Source: Lentisphaerota bacterium (GTDB lineage Bacteria > Verrucomicrobiota > Lentisphaeria > Victivallales > UBA1829). Taken from it: 64,000 bases of DNA. The position numbers and the translations under genes are program-made. A model generated the notes under the pieces. The model saw only the letters and a list, made by a program, of their open reading frames with translations, searched no databases and had not been told where the DNA came from. The stretch lies in contig SUVR01000002.1 of NCBI GenBank assembly GCA_015061915.1, forward strand, positions 60,670 to 124,669. Reading direction: 5' to 3'. Shown piece by piece: positions 1-64,000 of the stretch (positions within the stretch are counted from its first letter, which is position 1; the number at the start of each line of letters is the position of its first letter).

Positions 1-366
1 GCAGAAAACAGGACACGGGCGCAGAACGGAAAACGGGTCGTTTTTGTGCTTTGGGACGATCCGTTAATGGTTGCAGGCAGCAGTACTCTTCCCGATACAG
101 CGATCACTCTCGCGGGGGGGATCAATGCCGCTGCCGGAGAAAAAGGATACCTCAAGTGTTCCCGGGAATTTCTGCTGCGATCAAAGCCGGATGTACTGGT
201 CTGGGCGGTGAACCGACCGTTTGCACAGGCATCAGAATTTCTCCGTGATCTGAATGTGCCGCAGGTCTATGAAGGCTTCGATTTGGATGCGCTGCTGCGG
301 CCCGGACCGCGTTTTCCCTCCGGCGTGGATGCGATGCGGAGTTTTCTGGAAAGGGCTGAAAAATGA
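1..366 (+). CDS. ABC-type iron-siderophore/cobalamin periplasmic substrate-binding protein, C-terminal fragment (gene begins upstream of window)
   Basis: Frame 1 is open from nt 1 to the TGA at 364-366. The tail (DVLVWAVNRPF...LLRPGPRFPSGV) looks like BtuF/FecB-type binding proteins. The stop overlaps the ATG of the next FecCD permease gene (ATGA at 363-366). Confidence 0.55.
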   Translation, partial: AENRTRAQNGKRVVFVLWDDPLMVAGSSTLPDTAITLAGGINAAAGEKGYLKCSREFLLRSKPDVLVWAVNRPFAQASEFLRDLNVPQVYEGFDLDALLRPGPRFPSGVDAMRSFLERAEK

Positions 367-1298
367 TCCGGAATCTGACCTATCTTCTGACGGCAGTGCT
401 GATTTTCGGTCTCGGATTGTGCGCAGGTTCATTCTGGATCGCCCCCGGAAGTTTTGAATTCTATCAACTGATCGTGGAGATGCGGGCATTGCGGATGACA
501 GCGGCATTCACGGTGGGCGGCTCTCTGGCGCTTTCCGGTCTGATCTTTCAGGCATTGTTGCGGAACCCGTTGGCTGAACCGTTTACGCTTGGTTTGAGCG
601 GCGGAGCGGCAGTCGGTGCGGCACTGGCATTTCTGACCGGTATTTACACGATCGGGCTCGCCGGAGTCAATCTTTGTGCATTCGCCGGAGCGATGGCAGT
701 GCTGGCATTTGTACTTGTGACCGCCCGCGGCAGCCGGGAGTCGCTGTTGCTGACAGGGGTCATCACCGGCACGATCATGTCCGGTCTGCTGATGTTTCTT
801 CTTTCCCGCGCAGAAAGCACGGAACAGCTTGCAGGGATCACCTGGTGGATGCTGGGCGATCTTCAGGCACCGGAGAAAACGCTTCTGACCGTCTGCGGGC
901 TTTTTCTGATCTGCGCCGCCATACTTGCCCGATTCTTTGCCGGCGATATGGATGCACTTTCGCTGGGAAGTTCCCAGGCACACGATCTGGGTATCCGGAG
1001 CAAACCGGTTCTGATTCTGATGACGACTCTTGCATCCCTGCTTGCTGCGGGGACCGTGGCGCTTGCCGGGATCATCGGCTTCTGCGGGCTTGTGATTCCG
1101 CATATCATCCGGCGACTGCACGGTCAGAGCCACCGGAAAACGGTACTTCCGGCAGTACTCGGCGGAGGAGTGTTTCTGATGCTGTGCGACATAATCTCCC
1201 GTCTGGGCGAGATCCGTGAGATCCCCATTGGCGTCATCACGGCATTAACAGGCGGGCCGTTCTTTCTCTGGCTGTTGAACCGGCGGAAAGGAGTTTGA
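363..1298 (+). CDS. FecCD-family ABC transporter permease (iron-siderophore/cobalamin type)
   Basis: 311-aa polytopic membrane ORF with BtuC/FecCD-like motifs (FTLGLSGGAAVGAALA, GIIGFCGLVIPHIIRRL, LTGGPFFLWLL). It is translationally coupled to both neighbours. Confidence 0.85.
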   Translation: MIRNLTYLLTAVLIFGLGLCAGSFWIAPGSFEFYQLIVEMRALRMTAAFTVGGSLALSGLIFQALLRNPLAEPFTLGLSGGAAVGAALAFLTGIYTIGLAGVNLCAFAGAMAVLAFVLVTARGSRESLLLTGVITGTIMSGLLMFLLSRAESTEQLAGITWWMLGDLQAPEKTLLTVCGLFLICAAILARFFAGDMDALSLGSSQAHDLGIRSKPVLILMTTLASLLAAGTVALAGIIGFCGLVIPHIIRRLHGQSHRKTVLPAVLGGGVFLMLCDIISRLGEIREIPIGVITALTGGPFFLWLLNRRKGV

Positions 1299-1300
1299 AT

Positions 1301-2026
1301 ATGCTCGCAGTCCATGATCTTTTCTTCCGTTATCAGAAAAAATCCCCGTTTCTTCTCTCCGGTCTTTCCTTCGAGCTGAAGGAAGGTGAACTGGTTATGC
1401 TGCTGGGAGCCAACGGGACCGGAAAAAGCACATTGCTCGGTTTATTGAACGGCAGATTGCAGCCGGACTCCGGCACTGTGACATTGAACGGAACGGCTCT
1501 CTCCTCACTTCCGGCACGGGATCGGGCAAAGTTGATTGCCACCGTCCATCAGCTTCCGGAGGAACTGCCCGGATTTACAGTGGCAGAGATGGTAATGCTG
1601 GGACGGACACCCTATCTATCCCGGCTGGGGAATCCTTCCGGTACAGACAGGGAAGTGGTCCGGGAGATATTGGATCTGCTGGAACTGTCCCCCCTTTCCG
1701 CACGGGATATGCGGCAGCTTTCCGGCGGCGAGCGTCAACGGGTGATGCTGGCGGCAGCTCTGGCACGGAAAACACCTTATCTTCTGCTGGATGAACCGAC
1801 AGCTGCTGCGGACCCGGCGCACCGGATCAGCCTGCTGCGTCTGTTGAAAAATCTTCCGTGGCATCCGGGTATTCTTACGATCACTCACGACATCACAGCG
1901 GCACAGGATTTTGCAGACCGTTACCTGCTTTTGGACAGCACCGGCAAGCTGGAAACAGCGTCAGCATTGAATGCGGAAAACATTACCCGTCTTTACGGAA
2001 AAGATGCGGTCTTTTTTCTGAAGTGA
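1301..2026 (+). CDS. ABC transporter ATP-binding protein (FecE/BtuD-like)
   Basis: Walker A GANGTGKST, signature LSGGERQRV and Walker B LLLDEPT are present. The ATG at 1301 is preceded by GGAAAGGAG. The track start at 1295 is a TTG. Confidence 0.85.
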   Translation: MLAVHDLFFRYQKKSPFLLSGLSFELKEGELVMLLGANGTGKSTLLGLLNGRLQPDSGTVTLNGTALSSLPARDRAKLIATVHQLPEELPGFTVAEMVMLGRTPYLSRLGNPSGTDREVVREILDLLELSPLSARDMRQLSGGERQRVMLAAALARKTPYLLLDEPTAAADPAHRISLLRLLKNLPWHPGILTITHDITAAQDFADRYLLLDSTGKLETASALNAENITRLYGKDAVFFLK

Positions 2027-2088
2027 CCTTGAAATCAGCTCCGGGAAGGAGTATTTTACAGAAATCGCAAAGAAAAGGTATCTGCCCG

Positions 2089-2580
2089 ATGAAATCCAAG
2101 TACAAACTTACTGTTTTTATTCTGCTGTTCATCGCCGCTTGTCTGGCGGTGTATCTGGTAGCGCAGATCATCATTCCCGAACCGATCGCAGAAAAGCTGA
2201 CCGATCTTGCCAATCCGCCCCATAATGCAGCAAAAAATCTGGTAGATGCCGCTCTGGACGGGGAACCGGATAAAGTCTGCGTACAGCTCTCTCATTCCAG
2301 CCGGAACAGGATCTTCCACAATGCCGCGCTTGCTGATAATGCCATCCTGCCGGAACAGGCGATGCAGAACTACACGGCAAAACTCCGGAGTCATTGCGAT
2401 GCAAAGATCCGCAATAAAATGTATTTCCTGATCCCGGCAAAAACCGTAACTCAGGATCAGGTACAATATACCGTCCGTTCCGGGACCGTCGGAAAACCGG
2501 GTTCGGATGTACTGGATATTACCGTACGGAAAGAAGAAGACGGAATCTGGCGCTGCGAACAGATTGTCAAACTTCAATAA
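2089..2580 (+). CDS. hypothetical membrane-anchored protein
   Basis: The ATG at 2089 gives MKSKYKLTVFILLFIAACLAVYLVAQ, an N-terminal TM/signal anchor. The upstream part of track ORF 1858-2580 overlaps the ATPase gene and is not credible. No recognisable family. Confidence 0.5.
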   Translation: MKSKYKLTVFILLFIAACLAVYLVAQIIIPEPIAEKLTDLANPPHNAAKNLVDAALDGEPDKVCVQLSHSSRNRIFHNAALADNAILPEQAMQNYTAKLRSHCDAKIRNKMYFLIPAKTVTQDQVQYTVRSGTVGKPGSDVLDITVRKEEDGIWRCEQIVKLQ

Positions 2581-2609
2581 AAACTCCATTAAACAATCAG
2601 GATTTTCTT

Positions 2610-4817
2610 ATGCACAGCAATGATCTTGCCTCTGCAAAATGGATCCGTTATCCCGGCGATCCCGGTGCGGACAATACCTATACCCTTTTCCATACAACAT
2701 TTCAGGCGGACACCACAAAAAAAATCGTGTTGCGGCTTTCCGTTGCGGGCAACTACGCCTGCCGCATCAACGGCAGACTGGCGGCGTTCGGACAGTACAC
2801 GGACTTTCCCGCAAACAAGACTTATTCCGAAACGGATGTGACCGGATGCTGTCAGAACGGCTGCAACACGGTGGAGATCACCACCTATTTCGGCAGCAAC
2901 CGTTTTTCTTCCCATCTGGACGGGGAACCGGGGCTGATCGCTGCATTTTTCAATGGAGGGGATGTGGTTGCAGCAAGTTCCGCCGACTGGCTCTGCACCC
3001 GGGATGAACACTATCTTGCCGGACCGGATGTGACGATCCTTTCCGGCTCGTTGAACTACTGCTGGATCTTTGATGCAAACCGTGATCCGGGAACAGACCG
3101 CTGGAACCACGCGGAAGAAATCGCATACCGTCCGGTACGGCCGCGCCCCACGCCGCCGGTCGTTATGAAAGATTTTATTCCCGGCAAACTCATCCGTCAG
3201 GGAAAACTGCTGCGGAACAGTCCGGAAGAACTGCATGGAAAGCTGTACGAAAGCGACATCCGGGACCCGGAAACAGAAAGCAACGGGACTTATTTTCTCT
3301 ACGATCTGGGCAAAGAATATGCGGGTCTTTTCGCCATGGAACTGACCGCATCCGCCGGGACCGTGCTGGACATCGCCCACGGGGAATATCTGACCGACGG
3401 CGATCATGTGCGGGGGATCATTTTTGCCCGCACATTTGTGGACCGGTACACTGCAAAAGAGGGCACACAGACTTTCACACATGTGGTGCGCCGCGCCGCC
3501 TGCCGCTATATCGAAGTCCATGTGACCGGAGGCGTGGCGGACATTCATAAGATCGGGCTGATCTCCACCGAACTGCCGGGAGAAAGTATGGCGACACCCC
3601 CGTATGTTACTGCCGACCCGTTCTTCATGAAAGCCCATGAGATCTCTGCGGAGACCCTGCGGCTCTGCCTGCACGAAAAGTACGAAAACTGCCCCTGGCG
3701 GGAGCAATCCATCTGCACCTACGACGCCCGGAACCAGATGCTGTTCGGGTACGGGTTCTGGGGCAATTACCGGTACGCTGACGCTATGATCCGTCTCTTC
3801 GGGGAAAGTCTGCGCCCGGATGGCTTCATTGCGGTGGCGGCACCCGGCGGACTGAAAATCAGTATTCCCTCCTATACCTTCCAATGGATGGCGGCGGTGT
3901 ATGAATACACCCTTTATTCCGGCGACGAACAACTCTTTGCCGACCTTGCCCCGCAGATCCGCAAGATGATTGAAACAATCCTCGCCCGGAAAGCGGCGAA
4001 CGGGCTGCATATCCCGCCGGAAGAACATCTTTGGAACTATTGCGAAGCCCCGGCGTTGGAAAATATGCCGTACCCGCCCAACGCGTTTTACAATCTCTAT
4101 CTGGCAGAAGCACTGGAAGATATGGGGCAGATCTTCGGCGGAGAATATGGAGAAAGTCTCACGCAGCACGCAGCAGAACTGCGGCAGATCTGCGTGGAAG
4201 TATTTTATGATCCGGCAACCGGTTTATACGCAGACCACATCACACCGGAAGGTATCCGGAAGCAGTTCCACGGTCACATTCAGATGCTTTTCCTCGCCTG
4301 TGATGGCGTGGATAAAATCCGGCTGATGAATGCCATTCTGGATGGGGAAGTTCCGTTTCCGGCGCTGGGGGCAGTGCCCTATCTTATCAAGTACATCTTC
4401 CGGTACGGTTCGGCGGCAGAACGGAAGAAGCTGCATGAAAAGATCAAAAGTCATTACGCCATCATGCTGGATTCCCAGACCTGGTGGGAAGTCATCGACG
4501 GCATCCGGTACGGCGCCGGCAGCGGTTCGCTCTGTCACGGCTGGAGCGCGGCGCCCGCGTTCTACGATTCTTCATACATCCTCGGGATCACGCCCCTCAC
4601 ACCGGGTTACCGCACGTTCCGGTTCAGCCCCTATTCCGGCGGCATGGACCACGCCTCCGGCACGGTGGCAACGCCCCACGGAACGATCACGGTCTCCTGG
4701 CAGAAAACAGCTGAAGGTCTGAAAGCAGAACTGACCGTTCCCTCCGGTTGTGAAGCAGTCCTTATGCCCTATCCGGAAGAACCGGTGGCAGAACTTATCC
4801 TGCACCGGATCGAGTGA
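2610..4817 (+). CDS. six-hairpin glycoside hydrolase, alpha-L-rhamnosidase (GH78)-like
   Basis: 735 aa. The N-terminus (AKWIRYPG...) and the C-terminal GSLCHGWSAAPAFY motif resemble bacterial GH78 rhamnosidases. No signal peptide. The family assignment is from memory only. Confidence 0.55.
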   Translation: MHSNDLASAKWIRYPGDPGADNTYTLFHTTFQADTTKKIVLRLSVAGNYACRINGRLAAFGQYTDFPANKTYSETDVTGCCQNGCNTVEITTYFGSNRFSSHLDGEPGLIAAFFNGGDVVAASSADWLCTRDEHYLAGPDVTILSGSLNYCWIFDANRDPGTDRWNHAEEIAYRPVRPRPTPPVVMKDFIPGKLIRQGKLLRNSPEELHGKLYESDIRDPETESNGTYFLYDLGKEYAGLFAMELTASAGTVLDIAHGEYLTDGDHVRGIIFARTFVDRYTAKEGTQTFTHVVRRAACRYIEVHVTGGVADIHKIGLISTELPGESMATPPYVTADPFFMKAHEISAETLRLCLHEKYENCPWREQSICTYDARNQMLFGYGFWGNYRYADAMIRLFGESLRPDGFIAVAAPGGLKISIPSYTFQWMAAVYEYTLYSGDEQLFADLAPQIRKMIETILARKAANGLHIPPEEHLWNYCEAPALENMPYPPNAFYNLYLAEALEDMGQIFGGEYGESLTQHAAELRQICVEVFYDPATGLYADHITPEGIRKQFHGHIQMLFLACDGVDKIRLMNAILDGEVPFPALGAVPYLIKYIFRYGSAAERKKLHEKIKSHYAIMLDSQTWWEVIDGIRYGAGSGSLCHGWSAAPAFYDSSYILGITPLTPGYRTFRFSPYSGGMDHASGTVATPHGTITVSWQKTAEGLKAELTVPSGCEAVLMPYPEEPVAELILHRIE

Positions 4818-4919
4818 TTTTCTTCATATCTGGACTGCAATCTTTCATAAAAAATCGCCTTGAAATTCTGTCGATGGGTGCATATAGTATTCCCGTCAAA
4901 CAGAAAGGAGATTTACTTT

Positions 4920-6590
4920 ATGGATATTATGAAAGAGTTTCAGGCACGGAAGTTCGGTATGTTCATCCATTGGGGCGCATACGCCGTTCTGGGTGGACGT
5001 TACAAAGGGGAAGTGATGACGGAGATCGGGGAATGGGCGCAGTCCTACTTCCGGATCCCCAATGAGGAATACGCACAGATTGCCGCCACCTTCAACCCGG
5101 AAAAGTTCGATGCAGATGAATGGATGCGCAAAGCTGCCGCCGCCGGGATCAAATATATTGTCTTCACATCCAAGCACCATGACGGCTTCTGTATGTATGA
5201 CACGGCATATTCGGATTACAGCATTGTGAAGCATACGAAGTTCGGGCGCGACCCGCTGAAAGAACTGCAGCACGCCTGCGAAAAATACGGTATCAAGCTG
5301 GGGATCTACTACTCCCAGTATCTGGACTGGCACGAAGAACACGGAGGCGATCCCGGCGATTCCCATACAAAAAATGTGGCAGGGATGAGCTGGGGAAACG
5401 ACTGGGATTTTCCCCATACCGATCAGAAAGATTTTGAGATCTTCTTCCGTAACAAAGTCGTTCCGCAAGTCACGGAGCTGCTGACCAATTACGGCACGAT
5501 CTGGGAGTTCTGGTTCGATACCCCCATCGCCCAGGAGGCAAAATACAGCCGGGAACTGCGGGATCTGGTCAAACGCCTTCAGCCCCAATGCCTTATCAAC
5601 AGCCGGATCGGTCACGGTTGTCAGGACTTCATCGGGCTCGGCGACAACTGGATGCGTCACGGGAAGATGGATCTGGTGATCGAAGCCGCCGGAACCCTCA
5701 ACCGGACCTGGGGATTCAAGTTTGATGACCACGATTGGCTCAAGCCGGAACAGGTCATCAACACGCTGGTTTCTCTCACCGAAAATAATGCAAATTACCT
5801 GATGAATGTGGGACCGATGCCGGATGGTACGTTCACCCCGGAAACAGACCATATTCTCCAACAGATCGCCAACTGGATCGAAGACAAAAAAGATGCGATC
5901 CACGGTTCAGAACCATCCCCCTTCCCCCAAATCCTGCCGGACGCTTACTCCACTGTCAAAGGCAACCGGCTGAACTTGTTTCTCCGCAATGAGATGGAAC
6001 GTATGCTGCTTGCCGGGATCAACACAAAGATCTCTGCAGCAAGTGTTCCATTCCGGCAGGATGATTGCGGCAATGTGACGCTGGATCTGAAAGGCGTCTC
6101 CGGCTTTCTGCCGCTGGTCTCGCTGGATTTTGACGGCAAACCGGAGATCAGTCAGACCCTCACTGTGCAGAACGGTTCCATGCACCTTTTTATGGACTCC
6201 GGGATCTATGTGCCGGACACCCCGCCGTATGTCCTGTATGACGGCACCGCCGGCGACTGGAAAAAGCCGGAAGGAGCCATCCGCTGGGAAGTGGAAATTC
6301 CTGCCGCCGGGACTTTTGATGTGCTTCTCAAAGTCCAGACCGGTTATCTGGGACCGTGGAGCGGCGACCGGGTCATGGCGCTGGCTTTGGATGAAACACA
6401 GGAAGTCTCCGCCGACCTGAACAACGGCGAAGAAACGCCGCATCCGTACTGTACGATCCGGACCGTAAAGCTGGGCACGTTTCACATTGCAGAACCGGGC
6501 AGAAAGCTTTTGACGCTCCGTACTCTTTCCATCGGGGATGATGCAGCTGCAAACCTGCGGATAGCCTCGCTGATCCTGATCCGGCAGTAA
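4920..6590 (+). CDS. alpha-L-fucosidase (GH29)
   Basis: GH29 hallmarks FGMFIHWGAYAVLGG and HHDGFCMYDT are present. The ATG at 4920 is preceded by AAAGGAG. No signal peptide. Confidence 0.8.
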   Translation: MDIMKEFQARKFGMFIHWGAYAVLGGRYKGEVMTEIGEWAQSYFRIPNEEYAQIAATFNPEKFDADEWMRKAAAAGIKYIVFTSKHHDGFCMYDTAYSDYSIVKHTKFGRDPLKELQHACEKYGIKLGIYYSQYLDWHEEHGGDPGDSHTKNVAGMSWGNDWDFPHTDQKDFEIFFRNKVVPQVTELLTNYGTIWEFWFDTPIAQEAKYSRELRDLVKRLQPQCLINSRIGHGCQDFIGLGDNWMRHGKMDLVIEAAGTLNRTWGFKFDDHDWLKPEQVINTLVSLTENNANYLMNVGPMPDGTFTPETDHILQQIANWIEDKKDAIHGSEPSPFPQILPDAYSTVKGNRLNLFLRNEMERMLLAGINTKISAASVPFRQDDCGNVTLDLKGVSGFLPLVSLDFDGKPEISQTLTVQNGSMHLFMDSGIYVPDTPPYVLYDGTAGDWKKPEGAIRWEVEIPAAGTFDVLLKVQTGYLGPWSGDRVMALALDETQEVSADLNNGEETPHPYCTIRTVKLGTFHIAEPGRKLLTLRTLSIGDDAAANLRIASLILIRQ

Positions 6591-6617
6591 AAAACTCTTT
6601 TATTTATAAAAGGGCGT

Positions 6618-6645
6618 TTGCAATTTTGTCAAAGGGCTGTATATT
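6618..6645 (+). promoter_or_regulatory. putative sigma70-type promoter of rpsA (TTGCAA-N16-TATATT)
   Basis: TTGCAA at 6618-6623 and TATATT at 6640-6645, about 75 nt upstream of the rpsA ATG. Sequence pattern only. Confidence 0.3.
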
Positions 6646-6721
6646 AAATGCTGTTCGCATCTCCGTATGGGGATGGAGGTTTTTCGTAACAAGTCAAACT
6701 TAACCGAAAAGAAAACAAAAA

Positions 6722-8473
6722 ATGACGACGAAAAAAGAAATCGCGCCGGAAGCACCGGCACTGAAGAGCTACGTGGATGACAGCTTTACTGGCACCATGG
6801 CAGATCTTCTGAGTGGCAAAAACGAAGCCAAGAGTGAATTTGCAACCGAAACGATCGTGCACGGCAAGATCGTTGAAAAGCGTCCGGACTCTGTCCTGAT
6901 CGATATCGGTTACAAGGCGGAAGGTGAAGTTCCGGCTTCCGAATTCCGTAATTGGGAAGAAATCCAGGTCGGCGACGAAGTGGATGTGTTCCTGGAAGAA
7001 ATTGAAAACGAACGTAACATGCCCGGCATCAGCTTCATCAAGGCGAACTCCATCAAGTCCTGGCAGAAGATTACGTCTGAATACGGCGAAGGCAGCATCA
7101 TCAAGGGTCTCATGAAGCATCGCGTCAAAGGCGGTATCATCATCGACCTGTGCGGCATCGAAGCATTCCTCCCCGGCAGCCAGATCGATATCGGCCCGGT
7201 GAAGAACATGGACGATTTCATCGGCAAAGAATACGATTTCAAGATCCTGAAGATCAACCAGGATCGCCGCAACATCGTGGTTTCCCGCCGCGAACTGCTG
7301 GAAGAATCCCGCAAGGACCGCAGAGCTTCCCTCCTCAAGGAAATGGAAGTCGGTCAGCTGCGTAAGGGCTCCGTCAAGAACATCACGGACTTCGGTGCAT
7401 TCATCGATCTCGGCGGTGTGGACGGCCTGCTGCACATCACGGATATGAGCTGGGGCAGAATCTCCCACCCGAACGAAATGCTGGAAGTCGGTCAGGAAAT
7501 CGAAGTGATGATCCTGGACATCGACAATGCCAAGGAACGTGTCTCCCTCGGTCTCAAGCAGAAGAGCCACAATCCGTGGGACGATGTGGAAGCCAAGTAC
7601 GCGATCGGCAGCGTTGTCAAGGGTCACGTGGTCAACATTATGCCTTACGGTGCGTTCGTGGAAATCGAACAGGGCGTCGAAGGTCTGATCCACGTCTCCG
7701 AAATGAGCTGGACCAAGCGCGTCACCAAGGCTGGCGATGTGGTCAGCGTTGGCGAAGAAGTGGAAGCTGTTGTTCTTGACATCGACAAAAAAGGCAAGAA
7801 GATCAGCCTCGGTCTCCGTCAGAAGACCCGCAATCCGTGGGAAGTTCTGGCTGAAAAGTATCCGGTCGGCAGCAAGATCCACGGCAAAGTCCGCAACATG
7901 ACCAGCTACGGTGCATTCGTTGAAATCGAAAACGATATCGACGGTATGATCCACGTCTCCGATATGAGCTGGACCCGCAAGATCAACAACCCGAACGAAG
8001 TTCTCAAAGTCGGCGACGAAGTCGATGCCGTTATCCTGGACATCGATCCGCAGCAGCAGAGAATCAGCCTCGGCCTCAAGCAGACCGAAGTTGACCCCTG
8101 GTCCGACATCGAAACCTTCTACAAGATCGGCGAAGTTGTCAAGGGCAAAGTCACCAAGATCACTGCGTTCGGCGCATTTATCGAACTCTCCCACAAGATC
8201 GACGGTCTGGTCCACATTTCCCAGATCAGCAAGGATCGCGTGGAAAAAGTCAAAGATAAACTGCAGCTCAACGATGAGATCGAAGCCCGCGTCATCAAGA
8301 TCGACAAGGACGAACGCCGCATTGGGCTCAGCATCAAGGCTCTGGATGAAGACTTCTCCGAAGACGACATCAAGGCTGCCGGTGAAGAAGTTGCCGCTGC
8401 TCTCCGTCCCGGTGAAGACCTGGGCGATATGAGCCAGATCTTCGGCGCTCTCGACGGTCTCAAAGAAGACTGA
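6722..8473 (+). CDS. rpsA: 30S ribosomal protein S1
   Basis: 583 aa with six S1 (OB-fold) repeats. The motif G.V..I..FGAF(V/I)(D/E)(L/I)..G(V/I)(D/E)GL(I/L)H(I/V)S(D/E/Q) recurs through the protein. Confidence 0.95.
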   Translation: MTTKKEIAPEAPALKSYVDDSFTGTMADLLSGKNEAKSEFATETIVHGKIVEKRPDSVLIDIGYKAEGEVPASEFRNWEEIQVGDEVDVFLEEIENERNMPGISFIKANSIKSWQKITSEYGEGSIIKGLMKHRVKGGIIIDLCGIEAFLPGSQIDIGPVKNMDDFIGKEYDFKILKINQDRRNIVVSRRELLEESRKDRRASLLKEMEVGQLRKGSVKNITDFGAFIDLGGVDGLLHITDMSWGRISHPNEMLEVGQEIEVMILDIDNAKERVSLGLKQKSHNPWDDVEAKYAIGSVVKGHVVNIMPYGAFVEIEQGVEGLIHVSEMSWTKRVTKAGDVVSVGEEVEAVVLDIDKKGKKISLGLRQKTRNPWEVLAEKYPVGSKIHGKVRNMTSYGAFVEIENDIDGMIHVSDMSWTRKINNPNEVLKVGDEVDAVILDIDPQQQRISLGLKQTEVDPWSDIETFYKIGEVVKGKVTKITAFGAFIELSHKIDGLVHISQISKDRVEKVKDKLQLNDEIEARVIKIDKDERRIGLSIKALDEDFSEDDIKAAGEEVAAALRPGEDLGDMSQIFGALDGLKED

Positions 8474-8511
8474 GTCAGCCACGGAACTCCGGCAGAAAGG
8501 CAAAACAGATC

Positions 8512-9633
8512 ATGACGGACGATCTCTGCGAACAGATGGCTTTTTCCTTCTTCAAGGAAATTGAGGTGGATAAAAAAACGCCTGCCATTGAACGGGATTT
8601 CGATACCGAAGAAGATGCTCTTTTTGCTCTGCTGGAGTCCAAAAATGACGAGCAACAACTGCCTCCGGAAGAAACACCTTCCGGAGAGCAGTTTTTTTCT
8701 GCCTCTGAAGAGGAGGAAACCGAAACTGAAATTGATGCAGCCGCCGATCAGATCATTGCAAATCTGGATGCTGAATTTGCCATCAACACCGCTACCGGAG
8801 ATTTCACACAGGAGATCGCCGATACCGTTGCTGAAGTCGAAGCAGAGGAAGAAGAAGCGATTGAAGAAACAGTCGTCACCATCCGGAGAAAAAATGCGTT
8901 TCCCGAATTGACGGAACAGCACCTCCGCCGGGCGGCACTTGGTTTTCTTGCCACGCTGAAACCGGAAAGCCTCGGTTTGAATTTTCCCTCCGGTATCGCA
9001 CGGATCAAAGTGGATGCCGGTGCCTATTTCTTCGGTCCCGGCAGAACCCCGGTCGTGGATCGTACCATTGCTGTTGTGACCTGTATTGATCGGAATAAAT
9101 GCTGGATCGATGCCTCCCTCAAAGCTGATCTCTTGGAAATGCTGACCAAAGCACAGGAAGAAAAGGCCGCTTTGGAAGAAGAACTGAAAGTCCGGGAGCC
9201 GGATCTGAAAGATGATTCCCTCTTCCCTGAAGCACAGATCTGGGATTTCAGCCGCGCAAGAAGCAGAAAATATAAATCCTGCCTCAAGAAGATCGAAAAG
9301 CTGGAATACTCCATCTACCACGGCAGCAAGTTTGAGCGTATGATGTTTGAACAGTTGGCAGATGAATTTTATCTGGTTGTTCCTGCCGGTCTCATCACCG
9401 CTGCAGAACTGCCCGAAGAATGGGGGCTGGTCTATGTGGCAGAGGATTTCTCAACAACCGTGATCCGGGAAGCAAAGAAATGCGAATGTCCGCAGGAAAA
9501 ACGGACCATTTTCGCCCTGCGCGCTGCTGCATCCGGGTACGGCGACCTGCTTTTTGCAAACGGTATTTCCATCACGAAAGATGGAACATCACGTTTCCAC
9601 CTGCCCCCGAAACGCCGCAAGGCATATTGCTGA
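8512..9633 (+). CDS. hypothetical protein with strongly acidic N-terminal half
   Basis: 373-aa ORF with an ATG start 39 nt after rpsA. Residues about 30-125 are D/E-rich. The C-terminal half is mixed alpha/beta. No family recognised with confidence. Confidence 0.55.
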   Translation: MTDDLCEQMAFSFFKEIEVDKKTPAIERDFDTEEDALFALLESKNDEQQLPPEETPSGEQFFSASEEEETETEIDAAADQIIANLDAEFAINTATGDFTQEIADTVAEVEAEEEEAIEETVVTIRRKNAFPELTEQHLRRAALGFLATLKPESLGLNFPSGIARIKVDAGAYFFGPGRTPVVDRTIAVVTCIDRNKCWIDASLKADLLEMLTKAQEEKAALEEELKVREPDLKDDSLFPEAQIWDFSRARSRKYKSCLKKIEKLEYSIYHGSKFERMMFEQLADEFYLVVPAGLITAAELPEEWGLVYVAEDFSTTVIREAKKCECPQEKRTIFALRAAASGYGDLLFANGISITKDGTSRFHLPPKRRKAYC

Positions 9634-10275
9634 TCAGTCAAACGAAACCGATTCCAGAAATCGCTCACCGAAAGCGTTAAGTTTATCGACTGCACTGCCC
9701 TTGCGTAACAGAAAATAATTCATATCAAACAGTTTTCCCGGATCATTCGGCATAAAAAACATATAGCCGCAGATCATCCATTCATCCCCTTTCGGACTTT
9801 TTCCGGTCAGACGGTATTCCACTGCAGGAATATCATCAAGGATCGTTGCAAAATTGATTGCAAACGATTCTGCATCCGGCGTATTGCGATATTTTCCCCG
9901 GCAGAAACCGGTCAGTGCAGACTGGTTACGCTCATTCGGCAGCAGCGCAGGGGGGATCACAGTTGACGATGCCATGGCATTCAGAACGCCCCCTTCCCAT
10001 ACCAGAGGATCAATACGCCAATCCGCATAATTTTTTGTATTCACCTGCACATAAACACGCAGCGGGTAAAGTCCGGAACGGGAGATCGTAAAACCATTGT
10101 AATGAACCGCAGAACGATTGGAAAGATCCAGATAATAGTTGCCACGCACATCGGCAATCAGCTCCTTTTGTGGTACTTCCGTGCCGGCTTCCGGAATCGT
10201 ATAGGCAGTTGAAAAACAACCTGTCAAAGTAAACATCAAAAAAGAGGAAAGAAAAAAGAAAGTCCCGGTTTTCAT
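9634..10275 (-). CDS. hypothetical lipoprotein
   Basis: The internal ATG at 10275 gives MKTGTFFFLSSFLMFTLTGC, a signal peptide with lipobox L-T-G-C. The longer track ORF (to 10371) adds an implausible N-terminus. No family recognised. Confidence 0.5.
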   Translation of the reverse strand: MKTGTFFFLSSFLMFTLTGCFSTAYTIPEAGTEVPQKELIADVRGNYYLDLSNRSAVHYNGFTISRSGLYPLRVYVQVNTKNYADWRIDPLVWEGGVLNAMASSTVIPPALLPNERNQSALTGFCRGKYRNTPDAESFAINFATILDDIPAVEYRLTGKSPKGDEWMICGYMFFMPNDPGKLFDMNYFLLRKGSAVDKLNAFGERFLESVSFD

Positions 10276-10375
10276 CTGCTGCATCTCCATCATTCGTTGA
10301 TCATTAGTGAAATATAGACGCAGAATCGTAAAAAACAAGTCGAAAAATAAAAATAAAGCAGATGAGAACAACCGT

Positions 10376-10507
10376 GCGGGACGTCAGACTACCGGAGCAA
10401 GGGGATCCTTGCTCCGGTGCTTTTTCTCCGGTGCGGCGGCAACTGCCGCACCGGAAAAAAAGCGGGCAGCGCAGGTTGCACCTGCGCTGCCCGGTCTGAC
10501 GTCCCGC
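10376..10507. repeat. closed three-hairpin palindromic intergenic element (copy 1), contains terminators
   Basis: Perfect 13-bp outer IR: 10376-10388 GCGGGACGTCAGA with 10495-10507 TCTGACGTCCCGC. It encloses three hairpins at 10391-10418, 10428-10454 and 10463-10493, separated by T5 and A7 tracts. The third hairpin plus the T-run on the minus strand is the terminator of the FrhB-like gene. Confidence 0.85.
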
Positions 10508-10520
10508 GTCAATCGGCGGA

Positions 10521-11753
10521 TCAGAAGTATTCTCTCAGGGGCATACCGCGGCGTTTACGCGCCTCGATCACCGGTCCGTTGCAGACCGGCTTACCCACAT
10601 TATGGATCTCGCAGAGGAATGCTTCGGCGTCTTCCGGGGTATCCTTCCAAAGCTTGACAGCCTTACCTTCGATAGCGGCATCAACGAACTGCTGACCGAT
10701 CTCACTGCGGACCACCACGGCGGAAACACCGTTCAGTGCAGCCTCAATACGGGGATCTGCTTTCTTCTGTTCGTCGGTATATTCATAGAGGAAGGAGGGA
10801 TGCAGCACCGGGTGATGCCAGGTATCGCCCACCACGATATCGCCGCAGCTGGCAACTTTTTCCAGACAGTAGCGACATTCTTCCGGCGTGAACTTGGCAA
10901 GCTGTCCCAGCAGGTTGTTCACGAACGGTGCAACGGCATCTTCGCCATTCTTCAGCTGCACCTTGAAGTCGCCGGGGAACGGGCGGGCGCGATAGGTCAC
11001 TTTACCAACATCTTCCAGTTTTGTTTTCAGACATTCGGTAATGAGCCATTCCGTACCGTGACGGGACCAGTGAGCGCCGCAGATATTACTGAGGACCAGC
11101 TTGATACGGCGTCCGAATTCTTCAAATTCGTTTCCCATCATCAATTTGCGGATCGCAATGGTATGGCAGGGAGTGGAAGTGATCGCCAGTTTTGTCAAAC
11201 CCTTGTCCAGCGCTTCCCGGAGACCGAGGAGCTGGGGATGGGGCTGATATTTGCTGCCGGCACCGGCAAGGACCTGTTCACGGGTCGTTGCGACAAATGC
11301 TTTTGCTTCGTAGGGGGTAGCGGGATCGAAGCCGGCGATCACGGCGCCATCGATCATCTTGTTTTCCAGAGCAAAGATCAGGAGTGCGGAGATAAAACCG
11401 CCGCTGACTGCTGCATTGTGGACTTCTTCATCCAGCGCATAGCCGGTATAGACATTGCGCCAGATCCCGGTGATGTCTTCTTTCGTACCTTTTTTTGCCG
11501 CTCTGCCGAAGAACTTTGTCTGGATCTCGGTCAGGGGAACTTTGTGTGCGGGGCAGACATTATGGCAGCGTTCGCAGTGTTCGTCGATACACTTGCCCAC
11601 CAGTTCCGGGTTGCGCCCCCAGGAATATTTTTTCAGTTCAATGGCATGACTCGGACACACCAGCTCGCAAGCACCACATTCCACACAGAGACCACTGTTG
11701 ATGCAGTTCTTCTTCAAGAGATCGAAACCTTCCTGCGACATTTTTTCCTCCAT
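10521..11753 (-). CDS. coenzyme F420 hydrogenase/dehydrogenase beta-subunit-like (FrhB family) iron-sulfur protein
   Basis: N-terminal 2x[4Fe-4S] ferredoxin motifs (CVECGACELVCP, CERCHNVCP) are followed by an FrhB/FdhB-like segment (AVSGGFISALLIFALENKMIDGAVIAG). Confidence 0.7.
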   Translation of the reverse strand: MEEKMSQEGFDLLKKNCINSGLCVECGACELVCPSHAIELKKYSWGRNPELVGKCIDEHCERCHNVCPAHKVPLTEIQTKFFGRAAKKGTKEDITGIWRNVYTGYALDEEVHNAAVSGGFISALLIFALENKMIDGAVIAGFDPATPYEAKAFVATTREQVLAGAGSKYQPHPQLLGLREALDKGLTKLAITSTPCHTIAIRKLMMGNEFEEFGRRIKLVLSNICGAHWSRHGTEWLITECLKTKLEDVGKVTYRARPFPGDFKVQLKNGEDAVAPFVNNLLGQLAKFTPEECRYCLEKVASCGDIVVGDTWHHPVLHPSFLYEYTDEQKKADPRIEAALNGVSAVVVRSEIGQQFVDAAIEGKAVKLWKDTPEDAEAFLCEIHNVGKPVCNGPVIEARKRRGMPLREYF

Positions 11754-11843
11754 CCGTTGGTTGATTTTTCAGGGTTTCTATGCTATATTACCACAGCTTT
11801 TAAACTTTTGCAATAGGATAAACGTGTCATTGCAAGGATATGT

Positions 11844-12722
11844 ATGGCAAACTTGAAAAAACAATGGATCTGTGAGCATTATTACAACCCGGCTCAACTG
11901 AATCTACGGGATGCGGATCACCTGTTTGGTATCCCCCGGCTCTGCGGTTATGAATGGAACCATATTTCATCCGGTTTCGCCATTGATTGTTCCAAACGGG
12001 GCGCCCGTCAGCGGGCATTGTTCAAGTATACCATCAGCGGCGCCGGAGAACTCACAGTGAATGGAAAAACAAGCCGGATAGAAGCAGGAACAGCATTTCT
12101 TTTAGCCGGTCAGCTGAACGAAAATTCCTGCAGCTACCGGATCGCACCGGGTGCGGATCACTGGGAGTTTCTCTTTCTCAGTTTTGATAAACCGGGCGCC
12201 ATTTCCATTGCAAAATCCATACTCCGTGAGAATGGGGGAAACATCTTTCACCCGGAACACGCACTGGGCGATGCCTGGCACCTGTTTGAAATCTTCAAAA
12301 CAGGAGAAATACAGGATAAATATGCGGTTTCCAGCTTGGGCTATGATTTTTTTATGCACCTTGCCGGAGATGCCGCAACAGGAGGAAATGATCTGCTTCA
12401 CCGGGTAGAAGCATACTGTTTTCAACATCTGGGCGAGCAGGTCACCGTGGAAGATCTGGCAAACTATTGCGGATACAGCCGCTGGCATTTTGCCAAGGCG
12501 TTCCACCAGATCGCAGGAATGCCGCCAAGCAAATTCATTATGGAACAGAAACTCACCAGCGCACTGCACATTTTACAGCACGAAGCGTTGACGGTCAAGG
12601 AAATTGCCGGACGGTGCGGTTTTGATGATCCCGGGCACTTCGGACGCCGTTTCAAACAGCGTTTCGGCGTCACCCCTGCCAACTTTGAACAAATTACCGG
12701 ACATGAAAGGATAAAACACTGA
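11844..12722 (+). CDS. AraC-family transcriptional regulator
   Basis: C-terminal double HTH (SRWHFAKAFHQIAGMPPSKF...VKEIAGRCGFDDPGHFGRRFKQRFGVTPANF) with a cupin-like N-terminal domain. Divergent from the FrhB-like gene. Confidence 0.85.
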   Translation: MANLKKQWICEHYYNPAQLNLRDADHLFGIPRLCGYEWNHISSGFAIDCSKRGARQRALFKYTISGAGELTVNGKTSRIEAGTAFLLAGQLNENSCSYRIAPGADHWEFLFLSFDKPGAISIAKSILRENGGNIFHPEHALGDAWHLFEIFKTGEIQDKYAVSSLGYDFFMHLAGDAATGGNDLLHRVEAYCFQHLGEQVTVEDLANYCGYSRWHFAKAFHQIAGMPPSKFIMEQKLTSALHILQHEALTVKEIAGRCGFDDPGHFGRRFKQRFGVTPANFEQITGHERIKH

Positions 12723-12723
12723 T

Positions 12724-13149
12724 ATGGACAACAACTTTTACAATCAACTGAGAGAATTTTTGAACACAAAAGATCACTTCTGCAAAGAAAACGGGATGCA
12801 GATCCTTTCCATCAGCGAAGGGTGCGCTGAAGCAGAAATGATCGTGACAGAACACCATCTGAACGGGATGCGATCCGTACAGGGCGGCGCCCTTTTTACC
12901 CTTGCCGATTTTGCGTGCGCCGCGGCGATCAATTCCTTCGGGATGGCAGCAGTCAGTATGTCCGCCAGTGTGTCTTTCATCCGACCGGGGATCAATATGA
13001 AACGCATGACCGCCGTTGCAAAGCTTGTCAACAAGGGCAAAACCACCGCTGTTCTGGATGTGGATGTCATCGGCGAAAACGGGAAGATCCTTCTTCATTC
13101 CATGATGACCGGACATCTTTCTGATAAACCGCTGAGCGATTTCTTCTGA
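12724..13149 (+). CDS. PaaI-family hotdog-fold thioesterase
   Basis: 141 aa with a motif typical of PaaI/4HBT thioesterases (NGMRSVQGGALFTLADFACAAAI). The start lies 2 nt after the AraC stop. Confidence 0.75.
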   Translation: MDNNFYNQLREFLNTKDHFCKENGMQILSISEGCAEAEMIVTEHHLNGMRSVQGGALFTLADFACAAAINSFGMAAVSMSASVSFIRPGINMKRMTAVAKLVNKGKTTAVLDVDVIGENGKILLHSMMTGHLSDKPLSDFF

Positions 13150-13176
13150 TCAACAGACTTCCCCGCAGGAACATAA

Positions 13177-13351
13177 GCCCCGCAACGGGGATGCCGCCGC
13201 TTTTGTTTTTTGTGCGCCACAGAGCGCTCAAAAAACAAAAAAACGCCCTGCATTAAAAAAGCGCACCTCCACTGGTGCGCTTTTTTAATGCAGGGCGGGC
13301 GCCGGTCGCGCTTTCAGCGCGAGCGGCTGCGGCATCCCCGTCTTGTGGGGC
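13177..13351. repeat. closed three-hairpin palindromic intergenic element (copy 2), contains bidirectional terminator
   Basis: Imperfect outer stem 13177-13200 with 13323-13351 (12-bp perfect core CGGGGATGCCGC/GCGGCATCCCCG). It encloses hairpins at 13201-13240, 13244-13297 and 13306-13322. The 13244-13297 hairpin has a perfect 24-bp stem whose inner part is A6-GCGCACC...GGTGCGC-T6. Confidence 0.85.
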
Positions 13352-14398
13352 TTACTGTTCCGGACTGACACCGGCACCGAAAGAATCGATGTTCTGCAGG
13401 TACACGCCGGTACCTCTGGCAACCGCCAGAAGGGGGTCTTCCGCCACAAAGCAGTTCAGATTCATTTCCTCGGCAATGAGTTTATCCAGTCCCTTCAGCA
13501 GTGCACCACCGCCGGCAAGGAAAATCCCGTGATCACTCAAGTCGCCGCAGAGTTCCGGCGGACAGCGTTCCAATGTTGTCCGGACAGCCTCCACAATGCT
13601 TGTGACCGGTTCCAGGAGCCAACTGCGCACTTCCCGTGAAGTGATCTTGACCACTTTCGGCAGACCGGAAACAAGGTCGCGTCCTTTGATTTCCATTTCC
13701 GTTTCGCCGTTTTCGTCCGGGTAAACATTACCGATAGTGATCTTGATATCTTCCGCAGTCCGTTCACCGATCATCAGGTTGTAAACCCGCTTTACATTGC
13801 TGATGATCGCAAGGTCCATTTCATCACCGCCGACACGTACGCTGCGGCTGTCCACGATCCCGGCAAGGGAGATAATTGCCACTTCCGTAGTTCCGCCGCC
13901 GATATCCACGATCATGCTGCCGACGGGATCTTCAACAGGCAATCCGATCCCGATCGCAGCAGCCATCGGTTCTTCCAGCAGGATAACTTCACTCGCACCG
14001 GCATGAGTTGCCGTATCCTGCACGGCGCTTGTTTCCACTTCCGTGATCCCGGTGGGAACAGCGATCACGATACGGGGCTTTGCCAGGCGGCGGCGGGGAG
14101 AAACATATTTTTTTGCTTTTTCGATAAAGTAGCGGAGCATATGGCGGGTGATATTGATGTCAGCGATCACCCCGTCTTTCATCGGGCGGATCGCAGCAAT
14201 CGATCCCGGCGTTCTGCCGAGCATCATTTTTGCATCGACCCCGACAGCCAACACGCCGCCGGTGACCTTATTGATCGCCACAACGGAGGGTTCAGAAAGA
14301 ACAACACCTCTGTCCTTCACATATACCAGGCAGTTTGCCGTCCCGAGGTCGATCCCGATGTCGCTGGAAAAAAATCTTGCAAGCTTTTGATGTAACAT
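13352..14398 (-). CDS. mreB: rod shape-determining protein MreB
   Basis: 348 aa. Actin-like ATPase motifs DIGIDLGTANCLVYV and DIGGGTTEVAIISL, with a typical MreB C-terminus. Confidence 0.95.
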   Translation of the reverse strand: MLHQKLARFFSSDIGIDLGTANCLVYVKDRGVVLSEPSVVAINKVTGGVLAVGVDAKMMLGRTPGSIAAIRPMKDGVIADINITRHMLRYFIEKAKKYVSPRRRLAKPRIVIAVPTGITEVETSAVQDTATHAGASEVILLEEPMAAAIGIGLPVEDPVGSMIVDIGGGTTEVAIISLAGIVDSRSVRVGGDEMDLAIISNVKRVYNLMIGERTAEDIKITIGNVYPDENGETEMEIKGRDLVSGLPKVVKITSREVRSWLLEPVTSIVEAVRTTLERCPPELCGDLSDHGIFLAGGGALLKGLDKLIAEEMNLNCFVAEDPLLAVARGTGVYLQNIDSFGAGVSPEQ

Positions 14399-14483
14399 TG
14401 TTTACCGCTCCACTCTACTGTTGTTTTTTTTATCTTCTTTCCTAATCTAACCCTTTTTCCGGGGATTGCAAACGTTTTTTCAA

Positions 14484-15752
14484 TTATTTTGCAAGATATT
14501 CGGGTACATGAGTATGGCGGACCATATCTTCAAAGGTTTCCCGATCCCGGATCAAAACGCTTTCGCCATTATTGACCAGCACTTCAGCGGCACGCAGTCT
14601 GCCATTGTATTGATAGCTCATACCGAAACCGTAAGCACCGGCATTTTCCACCACAACGATATCGCCTTCGCCCATATCGGCAGGCAATTCACGATCTTTT
14701 ACCCAGAAGTCCGTATTTTCGCACAGCTGACCGCAAAGACCGAGAGCGGTACGGGGATGATTTTCCTTGCCATCCACATAGATGTGATGGTAGGAACCAT
14801 ACATGGCAGGACGGCACAACACATTCATGCCGATATCCGTACCGATGATCTTTTTGTAGGATTCCTTGATGGCATGAACTTTGCCCACCAGATAACCGGC
14901 ATTGCCGACGAAGTAGCGGGCGGGTTCCATTTTGAGCTGGGGCGGCTTCAAGCCGTATTCTGCGCACTTTTCCTTGAACATTTTTGCAGTACCTTCCGCA
15001 GCGCGTTCCAGATCCAGCGCTTCTTCGCCGGGCTTGTACGGAATACCGAGTCCGCCGCCCAGGTCGATGAATTCAAAGTCGATCTGCAGTTCACGACCGA
15101 CTTTGCCGATGATGTCCATAAGCAGACCGGTAATGAACGGGAAATAGTCGGCATCCGTAATGCAGGAACCGGTCATCATGTGAGCGCCGAACCGTTTGAT
15201 CCCGGCATCTTTCGCCATTTTGTATGCCTTGAGAACATCATCCGGATGGATCCCGAATTTTGCGCCGGGACCGGCGTTGGTCACATATTCCCCCACATTG
15301 CTCTTGCCATAACCGGGATTGACACGGAAAGAAATCATTTCAGGCGTGCCGAATTTGAGAAGGCGGGGCAGGATGGAAATATCATCCAGATTGAAGATCA
15401 CGCCGCTTTCCAGTCCCTGCTGAATGTCCGCATCGGAAAGGAAGTTCCCGGAAAACATGACCTGTTCGCCGGAAAGTCCCACACTCTTCGCCAACAGGAT
15501 CTCGTTGACGCTGGCACAGTCTGCACCGGCACCTTCCTGACGGAGGATATTGACGATTGCCGGGTTGTTGCAGCACTTCACCGCATAGAAGAACTGGAAG
15601 TCGGGGTAGTGCTTTGCGAATGCCTGATAAGCGCGGCGGTAATTTGCGCGGATCTTCTGTTCATCATAAACATAAGTGGGGGTGCCGTAACGTTCAGCGA
15701 TCTCGGCAGCAGCAATACCGCCGATCATGATCTTTTCACCATCGAACTGCAT
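14484..15752 (-). CDS. lysA: diaminopimelate decarboxylase (Orn/DAP/Arg decarboxylase family 2)
   Basis: 422 aa. PLP-lysine region FFYAVKCCNNPAIV and a C-terminal NAGAYGFGMSYQYNGRLRAAEVLV typical of LysA. AGGAG lies 7 nt before the ATG. Confidence 0.8.
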   Translation of the reverse strand: MQFDGEKIMIGGIAAAEIAERYGTPTYVYDEQKIRANYRRAYQAFAKHYPDFQFFYAVKCCNNPAIVNILRQEGAGADCASVNEILLAKSVGLSGEQVMFSGNFLSDADIQQGLESGVIFNLDDISILPRLLKFGTPEMISFRVNPGYGKSNVGEYVTNAGPGAKFGIHPDDVLKAYKMAKDAGIKRFGAHMMTGSCITDADYFPFITGLLMDIIGKVGRELQIDFEFIDLGGGLGIPYKPGEEALDLERAAEGTAKMFKEKCAEYGLKPPQLKMEPARYFVGNAGYLVGKVHAIKESYKKIIGTDIGMNVLCRPAMYGSYHHIYVDGKENHPRTALGLCGQLCENTDFWVKDRELPADMGEGDIVVVENAGAYGFGMSYQYNGRLRAAEVLVNNGESVLIRDRETFEDMVRHTHVPEYLAK

Positions 15753-15852
15753 AAAATAACTCCTGAAAATTTGATTTGTTTCTGTTTTCTTTATAAACAG
15801 ATAATGTAAGCCGTTATCTGTGCAAAGTCAAATCAAAAGTGTATTTTTTCAC

Positions 15853-15883
15853 AAAAAAAGGCGTTACCCGTGAGGATAACGCC
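15853..15883 (-). terminator. intrinsic terminator of the PPIase gene
   Basis: On the minus strand, GGCGTTA...TAACGCC forms a hairpin followed by T7 (A-run 15853-15859 on the plus strand). Confidence 0.7.
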
Positions 15884-15904
15884 TTGAAATACCGGAGAAA
15901 AAGT

Positions 15905-17056
15905 TTATTTTGCGGCAGGTGCGGCAGGTTCCGCTTTGACATCCAGACCATAAACTTTGATCGGCAGAGCGGCGCGGAGCGCATCCAGTTCTTTTCCGAC
16001 TGCATTCTGGGCAAGAGCCTGCTTGATCTGAGCTTTGAGCGGATCATCCAGGGGAATATAGCTGGCAGGCGTTTTTTCCAGCAGCTTGATGATGTGATAC
16101 CCGAACATCGTCTTGACCGGAGCAGAAACATCACCAGCCTTTGCGATAGCGAATGCGGCTTTCGTAAAGTCAGGATCCATTCTTCCCTGACCGCCCATCA
16201 GCATGGAACCATCGCCGGTAAAGGCAGGCAGTTCACCCTTGCTCTGCTTGCCGGAGGGGCAGGAAGAAACATCGGCGGCAACAGCGGCGAAATCTTCCCC
16301 CTTCTTGAGGCGTTCCTGAACGGCTTTCACCTTCTGCTCTGCGGCAGCCCAGTTTTCTTTGGTGGCGCTCATCAGCTTCTGAGGATCATCCGTGGGCATA
16401 ATGAGAATATGAGCAACACGGACTGTTTCCGGCTGTTTGAATTCCGTTTCCTTGTTATCGTTGTAGAACTTCTGAACATCTGCATCAGAGATTTTTCCGA
16501 GAGCCTGCTTGAATTTATCGTCCATGAAGGAACCGATGGCAATATACTGGACCTGTGTTTCGTTCTTCAGACTTTCATCAATGAACTGTTCCAGCGTTTT
16601 CTTTTCCTGAGCAAGCTGCTGTTTGATCTGTTCCTGCTGTTCTTTGGGCAGTTCAGAAAAGTTCTTCATCAGTTTTGCTTTTGCCCAGACTTTATCAGCC
16701 TTGTAACCGGCTTTTTCTGCGAGATCAAGATAATATTCTTCATTGACCATGCTTTCGACCAGTCTGCGAAGCTGGATATTCCGGATATTTTCCGGCATCT
16801 GCCCCAGGATCGCAGCTGCACCTTCCATATCCTTCAAACGCCCGATCAATTCCGCCTTTGTGACTTTGTAAGTACCGGCTTCAGCCAGAACATCCGGCAG
16901 CGGAGCAAGGATCTGTTCGAGAGTGGGAGCAGGTTTTGCGGCGACGGGAGCAACAGCCGGAGCGGCAGGAGCGGCAGGAGCGTTCTGGGCAGGCATGATC
17001 GCAGCAGCGGAAAGAGCGGCTGCGGTCAACAGGATTTTTGTTGTGAGTTTCTTCAT
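15905..17056 (-). CDS. secreted SurA/PrsA-like peptidyl-prolyl cis-trans isomerase (parvulin type)
   Basis: Signal peptide MKKLTTKILLTAAALSAAAIMPAQ, a long helical chaperone-like region, and a PpiC domain ending ...VKTMFGYHIIKLLEK. The ATG at 17056 has an AAAGGTGA RBS. The track start at 17065 is a GTG. Confidence 0.8.
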   Translation of the reverse strand: MKKLTTKILLTAAALSAAAIMPAQNAPAAPAAPAVAPVAAKPAPTLEQILAPLPDVLAEAGTYKVTKAELIGRLKDMEGAAAILGQMPENIRNIQLRRLVESMVNEEYYLDLAEKAGYKADKVWAKAKLMKNFSELPKEQQEQIKQQLAQEKKTLEQFIDESLKNETQVQYIAIGSFMDDKFKQALGKISDADVQKFYNDNKETEFKQPETVRVAHILIMPTDDPQKLMSATKENWAAAEQKVKAVQERLKKGEDFAAVAADVSSCPSGKQSKGELPAFTGDGSMLMGGQGRMDPDFTKAAFAIAKAGDVSAPVKTMFGYHIIKLLEKTPASYIPLDDPLKAQIKQALAQNAVGKELDALRAALPIKVYGLDVKAEPAAPAAK

Positions 17057-17124
17057 ATTTTTCACCTTTCTTGTGTTTTTCGTTTCCGGGGACCCGTTTT
17101 TTTATGCTGTTAGACAGCGATTTT

Positions 17125-17853
17125 TCATTTTCCGGTCACCATATCCCGAACCATCGGTTCACTGAAGCCATCCAAAAATTGTGCAGCGATAAAGATCCGG
17201 AGCAATTCCGCCCGTTCTTTATCACCATTTTTTCCAGCTTCCAGTGCATCGAGCCAGGGCCAAACGGTTTTGCGGTCATTTTCGATCTTTTTCAGTTCAT
17301 CGGCAGCCCGGAGTTTACGCTTTGCGTAGTCCACAACAGCCTGGGAGCCGGGGAGATTTTTTGCCCGTTCCTGCAACTGTTCCGCATGATCACGGAGCGA
17401 TTCGGAGTCTTGAACCGGCGCCAGATTTGCGATCAGTTGATCGACTTCGTTCAGTCGCACAGTAAAATCCTTGAGCTGGATCCGGTCTTCCAGAGAATCG
17501 TGCTGCATCAGCATCGCTTTCATAAGAGCTTCTGCCTCTGCAAATTTTCCCTGATCCAGTAACTGTCGCAACTGAATGACATACATATTGGTAACGGTCT
17601 GACTTGCCATTCGCTCGATCAGAATGTTGGTACTGTCGATCTGACCGTACTTCCTGAGTTTCGGCAAAGCAGATTCATACTTCCTCTGTTCCAGTTCGGT
17701 CAGCGTTTCAAAGAGCAGATTGGACTGTTCTTTCGGTACATCCGGTGCTTTTTTTTCCGAACACGCAAGAGGACCCGCCCCCAACAGCAAACAACCGGCA
17801 GCGAGAGCAAGAATACGTGAAGAACATCTGATCAACAGAGAAAAATTTTTCAT
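17125..17853 (-). CDS. hypothetical helical lipoprotein
   Basis: 242 aa. The N-terminus ...RILALAAGCLLLGAGPLACSEKK looks like a signal peptide with lipobox-like cysteines. The rest is predicted helical. No family recognised. Confidence 0.5.
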   Translation of the reverse strand: MKNFSLLIRCSSRILALAAGCLLLGAGPLACSEKKAPDVPKEQSNLLFETLTELEQRKYESALPKLRKYGQIDSTNILIERMASQTVTNMYVIQLRQLLDQGKFAEAEALMKAMLMQHDSLEDRIQLKDFTVRLNEVDQLIANLAPVQDSESLRDHAEQLQERAKNLPGSQAVVDYAKRKLRAADELKKIENDRKTVWPWLDALEAGKNGDKERAELLRIFIAAQFLDGFSEPMVRDMVTGK

Positions 17854-18049
17854 ATCCTATAAAATCCTTATCCTAATAGAATAGCAGAAAAGGCGATTTT
17901 TTCAAATGGAAATTGTGAAATAGCGAAAAAAAAACATAAAAAATGTAAAAAAACACGTTCCGCTGTTGAAAAACAGAAAAAATGTGATACATTTTAAATC
18001 GTTAACGAATACAGACCGTAAAACAACTAAAATACAGGAGTACCATAAG

Positions 18050-18157
18050 ATGGGCAGACAGTACAACAAGTACGAAAAAAGAGCACGCCGTAAACACTAC
18101 CTTCAGCGCGTGAAAGAAAGAATCAAAGAAGCGATCAAGAATGCAAAAAAGAAATAA
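18050..18157 (+). CDS. small highly basic protein (35 aa), hypothetical
   Basis: The ATG at 18050 is preceded by ACAGGAG with 8-nt spacing. Product: MGRQYNKYEKRARRKHYLQRVKERIKEAIKNAKKK. An AT-rich promoter-like region lies upstream. The longer track ORF (start 17966) lacks an RBS. Confidence 0.4.
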   Translation: MGRQYNKYEKRARRKHYLQRVKERIKEAIKNAKKK

Positions 18158-18297
18158 TTGATCTTTTCACAAGCTTCCGGTTGCCGGCAAACGGTAACCG
18201 GCGGCGGTTGTTGTTTGTATGACCGCCGGAACGGGGCGGTTCGGAAGCGGATCGCCCCTTTACTCTTTAAAACAGGACATCATTCAAGGAGCCTGCT

Positions 18298-19116
18298 ATG
18301 CAGAAAATTCATCCGACAGCAGTTATCGGCGAAAATGTAAAACTTGGTGAAAATGTTGAAATCGGTCCCTACTGCGTCATTGGCGACAATGTGGAAATCG
18401 GCAACAACTGCAAACTCATCTCCCAGTGCCATATCGGCGATCATACAACGATCGGCGATAACAATATTTTCTATCCCTTTGCCTCCATCGGCACGGATCC
18501 GGAAGACTATGCCTACGATCCGGCACAGGGTCCCTCCTTCACAAAAATCGGCAACAACAACAAGTTCCGTGAAGGTGTCACCGTAAACCGCGGTACTCAC
18601 GCCGGAACGACCACCGTGATCGGCGACGGCTGCTTCTTTATGGCGAATTCCCACGTTGCCCACAACTGCGTGGTCGGCAACAATGTGATCATGGTCGTCG
18701 GCTCTATGATCGCCGGTTATGTGGAAGTCGGTGACAAAGCGCTGCTTTCCGGCATTACCGCTGTTCACCAGTTCTGCCGTGTCGGCAGAATGGCTGTGAT
18801 CTCCGGCTGTTCCGCAATCAGTATGGACCTTCCGCCGTTTATGATCACCGCCGGCAGAAACGAAGGGATCAGCGGCTTCAACATCGTTGGTATGCGCAGA
18901 AGCGGCTTTGCTCCGGATACGATCCGCGCCGTGAAGAAGCTCTACGATATTTTCTTCCGTCAGGGACTCAGTATGCCCAATGCCATCGCCAGAGCAGAAG
19001 CAGAACTGCCCCAGCTGCCGGAAGTGGTGGAATTTCTGGATTTCATCAAGTCCGCCAAGCGCGGTGTTCTCCCCGGAGCCAACCGGAAGAACCGTACCAG
19101 CTCTCCGGAAGCATAA
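18298..19116 (+). CDS. lpxA: acyl-ACP--UDP-N-acetylglucosamine O-acyltransferase
   Basis: 272 aa. Left-handed beta-helix hexapeptide repeats from the N-terminus (IHPTAVIGENVKLGENVEIGPYCVIGDNVEIGNNCKL) and an LpxA-type helical C-terminal domain. Confidence 0.9.
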   Translation: MQKIHPTAVIGENVKLGENVEIGPYCVIGDNVEIGNNCKLISQCHIGDHTTIGDNNIFYPFASIGTDPEDYAYDPAQGPSFTKIGNNNKFREGVTVNRGTHAGTTTVIGDGCFFMANSHVAHNCVVGNNVIMVVGSMIAGYVEVGDKALLSGITAVHQFCRVGRMAVISGCSAISMDLPPFMITAGRNEGISGFNIVGMRRSGFAPDTIRAVKKLYDIFFRQGLSMPNAIARAEAELPQLPEVVEFLDFIKSAKRGVLPGANRKNRTSSPEA

Positions 19117-19142
19117 GAGCCGGAACAATTCCGATTTTTCTG

Positions 19143-19175
19143 AAGATCCGCAGTCTGCTGCGGATCTTTTTTTTT
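19143..19175 (+). terminator. intrinsic terminator of lpxA
   Basis: AAGATCCGCAG-tctg-CTGCGGATCTT followed by a T9 run. It overlaps the stop codon of the convergent gene at 19174. Confidence 0.8.
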
Positions 19176-20340
19176 ACAAAAATTGCAATCCGCAATGATC
19201 GAAAGGACACTGAAGCGACAACGAACATCTGCGATATCGGTCGGTCCGGGCGCCATAACCGGAAGCGGGGCGGCTGATCGGAGCGGAGGCAAAAGAGCGG
19301 CTTTCATCCGCCTCCACGGTCTGTTCGATCAATATCTGCCAATCACCTTCGGCATAAGAACCGGGCAGGAACGGCAGATTTTCAACAGCATCATGTCTGC
19401 ATTCGTACTGCACATGAATCGGCAGAGGTTCATCGGACCGGGCGATTATCCTGCGGGAAACATTCCGGATCGTCCGACGCCAACTGGACGAACAGACTTC
19501 CAGTTCGCTGTAAGAAACGCCATCACCAAAGAAATTTCCGTCTGCATCCCCGGTATATTCTGTCTTCCGGCGACGAACTTCTGTATAATTGTTTCCGGTC
19601 GTACTTTCTTCTGTCCGGTCCCACGCGGCTTCTTCACTGAGTGTTCCGCTTCCGGAAACGCCGTTCAGATTCCATTCTTTTCTGGAAGGACAGGATCGGA
19701 GCAAGAAATTCCGCTCGGCTCCAGTATATTCAACCAGCTGAAATGAAGCATCAATCTCCTGCAGGGGAATGGTTAATTTTTTCAGGAGTTGCTGTATTCC
19801 GAACATCCAGTCACCAAGCAAAGTCAAATTGGCAGCATCCGGCAGGAAGACGGGAAAGGACGGGATCAGTTCCCCGGCAGTATAACATTCTGCATAAAGG
19901 ATGATCCGTACATCCTCCGGACCGGTCAAATCTCCCTCCCGGTTCATCTGCAGGTTCAAACATCCCGCCTTAAAGGAAAGTTTACCGGCTTCAAACTCAT
20001 CTGTAAAATCTTCCAGCGGAACCTGCATCCAAGTTTTGTAAAAACCATCCTGCGTCCGTAAGGTGAGTTTCCGGATCTTCCCCTCCTCCACAGCAACAAA
20101 ATAAGGCAGGATCCGCTTCAGTTTATCGCTGATGATCCGCACGGCACCTGCGATACTGTAAAGATTTCCGAAGGGCTTTTCCAAGGTCTGTACCGGTTCA
20201 CCGCACAGTTTGCAGCGTTCCAGCACCGCCAGACGGATCGCCTCCAGGCGTTTGCAGATTGAATCGCCGCACAGGGCGGCACGGTTCTCCCAGCTGCCGT
20301 AATCTTCCCAACAGCGGGCTGTGTTTTCATTTTCGTTCAT
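19174..20340 (-). CDS. hypothetical protein (no recognisable family)
   Basis: The ATG at 20340 is preceded by AAAGGAGAG. 388 aa with no signal peptide or TM segment. The N-terminal region has several cysteines (CWEDYG...CGDSIC...CKLCGEP). Confidence 0.5.
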   Translation of the reverse strand: MNENENTARCWEDYGSWENRAALCGDSICKRLEAIRLAVLERCKLCGEPVQTLEKPFGNLYSIAGAVRIISDKLKRILPYFVAVEEGKIRKLTLRTQDGFYKTWMQVPLEDFTDEFEAGKLSFKAGCLNLQMNREGDLTGPEDVRIILYAECYTAGELIPSFPVFLPDAANLTLLGDWMFGIQQLLKKLTIPLQEIDASFQLVEYTGAERNFLLRSCPSRKEWNLNGVSGSGTLSEEAAWDRTEESTTGNNYTEVRRRKTEYTGDADGNFFGDGVSYSELEVCSSSWRRTIRNVSRRIIARSDEPLPIHVQYECRHDAVENLPFLPGSYAEGDWQILIEQTVEADESRSFASAPISRPASGYGARTDRYRRCSLSLQCPFDHCGLQFL

Positions 20341-20380
20341 CGGCTCTCCTTTCCATTTTTCAAGAGGCAGAGCGTCAAAC

Positions 20381-20409
20381 AAAAAAAGGTGCCCCGTTTC
20401 CGAAGCACC
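20381..20409 (-). terminator. intrinsic terminator of guaA
   Basis: On the minus strand, GGUGCUUCG-GAAA-CGGGGCACC is followed by U7 (A-run 20381-20387 on the plus strand). Confidence 0.75.
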
Positions 20410-20430
20410 TTGAAAAGCCGTTCGTTCAGC

Positions 20431-21735
20431 TTATTCCCACTCGATCGTTCCGGGGGGCTTGCCGGTGATGTCGTACACCACCCGGTTCACGCCTTCCACT
20501 TCCTTCACGATGCGGTTGGACATCTTGAAGAGCAGTTCCCAGGGCAGTTCCACCACATCGGCAGTAACTGCGTCAACGGAGTTAATGGAGCGGATGGCGA
20601 TCACGTGTTCATAAGTCCGCTTGCCGTCTTTCATACCGACCGACTTGACCGGCACGAAGATGGCAAAAGTCTGCCAGGTCTTGGCATACCAGCCGGAGTT
20701 GTGCAGTTCTTCCGTCACGATGTTGTCCGCATCCTGCAGCATACGGAGCGTTTCGCGCTTGATGGCGCCCACATGGCGGACACCCAGTCCCGGTCCGGGG
20801 AACGGATGACGATCCAGCATCACAGAGGGCAGACCGAGGATGCGACCAACTTCGCGGACTTCGTCCTTAAAGAGGCGTTCCACCGGTTCCACCAGCTGGA
20901 ACTTCAGATCTTCCGGCAGACCACCCACATTGTGATGGCTCTTGATCACGCTTTCCGGATTGCCGTCCAGCGGAATGCTTTCCAGAATATCCGGGTAGAT
21001 CGTTCCCTGACCGAGGAACGGCGCATTGGTAGCAGCTGCCGCTTCCGCAAAGACATCGATAAATTCCTTACCGATGATCTTGCGTTTCCGTTCGGGTTCT
21101 TCCACGCCGGCAAGTTTATCCAGGAAGCGGTCCGTGGCATCCACATAGACCAGCTTCATCTTGAACGTATCTTCAAAGATCTGACGGACCATTTCCGGTT
21201 CGTGCTTGCGGAGGAGACCGTGATTGACAAAGACGCAGGTCAGGCGGTCACCGATCGCTTTGTGGATCAGGGCAGCCACCACACTGGAGTCAACGCCGCC
21301 GCTCAAGCCGAGAACGACCGTCTGATCGCCCACCTGAGCGCGGATATCAGCAACAGCTTCTTCCACGAAATTTTCCATGGTCCAGGAACCGGTGCAGGCA
21401 CAATCTTTCATACAGAAATCACAGACTTCCGCCACATCCAGATCATCTTTTGCGTTCGCTTTCTTCACGCCGGGAAGCATATCCGCTGCGGCATTGACAG
21501 CGATCTTCGGCATATCCAACGCCTGAAATTTTGCCAGTTGCGCCGCCACTTTATCACATGCAGCATCTGCCACAAAAATCAAGCCGGAAGGCGCTTCTTC
21601 CATGACTCTTTCCGCAGTAACCGTGTAGGGCATCACCATAGTGTAGATGTGATGGGAGCGGATTGCCCGTGCGAACTTCTGAACACCTGCACATCCACAG
21701 TTGATCAGAACGATCGTTTCTTTTGTTCTTTTCAT
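20431..21735 (-). CDS. guaA: GMP synthase with truncated/degenerate glutamine amidotransferase domain
   Basis: ATP-pyrophosphatase P-loop VVLGLSGGVDSSV, a dimerisation domain and the canonical C-terminus ...GKPPGTIEWE are present. The N-terminal domain is only about 125 aa and lacks the G-x-C-x-G nucleophile and the HPE motif. The ATG at 21735 has an AAGGAG upstream. The track start at 21774 is a TTG. Confidence 0.85.
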   Translation of the reverse strand: MKRTKETIVLINCGCAGVQKFARAIRSHHIYTMVMPYTVTAERVMEEAPSGLIFVADAACDKVAAQLAKFQALDMPKIAVNAAADMLPGVKKANAKDDLDVAEVCDFCMKDCACTGSWTMENFVEEAVADIRAQVGDQTVVLGLSGGVDSSVVAALIHKAIGDRLTCVFVNHGLLRKHEPEMVRQIFEDTFKMKLVYVDATDRFLDKLAGVEEPERKRKIIGKEFIDVFAEAAAATNAPFLGQGTIYPDILESIPLDGNPESVIKSHHNVGGLPEDLKFQLVEPVERLFKDEVREVGRILGLPSVMLDRHPFPGPGLGVRHVGAIKRETLRMLQDADNIVTEELHNSGWYAKTWQTFAIFVPVKSVGMKDGKRTYEHVIAIRSINSVDAVTADVVELPWELLFKMSNRIVKEVEGVNRVVYDITGKPPGTIEWE

Positions 21736-21777
21736 CTTCCGTTTATACTCCTTATGAGTTGAGATGTCATTCAAAAA

Positions 21778-22923
21778 TCACAAGACCCGTGCGCCATCCC
21801 CGATCCCGCAGATCAGGGTTTCCGCCACCTTGCCGGTCATGGTCTTGTAAGCCGTTTTCAGGCGCTCGCAGTATTGTTCCGCCTGATCCGATTCCACCAG
21901 ATGGATGCTGATCCCGCCGAAACCGCCGCCGGAAAGTCTTGCACCTGCGCAACCGGGGAGCGTCTTGGCGATCTCCACCAGCGCATCCAGTTCGGTACAG
22001 CTGTTTTCAAACATATCCCGGCTGCTTTCATGGCTGGCAAAAAGCAGCGCGCCGAACGCCCGAATGTCACCGGCTTCCAACAGTTTCACGCCCTGCATGA
22101 CCCGTTCGTCCTCGCCGACAACGTGTTTGGCACGCTTCCAGTCGGTAATATCCATATCGTCTTTGCAGCTTTCCAACATAGCAGAATCCACATCCCGCAA
22201 TGCCTTGACAGCAGGATATTTTTTCTGGATGGCGGCAAGGGCATTTTCACAGCTCTGACGGCGCAGGTTGTAATCCGATTCCACCAGATTATGTTTTACC
22301 ATCGTGTTGGCTACGACCATACTCCAACCGGCAGGCATGGAAACCGTTTTCAGCACTTCCACGGTGCGGAAGTCACAGAGGATCAGGGAATCTTTTTTGC
22401 CGTAGAGGGAGCTGAACTGGTCCAGCAGACCGGATTTCAAGCCCATGAAATTGTTTTCGACGCCCTGCCCTGCCCGCGCCCAATCCGGCAGGGAAAGTTC
22501 GATCTTGAAGATCGTCTTCAGGGCAAAGCCGAACGCCATCTCCAGTGCGGCGCTGCTGCTCATTCCGGCAGACAGGGGAACAGTGCTGCTCAGTTCCGCA
22601 TTGAATGCGCCGATTTTGGCGCCGCGTTTCTGCAGTTCCAGGATCAAACCTTTGAGATAGTTCCGCCAGTCGCCCTTGACATAGGTGGTAAGATCGTTCA
22701 GATCCAGCGTGCAGTCCTTGCCGTTTTCATGAATGGTGCAGACTGTGCCTTCCACGGGGGACATGGAAACGGTTGTCGCCCGGTCGACTGCGGTGCTGAG
22801 GACGAATCCTTCATTGTAGTCGGTATGATTTCCCAGGACTTCCAGTCGTCCGGGAGCAATCGCACAAACGGCGGGAAGTGCGCCGAAACGGGCTTTGAAC
22901 GCTTCAATATTGGCGTTGGACAT
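21778..22923 (-). CDS. galK: galactokinase
   Basis: GHMP kinase with the galactokinase signature GRLEVLGNHTDYNEGFVL and the ATP motif PLSAGMSSSAALE. Confidence 0.9.
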   Translation of the reverse strand: MSNANIEAFKARFGALPAVCAIAPGRLEVLGNHTDYNEGFVLSTAVDRATTVSMSPVEGTVCTIHENGKDCTLDLNDLTTYVKGDWRNYLKGLILELQKRGAKIGAFNAELSSTVPLSAGMSSSAALEMAFGFALKTIFKIELSLPDWARAGQGVENNFMGLKSGLLDQFSSLYGKKDSLILCDFRTVEVLKTVSMPAGWSMVVANTMVKHNLVESDYNLRRQSCENALAAIQKKYPAVKALRDVDSAMLESCKDDMDITDWKRAKHVVGEDERVMQGVKLLEAGDIRAFGALLFASHESSRDMFENSCTELDALVEIAKTLPGCAGARLSGGGFGGISIHLVESDQAEQYCERLKTAYKTMTGKVAETLICGIGDGARVL

Positions 22924-22951
22924 GGTTTTGTTTCCTTCTGTTTATCGTAAA

Positions 22952-24172
22952 TTATTTATCTTTTTTTCCGCCTTTGGTCAGATAGATGCAGCTGTGGACC
23001 CGGCGGGCACCTTTCTGATCGAATTTTCCATTGTCGCTGGGACAATTCTGCAATTCCAGTTTCTTGCCTTTTTTGATCAACATCTGGCAGGAACCGCCGC
23101 CATCGATGGTCAGCGCTTCATCGCACCCCATAATTTTGAGAAAATAGCAGGAACTGTAGAGGTTGAGACCGGGCGCCTGTTTCGGAAATCTGCCATCGCT
23201 GACCAGCAGAACGATCTTTTTCGTTTCCCGGTTGAGTCCGACCGCTGTATGAGGCGTACTGCCTTTGAAAATTCCGTGCCAGTGACTGCCGCCGTTATTG
23301 AAACTGATCTTTCCGCCTTTCATCAGATAGTAGCCCATGATACAGTTGTCATACTTATCCAGATTGTCCAGATGGTCGATCACGGGAAAACAGCCATTGT
23401 TGAACATCATTCCCTGCTTGCTGTCATAACCCTTTGGCGGCTCATAATATTTGCCGTCGATCTTGAGCGGGTAATAGGGTGCAGCGAAGGGTTTGTAATG
23501 AAAATAGGCACCATTGATCGCAGCAATGGCTTTTTTGTTCTTCCTGACCATATCCTCCACCGTTTGATGGATCATACCGCTTTCTGCCAGTTTGAAACTG
23601 ACATTTGCTTTATCCCAGTCGACCACCACAAAGTAGAGAGACACGGGAAACTTTTTTGTCCACTGTTCGGGGAGCGGATTTTTCTCATATTTTTTCATCA
23701 ATACGATCAAATAATAGCCGCCGTCACATTCGACCACGGGAGTAACATCGCCCACATTTTTGAGTGCAGCCACGGCATCTTCCATAGGCTTCTGCCACAT
23801 AAGCGATCCGGGAAGCAGAAGTGGCAACTTCTGGACTTTCAATTTCTTCTCAGCAGCGACGGCATCAAAAGTAAGGTTTTTATCCGCTTTGAGCTTGGAA
23901 CGGATGTCTTCCAGAACCGCCTTCATATCTTTGTTCGGATTGTGCTTGAGATAAATGTACGCCACATCGCAGAACGCCCCGTTCTGACGGGTAAAATCTT
24001 CAAAGTAATAGCGATAATAGGTCACGCCGGGAGCGAGCTGTTTACTGTCCACCTCCTCCATCTTCAGTTTTTTGAAGACTTCGGGGAATTCTGCGGGGTA
24101 ATCTCCGGGCGCGGCTGCGACAGAGGCGGAAAGAGTCAGGGCGAATAACAGTGTAAACAACAGTTTTCTCAT
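22952..24172 (-). CDS. secreted phosphodiester glycosidase (NAGPA/DUF2233)-family protein
   Basis: Signal peptide MRKLLFTLLFALTLSASVAAA. The C-terminal half has AINGAYF... and ...ALTIDGGGSCQM motifs typical of the phosphodiester glycosidase domain. AGGAG RBS present. Confidence 0.55.
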   Translation of the reverse strand: MRKLLFTLLFALTLSASVAAAPGDYPAEFPEVFKKLKMEEVDSKQLAPGVTYYRYYFEDFTRQNGAFCDVAYIYLKHNPNKDMKAVLEDIRSKLKADKNLTFDAVAAEKKLKVQKLPLLLPGSLMWQKPMEDAVAALKNVGDVTPVVECDGGYYLIVLMKKYEKNPLPEQWTKKFPVSLYFVVVDWDKANVSFKLAESGMIHQTVEDMVRKNKKAIAAINGAYFHYKPFAAPYYPLKIDGKYYEPPKGYDSKQGMMFNNGCFPVIDHLDNLDKYDNCIMGYYLMKGGKISFNNGGSHWHGIFKGSTPHTAVGLNRETKKIVLLVSDGRFPKQAPGLNLYSSCYFLKIMGCDEALTIDGGGSCQMLIKKGKKLELQNCPSDNGKFDQKGARRVHSCIYLTKGGKKDK

Positions 24173-24252
24173 GGTCAGGATCTCCTTCCGGTTATGACGC
24201 TATTTAAAATACTTTTTCAAAGTCCACTTTTCAAGTGGGACAAGAAAAAAAA

Positions 24253-25446
24253 TTATGATATTCTGACGCCTGCGATCCCTTTCAGGTAGAAACCTTCAGG
24301 GAAAGTTGCAGCTACAGGGTGGTCCGGTCCCTGTGCCATCCGGGCAAAGATCCGGAAGTCGCATTTTGCGTCGGCAGCGGCAGAATCCACCACTTTGGTA
24401 AAGAGATCGCCATCCATGGCGCCGGAGCAGGAAAAGGTAAAAAGTTTTCCACCCGGACGGAGCAGTTTCATCGCAAGCAGATTGATATCCTTGTATCCCC
24501 TGGCGGCTTTTTCCCGCTGGGCGGCGGTATCGGCAAATTTCGGGGGATCCAGCACGATCAGATCGAAGGTCCGGCGGGAATCCCGGCACTTACGGAGGAA
24601 CTGGAACACATCCGCCACCTGCGTGCCGAACTGTTCTTCTGTGAAGCCGTTTGCTTCCGCATTTTTCCGGGCGATCGCAAGAGCATCGGCGCTGGCGTCG
24701 ATGTTCAACACCCGTTTTGCACCACCGGCAAGTGCGGCAAGCCCGAAACCACCTGTATAGGAGAAACAGTTGAGAGCATCCTCCGCTCCGGCGGCAGCTT
24801 CCATTACCGTCTTCCGGCTGATCCGCTGATCCAGATAAAAGCCGGTCTTGTGACCATTGCGGGGATCGGCAGAAAACCGGATCCCGTTCTCTGTAAACTG
24901 GAAAAATTCCGGAGGCTCCTCTCCGGCAAGCAATCCGGTACGGAAGGAAAGTCCATCCCGGAGCCGGCTCTCCACATCCGACCGCTCGTAAACAGAACGG
25001 GGAGCATACTTGAGAAGCAGTTTTGCAATCACATCCCGGAAGCGGTCCATACCGGCACCGGTGATCTGGCAGACGCAGCAATCGTTGTAAACATCCGCCA
25101 CCAATCCCGGCAAACCATCGGATTCCGCATTGACCAGCCGGTAAGCATCCGGCAGGACACCGTTGAAGACCGTTTTCCGGTACAAAAACGCCTGTTCCAG
25201 TTTCCGCTCAAAGAAAGAGGCGTCGATTTTTTCCGCTTCGTTTCCGAAGGACCAGATCTTCACGGGGATGGCAGAATCCGGCGAACAGGCACCCCAGGCA
25301 AGAAAGTTTCCTTCAGAATCCACCACCCGGACGGTATCACCGGTCTTTCCGGAAAGTTTTTTCAGCGCCCCGGAAAAAATCCACGGATGTCCCCGCAAAA
25401 TTGATTTTTCCCGTCCCTGCTTCAGAACAGCAAGAGCCTCACTCAT
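24253..25446 (-). CDS. rlmI: class I SAM-dependent 23S rRNA (cytosine-C5) methyltransferase, RlmI-like
   Basis: PUA-like N-terminus (GHPWIFSGAL) with SAM-MTase motifs VLNCFSYTGGFGLAA and VLDPPKFA. The ATG at 25446 overlaps the upstream stop (AATGAGTGA). The track start at 25500 is less likely. Confidence 0.75.
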   Translation of the reverse strand: MSEALAVLKQGREKSILRGHPWIFSGALKKLSGKTGDTVRVVDSEGNFLAWGACSPDSAIPVKIWSFGNEAEKIDASFFERKLEQAFLYRKTVFNGVLPDAYRLVNAESDGLPGLVADVYNDCCVCQITGAGMDRFRDVIAKLLLKYAPRSVYERSDVESRLRDGLSFRTGLLAGEEPPEFFQFTENGIRFSADPRNGHKTGFYLDQRISRKTVMEAAAGAEDALNCFSYTGGFGLAALAGGAKRVLNIDASADALAIARKNAEANGFTEEQFGTQVADVFQFLRKCRDSRRTFDLIVLDPPKFADTAAQREKAARGYKDINLLAMKLLRPGGKLFTFSCSGAMDGDLFTKVVDSAAADAKCDFRIFARMAQGPDHPVAATFPEGFYLKGIAGVRIS

Positions 25447-27511
25447 TGGCGGCACCATCCAAAGCGAACTGGGTATCGTGCAGTTTTTTGTACTTGCCAT
25501 TCAAAGCAAGCAGCTCGTCATGGGTACCGGCTTCCACGATCTTACCCTTTTCCAGAACAATGATCTTATCCGCATTGCGAATGGTGGAAAGACGGTGTGC
25601 GATCGCAAAAACCGTACGATTGGTCATAACCCGGTTCAAAGCATCCTGCACCAGTTTTTCTGTAACTGTATCCAGAGCGCTGGTTGCTTCGTCCAGGATC
25701 AGGATCGGCGGATTTTTCAGAATGGCGCGGGCAATCGCAATACGCTGCTTTTCCCCGCCGGAAAGTTTGCAGCCTTTTTCCCCGACTTCTTCATCATAGT
25801 TCTGCGGATGAGTGCCGGACATAATGAAGTCGTGGGCGTTCGCCTGTTTTGCCGCTTCAATGACCTGCTCCCGGGTCACATTTTCTGCGCCGTAAGCAAT
25901 GTTATCTGCAATGGTTTCATTGAAAAGGATCGGTTCCTGCGTCACGATCCCGATGTGTTTGCGGAGAGACTTGATGGAGAGGTCTTTCACCGGGATGCCG
26001 TCGATCGTCACAGAGCCTTCTGCCGGATCGTAAAAACGGGCGATCAGATTACCGATCGTACTTTTGCCGGATCCGGTTTCGCCAACAACTGCGACCATCT
26101 GACCTTTCCGGATCGTCAGATCCATATCATTCAGGATCCAATGACCCGGTTCATAGGCAAACCGGACATGATCAAACCTGATCTCTTTATCAAAGCCTTT
26201 CAGTTCGACCGGATTTTCAACTTCGGTCATCTCCGAACGCTGATCGATCAAATCAAAATAACGGTCCGCAGCAGCCATACTGCGCTGGATGTGACTGACG
26301 ATTCTCGCCAGATCCTTGATCGGCTTGTACGCCATCACTGCCGGAGCCAGCAACATTGCCATTTCCGTAATCGTAATACCGCTTCTGTAAGCAAAAACCA
26401 GAAAGACAAGTGTTGCGGATACAGCCACCAGTTCCATCAGAGGCGACATCAGCAGCTGGGCACGCAAGGCACGGATCTGATTCCGGAAATAGGTTTTATT
26501 CGCTTTCCGGAAGCGCTCAAATTCCATTTTTTCCGTATTGTTCGCTTTGATGATCAGGATCCCCGTAAATGTTTCGTGCATCCGGGAAAGCAGTTCCGCA
26601 ACATTGGAAAATGCCTTTTTATAAATCCGGCGCACGATTCGGGCGATCACGAGGATCGGCACGGTACAGATCGGGAAACCGATCACCAGACAGATCAATA
26701 CGCCGAAATTATCCATGTGCATCCCCGCATAGACCAGCGCAGCCGCACAGGCAAGAATCTCCAGCGGACAACGGGTAATATCTGCGATCACATCCGAAAC
26801 AGAAGATTCAATCGCAGCCGTGTCGGTCGTACACCGGCTGATCAGATGACCGACATCCTGTCTGCCGTAAAAAGACATACTCTGGCGGAGGAGCGCCAGG
26901 TAGACTTCGTTGCGCATATCCATGATAACACGCGCGCCGACCCAACGGGTGCAGTAATGGTTGATGTAGGTGGCAAGCGCCTTAAGTGCCCAGAGGAACA
27001 CAAATCCAAACACATAGATCGAGAAAAACTGCCAGGCGATCCTGCCGGTTTCCGGATCTGTGATCTGGAAAGAATATTCTTCCGGCCAGGTCAGAGTAAT
27101 GGTCTGCGTCTCTAAAGTCACATACAACGGCAGTCTGCACTTCTCTGCAAACGACTGGAGAGATTCCAGCGTTTCGATCAATTTCGGATCATTGCTCTTC
27201 TGTGCTTTCGGAGTCAGGGCATCTGCCACCGCTTTTTTCTTCTGTTCCGGCGTCAGATCCGGATTCGCCGCGATGGTCTCCACGACCCGTTCCGCAGTCT
27301 GTTCATACTTGACCAGATCGCCGGCATCCGGGGCATCGACCACCATCAACAGTTTGGGAATGATCAGAAAGGAGCTGAACAGAGAGCCGCCGATCACCAG
27401 CCCGAAAAAGATACCAATCGCCAGCCGTTTCCAGTACGGTTTTGTGTATTTGATTAACCGCCAGTAACTGACGCGCTTGAATTCTCTTTCGTTTTCCGAG
27501 ATCCGGCTCAT
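25439..27511 (-). CDS. MsbA-like ABC exporter (fused TMD-NBD) with enlarged first extracytoplasmic loop
   Basis: 690 aa. Type-I exporter TMD followed by an NBD (Walker A GETGSGKST, signature LSGGEKQRIAIARA, Walker B ILILDEATSALD). About 100 extra residues lie between TM1 and TM2. Confidence 0.8.
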   Translation of the reverse strand: MSRISENEREFKRVSYWRLIKYTKPYWKRLAIGIFFGLVIGGSLFSSFLIIPKLLMVVDAPDAGDLVKYEQTAERVVETIAANPDLTPEQKKKAVADALTPKAQKSNDPKLIETLESLQSFAEKCRLPLYVTLETQTITLTWPEEYSFQITDPETGRIAWQFFSIYVFGFVFLWALKALATYINHYCTRWVGARVIMDMRNEVYLALLRQSMSFYGRQDVGHLISRCTTDTAAIESSVSDVIADITRCPLEILACAAALVYAGMHMDNFGVLICLVIGFPICTVPILVIARIVRRIYKKAFSNVAELLSRMHETFTGILIIKANNTEKMEFERFRKANKTYFRNQIRALRAQLLMSPLMELVAVSATLVFLVFAYRSGITITEMAMLLAPAVMAYKPIKDLARIVSHIQRSMAAADRYFDLIDQRSEMTEVENPVELKGFDKEIRFDHVRFAYEPGHWILNDMDLTIRKGQMVAVVGETGSGKSTIGNLIARFYDPAEGSVTIDGIPVKDLSIKSLRKHIGIVTQEPILFNETIADNIAYGAENVTREQVIEAAKQANAHDFIMSGTHPQNYDEEVGEKGCKLSGGEKQRIAIARAILKNPPILILDEATSALDTVTEKLVQDALNRVMTNRTVFAIAHRLSTIRNADKIIVLEKGKIVEAGTHDELLALNGKYKKLHDTQFALDGAANE

Positions 27512-27544
27512 AATGTTTCCTTTGTTCTGCTTTTTAGATTTCGA

Positions 27545-28423
27545 TTATCCTTTGAGGATCTGCGTGCCGACGCCATGGGCAGTGAAGATTTCCAGCAACA
27601 GGGAATGAGGCAATCTGCCATCGATCATGTGTACCTGGGAAACGCCTTTTTCCAAAGCTTCCACGCAACCGCGGATCTTGGGCAGCATACCGCCGGAAAG
27701 GATGCCTTCTTCAATCAGACCCGGCACTTCAGTGGTATGGATCGTAGAAATCAGGCTGTTTTCGTCTTTCGGATCTTCCAGGATCCCCGGCACATCGCTC
27801 AGGAACACCAATTTCCGTGCATTCAGAGCCTTGGCAAGCTCACAGGCTGCCGTATCTGCATTGATATTGTAGACCTGTCCATGGAAATCCTGTGCAAGCG
27901 GCGTGATCACAGGGATCGCCCGGAAGTTGAGAGCATCTTTCACCGCACGGACATCCGCAGCAATGATCTCGCCGACAAAACCGATATCAATAGGCGCACC
28001 CGTTTCTGCATCTTTGGAATAGAGCTTTTTGGCACGGAGCAATTTTTTTCCGGAAATGGAAGCACCGGCACCACCGGCAGCAATGATCCCGCCGACAAGC
28101 AGTTTGTTATTGTAATTATGCAGCACATCATCCACTACATCAATGGTCTTTTCATCGGTCACACGCAGACCGTTGATGAATTTGGTTTCGATGTTCAGCT
28201 CTTTCAGACGGGCTGTAATGGCCTTGCCGCCACCGTGGACGATCACCGGTTTCATGCCGATCGCTTCCATGAGGACAATATCCCGCATGGCTTTTTCGAT
28301 CAGGACCGTATCTTCCATGGCGCTGCCGCCAAACTTGATGACCACAATTTCGTCCCGGAACTGCTGGATATAGGGCAGAGCTTCCGTCAGGACATCGGCT
28401 TTTCCGATCAGTTTCTGCATCAT
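27545..28423 (-). CDS. argB: acetylglutamate kinase
   Basis: AAK-family motifs VIKFGGSAM and VIVHGGG, typical ArgB length. ATG-ATG at 28423/28420. The track start at 28444 is a TTG. Confidence 0.9.
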   Translation of the reverse strand: MMQKLIGKADVLTEALPYIQQFRDEIVVIKFGGSAMEDTVLIEKAMRDIVLMEAIGMKPVIVHGGGKAITARLKELNIETKFINGLRVTDEKTIDVVDDVLHNYNNKLLVGGIIAAGGAGASISGKKLLRAKKLYSKDAETGAPIDIGFVGEIIAADVRAVKDALNFRAIPVITPLAQDFHGQVYNINADTAACELAKALNARKLVFLSDVPGILEDPKDENSLISTIHTTEVPGLIEEGILSGGMLPKIRGCVEALEKGVSQVHMIDGRLPHSLLLEIFTAHGVGTQILKG

Positions 28424-28444
28424 AATTCTATCGTTTCCTTTCAA

Positions 28445-29692
28445 TCAGGTATGATAATCGGCATTGATCTTGACATATTCGTAGGAGATGTCGCTGGTCC
28501 AGATATTATGGGAGGCATTCCCTGCTCCCAGATCCAGTTTCAGCGTGAAGCTGTTGCGGCGCAGGACTTCCACCAGTTCTGCCTCCGGCGTACCGGCATC
28601 CATACCACCGCGGACAACGGGCATTTCATCGTAATCCAGGGACACATTTTCCGGCTGGAACGTTGCACCGGAGTAACCGGCAGCGGCAAGGACACGCCCC
28701 CAGTTGGGATCGCATCCGAACCAGGCAGTCTTGCAGAGCATGGAGTCTGCGATCGCCTTGGCGCAGCGGCGTGCATCCGCTTCACTGGCAGCACCGGTGA
28801 CTTCCACAGAGACCATCTTGGTGGTGCCTTCGCCATCCATGACCATATTCTTTGCCAGATACTGCACGACCATTACCAGCGCTTTACGGAAAAGTTCTTC
28901 CCCATTCCCGGCAGAGATCTTCACGCCGGAGGCACCGTTGGCAAAGATCAGACAGGTATCGTTGGTACTCATATCGTTGTCCACCGTGATCCGGTTGAAG
29001 GACTTGTCTACAGCATCTTCCAGCCAGTTGCCGAGGGTTGCATTGTCGATCGCGGCATCCGTGGTGATGTAACAGAGCATGGTGGCGTGGGGTTTTGCCA
29101 GAAGCATCCGGGGGGCGATCATACCTGCGCCCTTGGTCATACCACCGACCGTAACGGTTTTTCCTTCATATTCAAAGGAAACTGCCGTGGTTTTCGTGCG
29201 TGTATCTGTGGTAATGATGGCTTCCGAAGCGGCGTGTCCGCCATCCGCAGAAAGCTGATCCGCCGCCATATTGATCCCGGCAGCGATCTTTTCCATAGGA
29301 AGCTGAACACCGATTCTGCCGGTGGAACTGACAAGCACATCTTCCGGTTCGATCCCCAGACGGGCAGCAGTCTTTTCCGCCATCTGCACCGCACTCTGAT
29401 AGCCGGTCAGACCGGTACAGGCATTGGCAACACCGCTGTTGACGACTACGGCACGGACCGTTTCACGGCTTGCACACCGTTCGCGGCAAAGCTGCACAGG
29501 AGCAGCAGGGAAGAGATTGCTGGTAAAAGTTCCTGCAAAATTACAGGGCTGTTCCGAAAAAAGCATAGCGAAATCCGGTTTCCCGCTTTTTTTGAGACCG
29601 CAGGAAACACCGGACGCCCGAAAACCGGCAGGGCTGGTCACGCTGCCGTTTTCCACAAAACCGGGCATAAAATCCACTTGTTCGTTCATCAT
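28445..29692 (-). CDS. argJ: bifunctional glutamate N-acetyltransferase / amino-acid acetyltransferase
   Basis: ArgJ autoprocessing region ...HATMLCYITTDA and the conserved C-terminus ...YVKINADYHT. The ATG at 29692 has an AGGTGA RBS. The track start at 29725 is a TTG. Confidence 0.9.
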   Translation of the reverse strand: MMNEQVDFMPGFVENGSVTSPAGFRASGVSCGLKKSGKPDFAMLFSEQPCNFAGTFTSNLFPAAPVQLCRERCASRETVRAVVVNSGVANACTGLTGYQSAVQMAEKTAARLGIEPEDVLVSSTGRIGVQLPMEKIAAGINMAADQLSADGGHAASEAIITTDTRTKTTAVSFEYEGKTVTVGGMTKGAGMIAPRMLLAKPHATMLCYITTDAAIDNATLGNWLEDAVDKSFNRITVDNDMSTNDTCLIFANGASGVKISAGNGEELFRKALVMVVQYLAKNMVMDGEGTTKMVSVEVTGAASEADARRCAKAIADSMLCKTAWFGCDPNWGRVLAAAGYSGATFQPENVSLDYDEMPVVRGGMDAGTPEAELVEVLRRNSFTLKLDLGAGNASHNIWTSDISYEYVKINADYHT

Positions 29693-29747
29693 TTCACCTG
29701 ATGTTTGTTTCACGTTAAGAGACAATACTATTATAATATAGCACGCA

Positions 29748-30191
29748 TTATCGCTTCAGGCTACCTGTTTCTGCTACAATTTTCAAAGAAATTCCACCTC
29801 TGGGCATAAAATCGCCGGTAACTTCCATCCAACGGGGCTCACAAGCCTTGGAAAGATCACTCAAAACACGGTTCACCACTTCTTCATGGAAAGAGTGGAA
29901 ATTCCGGTAGGAAAAGAGATAAAGTTTCAGCGCTTTGCTCTCAACACATTTTTTATCCGCAATGTACTTGATCGTAATGTGTCCGAAGTCCGGCTGACCG
30001 GTCACAGGGCAGAGGCTTGTAAACTCCGGGCAATCGAAAGTGATGATATAATCCCGTTCGGGATATTTGTTATCAAACGTTTCGATCACAGCCTTTTCCG
30101 GTGTATCCGGATACTCGGTGCGACTTTTTCCGAGAAGGGTAAGTCCACGGTTATTCTGTTCTGCATTTTCCGCAATTTTCTTCTTTGCCAT
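29748..30191 (-). CDS. queF: NADPH-dependent 7-cyano-7-deazaguanine reductase (unimodular type)
   Basis: 147 aa. Catalytic Cys motif SLCPVTGQPDFG and the QueF motif ESKALKLYLFSYRN. Confidence 0.9.
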   Translation of the reverse strand: MAKKKIAENAEQNNRGLTLLGKSRTEYPDTPEKAVIETFDNKYPERDYIITFDCPEFTSLCPVTGQPDFGHITIKYIADKKCVESKALKLYLFSYRNFHSFHEEVVNRVLSDLSKACEPRWMEVTGDFMPRGGISLKIVAETGSLKR

Positions 30192-30357
30192 AGCATTTTC
30201 CTTTCAATTTTATGCTGAAAGTCAAAAAAAAGTGAATTTTCTTTGATTTTAAACTTGATTGCAGCCAAACCGGGAATATATTAGATTAGTTTTTGAAAAT
30301 TTCCAGTAAGAAAGTAAACTTTTTATAAAAAAACTTTAAAGAACGAAGGAGAGCAAG

Positions 30358-30813
30358 ATGAAGTTCGGCAAAAAAATCCTTTTGGCTGCCATTCTGATGA
30401 CGATGGTTGGCTTCGAACTGTCCGCAATCGACAACATGAACACCCGCCCGGATGAACCCATGGGCTACGAAAACTACTGGAGCTGCATCAGCCGCAAGTT
30501 GGGTCGCGGTATCTGCAACACTGCTTTCGGTGCGATCGAAATTCCCCTCCAGATGGCAAAGACCTCTGCTGAAGAAGGCGGTTTTGCCGGTCTGACTGCC
30601 GGTACCCTCAAGGGCGTCGGCTACTGCATCGGCCGTGAAGTTGCCGGTATTGTTGATATCCTCACCTTCTTCATGCCGCTCCCGGGTCTGTCCAATGATC
30701 CCGAACACGGCGCCGGTTGGGGCTATGGTCCGTTCTTCACTCCCGAATGGATCCTCACTCCCTCCACCGATCCGTACAATGTGGCTTATCCCCAGACCGG
30801 TTACATCGACTGA
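30358..30813 (+). CDS. small secreted protein resembling the exosortase-system-associated TIGR04073 family
   Basis: 151 aa with a signal peptide. The pattern RKLGRGICNTAFGAIEIP...GTLKGVGYCIGREVAGIVDILTFFMPLP matches my recollection of TIGR04073 (KLGRG..N...G..EIP ... G..E..TF..P). Strong GGAG RBS. Confidence 0.5.
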   Translation: MKFGKKILLAAILMTMVGFELSAIDNMNTRPDEPMGYENYWSCISRKLGRGICNTAFGAIEIPLQMAKTSAEEGGFAGLTAGTLKGVGYCIGREVAGIVDILTFFMPLPGLSNDPEHGAGWGYGPFFTPEWILTPSTDPYNVAYPQTGYID

Positions 30814-30842
30814 TCATTCTGATTTGATCTGACGAAAGATTC

Positions 30843-30879
30843 AAGCCCGTTCAGCACAAACTGAACGGGCTTTTCTGTT
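30843..30879 (+). terminator. intrinsic terminator
   Basis: AAGCCCGTTCAG-cacaaa-CTGAACGGGCTT forms a 12-bp stem that runs into TTTTCTGTT. Confidence 0.8.
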
Positions 30880-30896
30880 ATACAGGCTGAAAAATC

Positions 30897-31661
30897 TCAG
30901 CCGTTCTGCCGCTCCTGATATTCCTTTGTAAAAAACAGCGGTTCTTTCTGAAGCTGTGCATACACGCAATCTCCGGCAAGGCGGGCATCCAGAACGATCA
31001 CATGGGCATCGCAAAGTTTTCCTTCGCTTAATGCGCCGCAGGCACGAAAAGGTCCTTCCATCTTCGCATAGTAAATGCTGTGTGCGCCTTTGTGGCGGCG
31101 GGAAGGCACTTCGATCCGGTTGCCATCGTAATCAAAAACAATCAGATTTTCCGTTTCCTCTGTCAACATCCCCGGTACAGGGAGCCATTCTTCCACTCCA
31201 TGCAGATAAGTATTGCTGGCAATGGACGCACCGACAAACAGGATCTTGGCGCCACGGTCATACAATCTGCCCCAGGGGGAGTTACGGTGCGCCGGAGAAT
31301 CGAATTTTTCATGCCCGGCAAGGAACGCTTCCGCATCCGGTCCGGCGGCAGCGATCGAATGAGTGGGGTGCAGAGAACGGCGCACTCCGGGCATTTTACG
31401 GAACAATTCGGTCAATATACCCGTAGTGCTGGGCGTATCCCGTACAGAAAATACCGGTTGATGCGCATTGACAAGATCCCAGGAAAGCGTGGGGAACGCC
31501 ACCAGACCGGGTTCAAAGTAATCCAGCAGAGCGTACAGGAATCCTTCGCCCCTGCCCTCAACTTCGCCAAGAGATTTTACGGATGAATGGATCAGAACGG
31601 TATCGGTGGGTTTCAAGCCGAGAACCGCAAGATCCTCCTTTATACTTGCGCGCGTATGCAT
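30897..31661 (-). CDS. aminoglycoside N3-acetyltransferase (AAC(3)/Antibiotic_NAT) family protein
   Basis: The ATG at 31661 gives MHTRASIKEDLAVLGLKPTDTVLIHSSVKSLGEVEGRGEG...FPTLSW..., typical of the AAC(3) family. The longer track start (31721) lacks an RBS. Confidence 0.7.
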   Translation of the reverse strand: MHTRASIKEDLAVLGLKPTDTVLIHSSVKSLGEVEGRGEGFLYALLDYFEPGLVAFPTLSWDLVNAHQPVFSVRDTPSTTGILTELFRKMPGVRRSLHPTHSIAAAGPDAEAFLAGHEKFDSPAHRNSPWGRLYDRGAKILFVGASIASNTYLHGVEEWLPVPGMLTEETENLIVFDYDGNRIEVPSRRHKGAHSIYYAKMEGPFRACGALSEGKLCDAHVIVLDARLAGDCVYAQLQKEPLFFTKEYQERQNG

Positions 31662-31855
31662 GAGTAATATCCTTTTCGTTTCATAAAAATGATTGAGACT
31701 TTTTGACGGAAAAGATAGCACCCCGCGACCGCTTTGTCAAGTTGTTTTTTTATCTTTCGTGGCAGAAGTCCGGCAAAATAAAAGAGTAAAAGTTTTTTTC
31801 AAAAATTTTAAAAAAATCACTTGAAAAAATTTTTGATTTTTTTTACATTCTGCGG

Positions 31856-31884
31856 TTGACATACACACCATATTGTGTTACATT
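31856..31884 (+). promoter_or_regulatory. putative sigma70 promoter of nrdG-nrdD-trxB (TTGACA-N17-TACATT)
   Basis: TTGACA at 31856-31861 and TACATT at 31879-31884. The spacer is occupied by NrdR box 1. An AT-rich UP-like tract lies at 31790-31850. Confidence 0.55.
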
Positions 31885-31912
31885 AGACAAAGAGAAACAC
31901 AAGATATTGTGG
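31863..31912 (+). promoter_or_regulatory. two tandem NrdR boxes
   Basis: ACACACCATATTGTGT (31863-31878) and ACACAAGATATTGTGG (31897-31912) both match the palindromic NrdR-box pattern acaCwAtATaTwGtgt. Start-to-start spacing is 34 bp. They lie directly upstream of a ribonucleotide reductase operon. Confidence 0.75.
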
Positions 31913-31984
31913 TTTTACCTGCAAGACTGCCCCAAAATCAGGCGTTTATCCTTGAAAAGCAAAACCTTGTGAAGAGTGGTCAGA

Positions 31985-32701
31985 ATGGAAACGAAAAATT
32001 TGAAATACGGATTGCAGAAAATGACGCTTCTGGACTTCCCCGGAAGAGTCGCCTGCACGGTGTTTTCCAGCGGATGCAACTTCCGCTGCCCCTTCTGCCA
32101 CAACGCAGGTCTTGTTCTGCCGGAAGCGGACCGTTCCATGTTGATGGATCAGGCGGAAGTTCTCGCATTCCTCCGCAAACGGCAGGGGCTGCTGGATGGC
32201 GTGTGTCTGACAGGCGGCGAACCGCTGCTCTTTGAAGAAAATCTGCACTTCATGCGTGAAATCAAAGCGCTGGGTTACGAAGTCAAACTGGATACCAACG
32301 GTGCTTTTCCGGAACGGTTGAAACAGGCAGTGGCGGAAGGTTTGGCTGACTATGTGGCAATGGATATCAAAAACGCCCCGGAAGCCTACGCAGAAACGGC
32401 AGGACTCCGGGTGGATCCGGAGCGGATCAGAGAAAGTGTTGCATTCCTGCTCTCCGGTACGGTCCCGTATGAATTCCGCACCACAGTGGTGTTGCCGTTC
32501 CATACAGCAGAACGGATGGACGCAATCGGGCAGTGGATCGCCGGGGCAGAAAAGTATTTCCTTCAGCAATACAAGGACCGGGATGTGGATCTGCTGGGCG
32601 ATCCGGCAACCATGTCACCCGCAGAAAAAGCACAGCTGGAAAACTTCCTGGCGATCGTGCGGAAATATGTTCCGGCAGCAGAACTGCGCGGCATCGAATG
32701 A
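31985..32701 (+). CDS. nrdG: anaerobic ribonucleoside-triphosphate reductase activating protein (radical SAM)
   Basis: Radical-SAM cluster motif SSGCNFRCPFCHN and GVCLTGGEPL. Adjacent to nrdD. ATG at 31985; the track start at 31976 is a GTG. Confidence 0.9.
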   Translation: METKNLKYGLQKMTLLDFPGRVACTVFSSGCNFRCPFCHNAGLVLPEADRSMLMDQAEVLAFLRKRQGLLDGVCLTGGEPLLFEENLHFMREIKALGYEVKLDTNGAFPERLKQAVAEGLADYVAMDIKNAPEAYAETAGLRVDPERIRESVAFLLSGTVPYEFRTTVVLPFHTAERMDAIGQWIAGAEKYFLQQYKDRDVDLLGDPATMSPAEKAQLENFLAIVRKYVPAAELRGIE

Positions 32702-32767
32702 GAAAAAATAAGTAAGTAAGACATAAGAATAAAGTAAAGAAGAAAAAAACGAAAGGAAAGACGGGCT

Positions 32768-35173
32768 ATGTATCAGGTACAGAAGCGTGACGGGAAAGTG
32801 GTGGACTTCAACATCAGCAAGATCGCAAGTGCGATCCGGCTGGCATTTGATGCCCAGGACAAGCAGAGCCATCCCTCAGTGATCGATTTTCTTGCACTGA
32901 AGGTTACGGCAGATTTTGAATCCAAGATCAAGGAAGGTCTGATTTCTGTGGAAGACATCCAGGACAGCGTGGAAGCGGTTCTGGTTCAGGGCGGTTATGC
33001 GGACGTTGCCAAGGCGTACATCATCTACCGCCGTCAGCACGAACAGCTGCGTAATGTGAAAAGCTCCATTCTCGACTACAAGAAGACGGTGGATGACTAC
33101 ATCAAGATCAATGACTGGCGCGTGAAAGAAAACTCCACGGTCACCTACTCTGTGGGCGGTCTGATCCTCTCCAACTCCGGTGCCATCACTGCCAACTACT
33201 GGCTGAGCGAAGGCTACGATGAAGAAATCGCCAACGCACACTACAATGCAGACATTCACCTGCATGACCTTTCCATGCTCACCGGTTACTGCGCCGGCTG
33301 GTCTCTGAAGCAGCTGATCCAGGTCGGTCTCGGCGGCGTCGGCGGCAAGATCACTTCCAAGCCCGCAAAGCACCTGGCGACCCTCTGCAACCAGATGGTC
33401 AACTTCCTCGGCATCATGCAGAATGAATGGGCGGGCGCACAGGCATTCTCCTCCTTTGATACCTATCTTGCTCCGTTCGTGAAGGCGGATAATCTGAGCT
33501 ATGAACAGGTCAAGAAGTGCATTGAATCCTTCATCTTCGGCGTGAACACGCCCTCCCGCTGGGGTACGCAGGCTCCCTTCTCCAACATTACGCTGGACTG
33601 GACTGTTCCCAACGACCTGGCGGAACTCAACGCCATTGTCGGCGGCAAGGAAATGCCTTTCAAGTACAAAGACTGCAAGAAGGAAATGGATATGGTCAAC
33701 CGCGCGTTCATCGAAACGATGATCGAAGGCGACGCCAACGGCCGCGGTTTCCAGTACCCGATCCCGACTTACAGCATCACCCGCGACTTCGACTGGTCCG
33801 AAACGGATAACAACAAACTGCTGTTTGAAATGACTTCCAAGTACGGTACGCCCTACTTCTCCAACTACATCAACAGCGACATGGAACCCAGCGACGTCCG
33901 CAGTATGTGCTGCCGTCTGCGCCTCGACCTGCGCGAACTCCGCAAGAAATCCGGCGGTTTCTTCGGCAGCGGTGAAAGCACCGGGTCCATCGGCGTTGTG
34001 ACGATCAATATGCCCCGTATCGGCTACCTGGCGACCAACAAGGAAAACTTCTATGAACGCCTGGATCACCTGATGGACATTGCGGCGCGCTCCCTCAAGA
34101 TCAAGCGTACCATCATCACCAAGCTGCTGGATGGCGGTCTCTATCCCTACACCAAGCACTATCTGGGATCCTTCGACAACCACTTCTCCACCATCGGTCT
34201 GGTCGGCATGAACGAAACCTGCCTGAACGCCAACTGGGTGGGCTGCGATCTGACGCACAAGGAAGCACAGGAATTCACGCAGGAAGTGCTGAACCATATG
34301 CGGGAACGCCTCTCCGATTATCAGGAAAAATACGGCGACCTGTACAACCTGGAAGCCACGCCCGCAGAATCCACGGCGTTCCGTCTGGCGAAGCACGACA
34401 AGAAGCGTTTTGCAGACATCATCACCGCCGGTGCCGATGGCGAAGCACCGTATTACACGAACAGCAGCCACCTGCCCGTCAGCTACACGGAAGACATCTT
34501 CACGGCTCTGGATATTCAGGATGACCTGCAGACCCTCTACACCTCCGGTACCGTGTTCCACGCCTTCCTGGGAGAAAAAATGCCGGATTGGAAGAGCGCT
34601 GCAACTCTCGTCCGCAAGATCGCAGAAAACTACAAACTGCCGTACTACACCCTCTCCCCGACCTATGCCGTCTGCAAGAACCACGGCTACATTGCCGGTG
34701 AAAAGTGGACCTGCCCCAAGTGCGGCGAACGCACGGAAGTTTACAGCCGTATCACCGGTTACTACCGCCCGGTCCAGAACTGGAACGACGGTAAGTCTCA
34801 GGAATTCCGCGAACGCAAGACCTACGACCAGAAGATCGCTCTGACCAAGGAACCGGAATGCAAGAAACTGGATCCGGTGGTCTCTGTGACCGATCCCGCC
34901 GTGGAAGCAGTCGCAGAAACCAAGCAGGGCAACGGCGATCCGGCACTGCTGCTCTTCACCACCAAGACCTGCCCCAACTGCAAACTGGCAAAACACTTCC
35001 TGGATAAAGCCGGCATTGAATACAAAGTGATGCTGGCGGAAGAATCCATGGATCTGGTCAACAAGCTGGGGATCAAGCAGACCCCGACGCTGGTGATCCA
35101 GGATGGCGACAGCGCTGACAAGATCGTGAACCTCTCCAACATCCGCAAGTTCACGGAAGAAAGCGTTGGCTGA
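32768..35173 (+). CDS. nrdD: anaerobic ribonucleoside-triphosphate reductase (class III) with C-terminal glutaredoxin-like domain fusion
   Basis: N-terminal ATP-cone, a Zn-ribbon CKNHGY...CPKCG and the glycyl-radical motif SRITGYYRPV. About 100 extra C-terminal residues end in a thioredoxin-fold segment, LLLFTTKTCPNCKLAKHFLDKAGIEYKVM...TPTLVI (nt 34943-35170). Confidence 0.95.
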   Translation: MYQVQKRDGKVVDFNISKIASAIRLAFDAQDKQSHPSVIDFLALKVTADFESKIKEGLISVEDIQDSVEAVLVQGGYADVAKAYIIYRRQHEQLRNVKSSILDYKKTVDDYIKINDWRVKENSTVTYSVGGLILSNSGAITANYWLSEGYDEEIANAHYNADIHLHDLSMLTGYCAGWSLKQLIQVGLGGVGGKITSKPAKHLATLCNQMVNFLGIMQNEWAGAQAFSSFDTYLAPFVKADNLSYEQVKKCIESFIFGVNTPSRWGTQAPFSNITLDWTVPNDLAELNAIVGGKEMPFKYKDCKKEMDMVNRAFIETMIEGDANGRGFQYPIPTYSITRDFDWSETDNNKLLFEMTSKYGTPYFSNYINSDMEPSDVRSMCCRLRLDLRELRKKSGGFFGSGESTGSIGVVTINMPRIGYLATNKENFYERLDHLMDIAARSLKIKRTIITKLLDGGLYPYTKHYLGSFDNHFSTIGLVGMNETCLNANWVGCDLTHKEAQEFTQEVLNHMRERLSDYQEKYGDLYNLEATPAESTAFRLAKHDKKRFADIITAGADGEAPYYTNSSHLPVSYTEDIFTALDIQDDLQTLYTSGTVFHAFLGEKMPDWKSAATLVRKIAENYKLPYYTLSPTYAVCKNHGYIAGEKWTCPKCGERTEVYSRITGYYRPVQNWNDGKSQEFRERKTYDQKIALTKEPECKKLDPVVSVTDPAVEAVAETKQGNGDPALLLFTTKTCPNCKLAKHFLDKAGIEYKVMLAEESMDLVNKLGIKQTPTLVIQDGDSADKIVNLSNIRKFTEESVG

Positions 35174-35175
35174 TC

Positions 35176-36111
35176 GTGGAAACCGGTATGACGGACTATG
35201 ATATCATCATCGCCGGTGCCGGTCCTGCCGGGCTGACAGCGGCGATCTATGCGCGGCGCGCCGGTAAATCCGTTCTCGTGCTGGAAAAAGCCGCTTTCGG
35301 CGGGCAGATCACACACTCGCCGAAAGTGGAGAACTATCCCGGTTTTCCCGTCATCAGCGGAAATGAGCTGGCGGAAAAATTGATGGATCAGGCTCTTGCC
35401 CTCGGTGCAGAAGTGGATGTGGATACAGTTATCGATGTGGTGGATCTGGGCGAATGGAAAAGCGTGATCACGGAAAGCAAGGAATACATTTGCAGTGCCG
35501 TGATCATCGCCTCCGGTTCCAAACACCGCACACTCGGTCTACCCAACGAGGAAGAACTGACCGGAAACGGCGTCTCCTACTGCGTGCTGTGCGATGGTGC
35601 GTTTTTTGCCGGGCGTGAAGTCGCTGTGATCGGCGGCGGCAACTCCGCTCTTCAGGAAGCGGTGCTGCTTTCCGAGACCTGCAGCAAAGTCACTGTAATC
35701 CAGAATCTCGGATTTCTGACCGGAGAAGAAAGCCTGATCAAAAATCTTCAGGCACGGCAGAACGTCCATTTCATCTTCAACACCATTGTAACGGGGTTGA
35801 ACGGGAAGGATGAACTGACCAGTCTGACGCTGAAAAATACGGAAAGCAATACGGAATCCGATTTTGCCGTAAACGGCATTTTCGTTGCCATCGGTCAGGT
35901 TCCGGAGAACAAGCCCTTTGCCGGGGTTTGCGATATTGACGAACGGGGCTATATCGTGGCAAATGAAACTTGCTGCACCCGCACTGCCGGTGTGTTTGTG
36001 GCAGGCGACTGCCGCACGAAAGGCATCCGTCAGATCACAACAGCAACCGGTGATGGTGCCAGCGCCGCACTTGCAGCCTGCAAGTATATCGAAGATACGC
36101 GCGTGCTGTAA
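35176..36111 (+). CDS. trxB: thioredoxin-disulfide reductase
   Basis: FAD motif DIIIAGAGPAGLTAAIYARRAG, redox-active CVLCDG and NADPH motif VAVIGGGNSALQEA. The start is either the GTG at 35176 (2 nt after the nrdD stop) or the ATG at 35188. Confidence 0.85.
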   Translation: METGMTDYDIIIAGAGPAGLTAAIYARRAGKSVLVLEKAAFGGQITHSPKVENYPGFPVISGNELAEKLMDQALALGAEVDVDTVIDVVDLGEWKSVITESKEYICSAVIIASGSKHRTLGLPNEEELTGNGVSYCVLCDGAFFAGREVAVIGGGNSALQEAVLLSETCSKVTVIQNLGFLTGEESLIKNLQARQNVHFIFNTIVTGLNGKDELTSLTLKNTESNTESDFAVNGIFVAIGQVPENKPFAGVCDIDERGYIVANETCCTRTAGVFVAGDCRTKGIRQITTATGDGASAALAACKYIEDTRVL

Positions 36112-36136
36112 AAAAGAATCTTACAGATACTTAACA

Positions 36137-36176
36137 GGGCTTGCTCCGCAAACTGCGGGGCAAGCCCGATTTTTTT
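36137..36176 (+). terminator. intrinsic terminator of the nrd-trxB operon
   Basis: GGGCTTGCTCCGCA-aac-TGCGGGGCAAGCCC (14-bp stem, 1 mismatch) followed by GATTTTTTT. Confidence 0.8.
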
Positions 36177-36218
36177 GAAATCGCAGACACTCCTGCAAAA
36201 CAGAACGGTATCCGGAAT

Positions 36219-37598
36219 TCAGCGCACGGTGTTACTGATCTTGTTTTTGATGATGGGGGCAAGAACAGGACGGAATCCCACGCCGTTATTCTTTTCGTTC
36301 TGCGGCATATAAAGGCGGGATGCACTGCGGAGTTTTTCCGGAGAACAGCACCAATTTCCGCCACGGACAACTTTGCAAGGGATCTCACGCACAACGGACC
36401 GGGCATCAAAGTTCTTCAGTTGTTCATAAGTCACTGCTACCGGTCTGGTATTACATGGATTCTTCCGGTCCGGTGCATTCTGCAAAATCATATAAGTATT
36501 CGGCGCATAGAAATCATAACACCATTCGGCAATATTTCCGGACATATCATAAACGCCCCAGGCATTGGGCTTGAACTTTCCTGCGGGAGATGCCACTTCA
36601 TATCCATCGGAAAGAGCGACTCCCGGCTGGTTCACATTATCCCACCCGAAAGCCTTTCCGCTTTTCAGATCCAGACTGTTGGCGTACTTTGCTCCTTCTT
36701 CTCCAAATTCATTTCCCCAGTAATAATCGGTGGTACTCCCTGCCCGGCAGACATATTCCCATTCTGCTTCGGTAGGAAGACGGTACTCATAACCTTCGGG
36801 AATCCTGCCCAGTTTCCGCTCCTGATCCGTCAAGGTCTTGCAGTAATACACGGCTTCGTCCCAGCTGACTTCACCGGCAGGCAGGTCGTTGGCATTCAGA
36901 TTGCGGCTGTTCCATTCCTTCATGAAGTGAGAGGGCGTCAGACGGCGGAGCTGCCGGTTCGTGATCTCATATTTTGAGATCCAGAAAGGTCTGGTGATGG
37001 TAACTTCCACGCAGGGTGTTTCACTCCGGACCGCAAGATCCCGGCTGTCTCCCATCAGAAATTTGCCTTCTTTGATGGGGACCATGTCCAGCATTGCAGT
37101 CGATGCCACAAAGGGACGGTGATCAATGGGAGAGGATTCCAGCATAACTTTCCGGTAATCCCGGATTTTTTCTTCCATTTTCTCCCGCAGTTCGGGATAA
37201 TTCCGTTTGATGGAAAAATTGATCAGATTTTCTGCGATCCGGGTTGCTTCCGCAGCATTGACGGCGGCAGTATAGATCTTCTCCGGATTTTCCTTGCTGA
37301 AGGTCGCTTCCAGCGCAGCCAGTTTTTCACCGGTCACTGCGATGTACTGTTCATCTGCCTTCTTACTGTCACAGTAGGAATAGATTGCATATCCCACGCC
37401 CAGCACCACAAAAAATCCAAGCAGAACCATGATCCGCTTGAAGATCCGCTGTTTTGCCTCTTCGTGCTGAAGAATTGTCAGTTGACCGGGATCGACTTTG
37501 CTCCGCCGTGCGCCGTGAAGTTTTCTCACTTCTTCGATCCCGGAGGGCAGCCGTTCCGGGCTTTTCTTTTTCCGCTGTTTTGCAGTTTTTTCTTCCAT
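36219..37598 (-). CDS. membrane-anchored formylglycine-generating-enzyme (FGE/SUMF1)-family protein
   Basis: Lys-rich N-terminus, one TM helix (IMVLLGFFVVLGVGYAIYSY), then FGE-sulfatase domain motifs (MVPIKEGKFLMGD, EAEWEYVCRAG, GNIAEWCYD, VVRGGNWC, GFRPV). The start is uncertain: the ATG at 37598 has the better RBS spacing, and 37604 is also possible. Confidence 0.75.
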   Translation of the reverse strand: MEEKTAKQRKKKSPERLPSGIEEVRKLHGARRSKVDPGQLTILQHEEAKQRIFKRIMVLLGFFVVLGVGYAIYSYCDSKKADEQYIAVTGEKLAALEATFSKENPEKIYTAAVNAAEATRIAENLINFSIKRNYPELREKMEEKIRDYRKVMLESSPIDHRPFVASTAMLDMVPIKEGKFLMGDSRDLAVRSETPCVEVTITRPFWISKYEITNRQLRRLTPSHFMKEWNSRNLNANDLPAGEVSWDEAVYYCKTLTDQERKLGRIPEGYEYRLPTEAEWEYVCRAGSTTDYYWGNEFGEEGAKYANSLDLKSGKAFGWDNVNQPGVALSDGYEVASPAGKFKPNAWGVYDMSGNIAEWCYDFYAPNTYMILQNAPDRKNPCNTRPVAVTYEQLKNFDARSVVREIPCKVVRGGNWCCSPEKLRSASRLYMPQNEKNNGVGFRPVLAPIIKNKISNTVR

Positions 37599-37705
37599 TT
37601 TCATCTCTCCTTCATCGTGAGACAAGTTATTTCACCCGTAATATAACACAAAAAACAAAAAATTCTTGCAGAAAAGGTGAAAAATTGCAAAAAGTGCGTT
37701 ATATT

Positions 37706-39613
37706 ATGAAAAATAACAAAATCAGGAGTAGAAAATTGCAGGAAGAAAATTATGATGTTGCAGTCGTTGGCGGTGGTCATGCTGCGGTGGAGGCGGCGCT
37801 CGCCGCTGCCCGCGCCGGTGCAAAAACACTGATGCTGACGATCAACCTTGACCATATTGCCCAGATGAGCTGTAACCCCTGTATCGGCGGGATCGCCAAA
37901 GGGATCGTTGTCCGGGAGATCGATGCTATGGGCGGTGCCATGGCGGCAGTTGCGGATGCTTCGCGCATCCAGTTCCGTATGTTGAACCGTACAAAAGGGC
38001 CCGCTGTGTGGTCTCCCAGGGAACAGTGCGACAAAGTCTGCTATCAGCGCGCCATGAAACGGGTACTGGAACAGACGGAAAATCTGACGATCCGTCAGGG
38101 AATGGCAATGGATTTTCTGGTCGATGAGACCAGCTCCGCCGTTTGCGGTGTGACGGATCAGTTCGGCAACAAGTTCCACGCCAAAGCAGTGGTTATGGCG
38201 ACCGGAACATTCCTCCACGGAAAAATGCACTACGGCTTGCAGAACTTCGCCGGCGGCAGAGCCGGTGATCCGCCCTCCTGCGAAATCTCCGTGGCATTGA
38301 AAGATAAACTGAAACTGAAGATGGGGCGTTTGAAAACCGGAACCCCGCCGCGTCTCATCAAAAACAGTATTGATTTTTCCAAAATGCGTGTTCAGGAGTC
38401 CGATGAATCGGAAGAATTTTTCTCCTGCTTCCCGGATGACTCCATTCATCCGCAGACCTCCAACCGGAATATGCCCTGCCATATGACCTACACCACGGCG
38501 GAGACCGCAGAATTTGTCAAAGCAAATCTGGATAAAGCCCCCATGTATAACGGGCTGATCGAAGGGATCGGCACACGGTACTGTCCCTCTTTTGAAGACA
38601 AAGTGGTGCGTTTTCCCGACCACGAACGGCATCTGCTCTATCTGGAACCGGAAGGGGAATATACGGATGAGTATTATGTGAACGGCATCTCCACCAGTCT
38701 TCCGCCGGAGATCCAGACCGCCATGCTCCATACCGTTCCCGGTCTGGAACACGCAGAAATCGCCCGTTACGCCTATGCGATCGAATACGACTTTGTCTAC
38801 CCCGATGAACTGAACCGCTCCCTTGCCATCAAAAAATGGAAAGGGCTGTACCATGCAGGTCAGATCAACGGCACCAGCGGCTATGAAGAAGCGGCAGTGC
38901 AAGGGTTGATTGCCGGTCTGAACGCCGCCCGGTACGCACAGGGAAAGAGTCAGATCGAGCCGGGTCGTGACGAAGCGTACACCGGGGTGCTGATCGACGA
39001 CCTGGTAACAAAAGAGATCGTGGAGCCGTACCGTCTGTTCACCAGCCGCGCCGAATACCGCTTGAGTCTGCGGCAGGACAACGCCGACTTCCGTCTTTCA
39101 GAAAAAGCCTACAACTGGGGCATCCTGCCTGAATACAAATACCGTCAGTTCAAAACCTATTCCGACCGCTGCGCCGAACTGGAAGAAGCCTTCAAAGCAA
39201 AACACATCCCCGGCGGCAGAAGCTGCTGGGATCTGCTGAAGGACTGCAACGGCAGATTTGAAGCGATCGATCCTGCCGTCATCCCCCTTGCCGATCTGGG
39301 TTACAACGGGGAAGATCCATTGGAACGCCGTGTGTTGCGGCAGCTGGTGATCCGTTCCCATTATGAGGGGTATCTGCGTCAGGAAGCGATCGCAGTCGGT
39401 CATCTCCGGGCATTGGAAAGCTGGCAGATCCCCGGCGAACTGGATTACAGTACCATTCCCGGACTTCGTAACGAATCCCGTATGAAACTGAAAAAAGTTA
39501 TGCCCGGAACACTGGCGCAGGCAAGCCGGATCGACGGCGTAACTCCTGCCGAGATCGCACTGCTGCAGGTACATATTGCCCGTCTCCGGAAAACACAGAA
39601 GGATGACGTCTGA
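37706..39613 (+). CDS. mnmG: tRNA uridine 5-carboxymethylaminomethyl modification enzyme MnmG (GidA)
   Basis: FAD motif YDVAVVGGGHAAVEAALAAARAG and conserved GidA segments (MSCNPCIGGIAKG, GTRYCPSFEDK, HAGQINGTSGYEEAA). The ATG at 37706 is used. The upstream part of the track ORF overlaps the divergent gene. Confidence 0.95.
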   Translation: MKNNKIRSRKLQEENYDVAVVGGGHAAVEAALAAARAGAKTLMLTINLDHIAQMSCNPCIGGIAKGIVVREIDAMGGAMAAVADASRIQFRMLNRTKGPAVWSPREQCDKVCYQRAMKRVLEQTENLTIRQGMAMDFLVDETSSAVCGVTDQFGNKFHAKAVVMATGTFLHGKMHYGLQNFAGGRAGDPPSCEISVALKDKLKLKMGRLKTGTPPRLIKNSIDFSKMRVQESDESEEFFSCFPDDSIHPQTSNRNMPCHMTYTTAETAEFVKANLDKAPMYNGLIEGIGTRYCPSFEDKVVRFPDHERHLLYLEPEGEYTDEYYVNGISTSLPPEIQTAMLHTVPGLEHAEIARYAYAIEYDFVYPDELNRSLAIKKWKGLYHAGQINGTSGYEEAAVQGLIAGLNAARYAQGKSQIEPGRDEAYTGVLIDDLVTKEIVEPYRLFTSRAEYRLSLRQDNADFRLSEKAYNWGILPEYKYRQFKTYSDRCAELEEAFKAKHIPGGRSCWDLLKDCNGRFEAIDPAVIPLADLGYNGEDPLERRVLRQLVIRSHYEGYLRQEAIAVGHLRALESWQIPGELDYSTIPGLRNESRMKLKKVMPGTLAQASRIDGVTPAEIALLQVHIARLRKTQKDDV

Positions 39614-40551
39614 TGTCGCAGGAAAGTCCGTTCCGGCAACTGTGGAAAAACCTGATGCGCCAGAAGTTTGCGCTCAGTTCGCTCATTGTCTGTGCGGCAT
39701 TTCTGCTGACAGCGATCTTTGCGGAGATCTATACGGGTGTTTGCCATTCCAAAGGGATCGAACCGGTCTATGAAAAAGTTGCTCCCGAAAAACGGAATAT
39801 GGAACCCTGCGCAGAATACTGGTTCGGCACAGACTATCTGGGGCGATCCGTTCTGACCAGAGCCGTTTTCGGAGCAAAAACTGCTGTCAAAGTGGGCGTG
39901 ATCGCTTCCTTTCTTGCGGTTCTGCTGGGAGTTTTTCTCGGCGTCTGGGCAGGTTATAAAGGAGGAAAGACAGACGATTTTGTGGTATGGATCTACAGCA
40001 CTTTCGCCTCTATGCCGACCCTGCTTTTCATTCTCGCCTTTTCTCTGCTCGTCTCCAAGGGCTTCCTCTTTCCGCCGCTGGAAAAAGCATTCGCCGCTCT
40101 TGCCGCCCTGCTCCGCACGGAACCGGGGATGCTCTCCGTCTATCTGGGGATCGGTATGACCGGCTGGGTGGCGCTCTGCCGGGTCGTCCGGGCGGAGACG
40201 ATGAAACTGCGTGAGACCCAATATGTTCAGGCGGCGAAGACGCTGGGCGCCAGTGACCGTCAGATCATATTCAAGCACATTCTGCCCAATCTTTCCCACT
40301 TGATCATCATTTACTTTACCATGCGTTTTGCCCTTGCGATCATGACAGAAGTGATCGTGAGCTATCTGGGCTTCGGTGCCCAGCGTGAGCCCAGTTGGGG
40401 GACCATGATCGCACAGGGGCAAAGTCAGCTCTGGCAGGGGATCTGGTGGGAGGCGGGTGCCGCCACGCTCTTTATGTTCATTCTTGTGCTGGCGCTCAAC
40501 CTGCTGGGAGATGCCCTGCGGGATGCCACCGATCCGAAACTGAAATTTTAA
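39613..40551 (+). CDS. ABC transporter permease, oligopeptide/dipeptide (OppC/DppC)-type, orphan
   Basis: WFGTDYLGRSVLTRAVFGAKTAV and a BPD_transp_1 core are present. The ATG overlaps the mnmG stop (TGATG). No cognate binding protein, second permease or ATPase lies nearby. Confidence 0.8.
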   Translation: MSQESPFRQLWKNLMRQKFALSSLIVCAAFLLTAIFAEIYTGVCHSKGIEPVYEKVAPEKRNMEPCAEYWFGTDYLGRSVLTRAVFGAKTAVKVGVIASFLAVLLGVFLGVWAGYKGGKTDDFVVWIYSTFASMPTLLFILAFSLLVSKGFLFPPLEKAFAALAALLRTEPGMLSVYLGIGMTGWVALCRVVRAETMKLRETQYVQAAKTLGASDRQIIFKHILPNLSHLIIIYFTMRFALAIMTEVIVSYLGFGAQREPSWGTMIAQGQSQLWQGIWWEAGAATLFMFILVLALNLLGDALRDATDPKLKF

Positions 40552-40679
40552 GACATTTTTCGCTGTATTTTTCTTTTTCCTCCTTGACTTGACTTTGAAC
40601 CGGGGTATCTTATAACATTGTCCGATTTCTCTGCTCATTTTTCACAGAATTAAAAGAAATATAAAGGAACAAATGTATC

Positions 40680-41609
40680 ATGAAAATCGCAGCAGCAACC
40701 GACTACATCGGCAGCACCGGCTGTCCGGAACGCCCCCTCCGTCTCCTCGCTGAAGCAGGATTCACCCATCTTCACTGGTGCCATCAGTGGTGTACCGATT
40801 TTCTCTACAGCCAGCATGAAATCAATGCATACAAGAAAATGCTCAAAAATTTCGGTTTGACCCTGCTGGACATTCACGGCAGTCAGGGGCAGGAGAAATG
40901 CTGGTACTCCGAACTGGAATATCAGCGCAAAGCGGGCGTGGAACTGGTCATCAACCGCATCGAGATGATGACCGAACTGGAAGCCGAAGAAGGCGGCGCT
41001 CTTATGATGCACTTCCCCGTGTTCCATGCGTGGGATAAAGATAACGCCGAAGTTTTGGCGGCAACCCGAAGGAAACTGGATATCTTCAAGCGCACACTGG
41101 ATGATCTTCTGCCGGTCCTCGATATGCACGGAAGAAAGATCGCGCTCGAAAATATGTGGGGCGACAACTGGGATGCCATGGATGAAATTCTTGCCGAATA
41201 TCCGGCACAGTACATCGGGATCTGCTACGACTCCGGTCACGCAAACAGCAAATCCGTCGGCGGCAAGCCCTTCGATATGGGCTACTGCCAAATGGACCGT
41301 CTGGAAAAGCAGAAAGACCGTCTGGAAGCGTTGCATCTGCACGATAACAACGGCGACGGCGACCAGCATCAGCCCCCGTTCTACGGCAATGTGGACTGGG
41401 AACGGCTGGCAAAGATCATCGCCACCAGTAAATCCTACACCCGTCCTGTCAGTTTTGAAATGACCATCAGCAATACGCCGTTCCTGGATAAAGAGCGTCA
41501 GGAAAAAGGTGAACCGCAGACCGATAAAGCCGTTCTCGCATTCCTCAAGGATGCTCACGAACGGTGCGAAAAATTCGGCAGAATGGTCGAAGCGGCGGAG
41601 GCAAAATGA
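40680..41609 (+). CDS. sugar phosphate isomerase/epimerase (xylose isomerase-like TIM barrel)
   Basis: 309 aa. Typical metal-ligand context (IALENMWG, YDSGHAN, LHLHDNNGDGDQHQPP). Confidence 0.7.
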   Translation: MKIAAATDYIGSTGCPERPLRLLAEAGFTHLHWCHQWCTDFLYSQHEINAYKKMLKNFGLTLLDIHGSQGQEKCWYSELEYQRKAGVELVINRIEMMTELEAEEGGALMMHFPVFHAWDKDNAEVLAATRRKLDIFKRTLDDLLPVLDMHGRKIALENMWGDNWDAMDEILAEYPAQYIGICYDSGHANSKSVGGKPFDMGYCQMDRLEKQKDRLEALHLHDNNGDGDQHQPPFYGNVDWERLAKIIATSKSYTRPVSFEMTISNTPFLDKERQEKGEPQTDKAVLAFLKDAHERCEKFGRMVEAAEAK

Positions 41610-43804
41610 ACCGGGTCAGCAACTCCTGGAAACTGGAAGGCTCCACCGTCCTCACGGACAACGGGACCTTCCTGATGGATGGCGCGGGCTCTGCCGTTAC
41701 CACATTGAAACTGGATCAGCCCCAAGCTATGCCCGTCCGGATCAGCTGCGAAAGCCGCGCAGTCGATGCCATCGGAAACAATGCTTACGAATACTCCGTT
41801 CTGGCGAAAGTCGTCTTTACCGACGGAACCACCAACCGTCTGGACTGGACGCCCTTCAATGACGGAACGCTGTTCTATGCGGACTACGCTCCCTTTCTCA
41901 AGGGCAGTCACGACTGGCAGAAACGCAGTTTTCTCCTGATCTACGAAAAACCGATCCGGGATGTGCAGCTGGAAGTGCTGTTCACCCGTCATACCGGCAG
42001 CGCCGAGTTCCGGGATCTGACCGTGGAAGACTTTGCAAAGGATCCGGCGGTTCCGCGCTTCGATACCTTCACCATCGCCGGGGACCTGCCGCAGGGAGCT
42101 TTCCTCCGGGATTGCCGGACCGGCAGTTTCGCAGTGGATGGCGTCCGTATGGAACTGAAGGAGGAAAACGGTACGATCCACGCCCATCTGGAGCTGGGAG
42201 ATCAGGCGGATCGCTGTTTCACATTCTACTGGACGAAAGAGATTGCCGCCGATGCCGTCTCTTTCCTGCCCGCAATGGATGAGGAAACAGAGACTGCAAA
42301 CACGCCCAAAGACTATTTTCAGGTCTGCACCTGGCGGGTCGGGGCAAATGGTCTCGCCTCCAAAGCACCGTTCGCCGCCGTCAGCACGGGCGATGCAGTG
42401 GGGTTCGTTCCCCGGTGTCCGGTCTTCGGACGGGTGGGATACAACTCCATTTTCAAGCGTCTGTATGTGGCGTTCGATGTAGCACTGACCGCCGAACGCC
42501 CGTATGCCGATCTGACTTTTGTTTCTTATCGTTTTGAGCCGGAACACGGCTACCGCAGCGCTCTCTGCACTTATTACGGTCTGTTCCCCGAATTTTACAA
42601 GACGCGGATCCGGGAACAGGGGCTGTGGATGCCGTTCGCCAGTATCAAAAATCTGCCTGATCCGGAAGATTTTCACTTCAAGTTCAAAGAAGGGCACGGG
42701 GTCGGCGACTACGAGTGGGAACTGGAACACGGGATCCATACCTTCGCCTACACCGAACCCATGACCCAATGGATCGATATGCCCGCAGATGTGCCGCGGA
42801 CATACGAAAACGCCAAAATGTGGCGCCGGGAAAAGATCAGTTCCGAACAGGCAAAGGTCATTGATGATTCCGTTATGACCGACGAGACCGGCAAAGAGAT
42901 TATGCTCGCCACCGAACTGCCCTGGTGTCACGGCGTAGTGTGGAGCGTCAACTCCATGCCCGGATACGGCGATATGGAATGGAAACAAAAGACGATTCCC
43001 GCAGGTTTTCACGAATATATCGACAGCGCAGAAGGTTATGTGACGGCAGATATTTCACACCGCCGCGACCACTTTTCACGCTGTCCGCTGGCTCTGACCT
43101 TCAGCGCCGATTCCTTTGTGCCCGGTATCTGGAAGGGATATATCGCTTACGAATACGCCCGGGAACCCCATGACCGGCTCCTGCCCCAGGGCAGATATGT
43201 CATGGCGAACGGCACACCCGGCAGTATGTGGTTCCTGCCCGCAATGCTGGATGTTGCCGGCACCGAAACGGACTGGAACATCGGCGGCAGCTGGAGCCCC
43301 ATGACCGTACAGGAACTGCGGTACCGTCGCGCTGCTTGCGCCGATAAGCCGTACTGCTTCCTCATGAACTCCGACTTTTCAAAATTCACCCACGAAATGG
43401 TGGAAAAATATATGAAACGGTCCCTCGTGTTCGGCATGTTCCCCGGCTTCTTCAGCGCAAACGCCGCCAGCGGTCATTATTTCGCCAATCCCTCCCTCTA
43501 TGAACGGGACAGAGATCTGTTCAAACGGTATCTCCCCTTCATCCAGCAGGCAACCGCCGAAGGCTGGGAACCGGTGACATACGCCAAAGCCGACGATCCG
43601 GCGATCGCACTGGAACGGTACGGCACAAAGTATGTTACCGCCCTGAACGATTCCGGCGAAACAAGAACAGTCCGGCTGACATTCGATGATAAACTGGACG
43701 TCACCGGCTTTACCGATGTGCTGACCGGAAAAACATACCGCAAGGATGAACCCATTACGCTGGATGGCGAAGATGTGGCAATGCTGGAGCTGATCAAGGC
43801 GTAA
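41606..43804 (+). CDS. large cytoplasmic hypothetical protein (732 aa), possibly carbohydrate-active
   Basis: The ATG at 41606 overlaps the upstream stop (ATGA). There is an N-terminal beta-sandwich-like region and no signal peptide. No family recognised. The functional hint comes only from context (TIM-barrel isomerase upstream, cupin convergent). Confidence 0.55.
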   Translation: MNRVSNSWKLEGSTVLTDNGTFLMDGAGSAVTTLKLDQPQAMPVRISCESRAVDAIGNNAYEYSVLAKVVFTDGTTNRLDWTPFNDGTLFYADYAPFLKGSHDWQKRSFLLIYEKPIRDVQLEVLFTRHTGSAEFRDLTVEDFAKDPAVPRFDTFTIAGDLPQGAFLRDCRTGSFAVDGVRMELKEENGTIHAHLELGDQADRCFTFYWTKEIAADAVSFLPAMDEETETANTPKDYFQVCTWRVGANGLASKAPFAAVSTGDAVGFVPRCPVFGRVGYNSIFKRLYVAFDVALTAERPYADLTFVSYRFEPEHGYRSALCTYYGLFPEFYKTRIREQGLWMPFASIKNLPDPEDFHFKFKEGHGVGDYEWELEHGIHTFAYTEPMTQWIDMPADVPRTYENAKMWRREKISSEQAKVIDDSVMTDETGKEIMLATELPWCHGVVWSVNSMPGYGDMEWKQKTIPAGFHEYIDSAEGYVTADISHRRDHFSRCPLALTFSADSFVPGIWKGYIAYEYAREPHDRLLPQGRYVMANGTPGSMWFLPAMLDVAGTETDWNIGGSWSPMTVQELRYRRAACADKPYCFLMNSDFSKFTHEMVEKYMKRSLVFGMFPGFFSANAASGHYFANPSLYERDRDLFKRYLPFIQQATAEGWEPVTYAKADDPAIALERYGTKYVTALNDSGETRTVRLTFDDKLDVTGFTDVLTGKTYRKDEPITLDGEDVAMLELIKA

Positions 43805-43821
43805 GATGTACGCGAAAAATA

Positions 43822-43949
43822 GCGGAACGGCGCAGTCGCCGGAGCAACGCTCCGGCATACCGCCCACAAAAAAAAGCGCAGGCAAAAACGCCTGCGCTTT
43901 TTCTGTGGAGCGGCGGCAGCCCCTGCGGGGCTGGACTGCGCCGTTCCGC
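43822..43949. repeat. closed three-hairpin palindromic intergenic element (copy 3), contains bidirectional terminator
   Basis: Perfect 16-bp outer IR 43822-43837 GCGGAACGGCGCAGTC with 43934-43949 GACTGCGCCGTTCCGC. It encloses hairpins at 43838-43856, 43860-43913 (core A8-GCGCAGGC...GCCTGCGC-T5) and 43917-43933. Confidence 0.85.
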
Positions 43950-43967
43950 GTCGTCTTTTCGACATCC

Positions 43968-44318
43968 TCAATAGCAGGGAATCATAGCAAGCACGACCAG
44001 TGTCTCATCGCCGAGAGCGGCGATGCTGTGACCTTCGCCGCCGCGGGTCACGATACTGTCGCCTGTTTCCAGAATGGACTTCACACCGTTATCGTCCACT
44101 TCTGCTCTGCCGGACACCACAAAAAAGATTTCTTCCTCGTTCTCGTGAACATGATAACCGATCGATGTCCCCGGTTCCAGGATCAGCTTGGAATACATAC
44201 GCACATTGCTGTTCAAGCCATCTCCCTTCTTCCAGATATGTTCCATTTTCACGGTGCCGTTTCCGCCGCGCATAGTGGTGCGTTCTTCCTTTACAAATTC
44301 ATCTTTTCTGCGAATCAT
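43968..44318 (-). CDS. cupin-domain protein
   Basis: 116 aa with cupin_2 motifs GYHVHENEEEIFFVVSG and GEGHSIAALG. AAGGAG RBS. Confidence 0.75.
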   Translation of the reverse strand: MIRRKDEFVKEERTTMRGGNGTVKMEHIWKKGDGLNSNVRMYSKLILEPGTSIGYHVHENEEEIFFVVSGRAEVDDNGVKSILETGDSIVTRGGEGHSIAALGDETLVVLAMIPCY

Positions 44319-44345
44319 GATCCTGCTCCTTGATCTTTATTTTAC

Positions 44346-45572
44346 TTATTTCTTTTTCTCTTCCGGCTTCTTTCCGTCTGACTTTTTTTCTTCCGGCTTG
44401 ATCAGCTCCCGGAGTGCAGATGAAAGGGGACCAGTTTTTGTTGCTTTCTCTTCCGGCTTCTTTCCGTCTGCCTTTTTCTCTTCCGGCTTCTTTTCCTCTG
44501 CCTTTTTCTCTTCCGGCTTAATCAGCTCCCGGAGTGCAGGAGAAAGAGGACCTGCCTTGTCCACTACTGTGATTTCCGGAATCACCAGCGGGGAGATGAA
44601 GACAGCTGAAATTCCTTCAACACCCGGCTTCAGGACACCATAGCGAAGGGGAACATCCTTATAAGTTCCGGCGCTGGTGATATTTGACAAGTCAGCATAA
44701 ATCAACAAATCCTCCGGCTTCAGATTTTCCACCGTATTTTTTTCGCCGGTAACGGTTGCTTTCACGGTCGCAGGCTCGATCTTCTCCACAGCCAGACTGC
44801 CGGATTGTTCCGGGGGAAGCATCAGAGAAACTTTCATACCCCGGATTTCCGTTCTTGCAGTTTTTTTCAACTTTACGGATACGGTGACCTGATCCGTGGA
44901 AAAGGAAAGTCCATCGATCGGATGCAAACGTACGCTGGTCGTAAAATCGGCAACATGATCTTTCAACGGGATCGGCATCGTATTGACCGTCATGCCTTTC
45001 CGGAACAGATGTTCAGGACCGACCGCCTTGATTTTCTTCTCATCGGGAAAAGTGATGGAGCGGACCGTATATCCTTTGGGCAGATCTTCTGCGGCATATT
45101 CTGCCTTTAACGGCAACTCTCTTGTCACGATCTTATCGATCGTAAACGTGTATTCGGCGGGGCTGACTTCCAGCACCTGAAGCAATGCGCCCTTCGGATG
45201 TCGGCAACGGACATCTTCCGCCTTCAACGTAACATACTGGCGACCGTTTTCATTCCGGTTCTGATAAGCCTGCTCTCCGATCACATAGTCCAGCGAAAAA
45301 TCTTCCGGCTTCAAGTCAAAAAGTTTTGTTTTCGGACCGCGTACGGTCAATGAAACCTGCTGCAGGTTTCTGGTTTTCCATACAAAACCGCTTTCCAAAG
45401 TCAACGCCGGCTGAACATTGTGGATCACAAAAACTTCATCCTCATGCTTGCGTTTATCCGAATATACCGTTGCAGTAACAAGCATCGCAAAGATCAGGGC
45501 GAAAAACTTACGCCAGAAATCGTGCCGGATAATATGGGGAACCCAGCGGAATTTACTTTTTTCTTCACTCAT
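44346..45572 (-). CDS. cdaR: YbbR-domain protein, CdaA regulator (CdaR-like) with repetitive K/E-rich tail
   Basis: N-terminal TM helix and repeated YbbR-like beta domains. ATGA overlap with the upstream cdaA. The C-terminal 68 aa are duplicated GPLS(P/S)ALRELIKPEEKK modules with PEEKK repeats. Confidence 0.7.
   Translation of the reverse strand: MSEEKSKFRWVPHIIRHDFWRKFFALIFAMLVTATVYSDKRKHEDEVFVIHNVQPALTLESGFVWKTRNLQQVSLTVRGPKTKLFDLKPEDFSLDYVIGEQAYQNRNENGRQYVTLKAEDVRCRHPKGALLQVLEVSPAEYTFTIDKIVTRELPLKAEYAAEDLPKGYTVRSITFPDEKKIKAVGPEHLFRKGMTVNTMPIPLKDHVADFTTSVRLHPIDGLSFSTDQVTVSVKLKKTARTEIRGMKVSLMLPPEQSGSLAVEKIEPATVKATVTGEKNTVENLKPEDLLIYADLSNITSAGTYKDVPLRYGVLKPGVEGISAVFISPLVIPEITVVDKAGPLSPALRELIKPEEKKAEEKKPEEKKADGKKPEEKATKTGPLSSALRELIKPEEKKSDGKKPEEKKK
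44349..44552 (-). repeat. in-frame tandem repeat encoding the K/E-rich tail of CdaR-like protein
   Basis: Plus-strand motif CTCTTCCGGCTTC... recurs at about 30-bp intervals. The longer unit ...TTCCGGCTT(G/A)ATCAGCTCCCGGAGTGCAG... occurs twice (about 44392-44431 and 44512-44552). Confidence 0.8.
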
Positions 45573-46459
45573 TTTTCATCGCCCTTTCCCGTTTTTTTCC
45601 ACTGCAGAAGTTCCAGAGAGGCTCTCCAGTAAGATTTCTTTTCCGAATTTCCGGCAGATTCCTGATACAGCAGATCCGTCAACAGGGAAACCAGTTCATT
45701 TCCGGAATATCCCCGGAGCAGACGCCCCTTGTATGCTGCTGAAATCACGCCGGTTTCTTCTGAAACTGCCACTGCCACAGCATCCGTTTCCTCCGTGATC
45801 CCGATCGCAGCACGGTGACGCGTCCCCAGTTTCTTCGCCGGGTTCATAGAATCCTCCGGGGTCAACGGCAGGACTGCCTTTGCAGCTACGATCTTATTCC
45901 CCCGGATGATCACTGCGCAGTCGTGAAGAGGCGAGTTTTTGAAAAAAATCGTTTCCAGCAGAAGCGTATCCACTTTTGCATCCAGCCGGACCGATGTTTT
46001 CAACAGCCCTTCCAACCCGATATTACGCTCAAACACGATCAAAGCTCCGGTTTTACTTGTCGCCATACTTTCCAAAGCAGTCACCACATTGGAGATCACA
46101 TCCTTTGAGGCTTCATTCCGGTTTTTGTAGTACTGCGAGGCAAAAATACCGCCTGCTTCCGCAAAAAAGCGCCGGATCTCCGGCTGAAAAATCACAATGA
46201 TCGCCGTCCCGAGGATCGGCCACAACCCACTGAGCAACGCACTGATCACCGTCAGTTCCAACAGGTTGGCAAGGAGGGCGGCAAGCGCCAGAAAAGTCGT
46301 AATGCCAAACAGAACATTGGCACTTCTGGTCCCGCGCAAAAAATACAGCAACCCGTAGATCAGCAATGTGATCAGCCCGAAGTCTGCGATCACCGCCAGG
46401 ATACGTGTCACCGGCAGACTCAACAGATATCTGCTGGACTCAACAAACCATTCGATCAT
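45569..46459 (-). CDS. cdaA: diadenylate cyclase CdaA (DisA_N/DAC domain, membrane-bound)
   Basis: Three N-terminal TM helices, then DAC motifs GALIVFERN, PLHDCAVIIRG (an HDGA variant) and LGTRHRAAIGITEETDAVAVAVSEETGVIS. Confidence 0.9.
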   Translation of the reverse strand: MIEWFVESSRYLLSLPVTRILAVIADFGLITLLIYGLLYFLRGTRSANVLFGITTFLALAALLANLLELTVISALLSGLWPILGTAIIVIFQPEIRRFFAEAGGIFASQYYKNRNEASKDVISNVVTALESMATSKTGALIVFERNIGLEGLLKTSVRLDAKVDTLLLETIFFKNSPLHDCAVIIRGNKIVAAKAVLPLTPEDSMNPAKKLGTRHRAAIGITEETDAVAVAVSEETGVISAAYKGRLLRGYSGNELVSLLTDLLYQESAGNSEKKSYWRASLELLQWKKTGKGDEK

Positions 46460-47307
46460 TTCACATAGCCTCCATTCATTGCTGCTGCAAAAGCACGCAT
46501 TGCATCTTCGGCAGCTCCCGGTTCATGGACTCGCACAAATTCAACTTTTTTCTCCGTCAGATATGCCAACACTCCTGCTGTGGCAAAATCGCGTTCACAC
46601 GGCTTTTTTTCTCTGCCGAGAAAGGATTTCCGTGAAATCCCATAGTACAATGGCAACCCGTGTTTCCGGAACTGTTCCGCATCCCGGACCAACTGCCAGT
46701 TTGCCGTGACAGTCTTCGCAAACCCGACACCCGGATCCAGTGTGATCCGGTCACGCCGGATCCCTGCCCCGACCGCAAGATCAATCTGCTTCTCAAAGAA
46801 TGAATTGATCTCTCCGATCAGATCCTGATAGAGAAGATTCTCCTCATTCTGCATCGTCTCCGGCGTCCCACGCATATGCATTAACACCAGACCGGCATCA
46901 TATTTTGCAATCACTTGTGCCATATCCGGATCAAATTGCAGTCCGCTGACATCATTGATCACATCTGCGCCGGCATCCAAAACGGCTTCCGCCACGGCTG
47001 CTTTCCGCGTATCCACGCAGATCACGCAGTCCGGCTGCCGTTCCCGCAAGGACCGGATCACCGGCACGAGCCGTTCAATCTCGGTCTGCACCGGTTGAGC
47101 GGCAGCTCCAGGCCGGGTGGATTCCGCTCCGATGTCGATCGCATCGGCACCGGAACTCAACATCTCTTCTGCGTGAGCCACAGCGCCTTCCACCGTCCGG
47201 TACGCGCCGCCATCGCTGAACGAGTCATCCGTCAGGTTCAGGATCCCGATGATTTTCGGGACCCCGCTGCCCGACGTTGCAAAGAACCGGTCAGTCCTGC
47301 GCATCAT
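46456..47307 (-). CDS. folP: dihydropteroate synthase
   Basis: GILNLTDDSFSDGG, DIGAESTRPGA and VINDVSG motifs. The likely start is ATG-ATG at 47307/47304, which overlaps the gyrA 3' end by about 17 nt. The track start at 47391 is probably too long. Confidence 0.88.
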   Translation of the reverse strand: MMRRTDRFFATSGSGVPKIIGILNLTDDSFSDGGAYRTVEGAVAHAEEMLSSGADAIDIGAESTRPGAAAQPVQTEIERLVPVIRSLRERQPDCVICVDTRKAAVAEAVLDAGADVINDVSGLQFDPDMAQVIAKYDAGLVLMHMRGTPETMQNEENLLYQDLIGEINSFFEKQIDLAVGAGIRRDRITLDPGVGFAKTVTANWQLVRDAEQFRKHGLPLYYGISRKSFLGREKKPCERDFATAGVLAYLTEKKVEFVRVHEPGAAEDAMRAFAAAMNGGYVK

Positions 47308-50029
47308 CAGCGTCTTCTCCGCTGCCTTCCGCTTCGACTTCGTAGATCTCTTCGCCGTTTTCATCAAAGTGCTGTGCGGCGTAGTCCACACCGGAACCGG
47401 CCTTCACAACAAACTTTTCTTCTTCGGTCTCTTCCGGCTTGTTTTCCACTTCCACCTGAACAATGCAGGAGACGCTGGTAATGCGGTCGTTCTTGCGTAG
47501 GTTCATGATGCGGACGCCCTTGGAATTTCTGCCCACCTTGCGGATCTCGCTGACGGGGATACGGGTGATCTGACCGCGTTCCGTGGTGATCAGCAGTTCA
47601 TCGTCTTCCTTCACGCGCAGGGCAGCCACAACGGTTTCACCTTCATCCAGGTTCATGTTCTTGACGCCCTTGGCGCCGCGGCGGGTCAGGCGGTACTTAT
47701 CCACATAGCTGCGCTTACCCATACCGCCGCTGGTCACGACCAGCAGCTGGGGCTTGCCGTTATCTTCTTCCGTTTCCGCATCATCATCGGTATCGGCGGC
47801 GTCTTCGTTCACATCATCTGCCACATCGTCCGCCACATCATCGGCGGGCAGTTCTGCATCGTCATCAATGGGTGCCGCGTTGAGGGCAGCTTCCGCATTT
47901 TCGCCCGGCACAACTTCCATACTGACGATATAGTCGTCTTCGATTTTGAAGCGGATCCCGGTAACACCGCGGGCAGCTCTGCCCATACTGCGGATGTCAG
48001 ATTCCACGAAGCGGCAAGCCATACCCTTGGCGGTGGAGAGGATCACTTCATCCGTACCACCGGCAAGTTCTGCACCGATCAGGTCGTCGCCTTCCTCGAT
48101 GATGAGAGCGCGGAGTCCCACATTACGCAGATTCTTGAACTGGGAAAGGGCAGTCTTCTTCACAACGCCGTTGCGGGTCGCCATGACAATGGACATATTT
48201 TCCATATCGAACATGGATTTGTTCAGGGTCAGCATGGCCTTGATCTGTTCGCCCGGTTCGATCTTGATCAGGTTCACGATCGCTTTGCCGTTGCCGGTAC
48301 GGACACCTTCCGGGATGTCATACACGTTCAGCCAGTACATGAAGCCCTTGTCCGTAAAGAAGAAGATGATGTCGTGGCTGTCCGCATTGAACAGGTGCGC
48401 CACATGGTCCTCATCCTTCGTCTTCATACCCACAATGCCCACGCCGCCGCGATGCTGAGTCTGGTAGGTATCTGCGGGCACGCGCTTGATGTAACCGGTG
48501 TCGGAGACCGTGATCACGCAGGAATGACGGGGGATCAGGTCGGCAATATCCAGGTCGCCGTCATCGTACGTGATTTCCGTGCGGCGCTTGTCGGCGTAAC
48601 GTTCCTTCACATAGAGCAGTTCTTCCTTGATGAGCTGGATGCGCATTTCACGGCTGGCAAGCAGTTCTTTCAGGTAGGTGATCTGCTTCATGACTTCATC
48701 GTAGTCCGCCTGCAGGTCTTCGATGGCAAGACCGGTCAGCTGATGCAGGCGCATATCCAGAATAGCGCCGACCTGGATCCGGGTCAGACCGAAACGATCG
48801 ATCAACGCCGTTGCCGCCGCTTCCTTCGTGCGGGATTCACGGATGATCTTCACCACTTCGTCAATATTATTGACCGCAATGAGCAAGCCTTCGAGGATAT
48901 GAGCGCGTGCTTCCGCTTTCTTCAGTTCAAACTGGGCGCGGCGGGTCACCACTTCAAAACGGTGATCCAGGAACGCCTGAAGGATCTGGGGCAGATTCAT
49001 CACACGGGGACGGTTGTGGTCAACGACCAGCATATTGCAGCCCATAACAGATTCCATTTGAGTGTGGGTGTAAAGCTGGTTCAGGATCACACTGCCCATA
49101 AAGCCGCGCTTGATGTCGATCACAACACGGATCCCCTTTTCTTTGGAGGATTCGTCACGAAGTCCGGAAATACCGTTGATCTTCTTTTCGCCGACCAGTT
49201 CCGCGATCTTTTTGACCATCATTTCCTTATTGACCGCATAGGGGATCTCCGTCACAATGATCTGTTCCTGATTTCCCTTTTCCACGATCTCCGCCTTGGC
49301 ACGAATCTTGATCACACCGTGTCCCGTTTCATACAGGCTGCGGATCGGATCGATCCCGCAGATGATGCCGCCGGTGGGGAAGTCCGGACCGGGCAGACAG
49401 CTCATCAGTTCGCGGACAGTCGCCGTGGGATGTTCCAGCATATAAATCGTGGCATCAATGGTTTCGCCAAGATTGTGTGTGGGAATGCAGGTTGCCATCC
49501 CGACGCCGATCCCCACGCTGCCGTTGACCAGCAGGTTCGGGAACTTGGCAGGCAGGACTTCCGGTTCTGTGTTGGCTTCGTCGAAGGTCGGCATCATATT
49601 GACCGTATCCTTCTCAATGTCGTTGAGCAGTTCTTCCGTCAGACGCTCCATACGACATTCCGTATAACGGTAGGCAGCCGGGGGGTCACCGTCGATAGAA
49701 CCGAAGTTTCCCTGACCTTCCACCAGCGGCTCACGCATGGAGAAGTCCTGCGCCATACGAACGAGCGTATCGTACACAGAAGCATCACCGTGGGGGTGGT
49801 AGTTACCCAGCACTTCCCCGACCACCTTCGCACACTTGACCGTGGCATGAGATTTGGTCAGACCAAGCTGGCGCATGGCATAAAGGATACGACGGTTACA
49901 GGGCTTCATACCGTCACGGACATCCGGGATGGCACGGCCGATATTCACACTCAGAGAATACTGCAGGTACGCAGTATGCATGATATCCTCGATGTTGACG
50001 AGAAAATCATTGGGGCTGTTTTCGCTCAT
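47291..50029 (-). CDS. gyrA: DNA gyrase subunit A
   Basis: 912 aa. Active-site region [10 protein letters not shown] and QRDR-like [25 protein letters not shown], with C-terminal beta-pinwheel repeats. An acidic insertion and an acidic tail are present. Confidence 0.97.
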
Positions 50030-50171
50030 GTTTTTCCTTCCTTACGGGTTATATTTTTGTTTTGCTATTTTTAATATTATAGATAATATACACCCGTGCG
50101 CGCGACCGCGCAAGCGCGAAAAACATAAGGATGACAAAAAAAATGAAAAAAAATCAGCCGTCCGATACCGC

Positions 50172-50309
50172 GAGGCGCAGCGCAGCCCTTTTTTTTGCTG
50201 CGGCGACAGCGCCGCAGCAAAAAAACGCCTCCGCTTGCAGAACAGATTGCTGTTCTGCAAGCGGAGGCGGCACCGGAGCCAAGCTCCGGTGCGGGCTGCG
50301 CCGCGCCTC
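50172..50309. repeat. closed three-hairpin palindromic intergenic element (copy 4), contains dnaJ terminator
   Basis: 17-bp outer IR (1 mismatch) 50172-50188 GAGGCGCAGCGCAGCCC with 50293-50309 GGGCTGCGCCGCGCCTC. It encloses T8-hairpin-A7 (50189-50225), a perfect 20-bp stem (50226-50269) and GCACCGGAGC-caa-GCTCCGGTGC (50270-50292). Confidence 0.85.
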
Positions 50310-50312
50310 TGT

Positions 50313-51491
50313 TTACAAGCCGAAAGCGGCAAAAAGCGCCACAAATTTATTCAGAAACTTCTTGAAGAAACCGGTCCCGACGGGATGAGCTTCGCTATCC
50401 TTTTTTTCATCAAAAGTTGCTTCGTACTGACGGAGCAAATCCTTCTGTTCCGGGGTCAGTTTTTTAGGTACTTCAATGGTAAAACGGAGGTAGTGGGTAC
50501 CAAAGCTTCCACGCCGTCTCAACGACGGCATACCTTTATTTGCAACCCGCTGAACATCACCGTTTTGTGTTCCAGAAGGAACCATAAATTTCATCGGTCC
50601 GTGAATGGTGGGGATATCGATTTCTCCCCCCAGTGCAGCAACGGTAAATTTGATCGGAACATCGCAATAAATATCATCGCCTTCCCGTTCAAAAAGTTCA
50701 TGATCGCGGACACTGATATCCACATAAAGATCGCCGTCTCTGCCGCCCCGGAGACCGGGTTCACCTTCACCTGCCACACGCAGTCTGGAACCGGTATCCA
50801 CACCGGCGGGAATATGCACTTCCACGGAGCGTTTCAAGCGTACATGACCGGTGGCATTACACTTCTTACAGGGCTTTTCCGGAACGGACCCGGCGCCGCC
50901 GCAATCCGGACATTCCTGCATCATCGTAAAGAATCCCTGAGAGATCCCCACCTGTCCGGTCCCTTTACAGCGTTTGCAGGGCACTCTGACACCGGATTCG
51001 CAACCGGTACCGTGGCACGCCTCGCAGGCGCCCTGACGTACAAATTCCAGCTTCTTTGTAACACCGTTCACGGCATCCATAAAATCGATTTCCAACGGGT
51101 AGCGCAGGTCGTTTCCTGCCATGGGGGCATTGGGATCGCGTCTTCTTCCGCCACCGCCGAAAAAGGACTCAAAACCGCCCATTCCGCCGCCACCGCCGAA
51201 GAACTGGTTGAAGATATCAAAGGGATCGCCGCTGAAACCGCCGCCTCCGCCGCGTCCGGCGCCGGAGAAGGCATCTTCGCCGTACTGGTCATACAACTTG
51301 CGCTTTTCCGGATTGGAAAGTACATCGTACGCCTGTGCGATCTTCTTGAACTTTTCTTCCGCTTCTTTGTTGCCCTGATTTTTGTCCGGGTGATACTTGA
51401 TGGCAAGTTTGCGGTATGCTTTCTTGATCGCGGTCTCGTCTGCATCCACCGGGATCTCAAGCAGATCGTAGTATGTGGTATCAACAGCCAT
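50313..51491 (-). CDS. dnaJ: molecular chaperone DnaJ
   Basis: J-domain [32 protein letters not shown], a G/F-rich region and four CxxCxGxG zinc-finger repeats. The start overlaps the htpG stop (TAATG). Confidence 0.95.
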
Positions 51492-53398
51492 TATTCTGCA
51501 CTCAATTCTTTCTGGATGGATTCCGTCATCAGCAGCACGGTACGGCGGGCGAATTTCGCCGGATCAGGCAGGGTTGCGCCTTCGCTGATCAACGCCTGAT
51601 CGTAAAGCAGTTCCGCATAGTCCGGCAGGCTGGCGGCAGAAGGATCTTTTTCATACAGACTCTTCAGCGCACCGATCAGGGGGCTTTCCCCGTTCAGTTC
51701 CAGGATCCGTTTCACATCCGGGCTTTCCTGCCCCATCGCTTTGAAAAGACGCTGCATGGAAACGGAGGGATCGTAGTCATCGCCCACCAGACAGCAGGGA
51801 CTTTCCGTCAGACGGGAAGAGAAGCGCACATCTTTGACCTTGTCTTCCAGTGTTTTCTTCAAAAACTCCACAAGTTCTTTGTTTTCTTCGGTTTCCTTCT
51901 TCGTCTTTTCGTCCAGTTCCTTCTGTACGGATTCATCAAACTTGACTTCGCCCTTGAGGACGGAAACCAGATCTTTTTCCGCATACTTTGCGATGTCATC
52001 CATGATAATTTCGTCCATGGGTTCATACAGGAACAGCACATCGTACCCCTGCTTGCGGAACATCTCCAGCTGGGGAGAGAACTCCAGCGCTTCCCGGCGG
52101 TCGCCGGTGATGTAATAGATCGCCTTCTGGGTGGCGGGCATTGCATCGGAGTACTCTTTGAGCGTCATCAACTTACCGCTGTTCATGGATTCAAAAAGGA
52201 GCAGATCCTGCAGTTTTTCTTTGTTATTGAAATCCGTATGAACACCGCCCTTGATCATGGGGCTGAATTCCTTGTAAAATTCCTCGTAAGCCTCCCGGTC
52301 CTTCGTGAGCATTTTATCCAGTTCAGAGAGAACACGCTTCACAATGCTCTTGCTGATGCGGGCGATCTGGGGATTATCCTGCAGCGTCTCGCGGGAAACA
52401 TTCAGCGGCAGATCGCTGGAATCCACCACGCCGGCAACAAAGCCCATATATTCCGGCAGCAGACCGGGGCAGTTGTCCGTGATGAACACGCGGCGGACAT
52501 AAAGCTGGATCTGTTTGTGATCCTTGTTCATACCCATCCGGTAGCTCATAGGCATTTTGCCGGCGATGTAAAGCAGCGACTTGAATTCCGAAGCACCTTC
52601 CGCACTGAAACTGATCCGGCGGGCGGGCTTGTTGTAGTCCATACTGATGTGCTGATAGAACTGGTCGTATTCTTCTTCCGTCACTTCACTTTCCGGACGC
52701 AGCCAGATAGCTTTCATGGTGTTCAGCGTACTGTCTTCCACCTCTTCCTTGCCGTCTTTGGTCACGGTATGTTTCATGCGGATGGGGTATTCGATAAAGT
52801 CGGAATACTTGCGGATGAGTTCCGCCACACGCCAGTAGTCCAGATAAGCCTCAAAATCTTCTTTGAGATAGAGGGTGATCCGGGTACCGGGCGCATCCTT
52901 GCTGACTTCTTCGATGGAGAAATCGTTTTCGCCGTCGCTGATCCACTTCCACGCCTGCGCTTCGCCGTCCTTCTTCGTTTCGACGGTGACTTTATCCGCC
53001 GCCATGAAGGCAGAGTAGAACCCGACCCCGAACTGTCCGATGAGTTCCGGTGCGCTGACAGAGCCTTCTTCCTTGGCCTTTTCCAGCGCTTCGGTAAACG
53101 CTTTGGTTCCGGAGTGGGCGATCGTCCCCAGGTTTTCGATCAGTTCATCCCGGTTCATCCCCACGCCGTTATCGGAGATGATGAGGGTTTTTGTGTCTTT
53201 ATCCGCTTCGATCCGGATCTCCCAATCCCGGATCATATCCTGCTGTGTGAGGGAGAGAAAACGGGCTTTATCAATAGCGTCTGCCGCATTGGCGACCAGT
53301 TCCCGCAGGAAAATATCTTTGTTGGAATAGACGGAATGGATGACCAGCGAAAGCAGTTCGCGGATCTCCGCTTTGAATTGTAAATTTTCAGTTGCCAT
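51491..53398 (-). CDS. htpG: molecular chaperone HtpG (Hsp90)
   Basis: N-terminal [34 protein letters not shown], the GHKL ATPase motif. The ATG at 53398 is preceded by AAGGAGG. The track start at 53437 is less likely. Confidence 0.95.
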
Positions 53399-53424
53399 GA
53401 TTACCTCCTTGCATTTTTGTACGA

Positions 53425-53685
53425 TCAGTGCTTGCAACCGCAGTTTTCGCCGCAGGTATGAGCGTGTTCACAGGCAGGGGCTTTGCTGGGGGATGCGTTG
53501 CTGTGAGCATAGTCCGTGCAGTAGAAACCGGTACCTTTGAAGATGATCCCGGCGCCGGTGCCGATCTTGCGTTTCAGCGATTCTTTTCCGCATTCCGGAC
53601 ACACCTTCAGATGATCTTCAGACATCTTCTGAAATTTGTGAAAACCGTGACCACATTCATTGCAGACATATTCGTACGTTGGCAT
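53425..53685 (-). CDS. FmdB-family zinc-ribbon protein
   Basis: MPTYEYVCNECGHGFHKFQKMSEDHLKVCPECG is the canonical CxxC...CxxC FmdB N-terminus. The tail is Cys/His-rich. Confidence 0.8.
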   Translation of the reverse strand: MPTYEYVCNECGHGFHKFQKMSEDHLKVCPECGKESLKRKIGTGAGIIFKGTGFYCTDYAHSNASPSKAPACEHAHTCGENCGCKH

Positions 53686-53846
53686 TTTTCTGACCTTTCA
53701 AATTGTTTTCGTTATGACATCACATTTATTCTATAAGCAAAAATGATGCCATATGCAGTTCTTTTTCCATTTTGTATTGATTATGAAAGAGATAGTGTTT
53801 TTCTTCCCTGCAAATCACGATCGTTATCCAGTGACATTTTGTCACA

Positions 53847-54770
53847 CTACTGTGACATTGTTCTTGCTATGGCATAAACTGCCATGGCACCAGCCATCAG
53901 CAACGCCATGATCAGACGGCGAATCCACGCAAAAACTCCGACCCGGGGTTCATATTCTTTCAGCCCCATTTTCAACAGGATCGCCCCGATCACCACCGAA
54001 ATCACTCCGCGCGCAGCCTGCAGGATCGATCCATAGACCACGCCGACCGAAGAAAAGCAGTCAAAGAGGAAGAGAAGAGAAGTAAACCAGATGAGTCCGT
54101 AATAAGAGGAATCTTTGAGCATTTTCCAGCTTTTCGGCACCCGTTTCAGCAGAAGCAGCGGTGCCATGACCAGTGCGGTCAGAAACGCCGTGGTACTGAC
54201 CGAGGCAAAAGAGGCGACCAACCGGCTGGTTCCCTCCTTTCCCATAGCAAGACAGGCATCCAGCAGGGCGGTCCCGGCGAGGTCACCCAGGGAATAACCG
54301 AGCAGGGTCATAAAGAGCCAGAATGCGGCTTTGAGTGTGATTTTTCCACCGGTAAAATTCATCCCCACAGCGGCGATCGTAGCCATCAGGACAGCCACCC
54401 ACTGGAGCCAGTTCACCCGCTGCTGCAGGATCAGCATACAGATCATTGCCAGCGTGGCGATCTTCAATCCCAGCAGGCTGGAAAGACGGGAGGCTTCCAC
54501 TTCTTTCAAAGTCCGGAAAAAGGAAAAATTTCCGAAGATGCTCCCGGCTACGGCTCCGGTGGCGATCAATACCGTCCGCAGGTCAAAAATCCAGTTGAAA
54601 CGGGGATACACAAATGCCAGCAGGATCAATCCCGCCACGCCCTGCGCCAGCACGGCATAAAGAGTCAGCAGAAAAGGGCTGCCATGGATCAGCATAAACC
54701 GCTTGGAAAAGATGTAGGAAAGCGACATCAGCAGAGCTGCGGTCAACCCGAATACGATCCCGTGTACCAT
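53847..54770 (-). CDS. EamA/DMT-superfamily transporter
   Basis: 307 aa with about 10 hydrophobic helices in two homologous halves, typical of EamA-domain permeases. Confidence 0.7.
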   Translation of the reverse strand: MVHGIVFGLTAALLMSLSYIFSKRFMLIHGSPFLLTLYAVLAQGVAGLILLAFVYPRFNWIFDLRTVLIATGAVAGSIFGNFSFFRTLKEVEASRLSSLLGLKIATLAMICMLILQQRVNWLQWVAVLMATIAAVGMNFTGGKITLKAAFWLFMTLLGYSLGDLAGTALLDACLAMGKEGTSRLVASFASVSTTAFLTALVMAPLLLLKRVPKSWKMLKDSSYYGLIWFTSLLFLFDCFSSVGVVYGSILQAARGVISVVIGAILLKMGLKEYEPRVGVFAWIRRLIMALLMAGAMAVYAIARTMSQ

Positions 54771-55000
54771 AAAAAATCACTTTCATTCCTGTTTCATTCA
54801 ATCCGGTAAAAGGGTCTTTAATATAGCACTGCAACGACAAAAAAACAAGAAGTCGCCGCAAGAAAAACATCCTTCTTTCATAAAATGAAAAAAATCCGGA
54901 AACTTTCCACTTTTGCCCTTGCTTTTTTCATGCAACCGGAGTATGTTATATCCCCGATTGGACAAATGGCATACAACTGAAAATTTCGGACACTGGAGAC

Positions 55001-56518
55001 ATGAAAACCATCGGCTTTGACAACGATTTGTATCTGCGCCAGCAATCGGAGGAGATCCTGGACCGCGCAGCCCGCTTCGACAACAAACTTTATCTGGAAT
55101 TCGGGGGCAAACTGGCTTACGACCTGCACGCAGCACGCATCCTGCCCGGATTCGATCCCAATGTCAAACTGCAGCTGCTGCAACGCCTGCGGGACAAAAT
55201 CGATGTAGTGATCTGTATTTATGCCGGCGATATCGAACGTAAAAAGATCCGTGCCGACTTCGGGATCGCATACGATGCCGACACGATGCGGATCATCGAC
55301 AACCTCCGGGAACACGGGATCAGCGTCAAAGCCGTGGTTGTGACCCGTTACGACGGGCACCCGGCAGTCAACAGTTTCATCAACAAACTGGAACGGCGGG
55401 GGATCCGGGTTTACAAACACAACTCCATCAAGGGCTATCCTGCGGATGTGGACCTGATCGTCAGCGAAAACGGCTACGGTGCCAACGAATACATCGAAAC
55501 AGATAAACCCATTGTCATCGTCACCGGACCCGGTCCCAGCAGCGGAAAGATGGCGACCTGCCTTTCTCAGGTCTATCACGAACACCTGCGGGGCGTTTCC
55601 GCCGGTTATGCCAAGTTCGAGACTTTCCCCGTCTGGAACCTGCCGCTGAACCACCCCGTGAACATTGCTTACGAAGCCGCAACGGCTGATATCGGCGACG
55701 TCAACATGGTGGACTCCTTCCATCTGGAAGCCACCGGTCAGACCGCCATCAACTACAACCGGGACATTGCGATCTTCCCGGTGGTCCGCCGGATCTGTGA
55801 ACGGATCATGGGCAAGGATCAGGCATACGTCTCTCCCACGGATATGGGTGTGAACCGGGTCGGGTTTGCCATTTCCGATGATGACGCTGTCTGTTATGCG
55901 GCAAAACAGGAAATCATCCGCCGCTACTTCCGCTATCGCTGCGAGTATGCGCTGGGGGCGACGGAAAAAGCCACCATCGACCGGATCAAAGTTTTGATGG
56001 ACAACCTCAATCTGCAGGAAGAGGACCGTAATACTGTGGCACCCGCACGGGCAGCTGCAGAACAGGCGGCAAACGAAAGCGGCAAAGGTGACGACGGCTA
56101 CTACTGCGGGGCGGCACTGGAACTGCCGGACGGCAGGATCATCACCGGCAAAAACTCCCCGATCCTTCATGCCTCTGCCGCGTGCGTGCTGAACGCCATC
56201 AAGGCACTGGCGAATCTGCCCGCCGAACTGCTGCTGCTTGCTCCGGCAGTCATTGATTCCGTATCCAAGCTGAAGCACGATATTATCCAGACCCGCCGCA
56301 CCAGTATGGACCTGGATGAAATGCTGATCGCCCTGGCGGTGAGCGCCTCCAACAGTCCGGCAGTCAGTCTGGCAATGAAACAGCTTTCCAGCCTCAGCGG
56401 CTGTGAAATGCACATTTCCCATATGCCCTCCCCCGGCGATGAAGCGGGATTGCGGAAGCTGGGGATCAACCTGACTTGCGACCCGAAGTTCGCCAGCCGG
56501 GACCTCTTCATCAGTTAA
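55001..56518 (+). CDS. DUF1846 (UPF0371) family protein
   Basis: 505 aa. The N-terminus MKTIGFDNDLYLRQQSEEILDRAARFDNKLYLEFGGKL...ARILPGFDPNVKLQLL matches my recollection of the UPF0371 family. Confidence 0.7.
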   Translation: MKTIGFDNDLYLRQQSEEILDRAARFDNKLYLEFGGKLAYDLHAARILPGFDPNVKLQLLQRLRDKIDVVICIYAGDIERKKIRADFGIAYDADTMRIIDNLREHGISVKAVVVTRYDGHPAVNSFINKLERRGIRVYKHNSIKGYPADVDLIVSENGYGANEYIETDKPIVIVTGPGPSSGKMATCLSQVYHEHLRGVSAGYAKFETFPVWNLPLNHPVNIAYEAATADIGDVNMVDSFHLEATGQTAINYNRDIAIFPVVRRICERIMGKDQAYVSPTDMGVNRVGFAISDDDAVCYAAKQEIIRRYFRYRCEYALGATEKATIDRIKVLMDNLNLQEEDRNTVAPARAAAEQAANESGKGDDGYYCGAALELPDGRIITGKNSPILHASAACVLNAIKALANLPAELLLLAPAVIDSVSKLKHDIIQTRRTSMDLDEMLIALAVSASNSPAVSLAMKQLSSLSGCEMHISHMPSPGDEAGLRKLGINLTCDPKFASRDLFIS

Positions 56519-56576
56519 CAGAAAATTCAACCACGTAAAACAATATCAACCCAAAGAACAGAAAGGCTTAAGAAAG

Positions 56577-57590
56577 ATGTCCGTTCTTGATTCGATCCGC
56601 GCAAAAGCGAAGTCCCTCGGCAGAAAAGTCTGCCTGACCGAAAGCGATGACCCGCGCAACCTGGCAGCCGCCGCGAAACTGGTGGAAAAAGGTTATGCAA
56701 AACCCGTTCTGGTGGGCGATGAAGACGCCATCCGCAAACTGGCGGCAGAAAACAATATCGACCTGACCGGCGTGGAAATCGCCGACGTCCTCAAGAGTCC
56801 CAACCTGCAGAAGTACATCGACACCGTCGTTGAAATCCGCAAGAACAAAGGTCTCACCCCTGAACAGGCACGGGAATGGCTGAAGGACACCTGCGTGTTC
56901 TCCGCTGCTATGGTCTGCGCCGGCGATGCACACGGCTACGTTTCCGGCGGCGGCAATCCCAAGGGCTACAATCACAACACCGCCCAGAAGACCAAACCGG
57001 CTCTCCAGCTCTTCAAGACTGCCCCCGGCAACTCCATCGCTTCCGCCTTCTTCATTATGCAGATGCCGGACAACCGTTTCGGTCATGACGGCGTTCTCTT
57101 CTATGCGGACTGCGGTCTGAACATCAACCCCAACGCCGATCAGCTGGCGGAAATCGCTGTCACCACAGCAAAGACCTTCCGTCAGTACACCGGCGCAGAA
57201 CCGAAAGTTGCTATGATCAGCTGCTCCACCAAGGGTTCTGCCAAAGATCCCATCATCGAAAAAGTCGTGGAAGCCACTGCAAAGGCGCAGGCACTCGCTC
57301 CCAATATGCTGATCGACGGCGAAATGCAGTTTGACGCTGCTCTCCTCCCCGAAATCGCAGCAAAGAAGGCTCCCGGTTCCCCGGTCGCCGGTCAGGCAAA
57401 CGTGTTTGTCTTCCCCGATCTGAACTGCGGCAACACCATGTACAAGGCTACCGAACGCCTTGCCGGTGCAACTGCCATCGGCCCCCTGATCCAGGGTCTC
57501 CGCAAGCCCTTCACCGACGTCTCCCGCGGCTGCTCCGTGGATGACATCGTGGACTGCGCAGCGGTTGCCGCCATCACCGAATGGGCATAA
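56577..57590 (+). CDS. pta: phosphate acetyltransferase (short form)
   Basis: 337 aa. PTA_PTB motifs MVCAGDAHGYVSG, DCGLNINP and VFVFPDLNCGNTMYK. Confidence 0.9.
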   Translation: MSVLDSIRAKAKSLGRKVCLTESDDPRNLAAAAKLVEKGYAKPVLVGDEDAIRKLAAENNIDLTGVEIADVLKSPNLQKYIDTVVEIRKNKGLTPEQAREWLKDTCVFSAAMVCAGDAHGYVSGGGNPKGYNHNTAQKTKPALQLFKTAPGNSIASAFFIMQMPDNRFGHDGVLFYADCGLNINPNADQLAEIAVTTAKTFRQYTGAEPKVAMISCSTKGSAKDPIIEKVVEATAKAQALAPNMLIDGEMQFDAALLPEIAAKKAPGSPVAGQANVFVFPDLNCGNTMYKATERLAGATAIGPLIQGLRKPFTDVSRGCSVDDIVDCAAVAAITEWA

Positions 57591-57622
57591 AAGCGACGAT
57601 CCTCTGAGGATACAAAACGCAG

Positions 57623-57657
57623 CGAAGCACAGCCAGACGGTTGTGCTTCGTTTTTTT
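57623..57657 (+). terminator. intrinsic terminator of pta
   Basis: CGAAGCACA-(10 nt)-TGTGCTTCG followed by T7. Confidence 0.8.
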
Positions 57658-57691
57658 GTAGAGATATTTTGTAAAAAAGCAGTAAAATGCC

Positions 57692-57720
57692 TTGTGAAAA
57701 GTGCGGTACGGGATTATAGT
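57692..57720 (+). promoter_or_regulatory. putative sigma70 promoter of the atypical ABC operon (TTGTGA-N17-TATAGT)
   Basis: TTGTGA at 57692-57697 and TATAGT at 57715-57720, 24 nt upstream of the ATG at 57744. Pattern only. Confidence 0.35.
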
Positions 57721-57743
57721 ATGCCGGATAAGGCAAACAGAAT

Positions 57744-60386
57744 ATGAATTGGAAAAATATCTGGCAACACGGACTGATCAAGACTGCAGGGATCATGATC
57801 GCTGCAGTGTTTCTGCTTGCCCTGATGATCCGGGGGATCACCTTCCTTCTGCCATCAAACGGAGATGAGTCGCTTACCACTGTTCCACAGCAGATGACCG
57901 CCAAAAAACGGATCCCGCTGCGTTTGCAACGGGTTCCGGATCCCCGGCTGACCAGTCCCCGGAACAAGGCGGAACAGGCCGTTTTTCAGGCATTTCTGAA
58001 GAAGCACCCGGAGGTTGAAGTTTCGGCATTTTCCGGGATCACCATTGCCAACATTCAGGCGGAATCGGAGATCATGCTTGCCATCGCCGGAGGGAACGCG
58101 CCGGATGTTTTCACCTACATCAATTTCCGGATGTCCGATTCCTATATCCAGCAATCCTTTCTTTATCCGCTGGACGGCTTTCTGGACAGGGACAGATTTG
58201 AAGGAGGCAGAGACGCGTATCTGAACAGTCTTGCCAAACCGATCCGCCCGGTGGTAAAACGCAACGGTCCTGCCATTGGAGACAATGCGGCAGGCGAACA
58301 TATCTGGGCGATGCCCGGTCCGCTTGCCGTGCGTGTTCTGATGTGGCGGAAAGATCTTTTCCAAGAGGCTGGTCTTGATCCGGAACGCCCGCCGCAGGAC
58401 TGGGAGGAATTGCTCTCCTATGCGAAGTGTCTCTCCGATCCCGTTACGGAAAAATACGGTCTGAACATGGATGGCGGACCGCAGGCGGCGTGGGATTTTA
58501 TGGCATTTCTCTGGTCGGCAGGCGGCGAAGCCGTGATTCAGAATGAATCCGGGGAATGGATTGCAGCGTACGGGTCCCGTCAGGCAGCAGAAGCCCTTGA
58601 TTTTTATCTCCGGCTCGCCACGGAACCGTGGATCGATGCAGACGGCAAACAGCAGCGCGGCTATACGGTCCTTTCCGCCAATGCCGGTTCCGTCATGGAA
58701 CGGGATCTGTGGAACGAAGGGCGGATCGGGATGAAAGTGGGTTATCTGGACAGTCAGAACATGGCGGGGAATGTGGATATGGCGCTGATCGGGATCGCCC
58801 CTTTTCCGCCCCACAGACGGGGTGAAAAATCCGGCACGGAACTCAACGCGATCATGACCGGGATCTTTTCCGGGATCGAAGGCAGAAAAAATTCCGCAGG
58901 CGAATGGTGCTCTGCCGATGAGATCCGGGAGGCAGCCTGGCAATACATCCGTTTTATCAATTCGGATGAAGCCAGACAAATCTATGCAGATACTCTGGTG
59001 GCAAACGGTTTGGGCAGAACGCTCAGTCCGGAATATCTGCGGAAGTATGGCTATCCGGAATATCTGAAGTTTTTTCCGCCGGAACTGGAGGAAACGTTCC
59101 ACGATGCCGTACAGAACGGCAAACCGGAGCCTTACGGCAGAAATTGTCAGATGGTTTACACCTTTATGACCGAACCGCTGAACAAAGCACTTCAGCTTGC
59201 CCGTGATGCTGACCTGCCATCCGATCGGGAGAAACGGCTTGAGATCCTGCAGGAGATCCTGAAAAGCTCCGAACGGAAAACAACAGAACAGATGCTGGGC
59301 AATCTTTCGCCGGAAGAACGGGAATTCCGGAATCTCTGGGCGGGGATCGCTGCATTTCTGATCTGTGCGCTGTTCTGTCTGGCGCTCTATAAAATCTGGC
59401 AGATTTTTTCTCCGAAAGATGATTTCTCCGGCAAACAGAAGGGATGGCAATTCCGCAAAAATGCTGTGGCGTATCTCATCATGCTGCCGGCACTGCTGAG
59501 TATCCTGCTCTGGGTGTATTACCCCATGACATTCGGATCCATGCTGCTCTTTCAGGACTACCGGGTGACCGGCGGTTCGGAATGGACCGGGCTGAACAAC
59601 CTGGCAGATGTATTGTTCAGTGCGGATTGGTGGGCAAGTGTCTGGAATACGATGCGGTATATGTTCTGGATTCTGGGTCTGGGGTTTGTGGTGCCGATCA
59701 TCCTTGCCATCCTGCTGCAGGAGGTTTCTCACTGCAAGCTGCTCTACCGGACACTCTTTTACCTGCCGGCAGTGATGAGCGGGCTGGTGGTGATCTATAT
59801 GTGGAAACTTTTTTACCAGTCCGGACCGGCAGGGATCATGAATCAGGTACTGCAATCTCTTACGGATGGTCTGAACTTCATTCTTGTGCCGGCAGTCTCT
59901 CTTTTCGATCCGGAATTCACCGGGATCCCCTTTGAACCGGTGGCGTGGCTGGAAGACGCAAAATGGGCAATGCTTTCCTGTGTCCTTCCGGCGATCTGGG
60001 CAAGTGCCGGACCCGGCTGCCTCATCTATCTTGCGGCGCTCAAAAGTGTGCCGGAAGAAACCTATGAGGCGGCAGAGATCGATGGAGCAAACTTCTTCCG
60101 GAAAGTATGGCACGTAACACTGCCGACGCTGAAGCCATTGATCATTATCAATTTTGTAGGGGCGTTCATCGGTGCAGCTCAAAGCGGCGGGATGATCCTG
60201 ATCATGACCTACGGCAATGCAGAAACCAATGTGGCAGAACTGCAGATCTTCAAGGAGGCTTACACCAATCTGCGCTTCGGAACTGCCATTGGAATGGCAT
60301 GGCTGTTGGGGATCACCACGCTGTTCTTTACGATTTATCAGCTGCGACGGCTTTCCAATATGGAATTCAAGATAACAGGGAAATGA
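57744..60386 (+). CDS. fusion protein: TM anchor + family-1 extracellular solute-binding domain + TM + MalF-like ABC permease
   Basis: 880 aa. TM helix at residues about 12-36. SBP_bac_1-like domain at about 75-525 (AIAGGNAPDVF, WAMPGPLAVRVLMWRKDLFQEAGLDP...W(E/D)ELL). Second TM at about 531-553. A sugar-type BPD_transp_1 permease core runs from about 570 (AVAYLIMLPALLSILLWVYYPM ... EAAEIDGANFFRKVWHVTLPTLKP). Confidence 0.8.
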   Translation: MNWKNIWQHGLIKTAGIMIAAVFLLALMIRGITFLLPSNGDESLTTVPQQMTAKKRIPLRLQRVPDPRLTSPRNKAEQAVFQAFLKKHPEVEVSAFSGITIANIQAESEIMLAIAGGNAPDVFTYINFRMSDSYIQQSFLYPLDGFLDRDRFEGGRDAYLNSLAKPIRPVVKRNGPAIGDNAAGEHIWAMPGPLAVRVLMWRKDLFQEAGLDPERPPQDWEELLSYAKCLSDPVTEKYGLNMDGGPQAAWDFMAFLWSAGGEAVIQNESGEWIAAYGSRQAAEALDFYLRLATEPWIDADGKQQRGYTVLSANAGSVMERDLWNEGRIGMKVGYLDSQNMAGNVDMALIGIAPFPPHRRGEKSGTELNAIMTGIFSGIEGRKNSAGEWCSADEIREAAWQYIRFINSDEARQIYADTLVANGLGRTLSPEYLRKYGYPEYLKFFPPELEETFHDAVQNGKPEPYGRNCQMVYTFMTEPLNKALQLARDADLPSDREKRLEILQEILKSSERKTTEQMLGNLSPEEREFRNLWAGIAAFLICALFCLALYKIWQIFSPKDDFSGKQKGWQFRKNAVAYLIMLPALLSILLWVYYPMTFGSMLLFQDYRVTGGSEWTGLNNLADVLFSADWWASVWNTMRYMFWILGLGFVVPIILAILLQEVSHCKLLYRTLFYLPAVMSGLVVIYMWKLFYQSGPAGIMNQVLQSLTDGLNFILVPAVSLFDPEFTGIPFEPVAWLEDAKWAMLSCVLPAIWASAGPGCLIYLAALKSVPEETYEAAEIDGANFFRKVWHVTLPTLKPLIIINFVGAFIGAAQSGGMILIMTYGNAETNVAELQIFKEAYTNLRFGTAIGMAWLLGITTLFFTIYQLRRLSNMEFKITGK

Positions 60387-60389
60387 TTT

Positions 60390-62924
60390 ATGGCGATCAT
60401 CGGTAAAATAGAACGGAAAAGCTGGAAAGTGATCCTGTTGAGTGTGGTGATCCACCTGATCCTGATTCTGGGGGCAGCGACTATGGTCTATCCCCTGCTT
60501 CTGATGCTTTCCGGATCAGTCAAAAGTTCCGTCGACTTCAAAAACTTCACCCTCTTTCCTGAATACCTGCTCACAGAAAGCGATGGTCAGGAACTGCTGT
60601 TCAAAAAGTATCTGGCTACAAAGTATAACAACCAAGTTCTGCGTATGGCAGGCGATTTCAAAGATCCCGGTGCCACCTTTGATACCGTCGCGCCTCCATT
60701 CCGGAAAAATCAGGTGCGGCGTACTGCAGACTATCAGGATTTTCTGGCGGAATGTAAAAAAGAACTGCCGCATTACTGGTTCCTGCTCGGAATGGCATAC
60801 GAACCCGGGATAGACCCGCTTTCCCTGCGTAATTTCCGGGCATTTCTGCAAGACGGCCGGACCGATACCAACCGGGCGCTGCGTGAGCTGAACGAGGCGT
60901 GTAATACACAGTTCACCGATTGGAACGAAATCTCACTGCCGGCAGAAAACTTTTTCCTGCGGCGGAATTCCGGAGATTACAGTTCCGGTCTGCTGAAAAG
61001 GCTCCACGAATTCAAGTACAGCAGGCATACAGGATTGCTGGTCGAGATCTGGCCGGATATGGAGGGTGATTTCATTGCAATGCTGCGGCGGGACTGCGGC
61101 AGAAGTCTTGAGTCGATCAATCAATCTCTGCAAACGGATTACAATTCCTGGAAGGAGATCATTCTTCCGGAAAAAGTTCCGGCGGAAAATCCATTGCTTG
61201 CAGCCCGCTGGGAAGAATTTGTCAAAAACGAAATCAACGCTGCCTTTATCACGGTCGAACCCCGTCTTGCACTTGCTCCCTGGCGACACTTCCTGAAGGA
61301 AAAATATGGCGACCTCGCCACACTGAACAAGTCGCACGGCACGCAATATACCGATTGGAACAATATCCCGTTCAGCAACAATGTACCCCAATCCGGGATC
61401 CTGCGGATCGATTGGATGGATTTTGTCAGCGGTAATTCCACGCATAAAAAAATGTGGCATGATTTTCTGAAGAAAAAATATGCGAACCGTATCAGTAATC
61501 TGAACACAGAATGGGGTACGGGATTCCGTACCTTCGGCGAAATACCGTTCCATAATTCCCGAAGCGATAATGAGGCAGAAAACCGGGCAGCCGCAGAACT
61601 GGATGAATTGATCCGCCGCAACCGGAAGAAAGAGATCCCCGCAGAAGCGATCACGCTTCATACGCTGGCGAACCGGTACCGGGCATGGCTGAAAAACCAT
61701 TACTCCGGCAGTCTCGGAGCAGTGGCGAACGCGTACGGCATGGGCTGTAATACATTCCAGGAAGTAACATTGCAGGGAACTGCACCCGGTGAAAATAATC
61801 TGGCAGAACATTCAGACTGGCTGGAATTTCTGCGCACTCTGCCGCCGGAAAAGATCGGACTCCTCCGCAGCGCCGCCGGAAACTACCGGCAATATCTCCG
61901 GGATCTGTACACAAAAGATGGGGTCTGCGATTTTGATGCGATGAGCCGGGATTACGGCAAAACGATCACCGGTGAAAACAACATTCCCATCCACCTGGTC
62001 TGCCCGCCTTCCGGCAAGGCTCGCACCGACTATCTTCATGCGATCCGTAACGATCTCCTTCCCGGTCAATATGTTCTGCCGGATCCGCAAAAATACAGTT
62101 CGGACTGGCATTCTTTTCTGGAGAAAAAGTATGTCAATATCCGGGAACTGAACCGGAAATGGCGTCTCATTCCCCGGACTTTTAACGACTTTTCCCTGCC
62201 GACCCGGGAACACGAATGGCAGCTGTTGCAGGAAAATGCCGCCTTCCTGCGAAATGAATACTTGACCAGGAATTACAAAATGGTCTTCAGTACCCTGTTC
62301 ACCAACGGTAATGCGGCAGTCAATACATTGATCTATTGTCTGCTTTCGGTTCTGGCGGCACTGCTGATCAATCCGCTTTGTGCATACGGACTTTCCCGTT
62401 ACAAACCGGCTTCATCCTATAAGATCCTGCTCTTCCTTATGCTGCCGATGGCGTTTCCTGCCATGGTGCTGGGAATTCCGCAATTTCTGCTGATCCGGGA
62501 TTTGGGACTGCTCAATACCTTCGCCGCCCTGATCCTGCCGGGAATCGCAAACGGATATTCCATCTTTCTGCTCAAGGGATTTTTTGACAGCCTTCCGAAG
62601 GAGTTGTACGAATCCGCCGCCATCGACGGAGCCGGCGAATGGACCGTTTTCTGGCAGATCGGGATGCGCCTTTCCACACCGGTTCTGGCAGTCATTGCAC
62701 TGGGCTCCTTCACCGCCGCTTACGGCAATTTTATGATGGCATTCCTGCTCTGCCAGAAAAAAGATATGTGGACGATGATGGTCTATCTCTACCAACTGCA
62801 GCAGACCTCTTCCCCGGCAGTGGGATTCGCCGCCCTGGCAATCGCCGCGATCCCCACGCTGATCGTGTTCATCTTCTGTCAGAACATCATTATCAAAGGG
62901 ATCGTTGTCCCCACCGAAAAATAA
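60390..62924 (+). CDS. MalG-like ABC permease with ~585-aa repeat-containing extracytoplasmic insertion
   Basis: 844 aa. TM1 at residues about 12-40 (VYPLLLMLSGSVKS). The MalG-type core lies only in the last ~215 aa (ESAAIDGAGEWTVFWQIGMRLSTPV). Residues about 45-630 contain eight copies of an aromatic-x2-aromatic-L...Y...LN...I.(L/F)P module. Confidence 0.8.
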   Translation: MAIIGKIERKSWKVILLSVVIHLILILGAATMVYPLLLMLSGSVKSSVDFKNFTLFPEYLLTESDGQELLFKKYLATKYNNQVLRMAGDFKDPGATFDTVAPPFRKNQVRRTADYQDFLAECKKELPHYWFLLGMAYEPGIDPLSLRNFRAFLQDGRTDTNRALRELNEACNTQFTDWNEISLPAENFFLRRNSGDYSSGLLKRLHEFKYSRHTGLLVEIWPDMEGDFIAMLRRDCGRSLESINQSLQTDYNSWKEIILPEKVPAENPLLAARWEEFVKNEINAAFITVEPRLALAPWRHFLKEKYGDLATLNKSHGTQYTDWNNIPFSNNVPQSGILRIDWMDFVSGNSTHKKMWHDFLKKKYANRISNLNTEWGTGFRTFGEIPFHNSRSDNEAENRAAAELDELIRRNRKKEIPAEAITLHTLANRYRAWLKNHYSGSLGAVANAYGMGCNTFQEVTLQGTAPGENNLAEHSDWLEFLRTLPPEKIGLLRSAAGNYRQYLRDLYTKDGVCDFDAMSRDYGKTITGENNIPIHLVCPPSGKARTDYLHAIRNDLLPGQYVLPDPQKYSSDWHSFLEKKYVNIRELNRKWRLIPRTFNDFSLPTREHEWQLLQENAAFLRNEYLTRNYKMVFSTLFTNGNAAVNTLIYCLLSVLAALLINPLCAYGLSRYKPASSYKILLFLMLPMAFPAMVLGIPQFLLIRDLGLLNTFAALILPGIANGYSIFLLKGFFDSLPKELYESAAIDGAGEWTVFWQIGMRLSTPVLAVIALGSFTAAYGNFMMAFLLCQKKDMWTMMVYLYQLQQTSSPAVGFAALAIAAIPTLIVFIFCQNIIIKGIVVPTEK

Positions 62925-62927
62925 ACA

Positions 62928-64000
62928 TCAACAGCCGTTCAGCATAGCTGCAATGTCCCGTTCCGGCTCTCCGATCCCCTTCAGATCAAAGTTTTCCACC
63001 AGCACCTTCGCCACGCCGGGAGAGAGAAACGCCGGCAGTGTGGGACCGAGACGGATCTTCCGGTAGCCGAGGGACAACAATGCAAGCAGGACCGCCACCG
63101 CTTTCTGTTCGTACCAGGCGAGATCAAAAGAGACCGGCACCCGGATCCCGGAAAGATCGCTGATCGTCTTGAGCATCGTCACAATCCGGTAGCTGTCGTT
63201 GCACTGTCCGGCATCAAGGATGTTCTTCCGGTTCAACTTGAGAAAACGGAATTTTGCGCACCCGGCAGTCACGATCAACACATCATCCGGCAGGGCTTCA
63301 GCCACACGGGTATAATAATCCCGGCTCCGGTGTCTGCCGTCACAACCCGCCATCACCACGATCCGGCGGATCCTGCCTGCCATCACATCTTCCGCGATCC
63401 CGGTCAGATCCGGCAGCCCCCCGTGAATAAGATTATTTTCCAGCTGTCGCGGCAGCGGACAGGTCTTCGCCAATGCAATTACTGCCCCGAAATCTTTTGG
63501 CGAACCATCCGGGATGTGGGGGATGTTCGGATAACCCGCCGTTCCGGTGGTGAAAATCCGATCCTGATAACTGCTCTGCACCGGAATGATACAGTTGGTC
63601 GTCAGAATGATCGGACCGTTGAACGAAGCAAATTCTTCGTTCTGACGGAACCAGGAAGAACCATAGTTGCCGTAAAGATGCTGAAATTTCTTCAGAACAG
63701 GATAATAATGTGCCGGCAGCATTTCACCGTGCGTATAAACATCCACCCCGGAATGTTCCGTCTGCTGCAGCAGTTCGTAAAGATCCTGCAGATCGTGACC
63801 CGAAATCAGGATCCCGGGGCGGGGACCGGTGCCGGTCCGGACGGAAGTGGAAACCGGATCGCCGAACCGTTCCCGGTGGGCAGCATCCAGCAGCGCCATC
63901 GTATCGACAGCCGTTCTGCCGCAGGCAAGAACCAGCTCCGTCATAGCATCAACAGATTCCTCCATCACAGTAGCGGCAAGGGCTTTGAACAGGAAATCAC
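62928..64000 (-). CDS. hcp: hydroxylamine reductase / hybrid-cluster protein, C-terminal part (gene continues beyond window end)
   Basis: HGEMLPAHYYPVLKKFQHLYGNYGSSWFRQNEEF and GPIILTTNCI are typical Hcp segments. The frame stays open upstream of the track start (63968 is an internal GTG) to nt 64000. Confidence 0.85.
   Translation of the reverse strand, partial: DFLFKALAATVMEESVDAMTELVLACGRTAVDTMALLDAAHRERFGDPVSTSVRTGTGPRPGILISGHDLQDLYELLQQTEHSGVDVYTHGEMLPAHYYPVLKKFQHLYGNYGSSWFRQNEEFASFNGPIILTTNCIIPVQSSYQDRIFTTGTAGYPNIPHIPDGSPKDFGAVIALAKTCPLPRQLENNLIHGGLPDLTGIAEDVMAGRIRRIVVMAGCDGRHRSRDYYTRVAEALPDDVLIVTAGCAKFRFLKLNRKNILDAGQCNDSYRIVTMLKTISDLSGIRVPVSFDLAWYEQKAVAVLLALLSLGYRKIRLGPTLPAFLSPGVAKVLVENFDLKGIGEPERDIAAMLNGC

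Follow-up and report, generated by a model that had tools for sequence, protein, structure and literature searches.

Results

The 128-base element at positions 43822-43949 of the window (the whole 64-kb stretch of DNA analysed here), hereafter copy 3, is probably a structurally elaborated bidirectional intrinsic terminator combined with an mRNA 3'-end module, representing a lineage-specific class from one group of gut Lentisphaeria. The class to which copy 3 belongs is small, restricted to this lineage, kept folded by selection and described in no catalogue.

Architecture and genomic setting

Copy 3 is built as a perfect 16-bp inverted repeat around three hairpins. The outer 5' arm (GCGGAACGGCGCAGTC, 43822-43837) and the outer 3' arm (GACTGCGCCGTTCCGC, 43934-43949) are complementary to each other at 16 of 16 positions. 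Hairpin 1 (GCCGGAGC-aac-GCTCCGGC, 43838-43856) is the CCGGAGC hairpin module common to copies 1, 3 and 4. Hairpin 2, the extended central hairpin (43860-43913), has a core at 43868-43902 that is terminator-shaped on both strands, comprising A8 (43868-43875), the stem halves GCGCAGGC (43876-43883) and GCCTGCGC (43890-43897) separated by the loop aaaaac, and T5 (43898-43902); it is extended by pairing of CCGCCCAC with TGTGG-a-GCGG. Hairpin 3 (CAGCCCC-tgc-GGGGCTG, 43917-43933) has a stem that is invariant and a loop that is variable among orthologues. The arms, the three hairpins and their coordinates had all been put forward in the original prediction, and each feature was found where it had been placed.

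The setting between convergent genes for a 732-aa hypothetical protein and a cupin likewise matches both the open reading frame list and the gene calls. Upstream, the 732-aa protein is encoded on the + strand at 41606-43804, with its stop codon TAA at 43802-43804, and is also called as a 732-aa gene in the assembly L001; no Pfam family matched the protein, and more than 700 homologues occur in PVC-group bacteria. Downstream, a 116-aa Cupin_2 protein is encoded on the - strand at 43968-44318, as the last gene of a folP-cdaA-cdaR-cupin run. Copy 3 is thus 17 nt from the stop codon of the 732-aa gene and 18 nt from that of the cupin gene. The left flank (GATGTACGCGAAAAATA, 17 nt, 43805-43821) is not conserved between species, and the right flank (GTCGTCTTTTCGACATCC, 18 nt, 43950-43967) runs up to the cupin stop codon. 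When the left flank was aligned to the reverse complement of the right, the inverted repeat was seen to continue outward in degenerate form (GATGT..CG..AAAA on each side).

The window sequence lies on a 254-kb JGI contig. The flanking proteins place the host as an uncultured Lentisphaeria bacterium from an animal gut, the closest species-level genome match being a metagenome-assembled genome from water-deer caecum (CdaA 79% identical); identical proteins are listed at NCBI under 'MAG: Lentisphaeria/Lentisphaerota bacterium'.

Folding strength and chance expectation

On either strand, the predicted minimum-energy fold of copy 3 is the closed three-hairpin structure. Folded as RNA, the + strand gave -101.9 kcal/mol (z -9.3 versus shuffles) and the - strand -107.5 kcal/mol (z -11.4 versus shuffles), and folding with DNA parameters gave -65.6 kcal/mol (z -12.6). 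When the whole window was folded in sliding segments of 160 nt (mean -44.9 kcal/mol, sd 9.9), four elements reached -109 to -126 kcal/mol and the next best place -73.5 kcal/mol, so that copy 3 and the three elements described below are the only extreme folding outliers within the 64 kb.

It had been recognized in the original prediction that inverted repeats of this length and spacing might simply occur at the frequency expected from composition. The 64-kb window contains 2 perfect inverted repeats with arms of 14 bp or more and a spacer of 60-200 nt, versus 0.02 in dinucleotide shuffles; this excess, together with the four extreme fold outliers, excludes chance. Another inverted repeat, at 62647-62760, was rejected as an element, being unstructured (z -0.5) and located in coding sequence.

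A very stable, conserved, cloverleaf-like four-helix fold is also what an independent structured non-coding RNA gene might show, be it for a small RNA, a ribozyme or a tRNA-like molecule. Rfam models searched over the whole window produced 0 matches at gathering thresholds and, at E values up to 5, just generic hairpin matches far under the gathering scores, and ARAGORN found no tRNA and no tmRNA. The fold also has no conserved unpaired core, with all variation falling in loops and junctions, and the 17-18 nt to the stop codons leave no room for a promoter of its own. We regard an RNA gene as extremely improbable.

Related elements in the window and beyond

Copy 1 (10376-10507) is located between co-directional - strand genes (FrhB-like, then 213-aa); its outer stem, perfect over 14 bp, encloses three hairpins. 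Copy 2 (13169-13360, core 13185-13341) is located between convergent 4HBT thioesterase and MreB genes. Copy 4 (50173-50309) separates dnaJ from gyrA, which run in the same direction on the - strand, and has three hairpins and a 17-bp outer stem, in which one position is G.T/A.C. In all four copies a long outer stem encloses exactly three inner hairpins with linkers of 0-3 nt, which amounts to a fully paired four-way junction. The related copies on which the original prediction depended are therefore present.

A fifth element was found in the locus L103 (cupin 76% identical), where three hairpins lie inside a 31-bp outer stem right after the cupin gene. An A-run and a T-run border this stem, which is itself the putative terminator of L103. 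All five elements directly follow a stop codon where a transcription unit ends. In a structural search of 1.6 Mb from 107 sources, closed multi-branch elements occurred only in the window's group and once in L103, and closed elements with two or four branches were not found. No comparable elements were present in other Lentisphaeria/Victivallaceae loci (190 kb) or in about 1.2 Mb from other phyla.

Whole-length alignment of the four elements showed negligible overall identity. Direct sequence homology among them was rejected, as the local alignments (z 2-7.6 versus mononucleotide shuffles) were driven by A/T runs beside GC stems, and the term "copies" does not hold in the sense of a repeat family. 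Shared modules were nevertheless apparent against this background of negligible identity. The hairpin CCGGAGC-N(3-12)-GCTCCGG occurs 3 times in the window (expected 0.02), only inside copies 1, 3 and 4, where it always adjoins the outer stem; among 203 loci it was seen only in elements of the window's group. The pair GCGGRACG...CGTYCCGC at 95-125 nt spacing occurs in the window only at copies 1 and 3 (expected 0.01), in agreement with the proposed likeness between the arm starts of these two copies, which also have the stem AGCGCAGG in common. For most copy pairs, 7- and 8-mers were shared above structure-preserving shuffles (p 0.001 to 0.05). The distant common ancestry hinted at in the original prediction is thus supported, mainly by the inner CCGGAGC hairpin and less by the outer arms, although overall identity is negligible; the GGCGCAG match to copy 4 is present, but is too short to carry weight alone. 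At the level of sequence, the common modules support one of two readings, a remote shared ancestor or a requirement for the same sequence, and recent copying is not indicated.

Several candidate matches were discarded. The 16-nt copy 3 arm matched viral contigs as 94 single chance matches. Three of these, L141, L147 and L166, have a second GCGGRACG/CGTYCCGC half, but represent one coding-like sequence without nested hairpins. A role of CCGGAGC like that of a DNA uptake sequence was also rejected, the 7-mer being about 2-fold enriched in the window and the k-mer spectrum having no dominant long motif.

Termination signals and the closing stem

The hairpin and T-run signals inside the elements are oriented as the flanking genes require. 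For copy 3, the terminator scan flagged the - strand, where the hairpin 2 stem (43893-43874) is followed by T8; on the + strand, the hairpin 2 stem is followed by TTTTTCT as read directly from the sequence. With its A8-stem-T5 arrangement between convergent genes, the copy 3 core appears terminator-like on both strands, as had been proposed. Copies 1 and 2 contain equivalent hairpin and T-run signals, and in copy 4 hairpin B is followed by T7. In copies 1 and 4, a hairpin formed between a T-run and an A-run gives a U-tract to the neighbouring hairpin. Because the signals are so oriented, and because the elements sit where relatives have plain terminators, bidirectional termination with an mRNA-protecting 3' structure is the best supported explanation, and we infer that selection acts on termination and on protection of the RNA.

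The central hairpin, with its A8, 8-bp GC stem and T5, would stop RNA polymerase arriving from either converging gene. The terminated transcript of the 732-aa gene would then end in the stacked GC hairpins 1 and 2, and that of the cupin operon in the stacked GC hairpins 3 and 2. Two such stacked 3'-terminal GC hairpins would be expected to block 3'-to-5' exonucleases. In read-through RNA or single-stranded DNA, the 16-bp arms could zip the three hairpins into the fully paired four-way junction, which would insulate the module from neighbouring sequence and act as a second, very stable barrier. There is precedent for these functions: REP325 of E. coli is a terminator and mRNA stabilizer (bioRxiv 10.64898/2026.03.23.713779), and hairpin clusters serve as termination units (PMC8355165, PMC3013805).

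Several observations speak against the terminator reading. Ordinary single-hairpin terminators are also present in the 64-kb window, so termination as such can do without the elaborate form, and the constant number of three inner hairpins in five independent loci is not predicted by a terminator model. A transcript stopped at the central T-run lacks the second arm, so that the strongly conserved closing stem can have no part in the main terminated product. With the distal arm missing from the terminated RNA, the stem must act in read-through RNA, in DNA, or through its arms as a motif. The candidates are accordingly one of three: a function in read-through RNA (as a fail-safe barrier, processing site or folding insulator), a hairpin or junction in DNA, or the same motif in both transcripts. 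Conservation of both arms would also follow if both converging transcripts need the same 16-nt motif. Of these, we infer that the closing stem acts on read-through RNA.

Taken further, the second candidate would make copy 3 a DNA-level structure, a four-way junction extruded from supercoiled or single-stranded DNA and serving as the site for a junction-recognizing protein (a nucleoid protein, gyrase, or a recombinase/resolvase). Such a site would account for the conservation of a closing stem of which terminated RNAs miss one arm, for the strict Watson-Crick symmetry on both strands, for the equally strong fold with DNA parameters (z -12.6), and for the constant three inner hairpins with 0-3 nt linkers around a fully paired junction. 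Placement at gene 3' ends and oriented hairpin and T-run signals would, however, be superfluous for a purely DNA site, and relatives have simple terminators at the same positions. No candidate partner gene was found beside any of the four copies. Cruciform extrusion would in addition be disfavoured between converging genes, where positive supercoiling builds up. A purely DNA-level function is thus highly improbable, and bidirectional termination with a protective 3' structure remains the preferred reading.

Conservation of the helices

Orthologues of copy 3 were recovered from independent assemblies in L001 (identical), L002, L004, L095-L098 and L005 (partial). An assembly artefact was rejected, as the element recurs with evolutionary variants in independent JGI, ENA and Logan assemblies. 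A metagenome scan with GyrA gave six loci (66-86% identity), none of them syntenic enough to add further orthologues. Seven independent metagenome contigs or scaffolds (L003, L005, L098, L099, L100, L200 and L202) break or have gaps inside elements.

Every copy 3 stem is retained in the orthologues from sister strains and species, and the stems are almost invariant. Variation is found in the loops of hairpin 1 (aac, aaa, atgc), hairpin 2 (aaaaac, acttct, attctc, gttttt) and hairpin 3 (tgc, tac, tgtc, tcc), and the 17-18 nt flanks from arm to stop codon cannot be aligned between species (window versus L095/L098). In the outer stem, 15 of 16 pairs are invariant among orthologues, and the remaining pair changes from A-T to G-C on both sides. 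RNAalifold gave 54 pairs for copy 3, 3 of them with changes on both sides. One is pair 13/118 of the outer stem, where A-U is switched to G-C, and hairpin 2 contributes the other two (A-U/C-G and A-U/G-C/U-G). With only four or five distinct sequences, the covariation shuffle control for copy 3 was not significant alone. In copy 4, both partners of a pair have changed in a compensatory way at least 4 times, and the outer stem has a C/G pair inserted. The stems are almost purely Watson-Crick, with G.U counts that are small and balanced between strands, a pattern compatible with selection on RNA and with selection on DNA.

Paired and unpaired columns were compared for three of the elements. Between the window and L095, paired columns of copy 3 differ at 2.8% and unpaired columns at 39% (Fisher p 6e-6), and between the window and L002 at 4.7 and 48%, respectively (p 1.4e-6). 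The corresponding values for copy 4 are 12.9 and 84% (window versus L095, p 6.5e-10) and for copy 1 are 9.2 and 79% (window versus L201, p 4.8e-8). Four-fold degenerate sites in neighbouring genes differ at 24-38% between the window and L095 and at 41-47% between the window and L201. The helices, the outer one included, therefore evolve 3-10 times slower than synonymous sites, and this difference in rate argues for purifying selection. These comparisons cover 64 kb of the host genome and short orthologous loci, with covariation drawn from few lineages; within that scope, the sequence data indicate purifying selection on all four helices, accompanied by compensatory changes. Terminator stems are known to evolve via compensatory switches (PMC5381666).

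Gain, replacement and origin of the elements

The site of copy 3 is occupied by very short spacers in fully syntenic relatives from different genera, with stop codons 9 bp apart in L094 (732-aa homologue 50% identical) and 4 bp apart in L101 (cupin 84% identical). At the copy 4 site, the dnaJ-gyrA spacer of L094 holds a plain hairpin and T-run terminator. The sister species L201-L203 (about 85% nucleotide identity) has kept copy 1 (seen in L201/L203), and at the copy 2 site, after mreB, has an unrelated 105-bp spacer with a plain terminator. In L199, which belongs to the same species as the window (98% nucleotide identity), a third unrelated sequence of 209 bp is found at the copy 2 site, the replacement spanning exactly from stop codon to stop codon. 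From this distribution and that of the orthologues, copies 1, 3 and 4 are older than the split of the sampled species, and copy 2 is a strain-level polymorphism.

Gain in blocks, with just 4-9 bp at the copy 3 site of relatives, could reflect the arrival of a non-autonomous mobile element of the MITE or REP/BIME type that inserts at gene ends, in which the arms would be terminal inverted repeats and the CCGGAGC hairpin a transposase site. The presence or absence of copy 2 among 98%-identical strains fits such a history, as REP positions also differ between E. coli strains (bioRxiv 10.64898/2026.03.23.713779), and so do the discrete unit with perfect boundaries (16/16 arms) and the hairpin module and similar arm start common to copies. 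Against insertion, the alleles at the copy 2 site are unrelated sequences of 105-209 bp with no empty site among them, and copies 1, 3 and 4 have kept their positions in species with synonymous differences of 24-47%. Copy 3 has no target-site duplication: no direct repeat is common to the flanks ...AAAAATA| and |GTCGTCT, which are weakly inverted. No pair of elements can be aligned overall, no near-identical paralogue exists in the DNA examined (about 64 kb of genome), and among all loci from the window's group the 16-nt copy 3 arm occurs only at the orthologous site, the matches in viral contigs being due to chance. The copy 2 arm, in addition, includes the stop and last codons of the host gene, which would be missing from a pre-formed insert. 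We consider a mobile element unlikely.

The same arm points to a local origin. In copy 2, the extended outer stem takes in the MreB stop codon together with the last two codons of the gene, the arm GGAACAGTAA forming an inverted repeat of the stop and last codons at the MreB end (GGAACA-TAA); the opposite arm is thus the inverted MreB gene end (GGAACA-TAAGCCCC versus GGAACAGTAAGCCCC). Hairpin 2 of L004 carries its loop as the exact reverse complement of the one in the window (aaaaac to gttttt). Template switching can yield perfect stems, multi-base compensatory changes and inversions (PMC8794818), and the inverted MreB end and the inverted L004 loop are the grounds on which local template switching is proposed here. 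On this evidence, the elements appear to form where they stand, through inverted duplication of nearby sequence, and not by transposition.

Whether growth by template switching could by itself explain the elements was weighed against the conservation data. Terminator hairpins in this lineage may be template-switching hotspots that make and repair perfect nested inverted repeats as a non-adaptive by-product, leaving only the inner hairpins functional. Besides the L004 loop and the copy 2 arm, the near absence of G.U pairs and the equal stability on both strands are consistent with this, and a single template switch can make both perfect stems and multi-base compensatory changes (PMC8794818). 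Unbiased copying from arm to arm should, however, let pairs change at near the neutral rate, whereas the copy 3 outer stem keeps 15/16 pairs while four-fold sites differ at 24-38%, and all stems change 3-10 times more slowly. Over the same distance, the 17-18 nt outside the arms have been wholly replaced. The lack of such elements in other Lentisphaeria (190 kb) and in about 1.2 Mb of other bacteria is a further point against this reading. A purely non-adaptive origin is decidedly unlikely, and template switching followed by selection for termination and 3'-end protection is the reading that we retain.

Discussion

The intergenic element between the 732-aa and cupin genes has partial counterparts in several known systems. 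Among these are hairpin-cluster and bidirectional intrinsic terminators (PMC8355165; in WebGeSTer, those of U, V and X shape, PMC3013805), which, like copy 3, place several GC-rich hairpins within about 80 nt of a stop codon. As here, A-run and T-run flanks permit termination on two strands between converging genes, and stems are kept by compensatory evolution (PMC5381666). Those clusters are open strings of hairpins, however, whose frequency falls exponentially with hairpin number (PMC8355165), whereas the elements described here always have three hairpins locked into a four-way junction by a long-range helix of 14-31 bp, their stems are unusually long and perfect, and part of the structure would fall beyond the termination point.

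REP/BIME (REPIN) sequences of Enterobacteria and Pseudomonas are likewise extragenic palindromes at 3' ends or between converging genes, mosaic and modular in make-up and variable in location between strains. REPs occur as hundreds of near-identical copies with a consensus of about 35 nt and are linked to RAYT transposases. The present elements have in common just a hairpin stem of 7-10 bp and a short motif in the arm, and are not known to be associated with a transposase. In place of many copies with a consensus, the 64 kb and few group loci covered here contain four elements that cannot be aligned overall.

Correia, ERIC and MITE-like palindromes resemble copy 3 as intergenic units of 100-150 bp with terminal inverted repeats, and they fold as long RNA hairpins that affect transcript processing. 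Members of these families are conserved in sequence, have target-site duplications and form a single long hairpin with imperfect pairing; the elements here have neither duplication nor family consensus, and their fold is branched and perfectly paired. Integron attC sites combine variable sequence with conserved structure, as seen here, and at 57-141 bp lie downstream of open reading frames; long attC sites can also have branched tips. Copy 3 differs in having no GTTRRRY core (the arm reads GTTCCGC), no extrahelical bases and no unpaired spacer, and the elements are accompanied by no integrase or cassette array, their neighbours being housekeeping genes (gyrA, dnaJ, mreB, cdaA). Hairpins made by template switching (PMC8794818) likewise combine neighbouring sequence copied as its reverse complement with loop inversion and compensatory changes of several bases, but that work deals with how mutation reshapes individual stems in RNA genes and not with a class of nested, closed intergenic elements.

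A bolder proposal is that the elements form an undescribed extragenic class of self-contained four-way-junction modules, each with an outer stem and exactly three hairpins and built de novo at gene ends by local inverted duplication, in which the CCGGAGC hairpin would be recognized by a dedicated protein (a nuclease, an RNA-binding or a junction-binding protein) and which would replace ordinary terminators as a distinct 3'-end system. We hold this version to be possible but rather doubtful, and favour the elaborated bidirectional terminator set out above.

Contigs that break inside the elements imply that such structures are systematically lost from draft genomes, and this loss may be the reason why they went undescribed. 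The window and its relatives provide a natural series for structured DNA that arises by template switching and is then selected, running from no spacer through a plain terminator and three open hairpins to the closed element. If our interpretation is correct, some bacteria build terminators well beyond the hairpin-plus-U-tract design, as strongly selected, locked four-way junctions. The position of the closing helix outside the main terminated transcript would then raise the question of what role read-through RNA or hairpin-forming DNA plays at the ends of genes.

Allelic replacement at copy 2 and apparent recombination at copy 3

The spacer between the 4HBT thioesterase gene and mreB, which carries copy 2, occurs in three allelic forms that are unrelated to one another: the closed element (window 13150–13351), a 209-bp sequence in an assembly of the same species (L199:6048–6256) and a 105-bp sequence in a sister species (L201:4427–4531). 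In every allele, the swap is limited exactly by the two stop codons, and the coding DNA on either side is 98–100% identical within the species.

For copy 3 (43822–43949), the window region 41606–44318 was compared with its orthologue, L004. The element is nearly identical in the two, as is the DNA of the cupin gene on one side (98% identity), whereas the 732-aa gene on the other side shows only 78% DNA identity (77% for the protein), which places the element at an apparent recombination boundary in L004. Within the element, the central hairpin has a 6-nt loop that reads gttttt in L004 (5296–5301) versus aaaaac in the window (43884–43889); this exact inversion between strains is a hairpin-mediated micro-inversion. 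The 732-aa protein (41606–43804) contains no Pfam domain, yet over 700 homologues, about 40% identical to it, are spread over Planctomycetota and Lentisphaerota; it belongs to a widespread, uncharacterised protein family of the PVC group.

Other hairpin clusters and motifs

A more distant relative carries a fifth closed three-hairpin element, unrelated to the others, with the cupin gene on one side and recO on the other (L103:10361–10520); its 31-bp outer stem is, by sequence, itself an A-run/GC/T-run terminator. An "open" cluster was found at window 18050–18260, where three tandem GC hairpins of 10–11 bp, without a closing stem, lie downstream of a small ORF, and this arrangement may represent a precursor state of the closed element. 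The ORF (18050–18157, + strand) encodes a very basic 35-aa peptide. A further inverted repeat at 62647–62760 (18 bp, 89%, with a 78-nt spacer) falls within coding sequence and showed no excess structure relative to shuffled sequences (z −0.5).

In the CCGGAGC hairpin of copy 1, the loop and the top of the stem form a GGATCC palindrome (10403–10406 and flanks). GCWGC motifs (GCAGC/GCTGC) appear plentiful in the closed elements.

A conserved motif upstream of gyrA

The motif GGTGTATATTA (50073–50095, − strand), located some 60–90 nt upstream of gyrA, resembles a promoter element of the extended −10 type. It is kept in all Lentisphaeria relatives fetched (L086, L089, L090, L094, L095, L098 and L101), even with a different upstream gene.

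Assembly breaks at closed elements

Seven independent metagenome contigs or scaffolds have an end or a gap within, or at the edge of, closed elements: six are contig ends (L003, L005, L098, L099, L100 and L200), and the seventh is an N-run (L202, about 1705–1715). Short-read assemblies are broken by the nested inverted repeats, and closed elements are therefore under-represented in draft genomes.

Follow-up and report, generated by a model that had tools for sequence, protein, structure and literature searches.

Organization of the dnaJ-gyrA intergenic region

The window analysed here is a stretch of 64,000 nt from a Lentisphaerota bacterium (assembly GCA_015061915.1, contig SUVR01000002.1, positions 60,670 to 124,669 of the forward strand), and coordinates are positions within it unless another locus is named. 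On its minus strand htpG, of the HSP90 family (51491..53437; assigned from Pfam and gene calls), is followed by dnaJ (50313..51491; 392 aa; Pfam DnaJ, DnaJ_C and DnaJ_CXXCXGXG), the start of which overlaps the htpG stop. The next gene downstream of dnaJ is gyrA (47291..50029, minus strand; 912 aa; assigned from Pfam). A conserved block upstream of gyrA (50070..50115, minus strand) contains a promoter candidate, TTGCGC-N17-TATATT, with a GC palindrome in its spacer; the block is near-identical in two related loci, L001 and L166, and closely similar in a third, L165. The candidate had been placed near 50070-50100 in an earlier note made from the letters alone. It is indeed present on the minus strand, at 50113-50085, which is slightly outside that range, and it scores below the threshold of a consensus promoter scan.

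The 138 bases that follow dnaJ, at 50172-50309, form a near-perfectly self-complementary four-armed cross, which we refer to as c4. Its outer arms, GAGGCGCAGCGCAGCCC (50172..50188) and GGGCTGCGCCGCGCCTC (50293..50309), were identified by inverted-repeat search and by folding, and constitute a 17-nt inverted repeat that is 94% complementary, with one mismatch; the right arm ends 3 nt from the dnaJ stop codon. Enclosed by these arms are three hairpins of 16, 20 and 10 bp that abut one another: a perfect 16-bp hairpin, T7-GCTGCGGCG-ACAG-CGCCGCAGC-A7 (50190..50225), a perfect 20-bp hairpin with a 4-nt loop (50226..50269, minus strand), and a perfect 10-bp hairpin with a 3-nt loop, GCACCGGAGC-CAA-GCTCCGGTGC (50270..50292). 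T50189, the eighth T of the run, is the sole unpaired junction base. The earlier note had described the same outer repeat with its single mismatch, the same three enclosed hairpins and the same 3-nt spacing from the dnaJ reading frame, and our searches reproduce all of its coordinates for the element. The minimum-free-energy folds of both strands give the same closed four-way junction. Folded as RNA the element reaches -129.1 kcal/mol (z = -15.2) and as DNA -84.7 kcal/mol (z = -15.7), and in each case none of 200 shuffled sequences folds as well.

c4 contains the predicted terminator of the upstream operon

In the 12 kb scanned for terminators (42-54 kb), the top-ranking site is the minus strand of 50269-50226, with 20 pairs, 13 of them GC, a loop of 4 nt and the tail TTTTTTTGCT. 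The three abutting hairpins start 21 nt past the dnaJ stop and the 20-bp hairpin begins 44 nt past it; read on the minus strand, the T7 at the 5′ side of the 16-bp hairpin (50225-50219) is at the same time the U-tract directly after the 20-bp stem. c4 has the features of an intrinsic terminator, namely a GC-rich stem-loop and then a T-tract on the strand of the upstream gene, just past the stop codon. It also has those of a hairpin-cluster terminator, at least two hairpins less than 15 nt apart and within ~80 nt of the stop, as defined in PMC8355165; the outer closing stem falls outside that definition. The hairpin and its T7 are retained in both orthologous loci that carry the element, L001 and L165. 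At the same position L166 has an ordinary 12-bp hairpin followed by T8, with the same gyrA promoter block. c4 does not have the layout of a bidirectional terminator, since in its A/T-flanked hairpin the 5′ tract is T7 and the 3′ tract A7, and since its genes are arranged in tandem.

Based on these observations, c4 most likely contains the predicted terminator of a Zn-ribbon/htpG/dnaJ transcription unit, in keeping with the earlier proposal that the 20-bp hairpin and U7 end dnaJ transcription. RNA polymerase arriving from dnaJ would transcribe the outer arm, then the 10-bp hairpin and then the perfect 20-bp hairpin, and with U7 right behind the latter, termination would most likely occur at that point. 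c4 would then act as the 3′-end module of the unit, and gyrA would be transcribed from its own conserved promoter ~110 nt further on.

A family of closed three-hairpin elements

Sliding folds across the window revealed four regions with the closed architecture, on which three different detectors agree; the numbering of c4 as a fourth copy in the earlier note is therefore correct. The first, c1 (10375..10508), has an outer stem of 16 bp, hairpins of 12, 20 and 13 bp and no unpaired junction base, and lies 12 nt past the stop of an FrhB-like gene on the minus strand. c2 (13168..13360, core 13185-13341) has hairpins of 16, 24 and 11 bp and an imperfect distal stem, and is situated between convergent thioesterase (+) and mreB (-) genes, with its distal outer stem overlapping the mreB stop codon. 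c3 (43822..43949), with an outer stem of 16 bp and hairpins of 8, 22 and 7 bp, lies between a convergent pair consisting of a 746-aa gene (+) and a cupin gene (-). A further copy, c5, was found ~5 kb beyond the window end on the same JGI contig (L199 18561-18724). Relatives carry L167a and L167b (L167 6130-6226 and 7407-7566), the second with a 36-bp outer stem, and L193x (L193 9136-9286), which directly follows a thioesterase gene and so occupies the place of c2 with unrelated sequence. Elements of this architecture are found at mutually unrelated loci: FrhB-like/hypothetical, thioesterase/mreB, hypothetical/cupin and thrC/rhamnosidase.

Each of the nine distinct elements has exactly three inner hairpins, of which the middle one is the longest (11-24 bp); the detector allowed two or more branches, yet every element had three. 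Outer stems range from 13 to 36 bp and whole elements from 100 to 190 bp, and the number of unpaired junction bases is 0-3 in most elements, 6 in c3 and 10 in c2. Their density in this ruminant-gut Lentisphaeria genome, of which the analysis covered ~83 kb, and in its near relatives is about one element per 16 kb.

Gene contexts and internal layouts vary. c1 and c4 both follow the stop of a minus-strand gene and precede an AT-rich region and the next minus-strand gene, and c2, c3, c5, L167a and L193x occupy the gap between convergent stop codons. In c1 and c5 the order is GC hairpin, T-run...A-run hairpin, GC hairpin, so that each direction meets a GC hairpin and then T's. In c2, c3 and L193x a central A-run/GC-stem/T-run hairpin is lengthened by a further GC clamp; the middle hairpin of c2 is of the bidirectional terminator type, and both c2 and c3 place an A-tract/hairpin/T-tract between convergent genes, as expected of bidirectional terminators. 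L167b, flanked by the divergent azlC and Zn-ribbon genes, has no T-run, which argues against a family made up of terminators alone.

The closed multi-hairpin detector, which in its final form uses an energy-density cut-off, found no match when run on 10 dinucleotide-shuffled versions of the window, on 77 kb of the next-nearest relatives or on unrelated loci, bacterial and viral, totalling 1.92 Mb. A false match inside an araC-like gene (L193 10178-10300) was removed by the cut-off. A covariance model, R1, built from c4 alone, recovered all nine distinct elements at full length in 193 kb of clade loci (E 1e-17 to 2e-4) and, when run over a further 1.97 Mb from other loci, gave no match with E < 0.9. 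In the alignment fitted by R1, which leans towards the structure it is fitted to and for which slid and shuffled controls give the scale, 94.6% of cells hold standard pairs, compared with 54% for shuffles and 37-52% for slid partners; all 63 of the 63 pairs vary on both sides. Repeat finders that rely on sequence can miss such a family, even where a structural profile delimits it sharply.

Neither alignment nor pairwise local alignments produced a consensus across copies at different loci, and for most pairs the similarity does not exceed that of shuffled sequences. Among c1-c4, local similarity that is weak but significant (z 3.4-4.3) was detected for four of the six possible pairs, a level that cross-genome pairs do not reach. 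A CCGGAGC-loop-GCTCCGG hairpin is common to c1, c3 and c4, and c3 and c4 agree at ~12-13 of 16 positions in their outer arms, each of which is followed by the CCGGAGC hairpin. The window has a single occurrence of the exact 16-mer GCGCAGTCGCCGGAGC, within c3, and the 199 loci searched likewise have one, in the outer arm of the L165 orthologue of c4. The other shared 7-8-mers are GC-rich triplet-like words and words from terminator A/T-runs. The shared 16-mer and the similarity among c1-c4 point to dispersal or exchange between loci and not to a purely in-situ origin. Two candidate family signatures, CAGYC...CCGGAG and GCGGAACGGCGCAGTC, were rejected as unusable for a consensus, their enrichment coming almost entirely from the elements themselves, and 22 matches to the outer-arm/CCGGAGC motif in viral contigs were dismissed as chance, all lying in GC-rich coding sequence without a hairpin context.

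The predicted dnaJ terminator lies, then, within a compound palindrome whose family is lineage-specific, having been seen in a single group of uncultured gut Lentisphaeria and nowhere else; in this family the shape is conserved and the sequence turns over. The family is defined by shape, with hints of common descent or of exchange between copies.

Evolution of the element at the dnaJ-gyrA locus

The closest public genomes are metagenome-assembled genomes (MAGs) of uncultured Lentisphaeria/Victivallales from ruminant guts, among them L001, a water-deer cecum MAG with a DnaJ 96% identical and DNA 89% identical to the window. In L001 and L165 (DnaJ 89% identical) an element of the same architecture follows dnaJ. 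L166 (DnaJ 81%) keeps dnaJ, the conserved promoter block and gyrA, and the closed element is absent. L169 (DnaJ 76%) also keeps the dnaJ-gyrA arrangement, with other hairpins instead of the closed element, and in L167 (DnaJ 78%) a different gene lies downstream of dnaJ. Past the element, L001 and L165 have sequence similar to the 3′ arm of the L166 hairpin; in the window the likeness is less clear. In L165 the resemblance to the 3′ arm of the L166 terminator extends into the distal outer stem, which suggests that the element was built from local sequence.

The c4 orthologues were compared arm by arm through edit distances, the MAFFT alignment not being structural. In all three, the junction-proximal 10 bp of the outer stem are constant, and the distal part differs while remaining complementary: GAGGCG/CGCCTC in the window, GGG/CCC in L001 and CGCCGG/CCGGCG in L165. 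Opposing arms are separated by 0-2 edits within a genome, compared with 0-6 per arm between genomes. For the arms of the 20-bp hairpin the figures are 0 within and 4-6 between genomes, mirrored indels included.

L201, which is 94.7% identical to the window at the nucleotide level over 12.9 kb, carries a c3 orthologue in which the GC stems are all identical to those of the window and one loop base differs. A differing A-run makes the middle hairpin of L201 a perfect palindrome, and the 6-nt loop of that hairpin is exactly reverse-complemented, reading AAAAAC in the window and GTTTTT in L201. P0197, first taken as a 76% identical protein, turned out on comparison of the DNA to be a strain with 94.7% identity.

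Indications of a DNA-level process

Several features bear on whether the closed form is a property of RNA or of DNA. G·T pairs are few over the nine elements (plus strand, 8 of 539; minus strand, 14 of 542; ~2%), and the two strands of the elements are equally stable when folded. Over the tandem copies the sense-strand G·U bias is 7 versus 3, which is not significant. A transcript ending at U7 would contain neither the third hairpin nor the 3′ outer arm, so that the closed form would be absent from the main RNA product. Together with the exact loop inversion, these observations favour a process acting on DNA, and we infer that the closed architecture is mainly a property of the DNA and not of the terminated RNA.

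One mutational process in line with this pattern is template switching, which makes and repairs perfect stems in a single event (PMC8794818) and homogenises and enlarges the arms of inverted repeats (PMC13100816). The likeness to the mutations described in those reports lies in arms that change together, in mirrored indels and in the exact reverse-complement flip of a loop; the difference is that single stems were the product there, and a closed three-hairpin product recurs here. In the literature on repeats, palindromes and terminators we found no description of such a recurrent product. We lean, with some reserve, towards the view that c4 is a terminator within a lineage-specific compound palindrome, and that this palindrome took its shape at the DNA level, probably through template switching. 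The arms would be kept Watson-Crick complementary, and reshaped, through reverse-complement copying from one arm to the other at replication, template switching would homogenise and expand them, and selection would maintain a working terminator inside the element. By extension of the cited reports, template switching would also build the closed three-hairpin form.

Template switching alone does not predict three hairpins every time, and the mirrored changes in the arms could also be explained by strong selection on pairing. As to the number of hairpins, we propose that the seed was a pair of back-to-back terminators (GC hairpin, T-run, A-run, GC hairpin), which would naturally provide three hairpins and would later have been closed by outward growth of the palindrome. 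The proposal is a good fit for c1 and c5 and a poorer one for c2, c3 and L167b.

Alternative explanations

The constancy of three hairpins could be read differently, as the mark of a hitherto undescribed class defined by structure and not by sequence. Such perfect four-way-junction palindromes, each an outer stem with three hairpins, would be generated and maintained by the lineage at the DNA level and act as bidirectional barriers to transcription and topology that are recognised through their junction or cruciform. The recogniser could be a Holliday-junction-binding or -resolving protein, HU, a topoisomerase or a structure-specific transposase. If this were true, the fixed number would reflect the requirement for a stacked 4H junction and would not be an accident of terminator arrangement; we regard this reading as tentative, and doubtful on balance.

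Slightly less probable, in our judgement, is that the elements are non-autonomous mobile elements in the manner of MITEs, REP/BIME or REPINs. The outer inverted repeat would then serve a transposase encoded elsewhere, as its terminal repeat or its recognition hairpin, and copies would have been inserted at or into terminators and diverged fast. The distribution is consistent with such an origin: dispersed, extragenic, restricted to a lineage, at a density of ~1 per 16 kb, and present after dnaJ in L001 and L165 and absent from L166 with the same flanking genes. The 16-mer common only to c3 and the L165 orthologue of c4, the likeness of the c3 and c4 outer arms with the hairpin that follows each, and the significant local similarity of four of the c1-c4 pairs are also in its favour. 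The similarity to REP, BIME and REPIN sequences extends to the GC-rich palindromes at gene 3′ ends or between convergent genes and to the mosaic of hairpin modules. REPs, however, measure 20-40 bp, share a consensus throughout the genome and carry a tag, GTAG or CGTC (PMC3733652). No such consensus of a 20-40 bp imperfect palindrome was found among our copies, which are mostly at shuffle level and reach pairwise z values of at most 4.3, and both tags, GTAG/CTAC and CGTC/GACG, are missing from c4; CGTC is present in the outer arm of c1. REPs are linked to RAYT transposases. In the present elements conservation extends to the branched architecture and not to the sequence; neither a RAYT-type (Y1 transposase) domain nor any other transposase-like Pfam domain was detected, whether in the tested ORFs or in gene calls covering much of the rest of the window.

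The comparison with MITEs leads to a similar result. Outer inverted repeats of 13-36 bp, of the kind that terminate MITEs, are present at every copy, and in having an outer inverted repeat, a size of 100-190 bp and an intergenic location the elements resemble the Correia-type MITEs of Neisseria. Correia-type elements may affect termination and RNase III processing. In contrast to them, the present elements have no target-site duplication and no conserved terminal or internal sequence, and the interior consists wholly of perfect hairpins. No target-site duplication was found at any copy; direct reading of the flanks of c1, c3, c4, L167a, L167b and L193x revealed no direct repeat. Pairwise local alignment detected no near-identical copies at different loci, and blastn against plasmids and phages gave no match. 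The continuity of the L165 outer stem with the homology to the L166 terminator 3′ arm argues further against insertion and suggests that the element was built locally.

Selection for the four-way fold in RNA is a somewhat weaker candidate again, and one that we think improbable. The fold could block 3′ exonucleases, be cut by RNase III so as to separate the dnaJ and gyrA messages, or be a protein-binding 3′UTR element, with the compact junction forming in read-through or full-length transcripts, a role of the kind proposed for REP and Correia elements. The elements sit in 3′ UTRs and fold very stably as RNA, their stems of 20-36 bp have sufficient length for RNase III, and the wobble pairs of c4 and L001 favour G·U on the sense strand, by 5 to 0. 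REPs, moreover, have been described as terminator and stabiliser together (bioRxiv 10.64898/2026.03.23.713779). Against this, the bias of the wobble pairs in c1 is the opposite, G·U amounts to only ~2% overall with both strands folding equally well, a transcript that ends at U7 would never include the third hairpin or the 3′ outer arm, and the exact inversion of the c3 loop is a DNA event. Nor does any Rfam family match at threshold.

The earlier note had suggested a special link between c4, gyrA and supercoiling, with a supercoiling-sensitive cruciform specifically insulating the heat-shock operon from the gyrA promoter. c4 does lie between dnaJ and the conserved promoter block, and perfect inverted repeats with loops of 3-4 nt form cruciforms well. 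The same architecture, however, recurs away from topoisomerase genes, at four further loci of this genome and at three loci of relatives, and L166 and L169 retain dnaJ-gyrA without the closed element, L166 together with the promoter block. The link to gyrA is not borne out by these comparisons, and we consider insulation of this kind highly improbable. Short-read contigs tend to break at these elements, and an assembly artefact or chance palindrome can nonetheless be set aside almost entirely, given an identical c4 locus in assemblies of three JGI samples and one from ENA, all four independent, orthologues of the same architecture in an NCBI MAG and a Logan assembly, folding z values of -15 and the absence of matches in shuffles.

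Relation to known elements

Among known systems, terminators are one of those closest to c4. Hairpin clusters function as terminators, two-hairpin clusters being the commonest and frequency falling with cluster size (PMC8355165); c4 is like them in having several hairpins less than 15 nt apart and within ~80 nt of the stop, and like intrinsic terminators in general in its GC-rich hairpin and T-run just past the stop codon. The stems of Bacillus cereus terminators, like those described here, evolve through compensated changes (PMC5381666). Unlike intrinsic and cluster terminators, the elements have a long outer stem that closes the cluster into a four-way junction, and their hairpins are extended by GC clamps past the A/T tracts; there are always three hairpins where cluster sizes otherwise vary (PMC8355165), and one member is without a T-run and away from a gene end. 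For REP-type palindromes, roles in both termination and mRNA stabilisation have been proposed (bioRxiv 10.64898/2026.03.23.713779; PMC3333891).

Other known structures share the shape of c4 and nothing more. In the T-shaped ITR of AAV, and in retrons with their a1/a2 stem, an outer stem closes two or three inner hairpins. The AAV ITR is the end of a viral genome and a retron msr/msd requires an adjacent reverse transcriptase gene; c4 has dnaJ and gyrA as its neighbours, and no reverse transcriptase adjoins it. A search of the window with Rfam 15 gave no match at gathering score, with only sub-threshold matches to generic hairpins at 50100-50380, and ARAGORN detected no tRNA or tmRNA. The literature on repeats, palindromes and terminators describes hairpin-cluster terminators, REP/BIME/REPIN sequences and MITEs, and we found no closed three-hairpin element in it. 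c4 fits best among the extragenic palindromic/terminator elements, as a new structural variant that is conserved in shape and variable in sequence and whose arms evolve in concert.

If shaping by template switching is the correct reading, the process would build, repair and enlarge complex structures beyond single stems at the DNA level, with terminators as seeds, and the lineage would be a natural test case of it. Approximately 1 in 4-5 operon ends in this genome would bear a perfect four-way junction, which raises testable questions of cruciform formation, of junction-binding proteins and of how the lineage tolerates long palindromes. For annotation, it is useful that a covariance model from a single sequence recovered every member and nothing else in ~2 Mb. 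For metagenomics, the elements matter in that they break short-read contigs and in that gene callers run false ORFs through them. The genome also contains plain terminators, for example at 30843-30872, and an open cluster of three hairpins, without an outer stem, is present at 18177-18260.

The gyrA upstream region

Upstream of gyrA, the minus-strand block GCTTGCGCGGTCGCGCGCACGGGTGTATATTATCTATAATATTAAA (50070–50115) is near-identical in L001, a relative with an orthologue of the dnaJ–gyrA element (c4, 50172–50309), and in L166, which has the same gene order with a plain hairpin and T8 instead. It is closely similar in L165, another relative carrying the c4 orthologue; unlike the block itself, the surrounding intergenic DNA diverges in this comparison. 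The block contains TTGCGC-N17-TATATT (50113–50085, minus strand) and, further on, a perfect TATAAT. Its spacer contains a GC palindrome, GCGCG-N-TCGCGC, possibly an operator or a supercoiling-sensitive spacer. Two runs of the A8 type (AAAAAAAATG, 1.9 repeats; 50131–50154), which read as T-runs on the minus strand, sit between c4 and this block. T-runs are found at the corresponding position in L001, L165 and L166. These runs may be leftovers of the ancestral terminator tail, or a UP-like element.

Palindromes, coding sequence and contig ends

The palindromes reach right up to coding sequence and slightly into it. In L001 the outer stem of c4 begins immediately at the dnaJ stop codon, and the outer stem of c2 overlaps, with its imperfect distal portion (13346–13360), the mreB stop codon (13352–13354) and last codons. 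Elements are also crossed by stop-free reading frames. In L167, a locus of a further relative, such a frame spans 7387–8016, and the public gene call there (Zn_ribbon_8, 209 aa) engulfs the element at 7407–7566; in other genomes the genuine gene encodes about 86 aa. The window ORFs across c4 (50042–50344, minus strand; 50131–50388, plus strand) are of the same type as this over-extended call.

Three short-read contigs of relatives (L193 11900–11972, L194 2130–2203 and L200 3443–3446) stop exactly at the expected element position, one of them within a GC hairpin, 52 nt past the FrhB-like stop, and another 3 nt past the stop codon of the orthologue of the 746-aa gene. De Bruijn assemblies seem to be broken by the palindromes. 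The 639-aa 'FrhB-like' protein P0122 (L193 10001–11920) is not a fusion protein: its ORF has been extended across an araC-like gene (L193 9722–10600, minus strand) in antisense orientation.

An open three-hairpin cluster with no outer stem (18177–18260) follows a small, very basic plus-strand ORF (18050–18157; MGRQYNKYEKRARRKHYLQRVKERIKEAIKNAKKK) and precedes an lpxA-like gene (18298–19116). It may be an unclosed counterpart of the closed elements.

Neighbouring genes

A conserved trio, noted at 51491–53685 in the window and present in all relatives examined (L166, L167 and L169), consists of htpG, dnaJ and a small Zn_ribbon_8 gene, with the htpG stop overlapped by the dnaJ start. The 746-aa protein (41564–43804), which lacks any Pfam domain, shares only 76% identity with its counterpart in strain L201 (10001–12217) versus 94.7% for the DNA over 12.9 kb, a disparity suggesting that this gene has frameshifts or contains a segment of local divergence.

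Follow-up and report, generated by a model that had tools for sequence, protein, structure and literature searches.

A gut- or rumen-type Lentisphaerota bacterium encodes a sugar-type ABC importer in which the receptor is fused to a membrane subunit. We favor, with a probability of roughly 80%, a model in which two neighboring genes, ORF1 and ORF2, form a two-gene operon for the membrane part of a CUT1-like importer, the receptor being an N-terminal domain of ~460 residues within the first permease subunit. Both genes lie on the forward strand of the 64-kb stretch of DNA analysed here (64,000 nucleotides, hereafter the window), and all features described below are on that strand unless noted otherwise.

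ORF1 is a single ATG-initiated open reading frame of 880 aa in the ORF listing, with coordinates (57744-60386) identical to those claimed in an earlier note on this DNA. Pfam and AF2 also uphold the order of parts proposed there for a single polypeptide, namely a hydrophobic N-terminus, a family-1 domain, an extra transmembrane (TM) helix and a first-permease core, to which we add a K/R-rich loop between the extra helix and the six-helix core. SBP_bac_1 matches residues 75-411 (E 9.8e-18), SBP_bac_8 residues 80-416 (E 2.9e-11) and BPD_transp_1 residues 670-864 (E 5.4e-13); apart from the first two, the only Pfam match in the binding domain is a weak one to SBP_bac_11. Hydropathy places TM segments at residues 17-35, 531-549, 574-592, 640-658 and 666-689, with weaker ones at about 791-811 and at 846-864. 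The AF2 monomer (mean pLDDT 77, pTM 0.71) consists of a helix at 12-32, an alpha/beta domain at 57-518, a long helix at 523-555 and permease helices at 574-877, the membrane domain being only moderately modelled in this monomeric form. Pfam, Foldseek and alignment agree on a family-1 (CUT1-type) substrate-binding domain at residues ~57-518 (57912-59297), a block with pLDDT mostly between 85 and 95. Its best Foldseek matches are the full-length sugar-binding proteins 5f7v, 5ci5, 1eu8 and 7c6x, with target-normalised TM-scores of 0.72-0.78, and its alignment contains invariant Trp, Asp, Glu and Asn columns as well as several invariant Arg residues.

In principle, a binding-protein gene could have been joined to a permease gene by mis-assembly, by a frameshift or by the collapse of a gene boundary, all the more as these genes adjoin in the same order in the nearest unfused relatives, from actinomycetes and Ktedonobacterales, where the permease is likewise MalF-like. 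However, independent assemblies (NCBI, JGI, ENA and Logan) contain the exact ORF1 sequence on at least 23 contigs with the same neighbors; it is identical to the 880-aa NCBI protein MBE6407318.1, encoded on a 254-kb contig (JGI 3300024269). Moreover, the junction recurs in ~200 clusters of homologues together with the extra TM helix, which unfused permeases lack, and the junction residues are conserved. An artefact is refuted by these contigs and by the family-wide junction, leaving it a negligible probability, and the reading frame is intact across the boundary at which the earlier note had considered an assembly error. Nearly all of the top ~120 homologues are 800-900 aa long and carry the same domain pair.

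A search with the junction alone (residues 380-640) returned 376 cluster representatives at E <= 1e-3 and 200 at E <= 1e-10 (clusters at 50% identity), most of them aligning over the whole junction. These homologues come from Lentisphaerota, Verrucomicrobiota, Kiritimatiellae, Planctomycetota, Armatimonadota, Cloacimonadota and Omnitrophota, and one of them (locus L020) belongs to the cultured Oligosphaera ethanolica DSM 24202. Both domains are present in one chain in 111 of the 148 listed representatives that were re-scanned, always with the binding domain first. The fused architecture is a large, old family spread across several little-studied phyla rather than a rarity. The earlier note did not know such fusions to be typical of CUT1-like sugar systems. 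In one sense this stands, as we found no description of a fused binding domain in CUT1 importers in the full-text literature, although a database-only record of the architecture is possible; with ~200 clusters in several phyla, however, the architecture is not rare. The longest members of the family (1021-1495 aa) were considered as candidates for tandem binding domains, but Pfam finds no second domain in them and the additional length appears to consist of insertions.

The junction itself consists of a short conserved tether and the extra TM helix (residues 523-555, 59310-59408), recognized in the AF2 model and in the alignment. In the model this helix begins only 4 residues past the last binding-domain helix. 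Its membrane segment is hydrophobic in all 54 aligned homologues, with W552 invariant and F544, F555 and P557 nearly so. It leads into the C-terminal part of a K/R-rich inter-helix loop (residues 556-573, 59409-59462), predicted to be cytoplasmic from a K/R count that finds six such residues within 550-573. AlgM1, a type I importer membrane domain, has a cytoplasmic N-terminus. The K/R-rich loop and the alignment to AlgM1 together imply an outside-to-inside orientation of helix 531-549, which in turn makes the binding domain extracytoplasmic. The claim that this domain lies outside the cell is thus borne out by the positive-inside loop at 550-573 and by the alignment to AlgM1 TM1.

The opposite end of the domain is preceded by a hydrophobic segment (residues ~12-36, 57777-57851) with a Kyte-Doolittle value of 2.45 over residues 17-35. 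It could be a signal peptide or an uncleaved signal anchor, and is ambiguous in ORF1 because a longer hydrophobic stretch is combined with a possible cleavage site between PSNG and D. The second option would hold the receptor at both ends, as the earlier note claimed, and would yield an eight-helix MalF-like subunit with the receptor within its first periplasmic loop. Several features are in keeping with such a double tether: the hydrophobic stretch is long (IMIAAVFLLALMIRGITFLL) and has no textbook AxA site in ORF1 and its close relatives, the 21-residue linker that follows is long enough for a tether, AF2 predicts a 21-residue helix at 12-32, and E. coli MalF likewise has two extra N-terminal helices. 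Against it, that AF2 helix has a low pLDDT (58-65), the PSNG site is usable, and the N-terminal sequence is not conserved across the 54 homologues. Most of these homologues have N-termini that resemble ordinary cleavable Sec signal peptides, with an n-h-c layout and an AxA-like site (for example ...SIPNLNA/ADEKK, ...PVRTMA/ADG and ...SHLAA/AEK, the slash marking cleavage). The distance from hydrophobic core to first domain strand has a median of only 9 residues among the 54, too short for a retained anchor, and a crude screen detects a hydrophobic core together with a (-3,-1) motif in 70 of 108 full-length representatives. Tethering at both ends is therefore not established, and we regard it as a tentative and somewhat improbable reading.

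The remainder of ORF1 (residues 574-880, 59463-60383) is a six-helix type I importer membrane core, as judged from BPD_transp_1, NCBIfam and PDB matches. AlgM1 is its best solved relative, with ORF1 residues 570-851 aligning to AlgM1 residues 8-273 (4tqu_M, 1.9e-16); SugA and MalF are further PDB sequence matches. The EAA coupling loop, read from the translation (EAAEIDGANFFRKVWHVTLP, 60066-60125), is intact, and Y774, A776, D780, G781 and P794 are invariant. The earlier note had spoken of a complete MalF-type core. The core has six helices and this loop, but "MalF-type" is a loose description. E. coli MalF has eight TM helices and a ~180-aa periplasmic P2 domain between TM3 and TM4, whereas the ORF1 loop where P2 would sit (residues 593-639) spans ~47 aa and contains no such domain. 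With the MalF equivalog model ORF1 reaches 26.8 bits, where the cut-off is 392, so that it is not an E. coli-type MalF. The NCBIfam models for UgpA, GlcT and MalF all match below their cut-offs, with UgpA and UgpB among the best matches. Since the curated equivalog models all fall far below cut-off, no characterised transporter can be named as an orthologue.

ORF2 (60390-62924, 844 aa) starts 3 nt past the ORF1 stop in the same direction, is translationally coupled to it and encodes a MalG-like second permease according to the ORF listing, Pfam, NCBIfam, PDB matches and AF2. The MalG (6.7e-21), GlcU and UgpE models of NCBIfam match below their cut-offs, BPD_transp_1 is again found by Pfam, and the PDB sequence matches are MalG (2r6g_G, 3.4e-16), SugB and AlgM2. 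Residues 8-60 align with MalG TM1 and residues 652-839 with MalG 94-290. The MalG-like membrane core delimited by the MalG model and 2r6g_G (62295-62921) contains an intact EAA loop (ESAAIDGAGEW...) that is invariant in the alignment. Between MalG TM1 and TM2 lies an all-helical insertion of ~590 aa (residues ~45-635, 60522-62294), placed in the periplasm by the alignment and the AF2 model. AF2 predicts most of residues 60-630 with a pLDDT of about 85-95, while the membrane domain is poorly modelled as a monomer (pLDDT < 50).

Of the whole system, this insertion, which the earlier note does not mention, is the part least well explained. A Foldseek comparison with the PDB gave no significant match for it, and when the insertion alone was searched by sequence, the domain turned up only inside MalG-like permeases. 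It contains a ~45-aa motif (W..FL..KY....LN..W.T.F..W.EI..P; motif region 60816-62213, from Pfam and our own HMM) in at least five clear copies, at residues 143-190, 222-266, 292-335, 350-394 and 570-608, and in a weaker copy at 425-468. An HMM built from four of the copies recovered the unseeded one at 570-608 with an E-value of 4e-7. The motif is similar to part of the GH42 enzymes, matching positions 136-210 of the 376 in Pfam Glyco_hydro_42 in two stretches, and some NCBI homologues of ORF2 are named "beta-galactosidase". We considered and rejected this assignment for ORF2. What it shares with GH42 beta-galactosidases is the helical motif FL..KY....LN..W.T.F; those enzymes have a complete (beta/alpha)8 catalytic domain, whereas in ORF2 the match is confined to a repeated fragment, with no TIM barrel, no catalytic domain and an all-helical model without a significant match to a GH fold. 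The name is a mis-annotation.

The transporter pair is set apart from the upstream pta gene by an intrinsic-terminator-like hairpin (57621-57652; a 14-pair stem and then a T-run), and between this hairpin and ORF1 two sigma-70-like promoter matches overlap (57659-57720), each a consensus match only, at 9 of 12 positions. Downstream, a convergent Prismane/hcp gene lies on the reverse strand (62928-63968; Pfam). A regex scan for Walker A plus LSGGQ found no MalK-like ATPase in the 64-kb window, which together with the convergent hcp bears out what the earlier note had said about the neighborhood. ABC signatures occur in the window only at ~1295-2026 (forward strand) and 25439-27511 (reverse strand), belonging to a short ABC ATPase and an exporter-type protein that we rejected as MalK partners. 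Clusters at 32.7-37 kb and 44.3-50 kb were also rejected as ATPase candidates, encoding NrdD plus a thioredoxin reductase-like protein and CdaA/YbbR/FolP/GyrA, respectively. As no ATPase gene is adjacent, a MalK/MsiK-like ATPase encoded elsewhere would be needed. This need, foreseen in the earlier note, is supported by two homologous loci in which a MalK-type ATPase (ABC_tran, OB_MalK and TOBE_2) adjoins the pair: in L087 its gene overlaps the start of the fused gene and in L088 it follows the long MalG gene. The two loci are distant, and the adjacency ties the gene pair to the CUT1 type. In a further homologous locus (L027), an ABC ATPase ORF of 369 aa stop-to-stop lies 6 kb upstream; it lacks an OB_MalK/TOBE tail and was not counted as a partner.

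Pfam, the PDB matches and the MalK-type ATPases of homologous loci thus uphold the proposed CUT1-like, sugar-type affiliation. The receptor is of family 1 (SBP_bac_1 type), and there are two distinct membrane subunits, each with an EAA loop, ORF1 being MalF/UgpA-like and ORF2 MalG/UgpE-like. We infer that the substrate is a sugar or oligosaccharide. An importer of the same fused build might instead take up another ligand, such as glycerol-3-phosphate or another small solute, or its domain might act mainly as a sensor. UgpA and UgpB among the best NCBIfam matches, though far below cut-off, and the invariant Arg residues of the domain would fit such a ligand. The genomic setting would fit as well: the window neighbors are housekeeping genes (pta, hcp and htpG) with no glycoside hydrolase beside the pair, and in several Armatimonadota loci the fused gene is likewise surrounded by housekeeping genes and not part of a polysaccharide locus. 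However, the top structural neighbors of the domain all bind di- or oligosaccharides, the adjoining ATPases of L087 and L088 are of MalK type, and many homologous loci contain carbohydrate genes, among them GH35/42, GH20, GH38, GH130, GH4, CBM9_1 proteins and GntR or LacI regulators. Intact EAA loops favor transport over a purely sensory role. We therefore consider a non-sugar ligand or a sensor improbable. A homodimer of ORF1 with two binding domains, as in OpuA and GlnPQ, and with ORF2 separate or accessory, is in our view very improbable. It draws on seven loci (six from Armatimonadota and one from Verrucomicrobiota) in which the fused gene has no MalG-like gene within 8 kb, which imply that a heterodimer is not universal in the family. 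By contrast, among about 34 assessable loci from six phyla, about 27 have a long MalG gene following the fused gene. The spacing of 3 nt between ORF1 and ORF2, the MalG core with its invariant EAA loop kept in ORF2, and the matched solved CUT1 systems, all of which are F/G heterodimers, also speak against it.

For the CUT1-like heterodimer that we favor, we propose that the N-terminal hydrophobic signal would export the ORF1 chain, allowing the binding domain to fold outside the membrane. The short conserved tether would then lead directly into the extra TM helix, which would return the chain to the cytoplasm; this helix is needed because a CUT1 membrane core must start inside. The six-helix core would pair with MalG-like ORF2, giving a complex with, presumably, one permanently tethered binding domain. 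On closing around its ligand, this domain would dock on the ORF1/ORF2 heterodimer and set off ATP hydrolysis in a pair of MalK-type ATPase subunits whose gene would lie elsewhere in the genome. The helical-repeat insertion of ORF2, with its ~590 residues, would project into the periplasm beside the tethered domain. By analogy with the P2 loop of MalF and the scaffold domain of OpuA, we speculate that it most likely serves as a scaffold or cradle for that domain.

The solved CUT1 importers AlgM1M2SS-AlgQ2 (4tqu), LpqY-SugABC (7cad, 8ja7) and MalFGK2-MalE (2r6g) share with the system described here F-like and G-like subunits with EAA loops and a two-lobed family-1 sugar receptor; their MalK-type ATPase with an OB/TOBE tail has counterparts adjacent to the homologous pairs in L087 and L088. 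They differ in that receptor and F-like subunit form one covalent chain in ORF1, joined through an extra TM helix, and in that the G-like ORF2 carries a large periplasmic insertion while ORF1 has no P2. In the literature that we found, fused binding domains are described only for GlnPQ and OpuA. A signal sequence precedes the binding domains in the GlnPQ chain, and the order of signal sequence, binding domain and membrane domain in one polypeptide is that of ORF1. In this PAAT-family importer the binding domains are fused N-terminally to the membrane domain, keeping a tethered receptor beside the translocator (PMC8025302). GlnPQ has two tandem SBP_bac_3-type domains on a homodimeric translocator, and hence four receptors, whereas the one SBP_bac_1-type domain of ORF1 on an ORF1/ORF2 heterodimer presumably gives one. 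ORF1 also needs an additional TM helix, its CUT1 core starting in the cytoplasm. In OpuA, of the OTCN family, the binding domain is fused via a short linker and an anchoring TM helix, and there is a scaffold domain (PMC11065425). ORF1 thus resembles OpuA in its short tether, its dedicated anchoring helix and the presence of an extra extracytoplasmic element in the complex, but in OpuA the binding domain is C-terminal and of OpuAC type and the translocator is a homodimer. The linker and anchor of OpuA are reported not to be conserved (PMC11065425), whereas those of ORF1 are conserved across phyla. As in other chimeric importers, receptor and membrane domain share one polypeptide in ORF1. The receptor, however, is neither of SBP_bac_3 (GlnP) nor of OpuAC (OpuA) type, and the translocator would have, as judged from the genes alone, a separate MalG-like partner that carries no binding domain and whose gene is co-conserved with ORF1.

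These features raise the more speculative idea of a distinct class of sugar ABC importers in PVC-group bacteria, Armatimonadota and Cloacimonadota. Here the free periplasmic binding protein would be replaced by a built-in receptor on a short, conserved, rigid F-subunit tether, together with a G-subunit helical-repeat domain of ~400-600 residues, of a fold not in the PDB, that might cradle the receptor or hand glycans to it; some Armatimonadota fused subunits may work without a G partner. That this holds in full we consider unlikely. If it were true, there would be a third way of tethering receptors, distinct in mechanism from those of GlnPQ and OpuA, and CUT1 would have its first. Many single-molecule and structural studies of how ligand capture is coupled to translocation in ABC importers are built on fused receptors, all from these two families, which are homodimeric and not specific for sugars. 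A CUT1 system that is fused by nature would provide a new and stoichiometrically simpler model, with one receptor on a heterodimeric translocator, a short tether shared across phyla and a large periplasmic domain contributed by the partner subunit, and could help explain how diderm PVC-group bacteria capture glycans. At present, genes of the family are annotated as "extracellular solute-binding protein", "AraP" or "beta-galactosidase", names that hide the fused architecture and mislead counts of CAZymes and transporters in metagenomes.

The 880-aa binding-domain/permease protein, ORF1, is encoded by a single uninterrupted ATG reading frame (57744..60386, + strand), as the earlier note had claimed, and is identical to NCBI MBE6407318.1, named 'extracellular solute-binding protein [Lentisphaerae bacterium]'. 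At least 23 contigs across NCBI, JGI, ENA and Logan carry the exact sequence, and its gene neighbours there match those in the window. A word-indexed search returned 379 ORF1 homologues, the best 120 of which are almost all 800-900 aa long and carry the same Pfam pair. The extent of the fused family was measured with a junction-only query (residues 380-640, comprising the end of the binding domain, the tether, the extra transmembrane helix and the first core helix) run against 1.84 billion cluster representatives. It gave 376 matches at E <= 1e-3, of which 200 reached <= 1e-10 and 64 reached <= 1e-30; most span the entire junction, at positions ~340-690 in proteins of 800-1000 aa. Both domains reside in one chain in 111 of 148 re-scanned representatives, always with the binding domain N-terminal; the others are fragments. 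Because the junction itself is homologous, these data argue for a single ancient fusion rather than many recent events. An assembly artefact is rejected by this family-wide homology and by the identical protein on independent contig records.

The architecture is widespread, not singular: the 200 stronger junction matches come from several phyla. A scan of species-representative genomes combined with phmmer mapping located single-ORF fusions in Lentisphaerota (including the cultured Oligosphaera ethanolica DSM 24202), Verrucomicrobiota and Kiritimatiellae, Planctomycetota (Phycisphaerae, Tepidisphaeraceae and Planctomycetaceae), Armatimonadota, Cloacimonadota and Omnitrophota. Next in rank come actinomycetes and one Ktedonobacterales MAG, where the genes for the binding protein and for the MalF-like (F) and MalG-like (G) permease subunits are separate; the matches in Paenibacillus and Chloroflexota loci are to separate F and G genes only. 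At least two paralogues of the fused transporter are present in GCA_022703945.1, so a single organism uses the fused format for two or more transporters. The longest family members reach 1000-1500 aa (P0319, 1495 aa; P0217, 1222 aa; also P0278, P0192 and P0219), and Pfam detects no second binding domain in these five proteins, which points to an insertion within or around the existing one.

Pfam assigns SBP_bac_1 (residues 75-411, E 9.8e-18), SBP_bac_8 (80-416) and BPD_transp_1 (670-864, E 5.4e-13) to ORF1. The proposed CUT1 affiliation holds: AlgM1 residues 8-273 are the best solved match to ORF1 residues 570-851 (1.9e-16), followed by SugA and MalF, and several CUT1 sugar-binding proteins match the middle part. 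The NCBIfam models UgpA, GlcT and MalF match the C-terminal third, all far under their equivalog cut-offs. An AF2 model built from an alignment of 54 homologues (mean pLDDT 77, pTM 0.71) begins with a low-confidence helix (residues 12-32), is disordered over 34-52, and continues with a confident alpha/beta domain (57-518), one long helix at 523-555 that starts four residues past the final binding-domain helix, and permease helices at 574-877. The top Foldseek PDB matches are exclusively full-length sugar- or oligosaccharide-binding proteins (target-normalised TM-score 0.72-0.78), among them the Lmo0181 cycloalternan binder, Tlet_1705, the T. litoralis trehalose/maltose-binding protein, T. maritima MalE3 and a beta-glycoside-binding protein; the predicted receptor fold is thus complete. 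The EAA coupling loop (EAAEIDGANFFRKVWHVTLP) is intact, with key residues invariant across the 54 sequences.

By hydropathy, residues 17-35, 531-549 and 574-592 are transmembrane, and the remaining core helices come after them. The 24-residue loop between 549 and 574 contains six K/R residues, and helix 574-592 aligns with TM1 of AlgM1. In type I importers, TM1 of AlgM1-type cores starts in the cytoplasm. Together these features indicate that helix 531-549 runs from outside to inside and that the binding domain is extracellular, in keeping with the original proposal. The extra helix is required because the CUT1 core begins on the inside, and the unfused actinomycete MalF-like relatives begin directly at the core without it. 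All 54 homologues keep the C-terminal tether and anchor hydrophobic, and the sequence here is conserved, with W552 invariant and F544, F555 and P557 nearly so. OpuA differs: PMC11065425 reports that its linker and anchor lack conservation.

The claim that the receptor is tethered at both ends hinges on retention of the N-terminal helix in mature ORF1. This region is not conserved among the 54 homologues, most of which are laid out like cleavable Sec signal peptides (for example MKRRVFFTTLLSAGIAVLISLLSIPNLNA↓ADEKK, ...LPVRTMA↓ADG and ...FSHLAA↓AEK), and 70 of 108 full-length representatives pass a crude test for a hydrophobic core and a (-3,-1) motif. The median spacing from hydrophobic core to first binding-domain strand is only 9 residues, leaving no space for a retained anchor, and double tethering is unlikely as a trait of the whole family. 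However, the window protein and its close relatives deviate, with a ~20-residue hydrophobic stretch, broken by Arg, and a 21-residue linker that would suit retention, but they also contain a possible P-S-N-G↓D site. From these sequence features we consider a double tether in the window protein conceivable but somewhat doubtful.

The partner, ORF2, has a MalG-like core: alignments pair its first 60 residues with MalG TM1 and residues 652-839 with MalG 94-290 (3.4e-16), the MalG, GlcU and UgpE NCBIfam models match its C-terminus under cut-off, and its EAA loop is invariant. A ~590-residue periplasmic insertion (window 60522-62294, residues ~45-635) separates TM1 from TM2 and is predicted by AF2 to be all-helical (pLDDT about 85-95). 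Foldseek found no significant PDB match to the insertion, SugB and MalG weakly matching the membrane core only, and an insertion-only sequence search matched solely inside MalG-like permeases. Within the insertion, a ~45-aa motif (W..FL..KY....LN..W.T.F..W.EI..P) recurs in at least five clear copies, with a weaker one at 425-468; an HMM from four copies recovered an unseeded copy at 570-608 (E 4e-7). This repeated, GH42-like motif accounts for a partial Glyco_hydro_42 match confined to profile positions 136-210, and hence for the name 'beta-galactosidase' on some NCBI homologues, which is a mis-annotation.

Of about 34 assessable loci, about 27 have the long MalG gene after the fused gene. Seven loci have no MalG-like gene within 8 kb (L008, L011, L012, L014, L016 and L017 from Armatimonadota; L015 from Verrucomicrobiota), and a homodimer or an unlinked partner is a possibility there. 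Neighbours of these lone genes are housekeeping, such as recA, rpsB and GGDEF: the fused gene at L014 7899-10301 is flanked by recA and an HNH/methylase pair, and that at L008 7893-10316 adjoins rpsB. In two Lentisphaeria-type loci a 209-aa protein without Pfam match is encoded directly 3' of the long MalG gene (L089 14865-15494; L092 14869-15498), and one of the same length lies close by in a third (L091 6776-7405); it may be a conserved accessory gene.

No MalK-like ATPase is encoded within the 64-kb window. Two distant family members have an ATPase of 366-368 aa (ABC_tran + OB_MalK + TOBE_2) as an immediate neighbour. Its gene in L087 comes after a GH130 gene and overlaps the fused gene's start; the one in L088 lies 3' of the long MalG gene, in a locus where GH4 is encoded upstream. 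This adjacency ties the pair to MalK-type energisation and supports the suggestion of an ATPase encoded elsewhere. Other neighbours across homologous loci include GH35/42, GH20, GH38 and GntR or LacI regulators; since they are carbohydrate-related but inconsistent, no specific substrate can be assigned. As speculation, the mannosidase, hexosaminidase, galactosidase and GH130 genes among the neighbours hint at host or plant glycan fragments. In five loci, representing at least four different organisms, a protein with a CBM9_1 domain (377-1147 aa) is encoded a few kb or less from the fused pair (L001 6868-9909; L002 1963-5004; L087 5646-6779; L088 1392-4268; and, as a faint match, L091 3298-6741); these proteins may work with the transporter in capturing glycans.

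The tethered receptor on a type I importer is already known as a principle, as are CUT1 F and G cores, family-1 receptors and MalK-type ATPases as parts. Their combination, with the receptor fused, appears undescribed, as do the additional helix that returns the chain to the inside, a heterodimer bearing only one receptor, and the partner's helical-repeat domain; our full-text searches turned up no description of a binding-domain fusion in CUT1 or sugar systems or of the long MalG insertion. Public databases already contain these proteins, with names that are generic or wrong. The fused CUT1 importer breaks no paradigm, but it would be useful as a new model system and for correcting annotation.

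ORF2 (60390..62924, +, 844 aa) is co-directional with ORF1 and begins 3 nt after it. Upstream, pta ends at 57590, followed by a hairpin with a 14-pair stem and T-run (57621-57652) and two promoter-like matches (57659-57720), and a Prismane/hcp gene lies convergent 3' of ORF2; from this arrangement the two genes look like a self-contained operon. Very long antisense ORFs of 866, 636 and 550 aa (57855-60455, -; 51473-53383, +; 54878-56530, -) shadow the transporter, htpG and DUF1846 genes, respectively. Their translations are low-complexity and rich in Arg, Pro and Gly, and they look like non-coding shadow frames, a potential trap for gene callers. Elsewhere in the window, an NrdD (ATP-cone + NRDD; 32768-35173, +) carries a C-terminal thioredoxin/glutaredoxin-like domain (residues ~720-781) and is directly followed by a thioredoxin-reductase-like flavoprotein (35176-36111, +), an arrangement suggestive of a reductant system, fused or co-encoded, for the anaerobic ribonucleotide reductase.

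Follow-up and report, generated by a model that had tools for sequence, protein, structure and literature searches.

We analyzed a window of 64,000 nucleotides from a gut Lentisphaerota bacterium (contig SUVR01000002.1), in which two permease genes lie in tandem on the forward strand. The second gene encodes a MalG-like permease with a very large insert, and its start codon is located 3 nt downstream of the stop codon of the first, hereafter the partner. The features of the locus are listed below in coordinates of the window.

57621..57652, + strand: terminator-like hairpin (14-bp stem, then a T-run) after the upstream pta-like gene
57659..57720, + strand: two overlapping sigma-70-like promoter matches before the first gene (consensus matches only)
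57744..60386, + strand: partner gene, 880 aa, GenBank MBE6407318.1 (Pfam SBP_bac_1 and BPD_transp_1)
57912..59294, + strand: SBP domain of the partner, between the TM helices at 57753-57848 and 59310-59408 (hydropathy, AF2, Foldseek)
60390..62924, + strand: MalG-like permease gene with repeat insert, 844 aa, identical to GenBank MBE6407319.1
60423..60521, + strand: TM1 of the MalG-like permease, helix residues 12-44 (hydropathy, MalG alignment, AF2 model)
62253..62921, + strand: MalG-type membrane core TM2-TM6, including the EAA coupling loop ESAAIDGAGEW at 62610-62669 (Pfam/NCBIfam, MalG alignment)

The hairpin, which follows a gene for a PTA_PTB family member, marks the upstream limit of the two-gene operon. 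No MalK-type ATPase or glycosidase was found adjoining the pair in the window; in some genomes a MalK/MsmK-type ATPase gene lies beside the pair, whereas in others, such as the present one, it is located elsewhere. The partner consists of a TM anchor (residues 4-35), the SBP domain (residues ~57-517), a second TM helix (523-555) and a six-helix core of the MalF/AlgM1/SugA type (574-877), with the SBP domain in the first periplasmic loop, and its sequence matches in the PDB were AlgM1 and SugA. In Foldseek searches the modeled SBP domain resembled oligosaccharide SBPs with TM-scores of 0.7-0.77 and, as predicted, is a bona fide oligosaccharide-SBP fold. Pfam, the AF2 model and Foldseek concur with the original prediction in describing the partner as an SBP-fused permease.

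A MalG-type permease with an insert between TM1 and TM2

From its sequence and predicted structure, the 844-aa protein is a CUT1-type ABC importer permease of the MalG type. Pfam BPD_transp_1 (PF00528) covers residues 676-837 with 58 bits against a cut-off of 26.4, and E. coli MalG (2r6g_G) aligned with residues 8-60 and 652-839 (E 3.4e-16). SugB and AlgM2 were also recovered by sequence from the PDB, and a Foldseek search of the PDB with the whole model matched the permease core to SugB and MalG. The sequence ESAAIDGAGEW occupies residues 741-751, with E741, A743, D746, G747 and A748 invariant in 44 homologues. The NCBIfam equivalog MalG (NF008231) was rejected because its score of 75 bits fell below the cut-off of 261; the protein is therefore a MalG-type permease and not an orthologue of E. 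coli MalG.

Hydropathy analysis located TM1 at residues 14-32 and the following TM helix at residues 642-660. Since four of the first 13 residues are K or R, we read the N-terminus as cytoplasmic. By hydropathy, AF2 helices and homology to MalG, the protein would have six TM helices in an N-in orientation, so that the TM1-TM2 loop is periplasmic. An insert of ~580-600 residues lies between TM1 and TM2, where MalG has a short P1 loop; positions 60591-62267, to which the repeat domain had been assigned, correspond to residues 68-626. The claim that a MalG-type permease carries a huge insertion in its first periplasmic loop thus agrees with Pfam, hydropathy and the 2r6g_G alignment.

The insert consists of eight tandem helical units

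The insert is divided into eight units, as follows.

60579..60764, + strand: unit 1 (residues 64-125), the most degenerate copy, helix C DYQDFL (AF2, family profile, masked-training test)
60819..61016, + strand: unit 2 (residues 144-209) (leave-one-out 24 bits, AF2, family profile)
61059..61229, + strand: unit 3 (residues 224-280), helix C RWEEFV (family profile 63 bits, AF2)
61260..61430, + strand: unit 4 (residues 291-347), helix C DWMDFV (leave-one-out 39 bits, family profile 63 bits)
61443..61625, + strand: unit 5 (residues 352-412), a clade-specific extra unit (leave-one-out 41 bits, family profile)
61665..61832, + strand: unit 6 (residues 426-481), helix C DWLEFL (leave-one-out HMM, family profile 52 bits)
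61866..62048, + strand: unit 7 (residues 493-553), degenerate, with an enlarged A-B loop (family profile, masked-training test)
62085..62252, + strand: unit 8 (residues 566-621) (leave-one-out 17.5 bits, family profile 39 bits, AF2)

The eight copies of the original prediction begin at residues 69, 149, 228, 298, 356, 430, 499 and 573, with spacings of 58-80 aa. Leave-one-out HMMs built from 40-aa cores recovered copies 2, 4, 5, 6 and 8 with 11-41 bits, compared to shuffle maxima below 9; copies 3 and 7 were marginal and copy 1 was not significant. A full-unit profile trained on the family scored all eight units at 29-63 bits. To avoid circularity, we then trained the profile with the orthologues of copies 1 and 7 masked, and copy 1 scored 12.0 bits (shuffle maximum 8.4) and copy 7 scored 21.4 bits (shuffle maximum 6.3). 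The family profile and the masked test provide statistical support for all eight predicted repeats, units 1 and 7 being degenerate. The proposal of a separate motif, D-(W/Y)-x-(D/E)-F-(L/V), alternating with the repeat did not hold, as this motif is helix C within the repeat unit itself. Unit 5 is cleanly missing from a class of homologues of ~775 aa, which represents gain or loss of a block, and unit 8 continues into a conserved amphipathic helix ahead of TM2. The insert-coding region contains no repeat at the DNA level, which rules out a recent tandem duplication of DNA and indicates that the unit duplications are old. We also looked for repeat units in the partner protein and found none.

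Each unit is 50-65 aa in length and comprises helix A ([FYW]-R-x-[FWY]-L-x-x-K-Y), helix B (L-x-x-L-N-x-x-[YFW]-G-T), a loop ([FY]-x-S-[FW]-x-E-[IV]-x-L-P) and helix C (D-W-x-E-F-V-[RK]). The positions that carry most information in the unit profile are aromatic or aliphatic residues and Pro, as would be expected of packing residues, a pattern that is no more than suggestive; in helix C they are W47, F50 and R/K52. The AF2 model (pTM 0.77 for the whole permease chain) presents the insert as all-alpha with pLDDT >90, with ~26 helices, no barrel strands, and the succession of helix A, helix B, loop and helix C eight times over. Taken together, the insert is very probably a non-catalytic, all-alpha periplasmic domain of ~580 residues, built from eight tandem units in a MalG-type P1 loop.

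Short tandem helical units also build large all-alpha domains in the TPR, Sel1-like, HEAT and Armadillo families, and domains of the TPR/HEAT type typically serve as protein-binding scaffolds. The permease unit differs from these in having three helices and a long conserved loop and in its glycosidase-barrel origin (see below), and none of these families matched the insert in Pfam at E up to 1. Foldseek found no fold match for the insert in the PDB at E <1 and no meaningful match among viral predicted structures.

The unit is related to a helical segment of glycosidases

The original prediction had pointed to a likeness to the segment 'W..WL..KYG....LN..WGT.FWS' of GH42 enzymes, and this likeness proved to be real. 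Pfam Glyco_hydro_42 matches the permease at E 2e-15 (57.5 bits, gathering threshold 21), the best stretch (residues 280-347) including unit 4, and the unit profile matched solved structures of GH42, GH35-like, beta-agarase and beta-amylase enzymes at E of about 1e-7. These included 6y2k, 4oif, 1kwg, 3voc, 4bq4 and 5gsm (residues 205-251); in 4oif, residues 171-228 align with the whole unit, the DWxxFV helix included. In GlmA (5gsl/5gsm) strand beta-4 ends with the acid/base Glu179 and beta-7 carries the nucleophile Glu347 (PMC6566704), and the 5gsm match at residues 205-251 therefore puts the unit just past beta-4. These alignments show at the sequence level that the unit shares its ancestry with the helical excursion after beta-4 of (beta/alpha)8 glycosidases, here free of any barrel and amplified. 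The same relationship extends to GH167. In the glycosidases a single unit resides in a catalytic barrel, whereas the permease has eight in tandem and lacks the barrel, the catalytic Glu residues and the GH42 accessory domains.

We considered whether a GH42 beta-galactosidase, active or degenerate, had been fused into the permease, which would make the insert a membrane-tethered glycosidase. The Pfam score well over its gathering threshold and the name 'beta-galactosidase' given by NCBI to close relatives both speak for an enzyme, but the match is confined to profile positions 136-210 of 376, repeatedly. In solved relatives this segment falls between the acid/base residue that closes beta-4 and the nucleophile on beta-7 and contains neither Glu, and the all-alpha model has no strands with which to form the barrel. 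The GH42 trimerisation and C-terminal domain families were not detected in the Pfam scan at E up to 1, and Foldseek of the whole model gave the insert only local matches of 80-114 residues to TIM-barrel glycosidases, at E >1. With barrel, catalytic Glu and accessory domains all lacking, we dropped the catalytic reading as extremely improbable; the 'beta-galactosidase' labels on close relatives are misannotations, since the barrel and the catalytic residues are absent.

The unit was also found, in 2-3 tandem copies, in baseplate wedge proteins with a Tail_P2_I domain that occupy a gp7/Afp12-like position in the gene order of contractile injection systems. This occurrence shows that the unit is an autonomous building block outside enzymes. 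The wedge proteins differ from the insert in being soluble, structural parts of a phage-tail-like particle; they have fewer copies and no link to membranes or transport. On viral contigs, a single-sequence scan with a Tail_P2_I protein gave nothing; the alignment-based version of the scan was the effective one.

Distribution of the family and pairing with the partner

The repeat-insert architecture is not limited to one genome; it is a large, widespread family carried in databases under generic or wrong names. An exhaustive profile search of representative sequences matched the unit profile to 2465 clusters at 50% identity, with 2-9 units per homologue. When the short unit profile was run in a word-indexed protein search, it gave only 34 candidates and was uninformative. 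The family occurs in Lentisphaerota, Cloacimonadota, Planctomycetota, Kiritimatiellota and Verrucomicrobiota, and all the phyla that carry it are diderm (the PVC group together with Cloacimonadota and Delongbacteria). It is present in Lentisphaerota of the human gut and rumen, including the cultured Victivallis vadensis, whose strain DSM 14823 has a shorter pair with five units.

In a tblastn count limited to loci with enough upstream sequence, a gene encoding an SBP and a MalF-type TMD was directly upstream on the same strand at all 65 loci. Conversely, a unit-bearing MalG gene was directly downstream of each of four distant SBP-fused partners (4/4). These counts show that the MalF-like/SBP gene and the repeat-bearing MalG gene form an obligate two-gene module. 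No other neighboring gene was conserved across the family loci, and no neighboring glycosidase was conserved in the window's own orthologue group, in which contexts are variable and mostly unrelated. Genes for MalK-type ATPases, GH38, GH20, GH130, CBM9-like and GH4 proteins adjoin some family loci, in keeping with a role of the family in carbohydrate import. The Cloacimonadota loci with GH38, GH20 and GH130 would point to oligosaccharides of the N-glycan type as substrates.

Distances between inserts remained correlated with those between SBP domains when the divergence of the two membrane cores was controlled for (partial Mantel r 0.48, p 0.001). The co-divergence is weak evidence for a scaffold, and the mirror-tree signal could arise from faster evolution of both periplasmic domains than of the membrane cores. 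The length of the insert did not correlate with that of the partner's SBP loop (Spearman -0.15, p 0.33), and the idea that one offsets the other was dropped.

Possible function of the insert

The role that we tentatively favor, at slightly less than even confidence, is that of a non-catalytic periplasmic scaffold cradling the tethered binding domain. The repeat array would be a rigid structure anchored in the membrane at both ends, and would pack against the cis-tethered SBP domain, holding or guiding it over the translocation pore. Whole units might be gained or lost to suit different binding domains and cargo sizes. In the maltose importer of E. coli, the P2 domain of MalF serves free MalE in this way. 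That the insert is so strictly paired with a tethered SBP somewhat favors docking or scaffolding over glycan capture; pairing and co-divergence are equally expected if the insert and the SBP both bind the same glycan. LpqY-SugABC and other CUT1 importers dock their SBP without an accessory periplasmic domain, so that a scaffold is not mechanistically necessary. Conservation of the insert is moderate (majority-residue frequency ~0.5, compared to 0.87 in the membrane core), which would also fit a specificity-determining surface for ligand binding.

A glycan-capture platform, as suggested in the original prediction, would be a carbohydrate-binding, lectin-like solenoid that gathers or aligns long oligosaccharides in the periplasm and passes them to the SBP or directly to the pore. 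We regard this as possible though rather unlikely. The origin of the unit in carbohydrate-active enzymes points in this direction, as do the aromatic-rich composition of the insert (W 2.6%, Y 4.0%, F 5.5%), the GH38, GH20, GH130 and CBM9-like glycan-degrading genes adjoining family loci, and the presence of the alginate importer AlgM1/AlgM2 among the top solved relatives of both membrane cores. Variable unit number and moderate conservation could reflect tuning to the substrate, and the co-divergence with the SBP is compatible with it as well. However, in the glycosidases the corresponding segment falls between the catalytic acid/base and nucleophile Glu positions and is not known to be a sugar-binding site. 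The conserved aromatics recur at identical unit positions in all copies, which has the look of a repeating hydrophobic core, and the insert resembles no CBM or lectin family in Pfam (E up to 1) or the PDB. The baseplate wedge protein uses the unit too, and scaffolding is at least as plausible there.

The array might instead reach the peptidoglycan, an outer-membrane component or neighboring transporters and thereby position or oligomerise the importer as an envelope spacer or anchor. A domain of ~580 residues with a confident, extended all-alpha prediction, the restriction of the family to diderm phyla, and a unit number of 2-9 that would suit a length-adjustable spacer are in keeping with this role. 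The insert is, however, anchored in the inner membrane at both ends through TM1 and TM2, and the whole-chain pTM suggests a compact, defined arrangement and not a free rod. No outer-membrane or peptidoglycan gene is conserved alongside the pair, and a spacer leaves the strict pairing with an SBP-in-loop partner unexplained, making this role very unlikely.

An extension of the favored scaffold, speculative and on balance improbable, is that the SBP loop and the eight-unit array jointly close a periplasmic chamber over the pore to form a 'caged' ABC importer. Such a scaffold could gate access to the binding site or thread long glycan chains into it. If this is true, oligosaccharides would be taken up in a manner found in no solved ABC transporter, and this could help explain the uptake of complex glycans by PVC-group and Cloacimonadota bacteria. 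Glycan uptake in Lentisphaerota, Planctomycetota, Verrucomicrobiota, Kiritimatiellota and Cloacimonadota is, in our view, poorly understood.

Comparison with known importers

The permease shares with E. coli MalFGK2-MalE a MalG-type core, six TM helices and the EAA loop, and MalF P2 is a precedent for a large periplasmic loop domain that serves the binding protein. The extra domain of the E. coli system is the P2 loop of MalF, whereas the insert described here is in the P1 loop of the MalG-type subunit. MalF P2, as seen in the 2r6g structure, is far smaller than ~580 aa and is not a helical repeat. The maltose system also uses a free binding protein, whereas here the SBP is covalently built into the partner. 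In importers of the GlnPQ and OpuA type, a substrate-binding domain is covalently attached to the permease subunit and acts in cis, as we propose for the partner. Their binding domains are appended at the permease end, whereas the SBP of the partner is internal, between two TM helices; the present system differs further in being of the CUT1 type for oligosaccharides and in having a second permease with a giant extra domain.

The locus therefore combines two linked departures from solved ABC sugar importers, an SBP inside the loop of one permease and a giant helical repeat in the other. The original prediction matched it to no described system, and this was borne out: we found no published description of the architecture in literature lying mostly outside subscription journals (a 2026 review of glycoside transporters included), and no PDB structure or Pfam/NCBIfam family describing the insert domain. 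The very large helical repeat domain of this permease has no structural precedent in the PDB. The unit itself is a sub-domain fragment of a TIM-barrel enzyme that has turned into a repeat unit in its own right and now serves both a transporter and the baseplates of contractile injection systems. In addition, the Pfam GH42 model scores above its threshold on these permeases, some of which are named 'beta-galactosidase' in GenBank, and this can inflate CAZyme counts from metagenomes.

A MalG-type permease with an eight-unit insert

The transporter operon and its upstream boundary comprise the following features, with the genes taken from ORF calls:

57621-57652 (+), strong terminator-like hairpin (14-bp stem and T-run) between a pta-like gene and the transporter operon
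57744..60386 (+), partner gene (880-aa ORF), a MalF-like permease with a built-in SBP
60390..62924 (+), MalG-like permease gene (844-aa ORF), with its start 3 nt beyond the partner's stop codon

Pfam placed BPD_transp_1 (PF00528) at residues 676-837 of the 844-aa permease, and residues 8-60 (TM1) and 652-839 (TM2-TM6) aligned with E. coli MalG (2r6g_G). By hydropathy, TM1 spans residues 14-32 and the following TM residues 642-660; four K/R lie among the first 13 residues. The EAA loop, ESAAIDGAGEW, occupies residues 741-751, with E741, A743, D746, G747 and A748 invariant in 44 homologues. These features identify the protein as a MalG-type permease in which about 600 residues take the place of the short periplasmic P1 loop, in agreement with the original prediction of a giant first-loop insertion. 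Homology with the solved MalG topology suggests that the insert is located in the periplasm. For the C-terminal 200 residues the nearest NCBIfam models were MalG, GlcU and UgpE, with scores far under the equivalog cut-offs. A second BPD_transp_1 permease in the window (39613-40551, +; 312 aa) is of ordinary size without an insert, so conventional ABC permeases also occur in this organism.

The insert had been proposed to hold eight repeat copies, beginning at residues 69, 149, 228, 298, 356, 430, 499 and 573. Leave-one-out HMMs of 40-residue cores clearly supported copies 2, 4, 5, 6 and 8, gave copies 3 and 7 marginal scores and did not support copy 1. In the AlphaFold2 secondary structure every repeat period forms a unit of three helices (A to C), with a long loop separating helix B from helix C, and a family-trained profile of the full unit detected all eight copies at 29-63 bits. 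As a non-circular test, we masked, in 44 homologues, the stretches that correspond to copies 1 and 7 by orthology and trained the profile again; copy 1 scored 12.0 bits (shuffle maximum 8.4) and copy 7 scored 21.4 bits (shuffle maximum 6.3), confirming the eight-fold repeat. The unit consensus is LYRKFLKKKYGGDLAALNKAYGTDYASFDEIPLPAEEPENPALAADWEEFVR, and the highest-information positions of the profile are aromatic, aliphatic or proline. The second motif, DWxEF[VL], is present as described, but it is helix C of the same unit in the AlphaFold2 model and not a separate alternating element. No DNA-level repeat was found, so the unit duplications are old.

We built the AlphaFold2 model of the permease from the 44-sequence alignment (overall pTM 0.77). 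The insert was modelled with pLDDT >90 over residues ~70-630, as about 26 helices with few strands, each 2-3 residues long; confidence was lower for the permease core, as would be expected when a single subunit is modelled on its own. Foldseek against the PDB matched only the permease core (SugB, MalG), the insert giving only local 80-114-residue matches to TIM-barrel glycosidases at E >1. The model had no meaningful match in the viral structure library.

Relationship of the unit to glycosidases

Pfam reported a Glyco_hydro_42 match in the permease (E 2e-15) in three stretches, covering only profile positions 136-210 of 376. We ran the unit profile A2 (43 sequences) against all PDB sequences.

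Unit-profile matches in the PDB (enzyme classes as named by the depositors)
Beta-galactosidases: 6y2k, 4oif/5dfa, 6lvw, 1kwg, 3tts; E 1e-7 to 2e-5
Beta/alpha-amylase and beta-amylases: 3voc, 1b90; E 8e-7 to 7e-3
Uncharacterised protein: 6ptm; E 2.6e-7
Beta-1,2-glucosyltransferase: 7vkx; E 3e-5
Beta-agarases: 4bq4; E 8.5e-5
Exo-beta-D-glucosaminidase: 5gsm, 5gsl; E 4e-4 to 5e-3
GH167 enzyme: 9whd; E 6.5e-3

We take the beta-galactosidases to be GH42, the amylases GH14 and the beta-agarase GH50. The resemblance to GH42 pointed out in the original prediction was a correct lead, the profile reaching these structures at E values down to 1e-7. The second-best match, 6ptm_A (residues 315-347), is a solved 773-aa 'uncharacterized protein'. 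Residues 171-228 of 4oif align with the entire unit, DWxxFV included; in the T. kodakarensis glucosaminidase the unit aligns with residues 205-253. The exo-beta-D-glucosaminidase belongs to family GH35, and the T. kodakarensis enzyme has its acid/base Glu179 at the end of beta-4 and its nucleophile Glu347 on beta-7 (PMC6566704); the unit is therefore a helical excursion directly after beta-4. These alignments establish homology between the unit and a sub-barrel segment of GH42-like glycosidases. Neither catalytic residue falls within the unit, and the insert is not an enzyme.

The unit also occurs in baseplate proteins. Tail_P2_I (Pfam) was found in 13 of the 150 best cluster representatives; the full-length proteins are about 1000 aa, with Tail_P2_I at ~530-690 followed by 2-3 C-terminal units. 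Examples are the cluster representatives P0135, P0145, P0155, P0160, P0169, P0183, P0201 and P0202, and the gene at 10001-12931 of the IMG/VR contig L082. The latter is preceded, in order, by genes for sheath, CIS tube, GPD hub, spike, gp25 and Baseplate_J, and its place in the gene order is that of a wedge protein in a contractile injection system. Its occurrence in baseplate wedge proteins makes the unit an autonomous structural module outside enzymes and transporters.

Distribution and annotation of the family

In GenBank the permease has an identical entry, MBE6407319.1 ('ABC transporter permease subunit [Lentisphaerae bacterium]'), and the partner is filed as MBE6407318.1 ('extracellular solute-binding protein'). 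A word-indexed protein search gave 71 relatives that combine PF00528 with PF02449 and measure 553-864 aa; when one genome per species was scanned, at least 465 among the 600 pattern matches listed were confirmed as relatives. The best 80 of these at least 465 loci, with phyla taken from record titles, comprise about 39 Lentisphaerota (Victivallis vadensis DSM 14823 is among the 80), 12 Cloacimonadota, 7 Planctomycetota, 7 Kiritimatiellota, 6 Verrucomicrobiota, 2 Delongbacteria and a few others. An exhaustive comparison of the unit profile with 1.84 billion cluster representatives gave 2465 proteins at E <=1e-3 (323 at E <=1e-10). Complete permeases made up 94 of the best 150, mostly 610-640 aa with 4-5 units detected, and matched stretches per protein reached 9. 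These searches demonstrate a large, multi-phylum permease family with inserts of this repeat type.

Unit 5 is missing as a clean block in the ~775-aa class of relatives, and the insert evolves by gain and loss of whole units. Its conservation is below that of the core (majority-residue frequency ~0.5 vs 0.87).

Proteins of this family are already in databases, unrecognised or misnamed. Some (MBO5202698.1 and the cluster representatives P0025 and P0028, for example) carry the NCBI name 'beta-galactosidase', a systematic misannotation, which arises because the repeated sub-domain exceeds the threshold of the Pfam GH42 model and could raise CAZyme counts artificially. Searches of solved structures and curated families gave no match to the insert, and the literature searched contained no description of this domain architecture. 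The novelty lies in the accessory domain and the subunit layout, both unprecedented for a CUT1 ABC importer.

Pairing with an SBP-fused partner

Pfam placed SBP_bac_1 at residues 75-411 and BPD_transp_1 at 670-864 of the partner. In its AlphaFold2 model a TM helix (4-35) leads into an alpha/beta SBP domain (57-517, pLDDT 85-95); a second TM helix (523-555) and then a short K/R-rich loop precede the six-helix core, giving an eight-TM layout with the SBP as an internal loop domain between the first two helices. Both subunits thus carry a giant first-periplasmic-loop domain. The SBP domain superposes (TM-score 0.7-0.77) on oligosaccharide-binding proteins whose ligands are cycloalternan, cello- and beta-gluco-oligosaccharides, maltodextrins and trehalose/maltose; the closest relatives of the membrane part are AlgM1 and SugA. 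The unit was absent from the partner.

By tblastn, an SBP and MalF-type TMD lay immediately upstream on the same strand wherever 2.6 kb or more of upstream sequence was available (65 of 65 loci). Conversely, a unit-bearing MalG (837, 623 and 620 aa, the fourth cut by a contig end) lay directly downstream of four of four distant SBP-fused partners. The SBP-in-loop layout was kept in all paired loci (loop 459-533 aa), and these results show that the pairing is obligate. In L069, a Planctomycetes bacterium syqfu locus (CP087563.1, 7163-9951), the partner is divided into a 579-aa SBP ORF and a 334-aa permease ORF in different frames, 45 nt apart, either a genuine split or a frameshift.

Possible role of the insert

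The P1 loop of this CUT1 MalG-type permease carries a non-catalytic, all-alpha, eight-unit periplasmic domain. We tentatively favor, at somewhat under even odds, a role analogous to that of the MalF P2 domain, in which the repeat array, anchored at its two ends, would act as a scaffold cradling the cis-tethered SBP or positioning it over the pore. Insert divergence tracks SBP divergence with both cores controlled (partial Mantel r 0.48, p 0.001), weak evidence since rate heterogeneity alone can give it; insert length did not correlate with SBP-loop length. Glycan capture by the array, which we regard as a less likely but serious alternative, predicts the same pairing and co-divergence. An envelope spacer or anchor is improbable, as it leaves the strict pairing unexplained. 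A catalytic GH42 domain, the reading that the Pfam match might invite, is contradicted by the tested features and was ruled out with near certainty, the match being to a sub-domain only and both catalytic glutamates falling outside the unit.

Gene neighborhoods

The hairpin, promoter-like hexamers ahead of the partner gene and a convergent prismane/Hcp-family gene after the permease gene indicate that the pair is a self-contained bicistronic unit. The flanking genes (DUF1846, Pta, EamA) are unrelated. An alpha-L-rhamnosidase-like gene (2610-4817, +) and an adjoining alpha-L-fucosidase gene (4860-6590, +; Pfam Alpha_L_fucos) lie about 53 kb upstream, with no evident link to the transporter.

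Besides the pair, no further gene was found to be conserved across loci. MalK-type ATPases adjoin the pair in several loci, and one further locus has GH4 and a GntR regulator. Cloacimonadota loci add an N-glycan-type set (GH38, GH20, GH130 and a CBM9-like protein); in L018, L036, L028, L037, L092 and other loci of this type, the GH38 alpha-mannosidase, GH20 hexosaminidase, GH130 phosphorylase and CBM9-like genes come after the pair, which suggests that this subfamily imports N-glycan-type oligosaccharides. In the cultured strain V. vadensis DSM 14823 (L070), the gene immediately upstream of the pair (2980-7263) encodes a candidate substrate-processing partner, a protein of 1427 aa in which DUF4838 is combined with a GH67 N-terminal-like domain; a prepilin-type N-methylation-motif protein comes before it.
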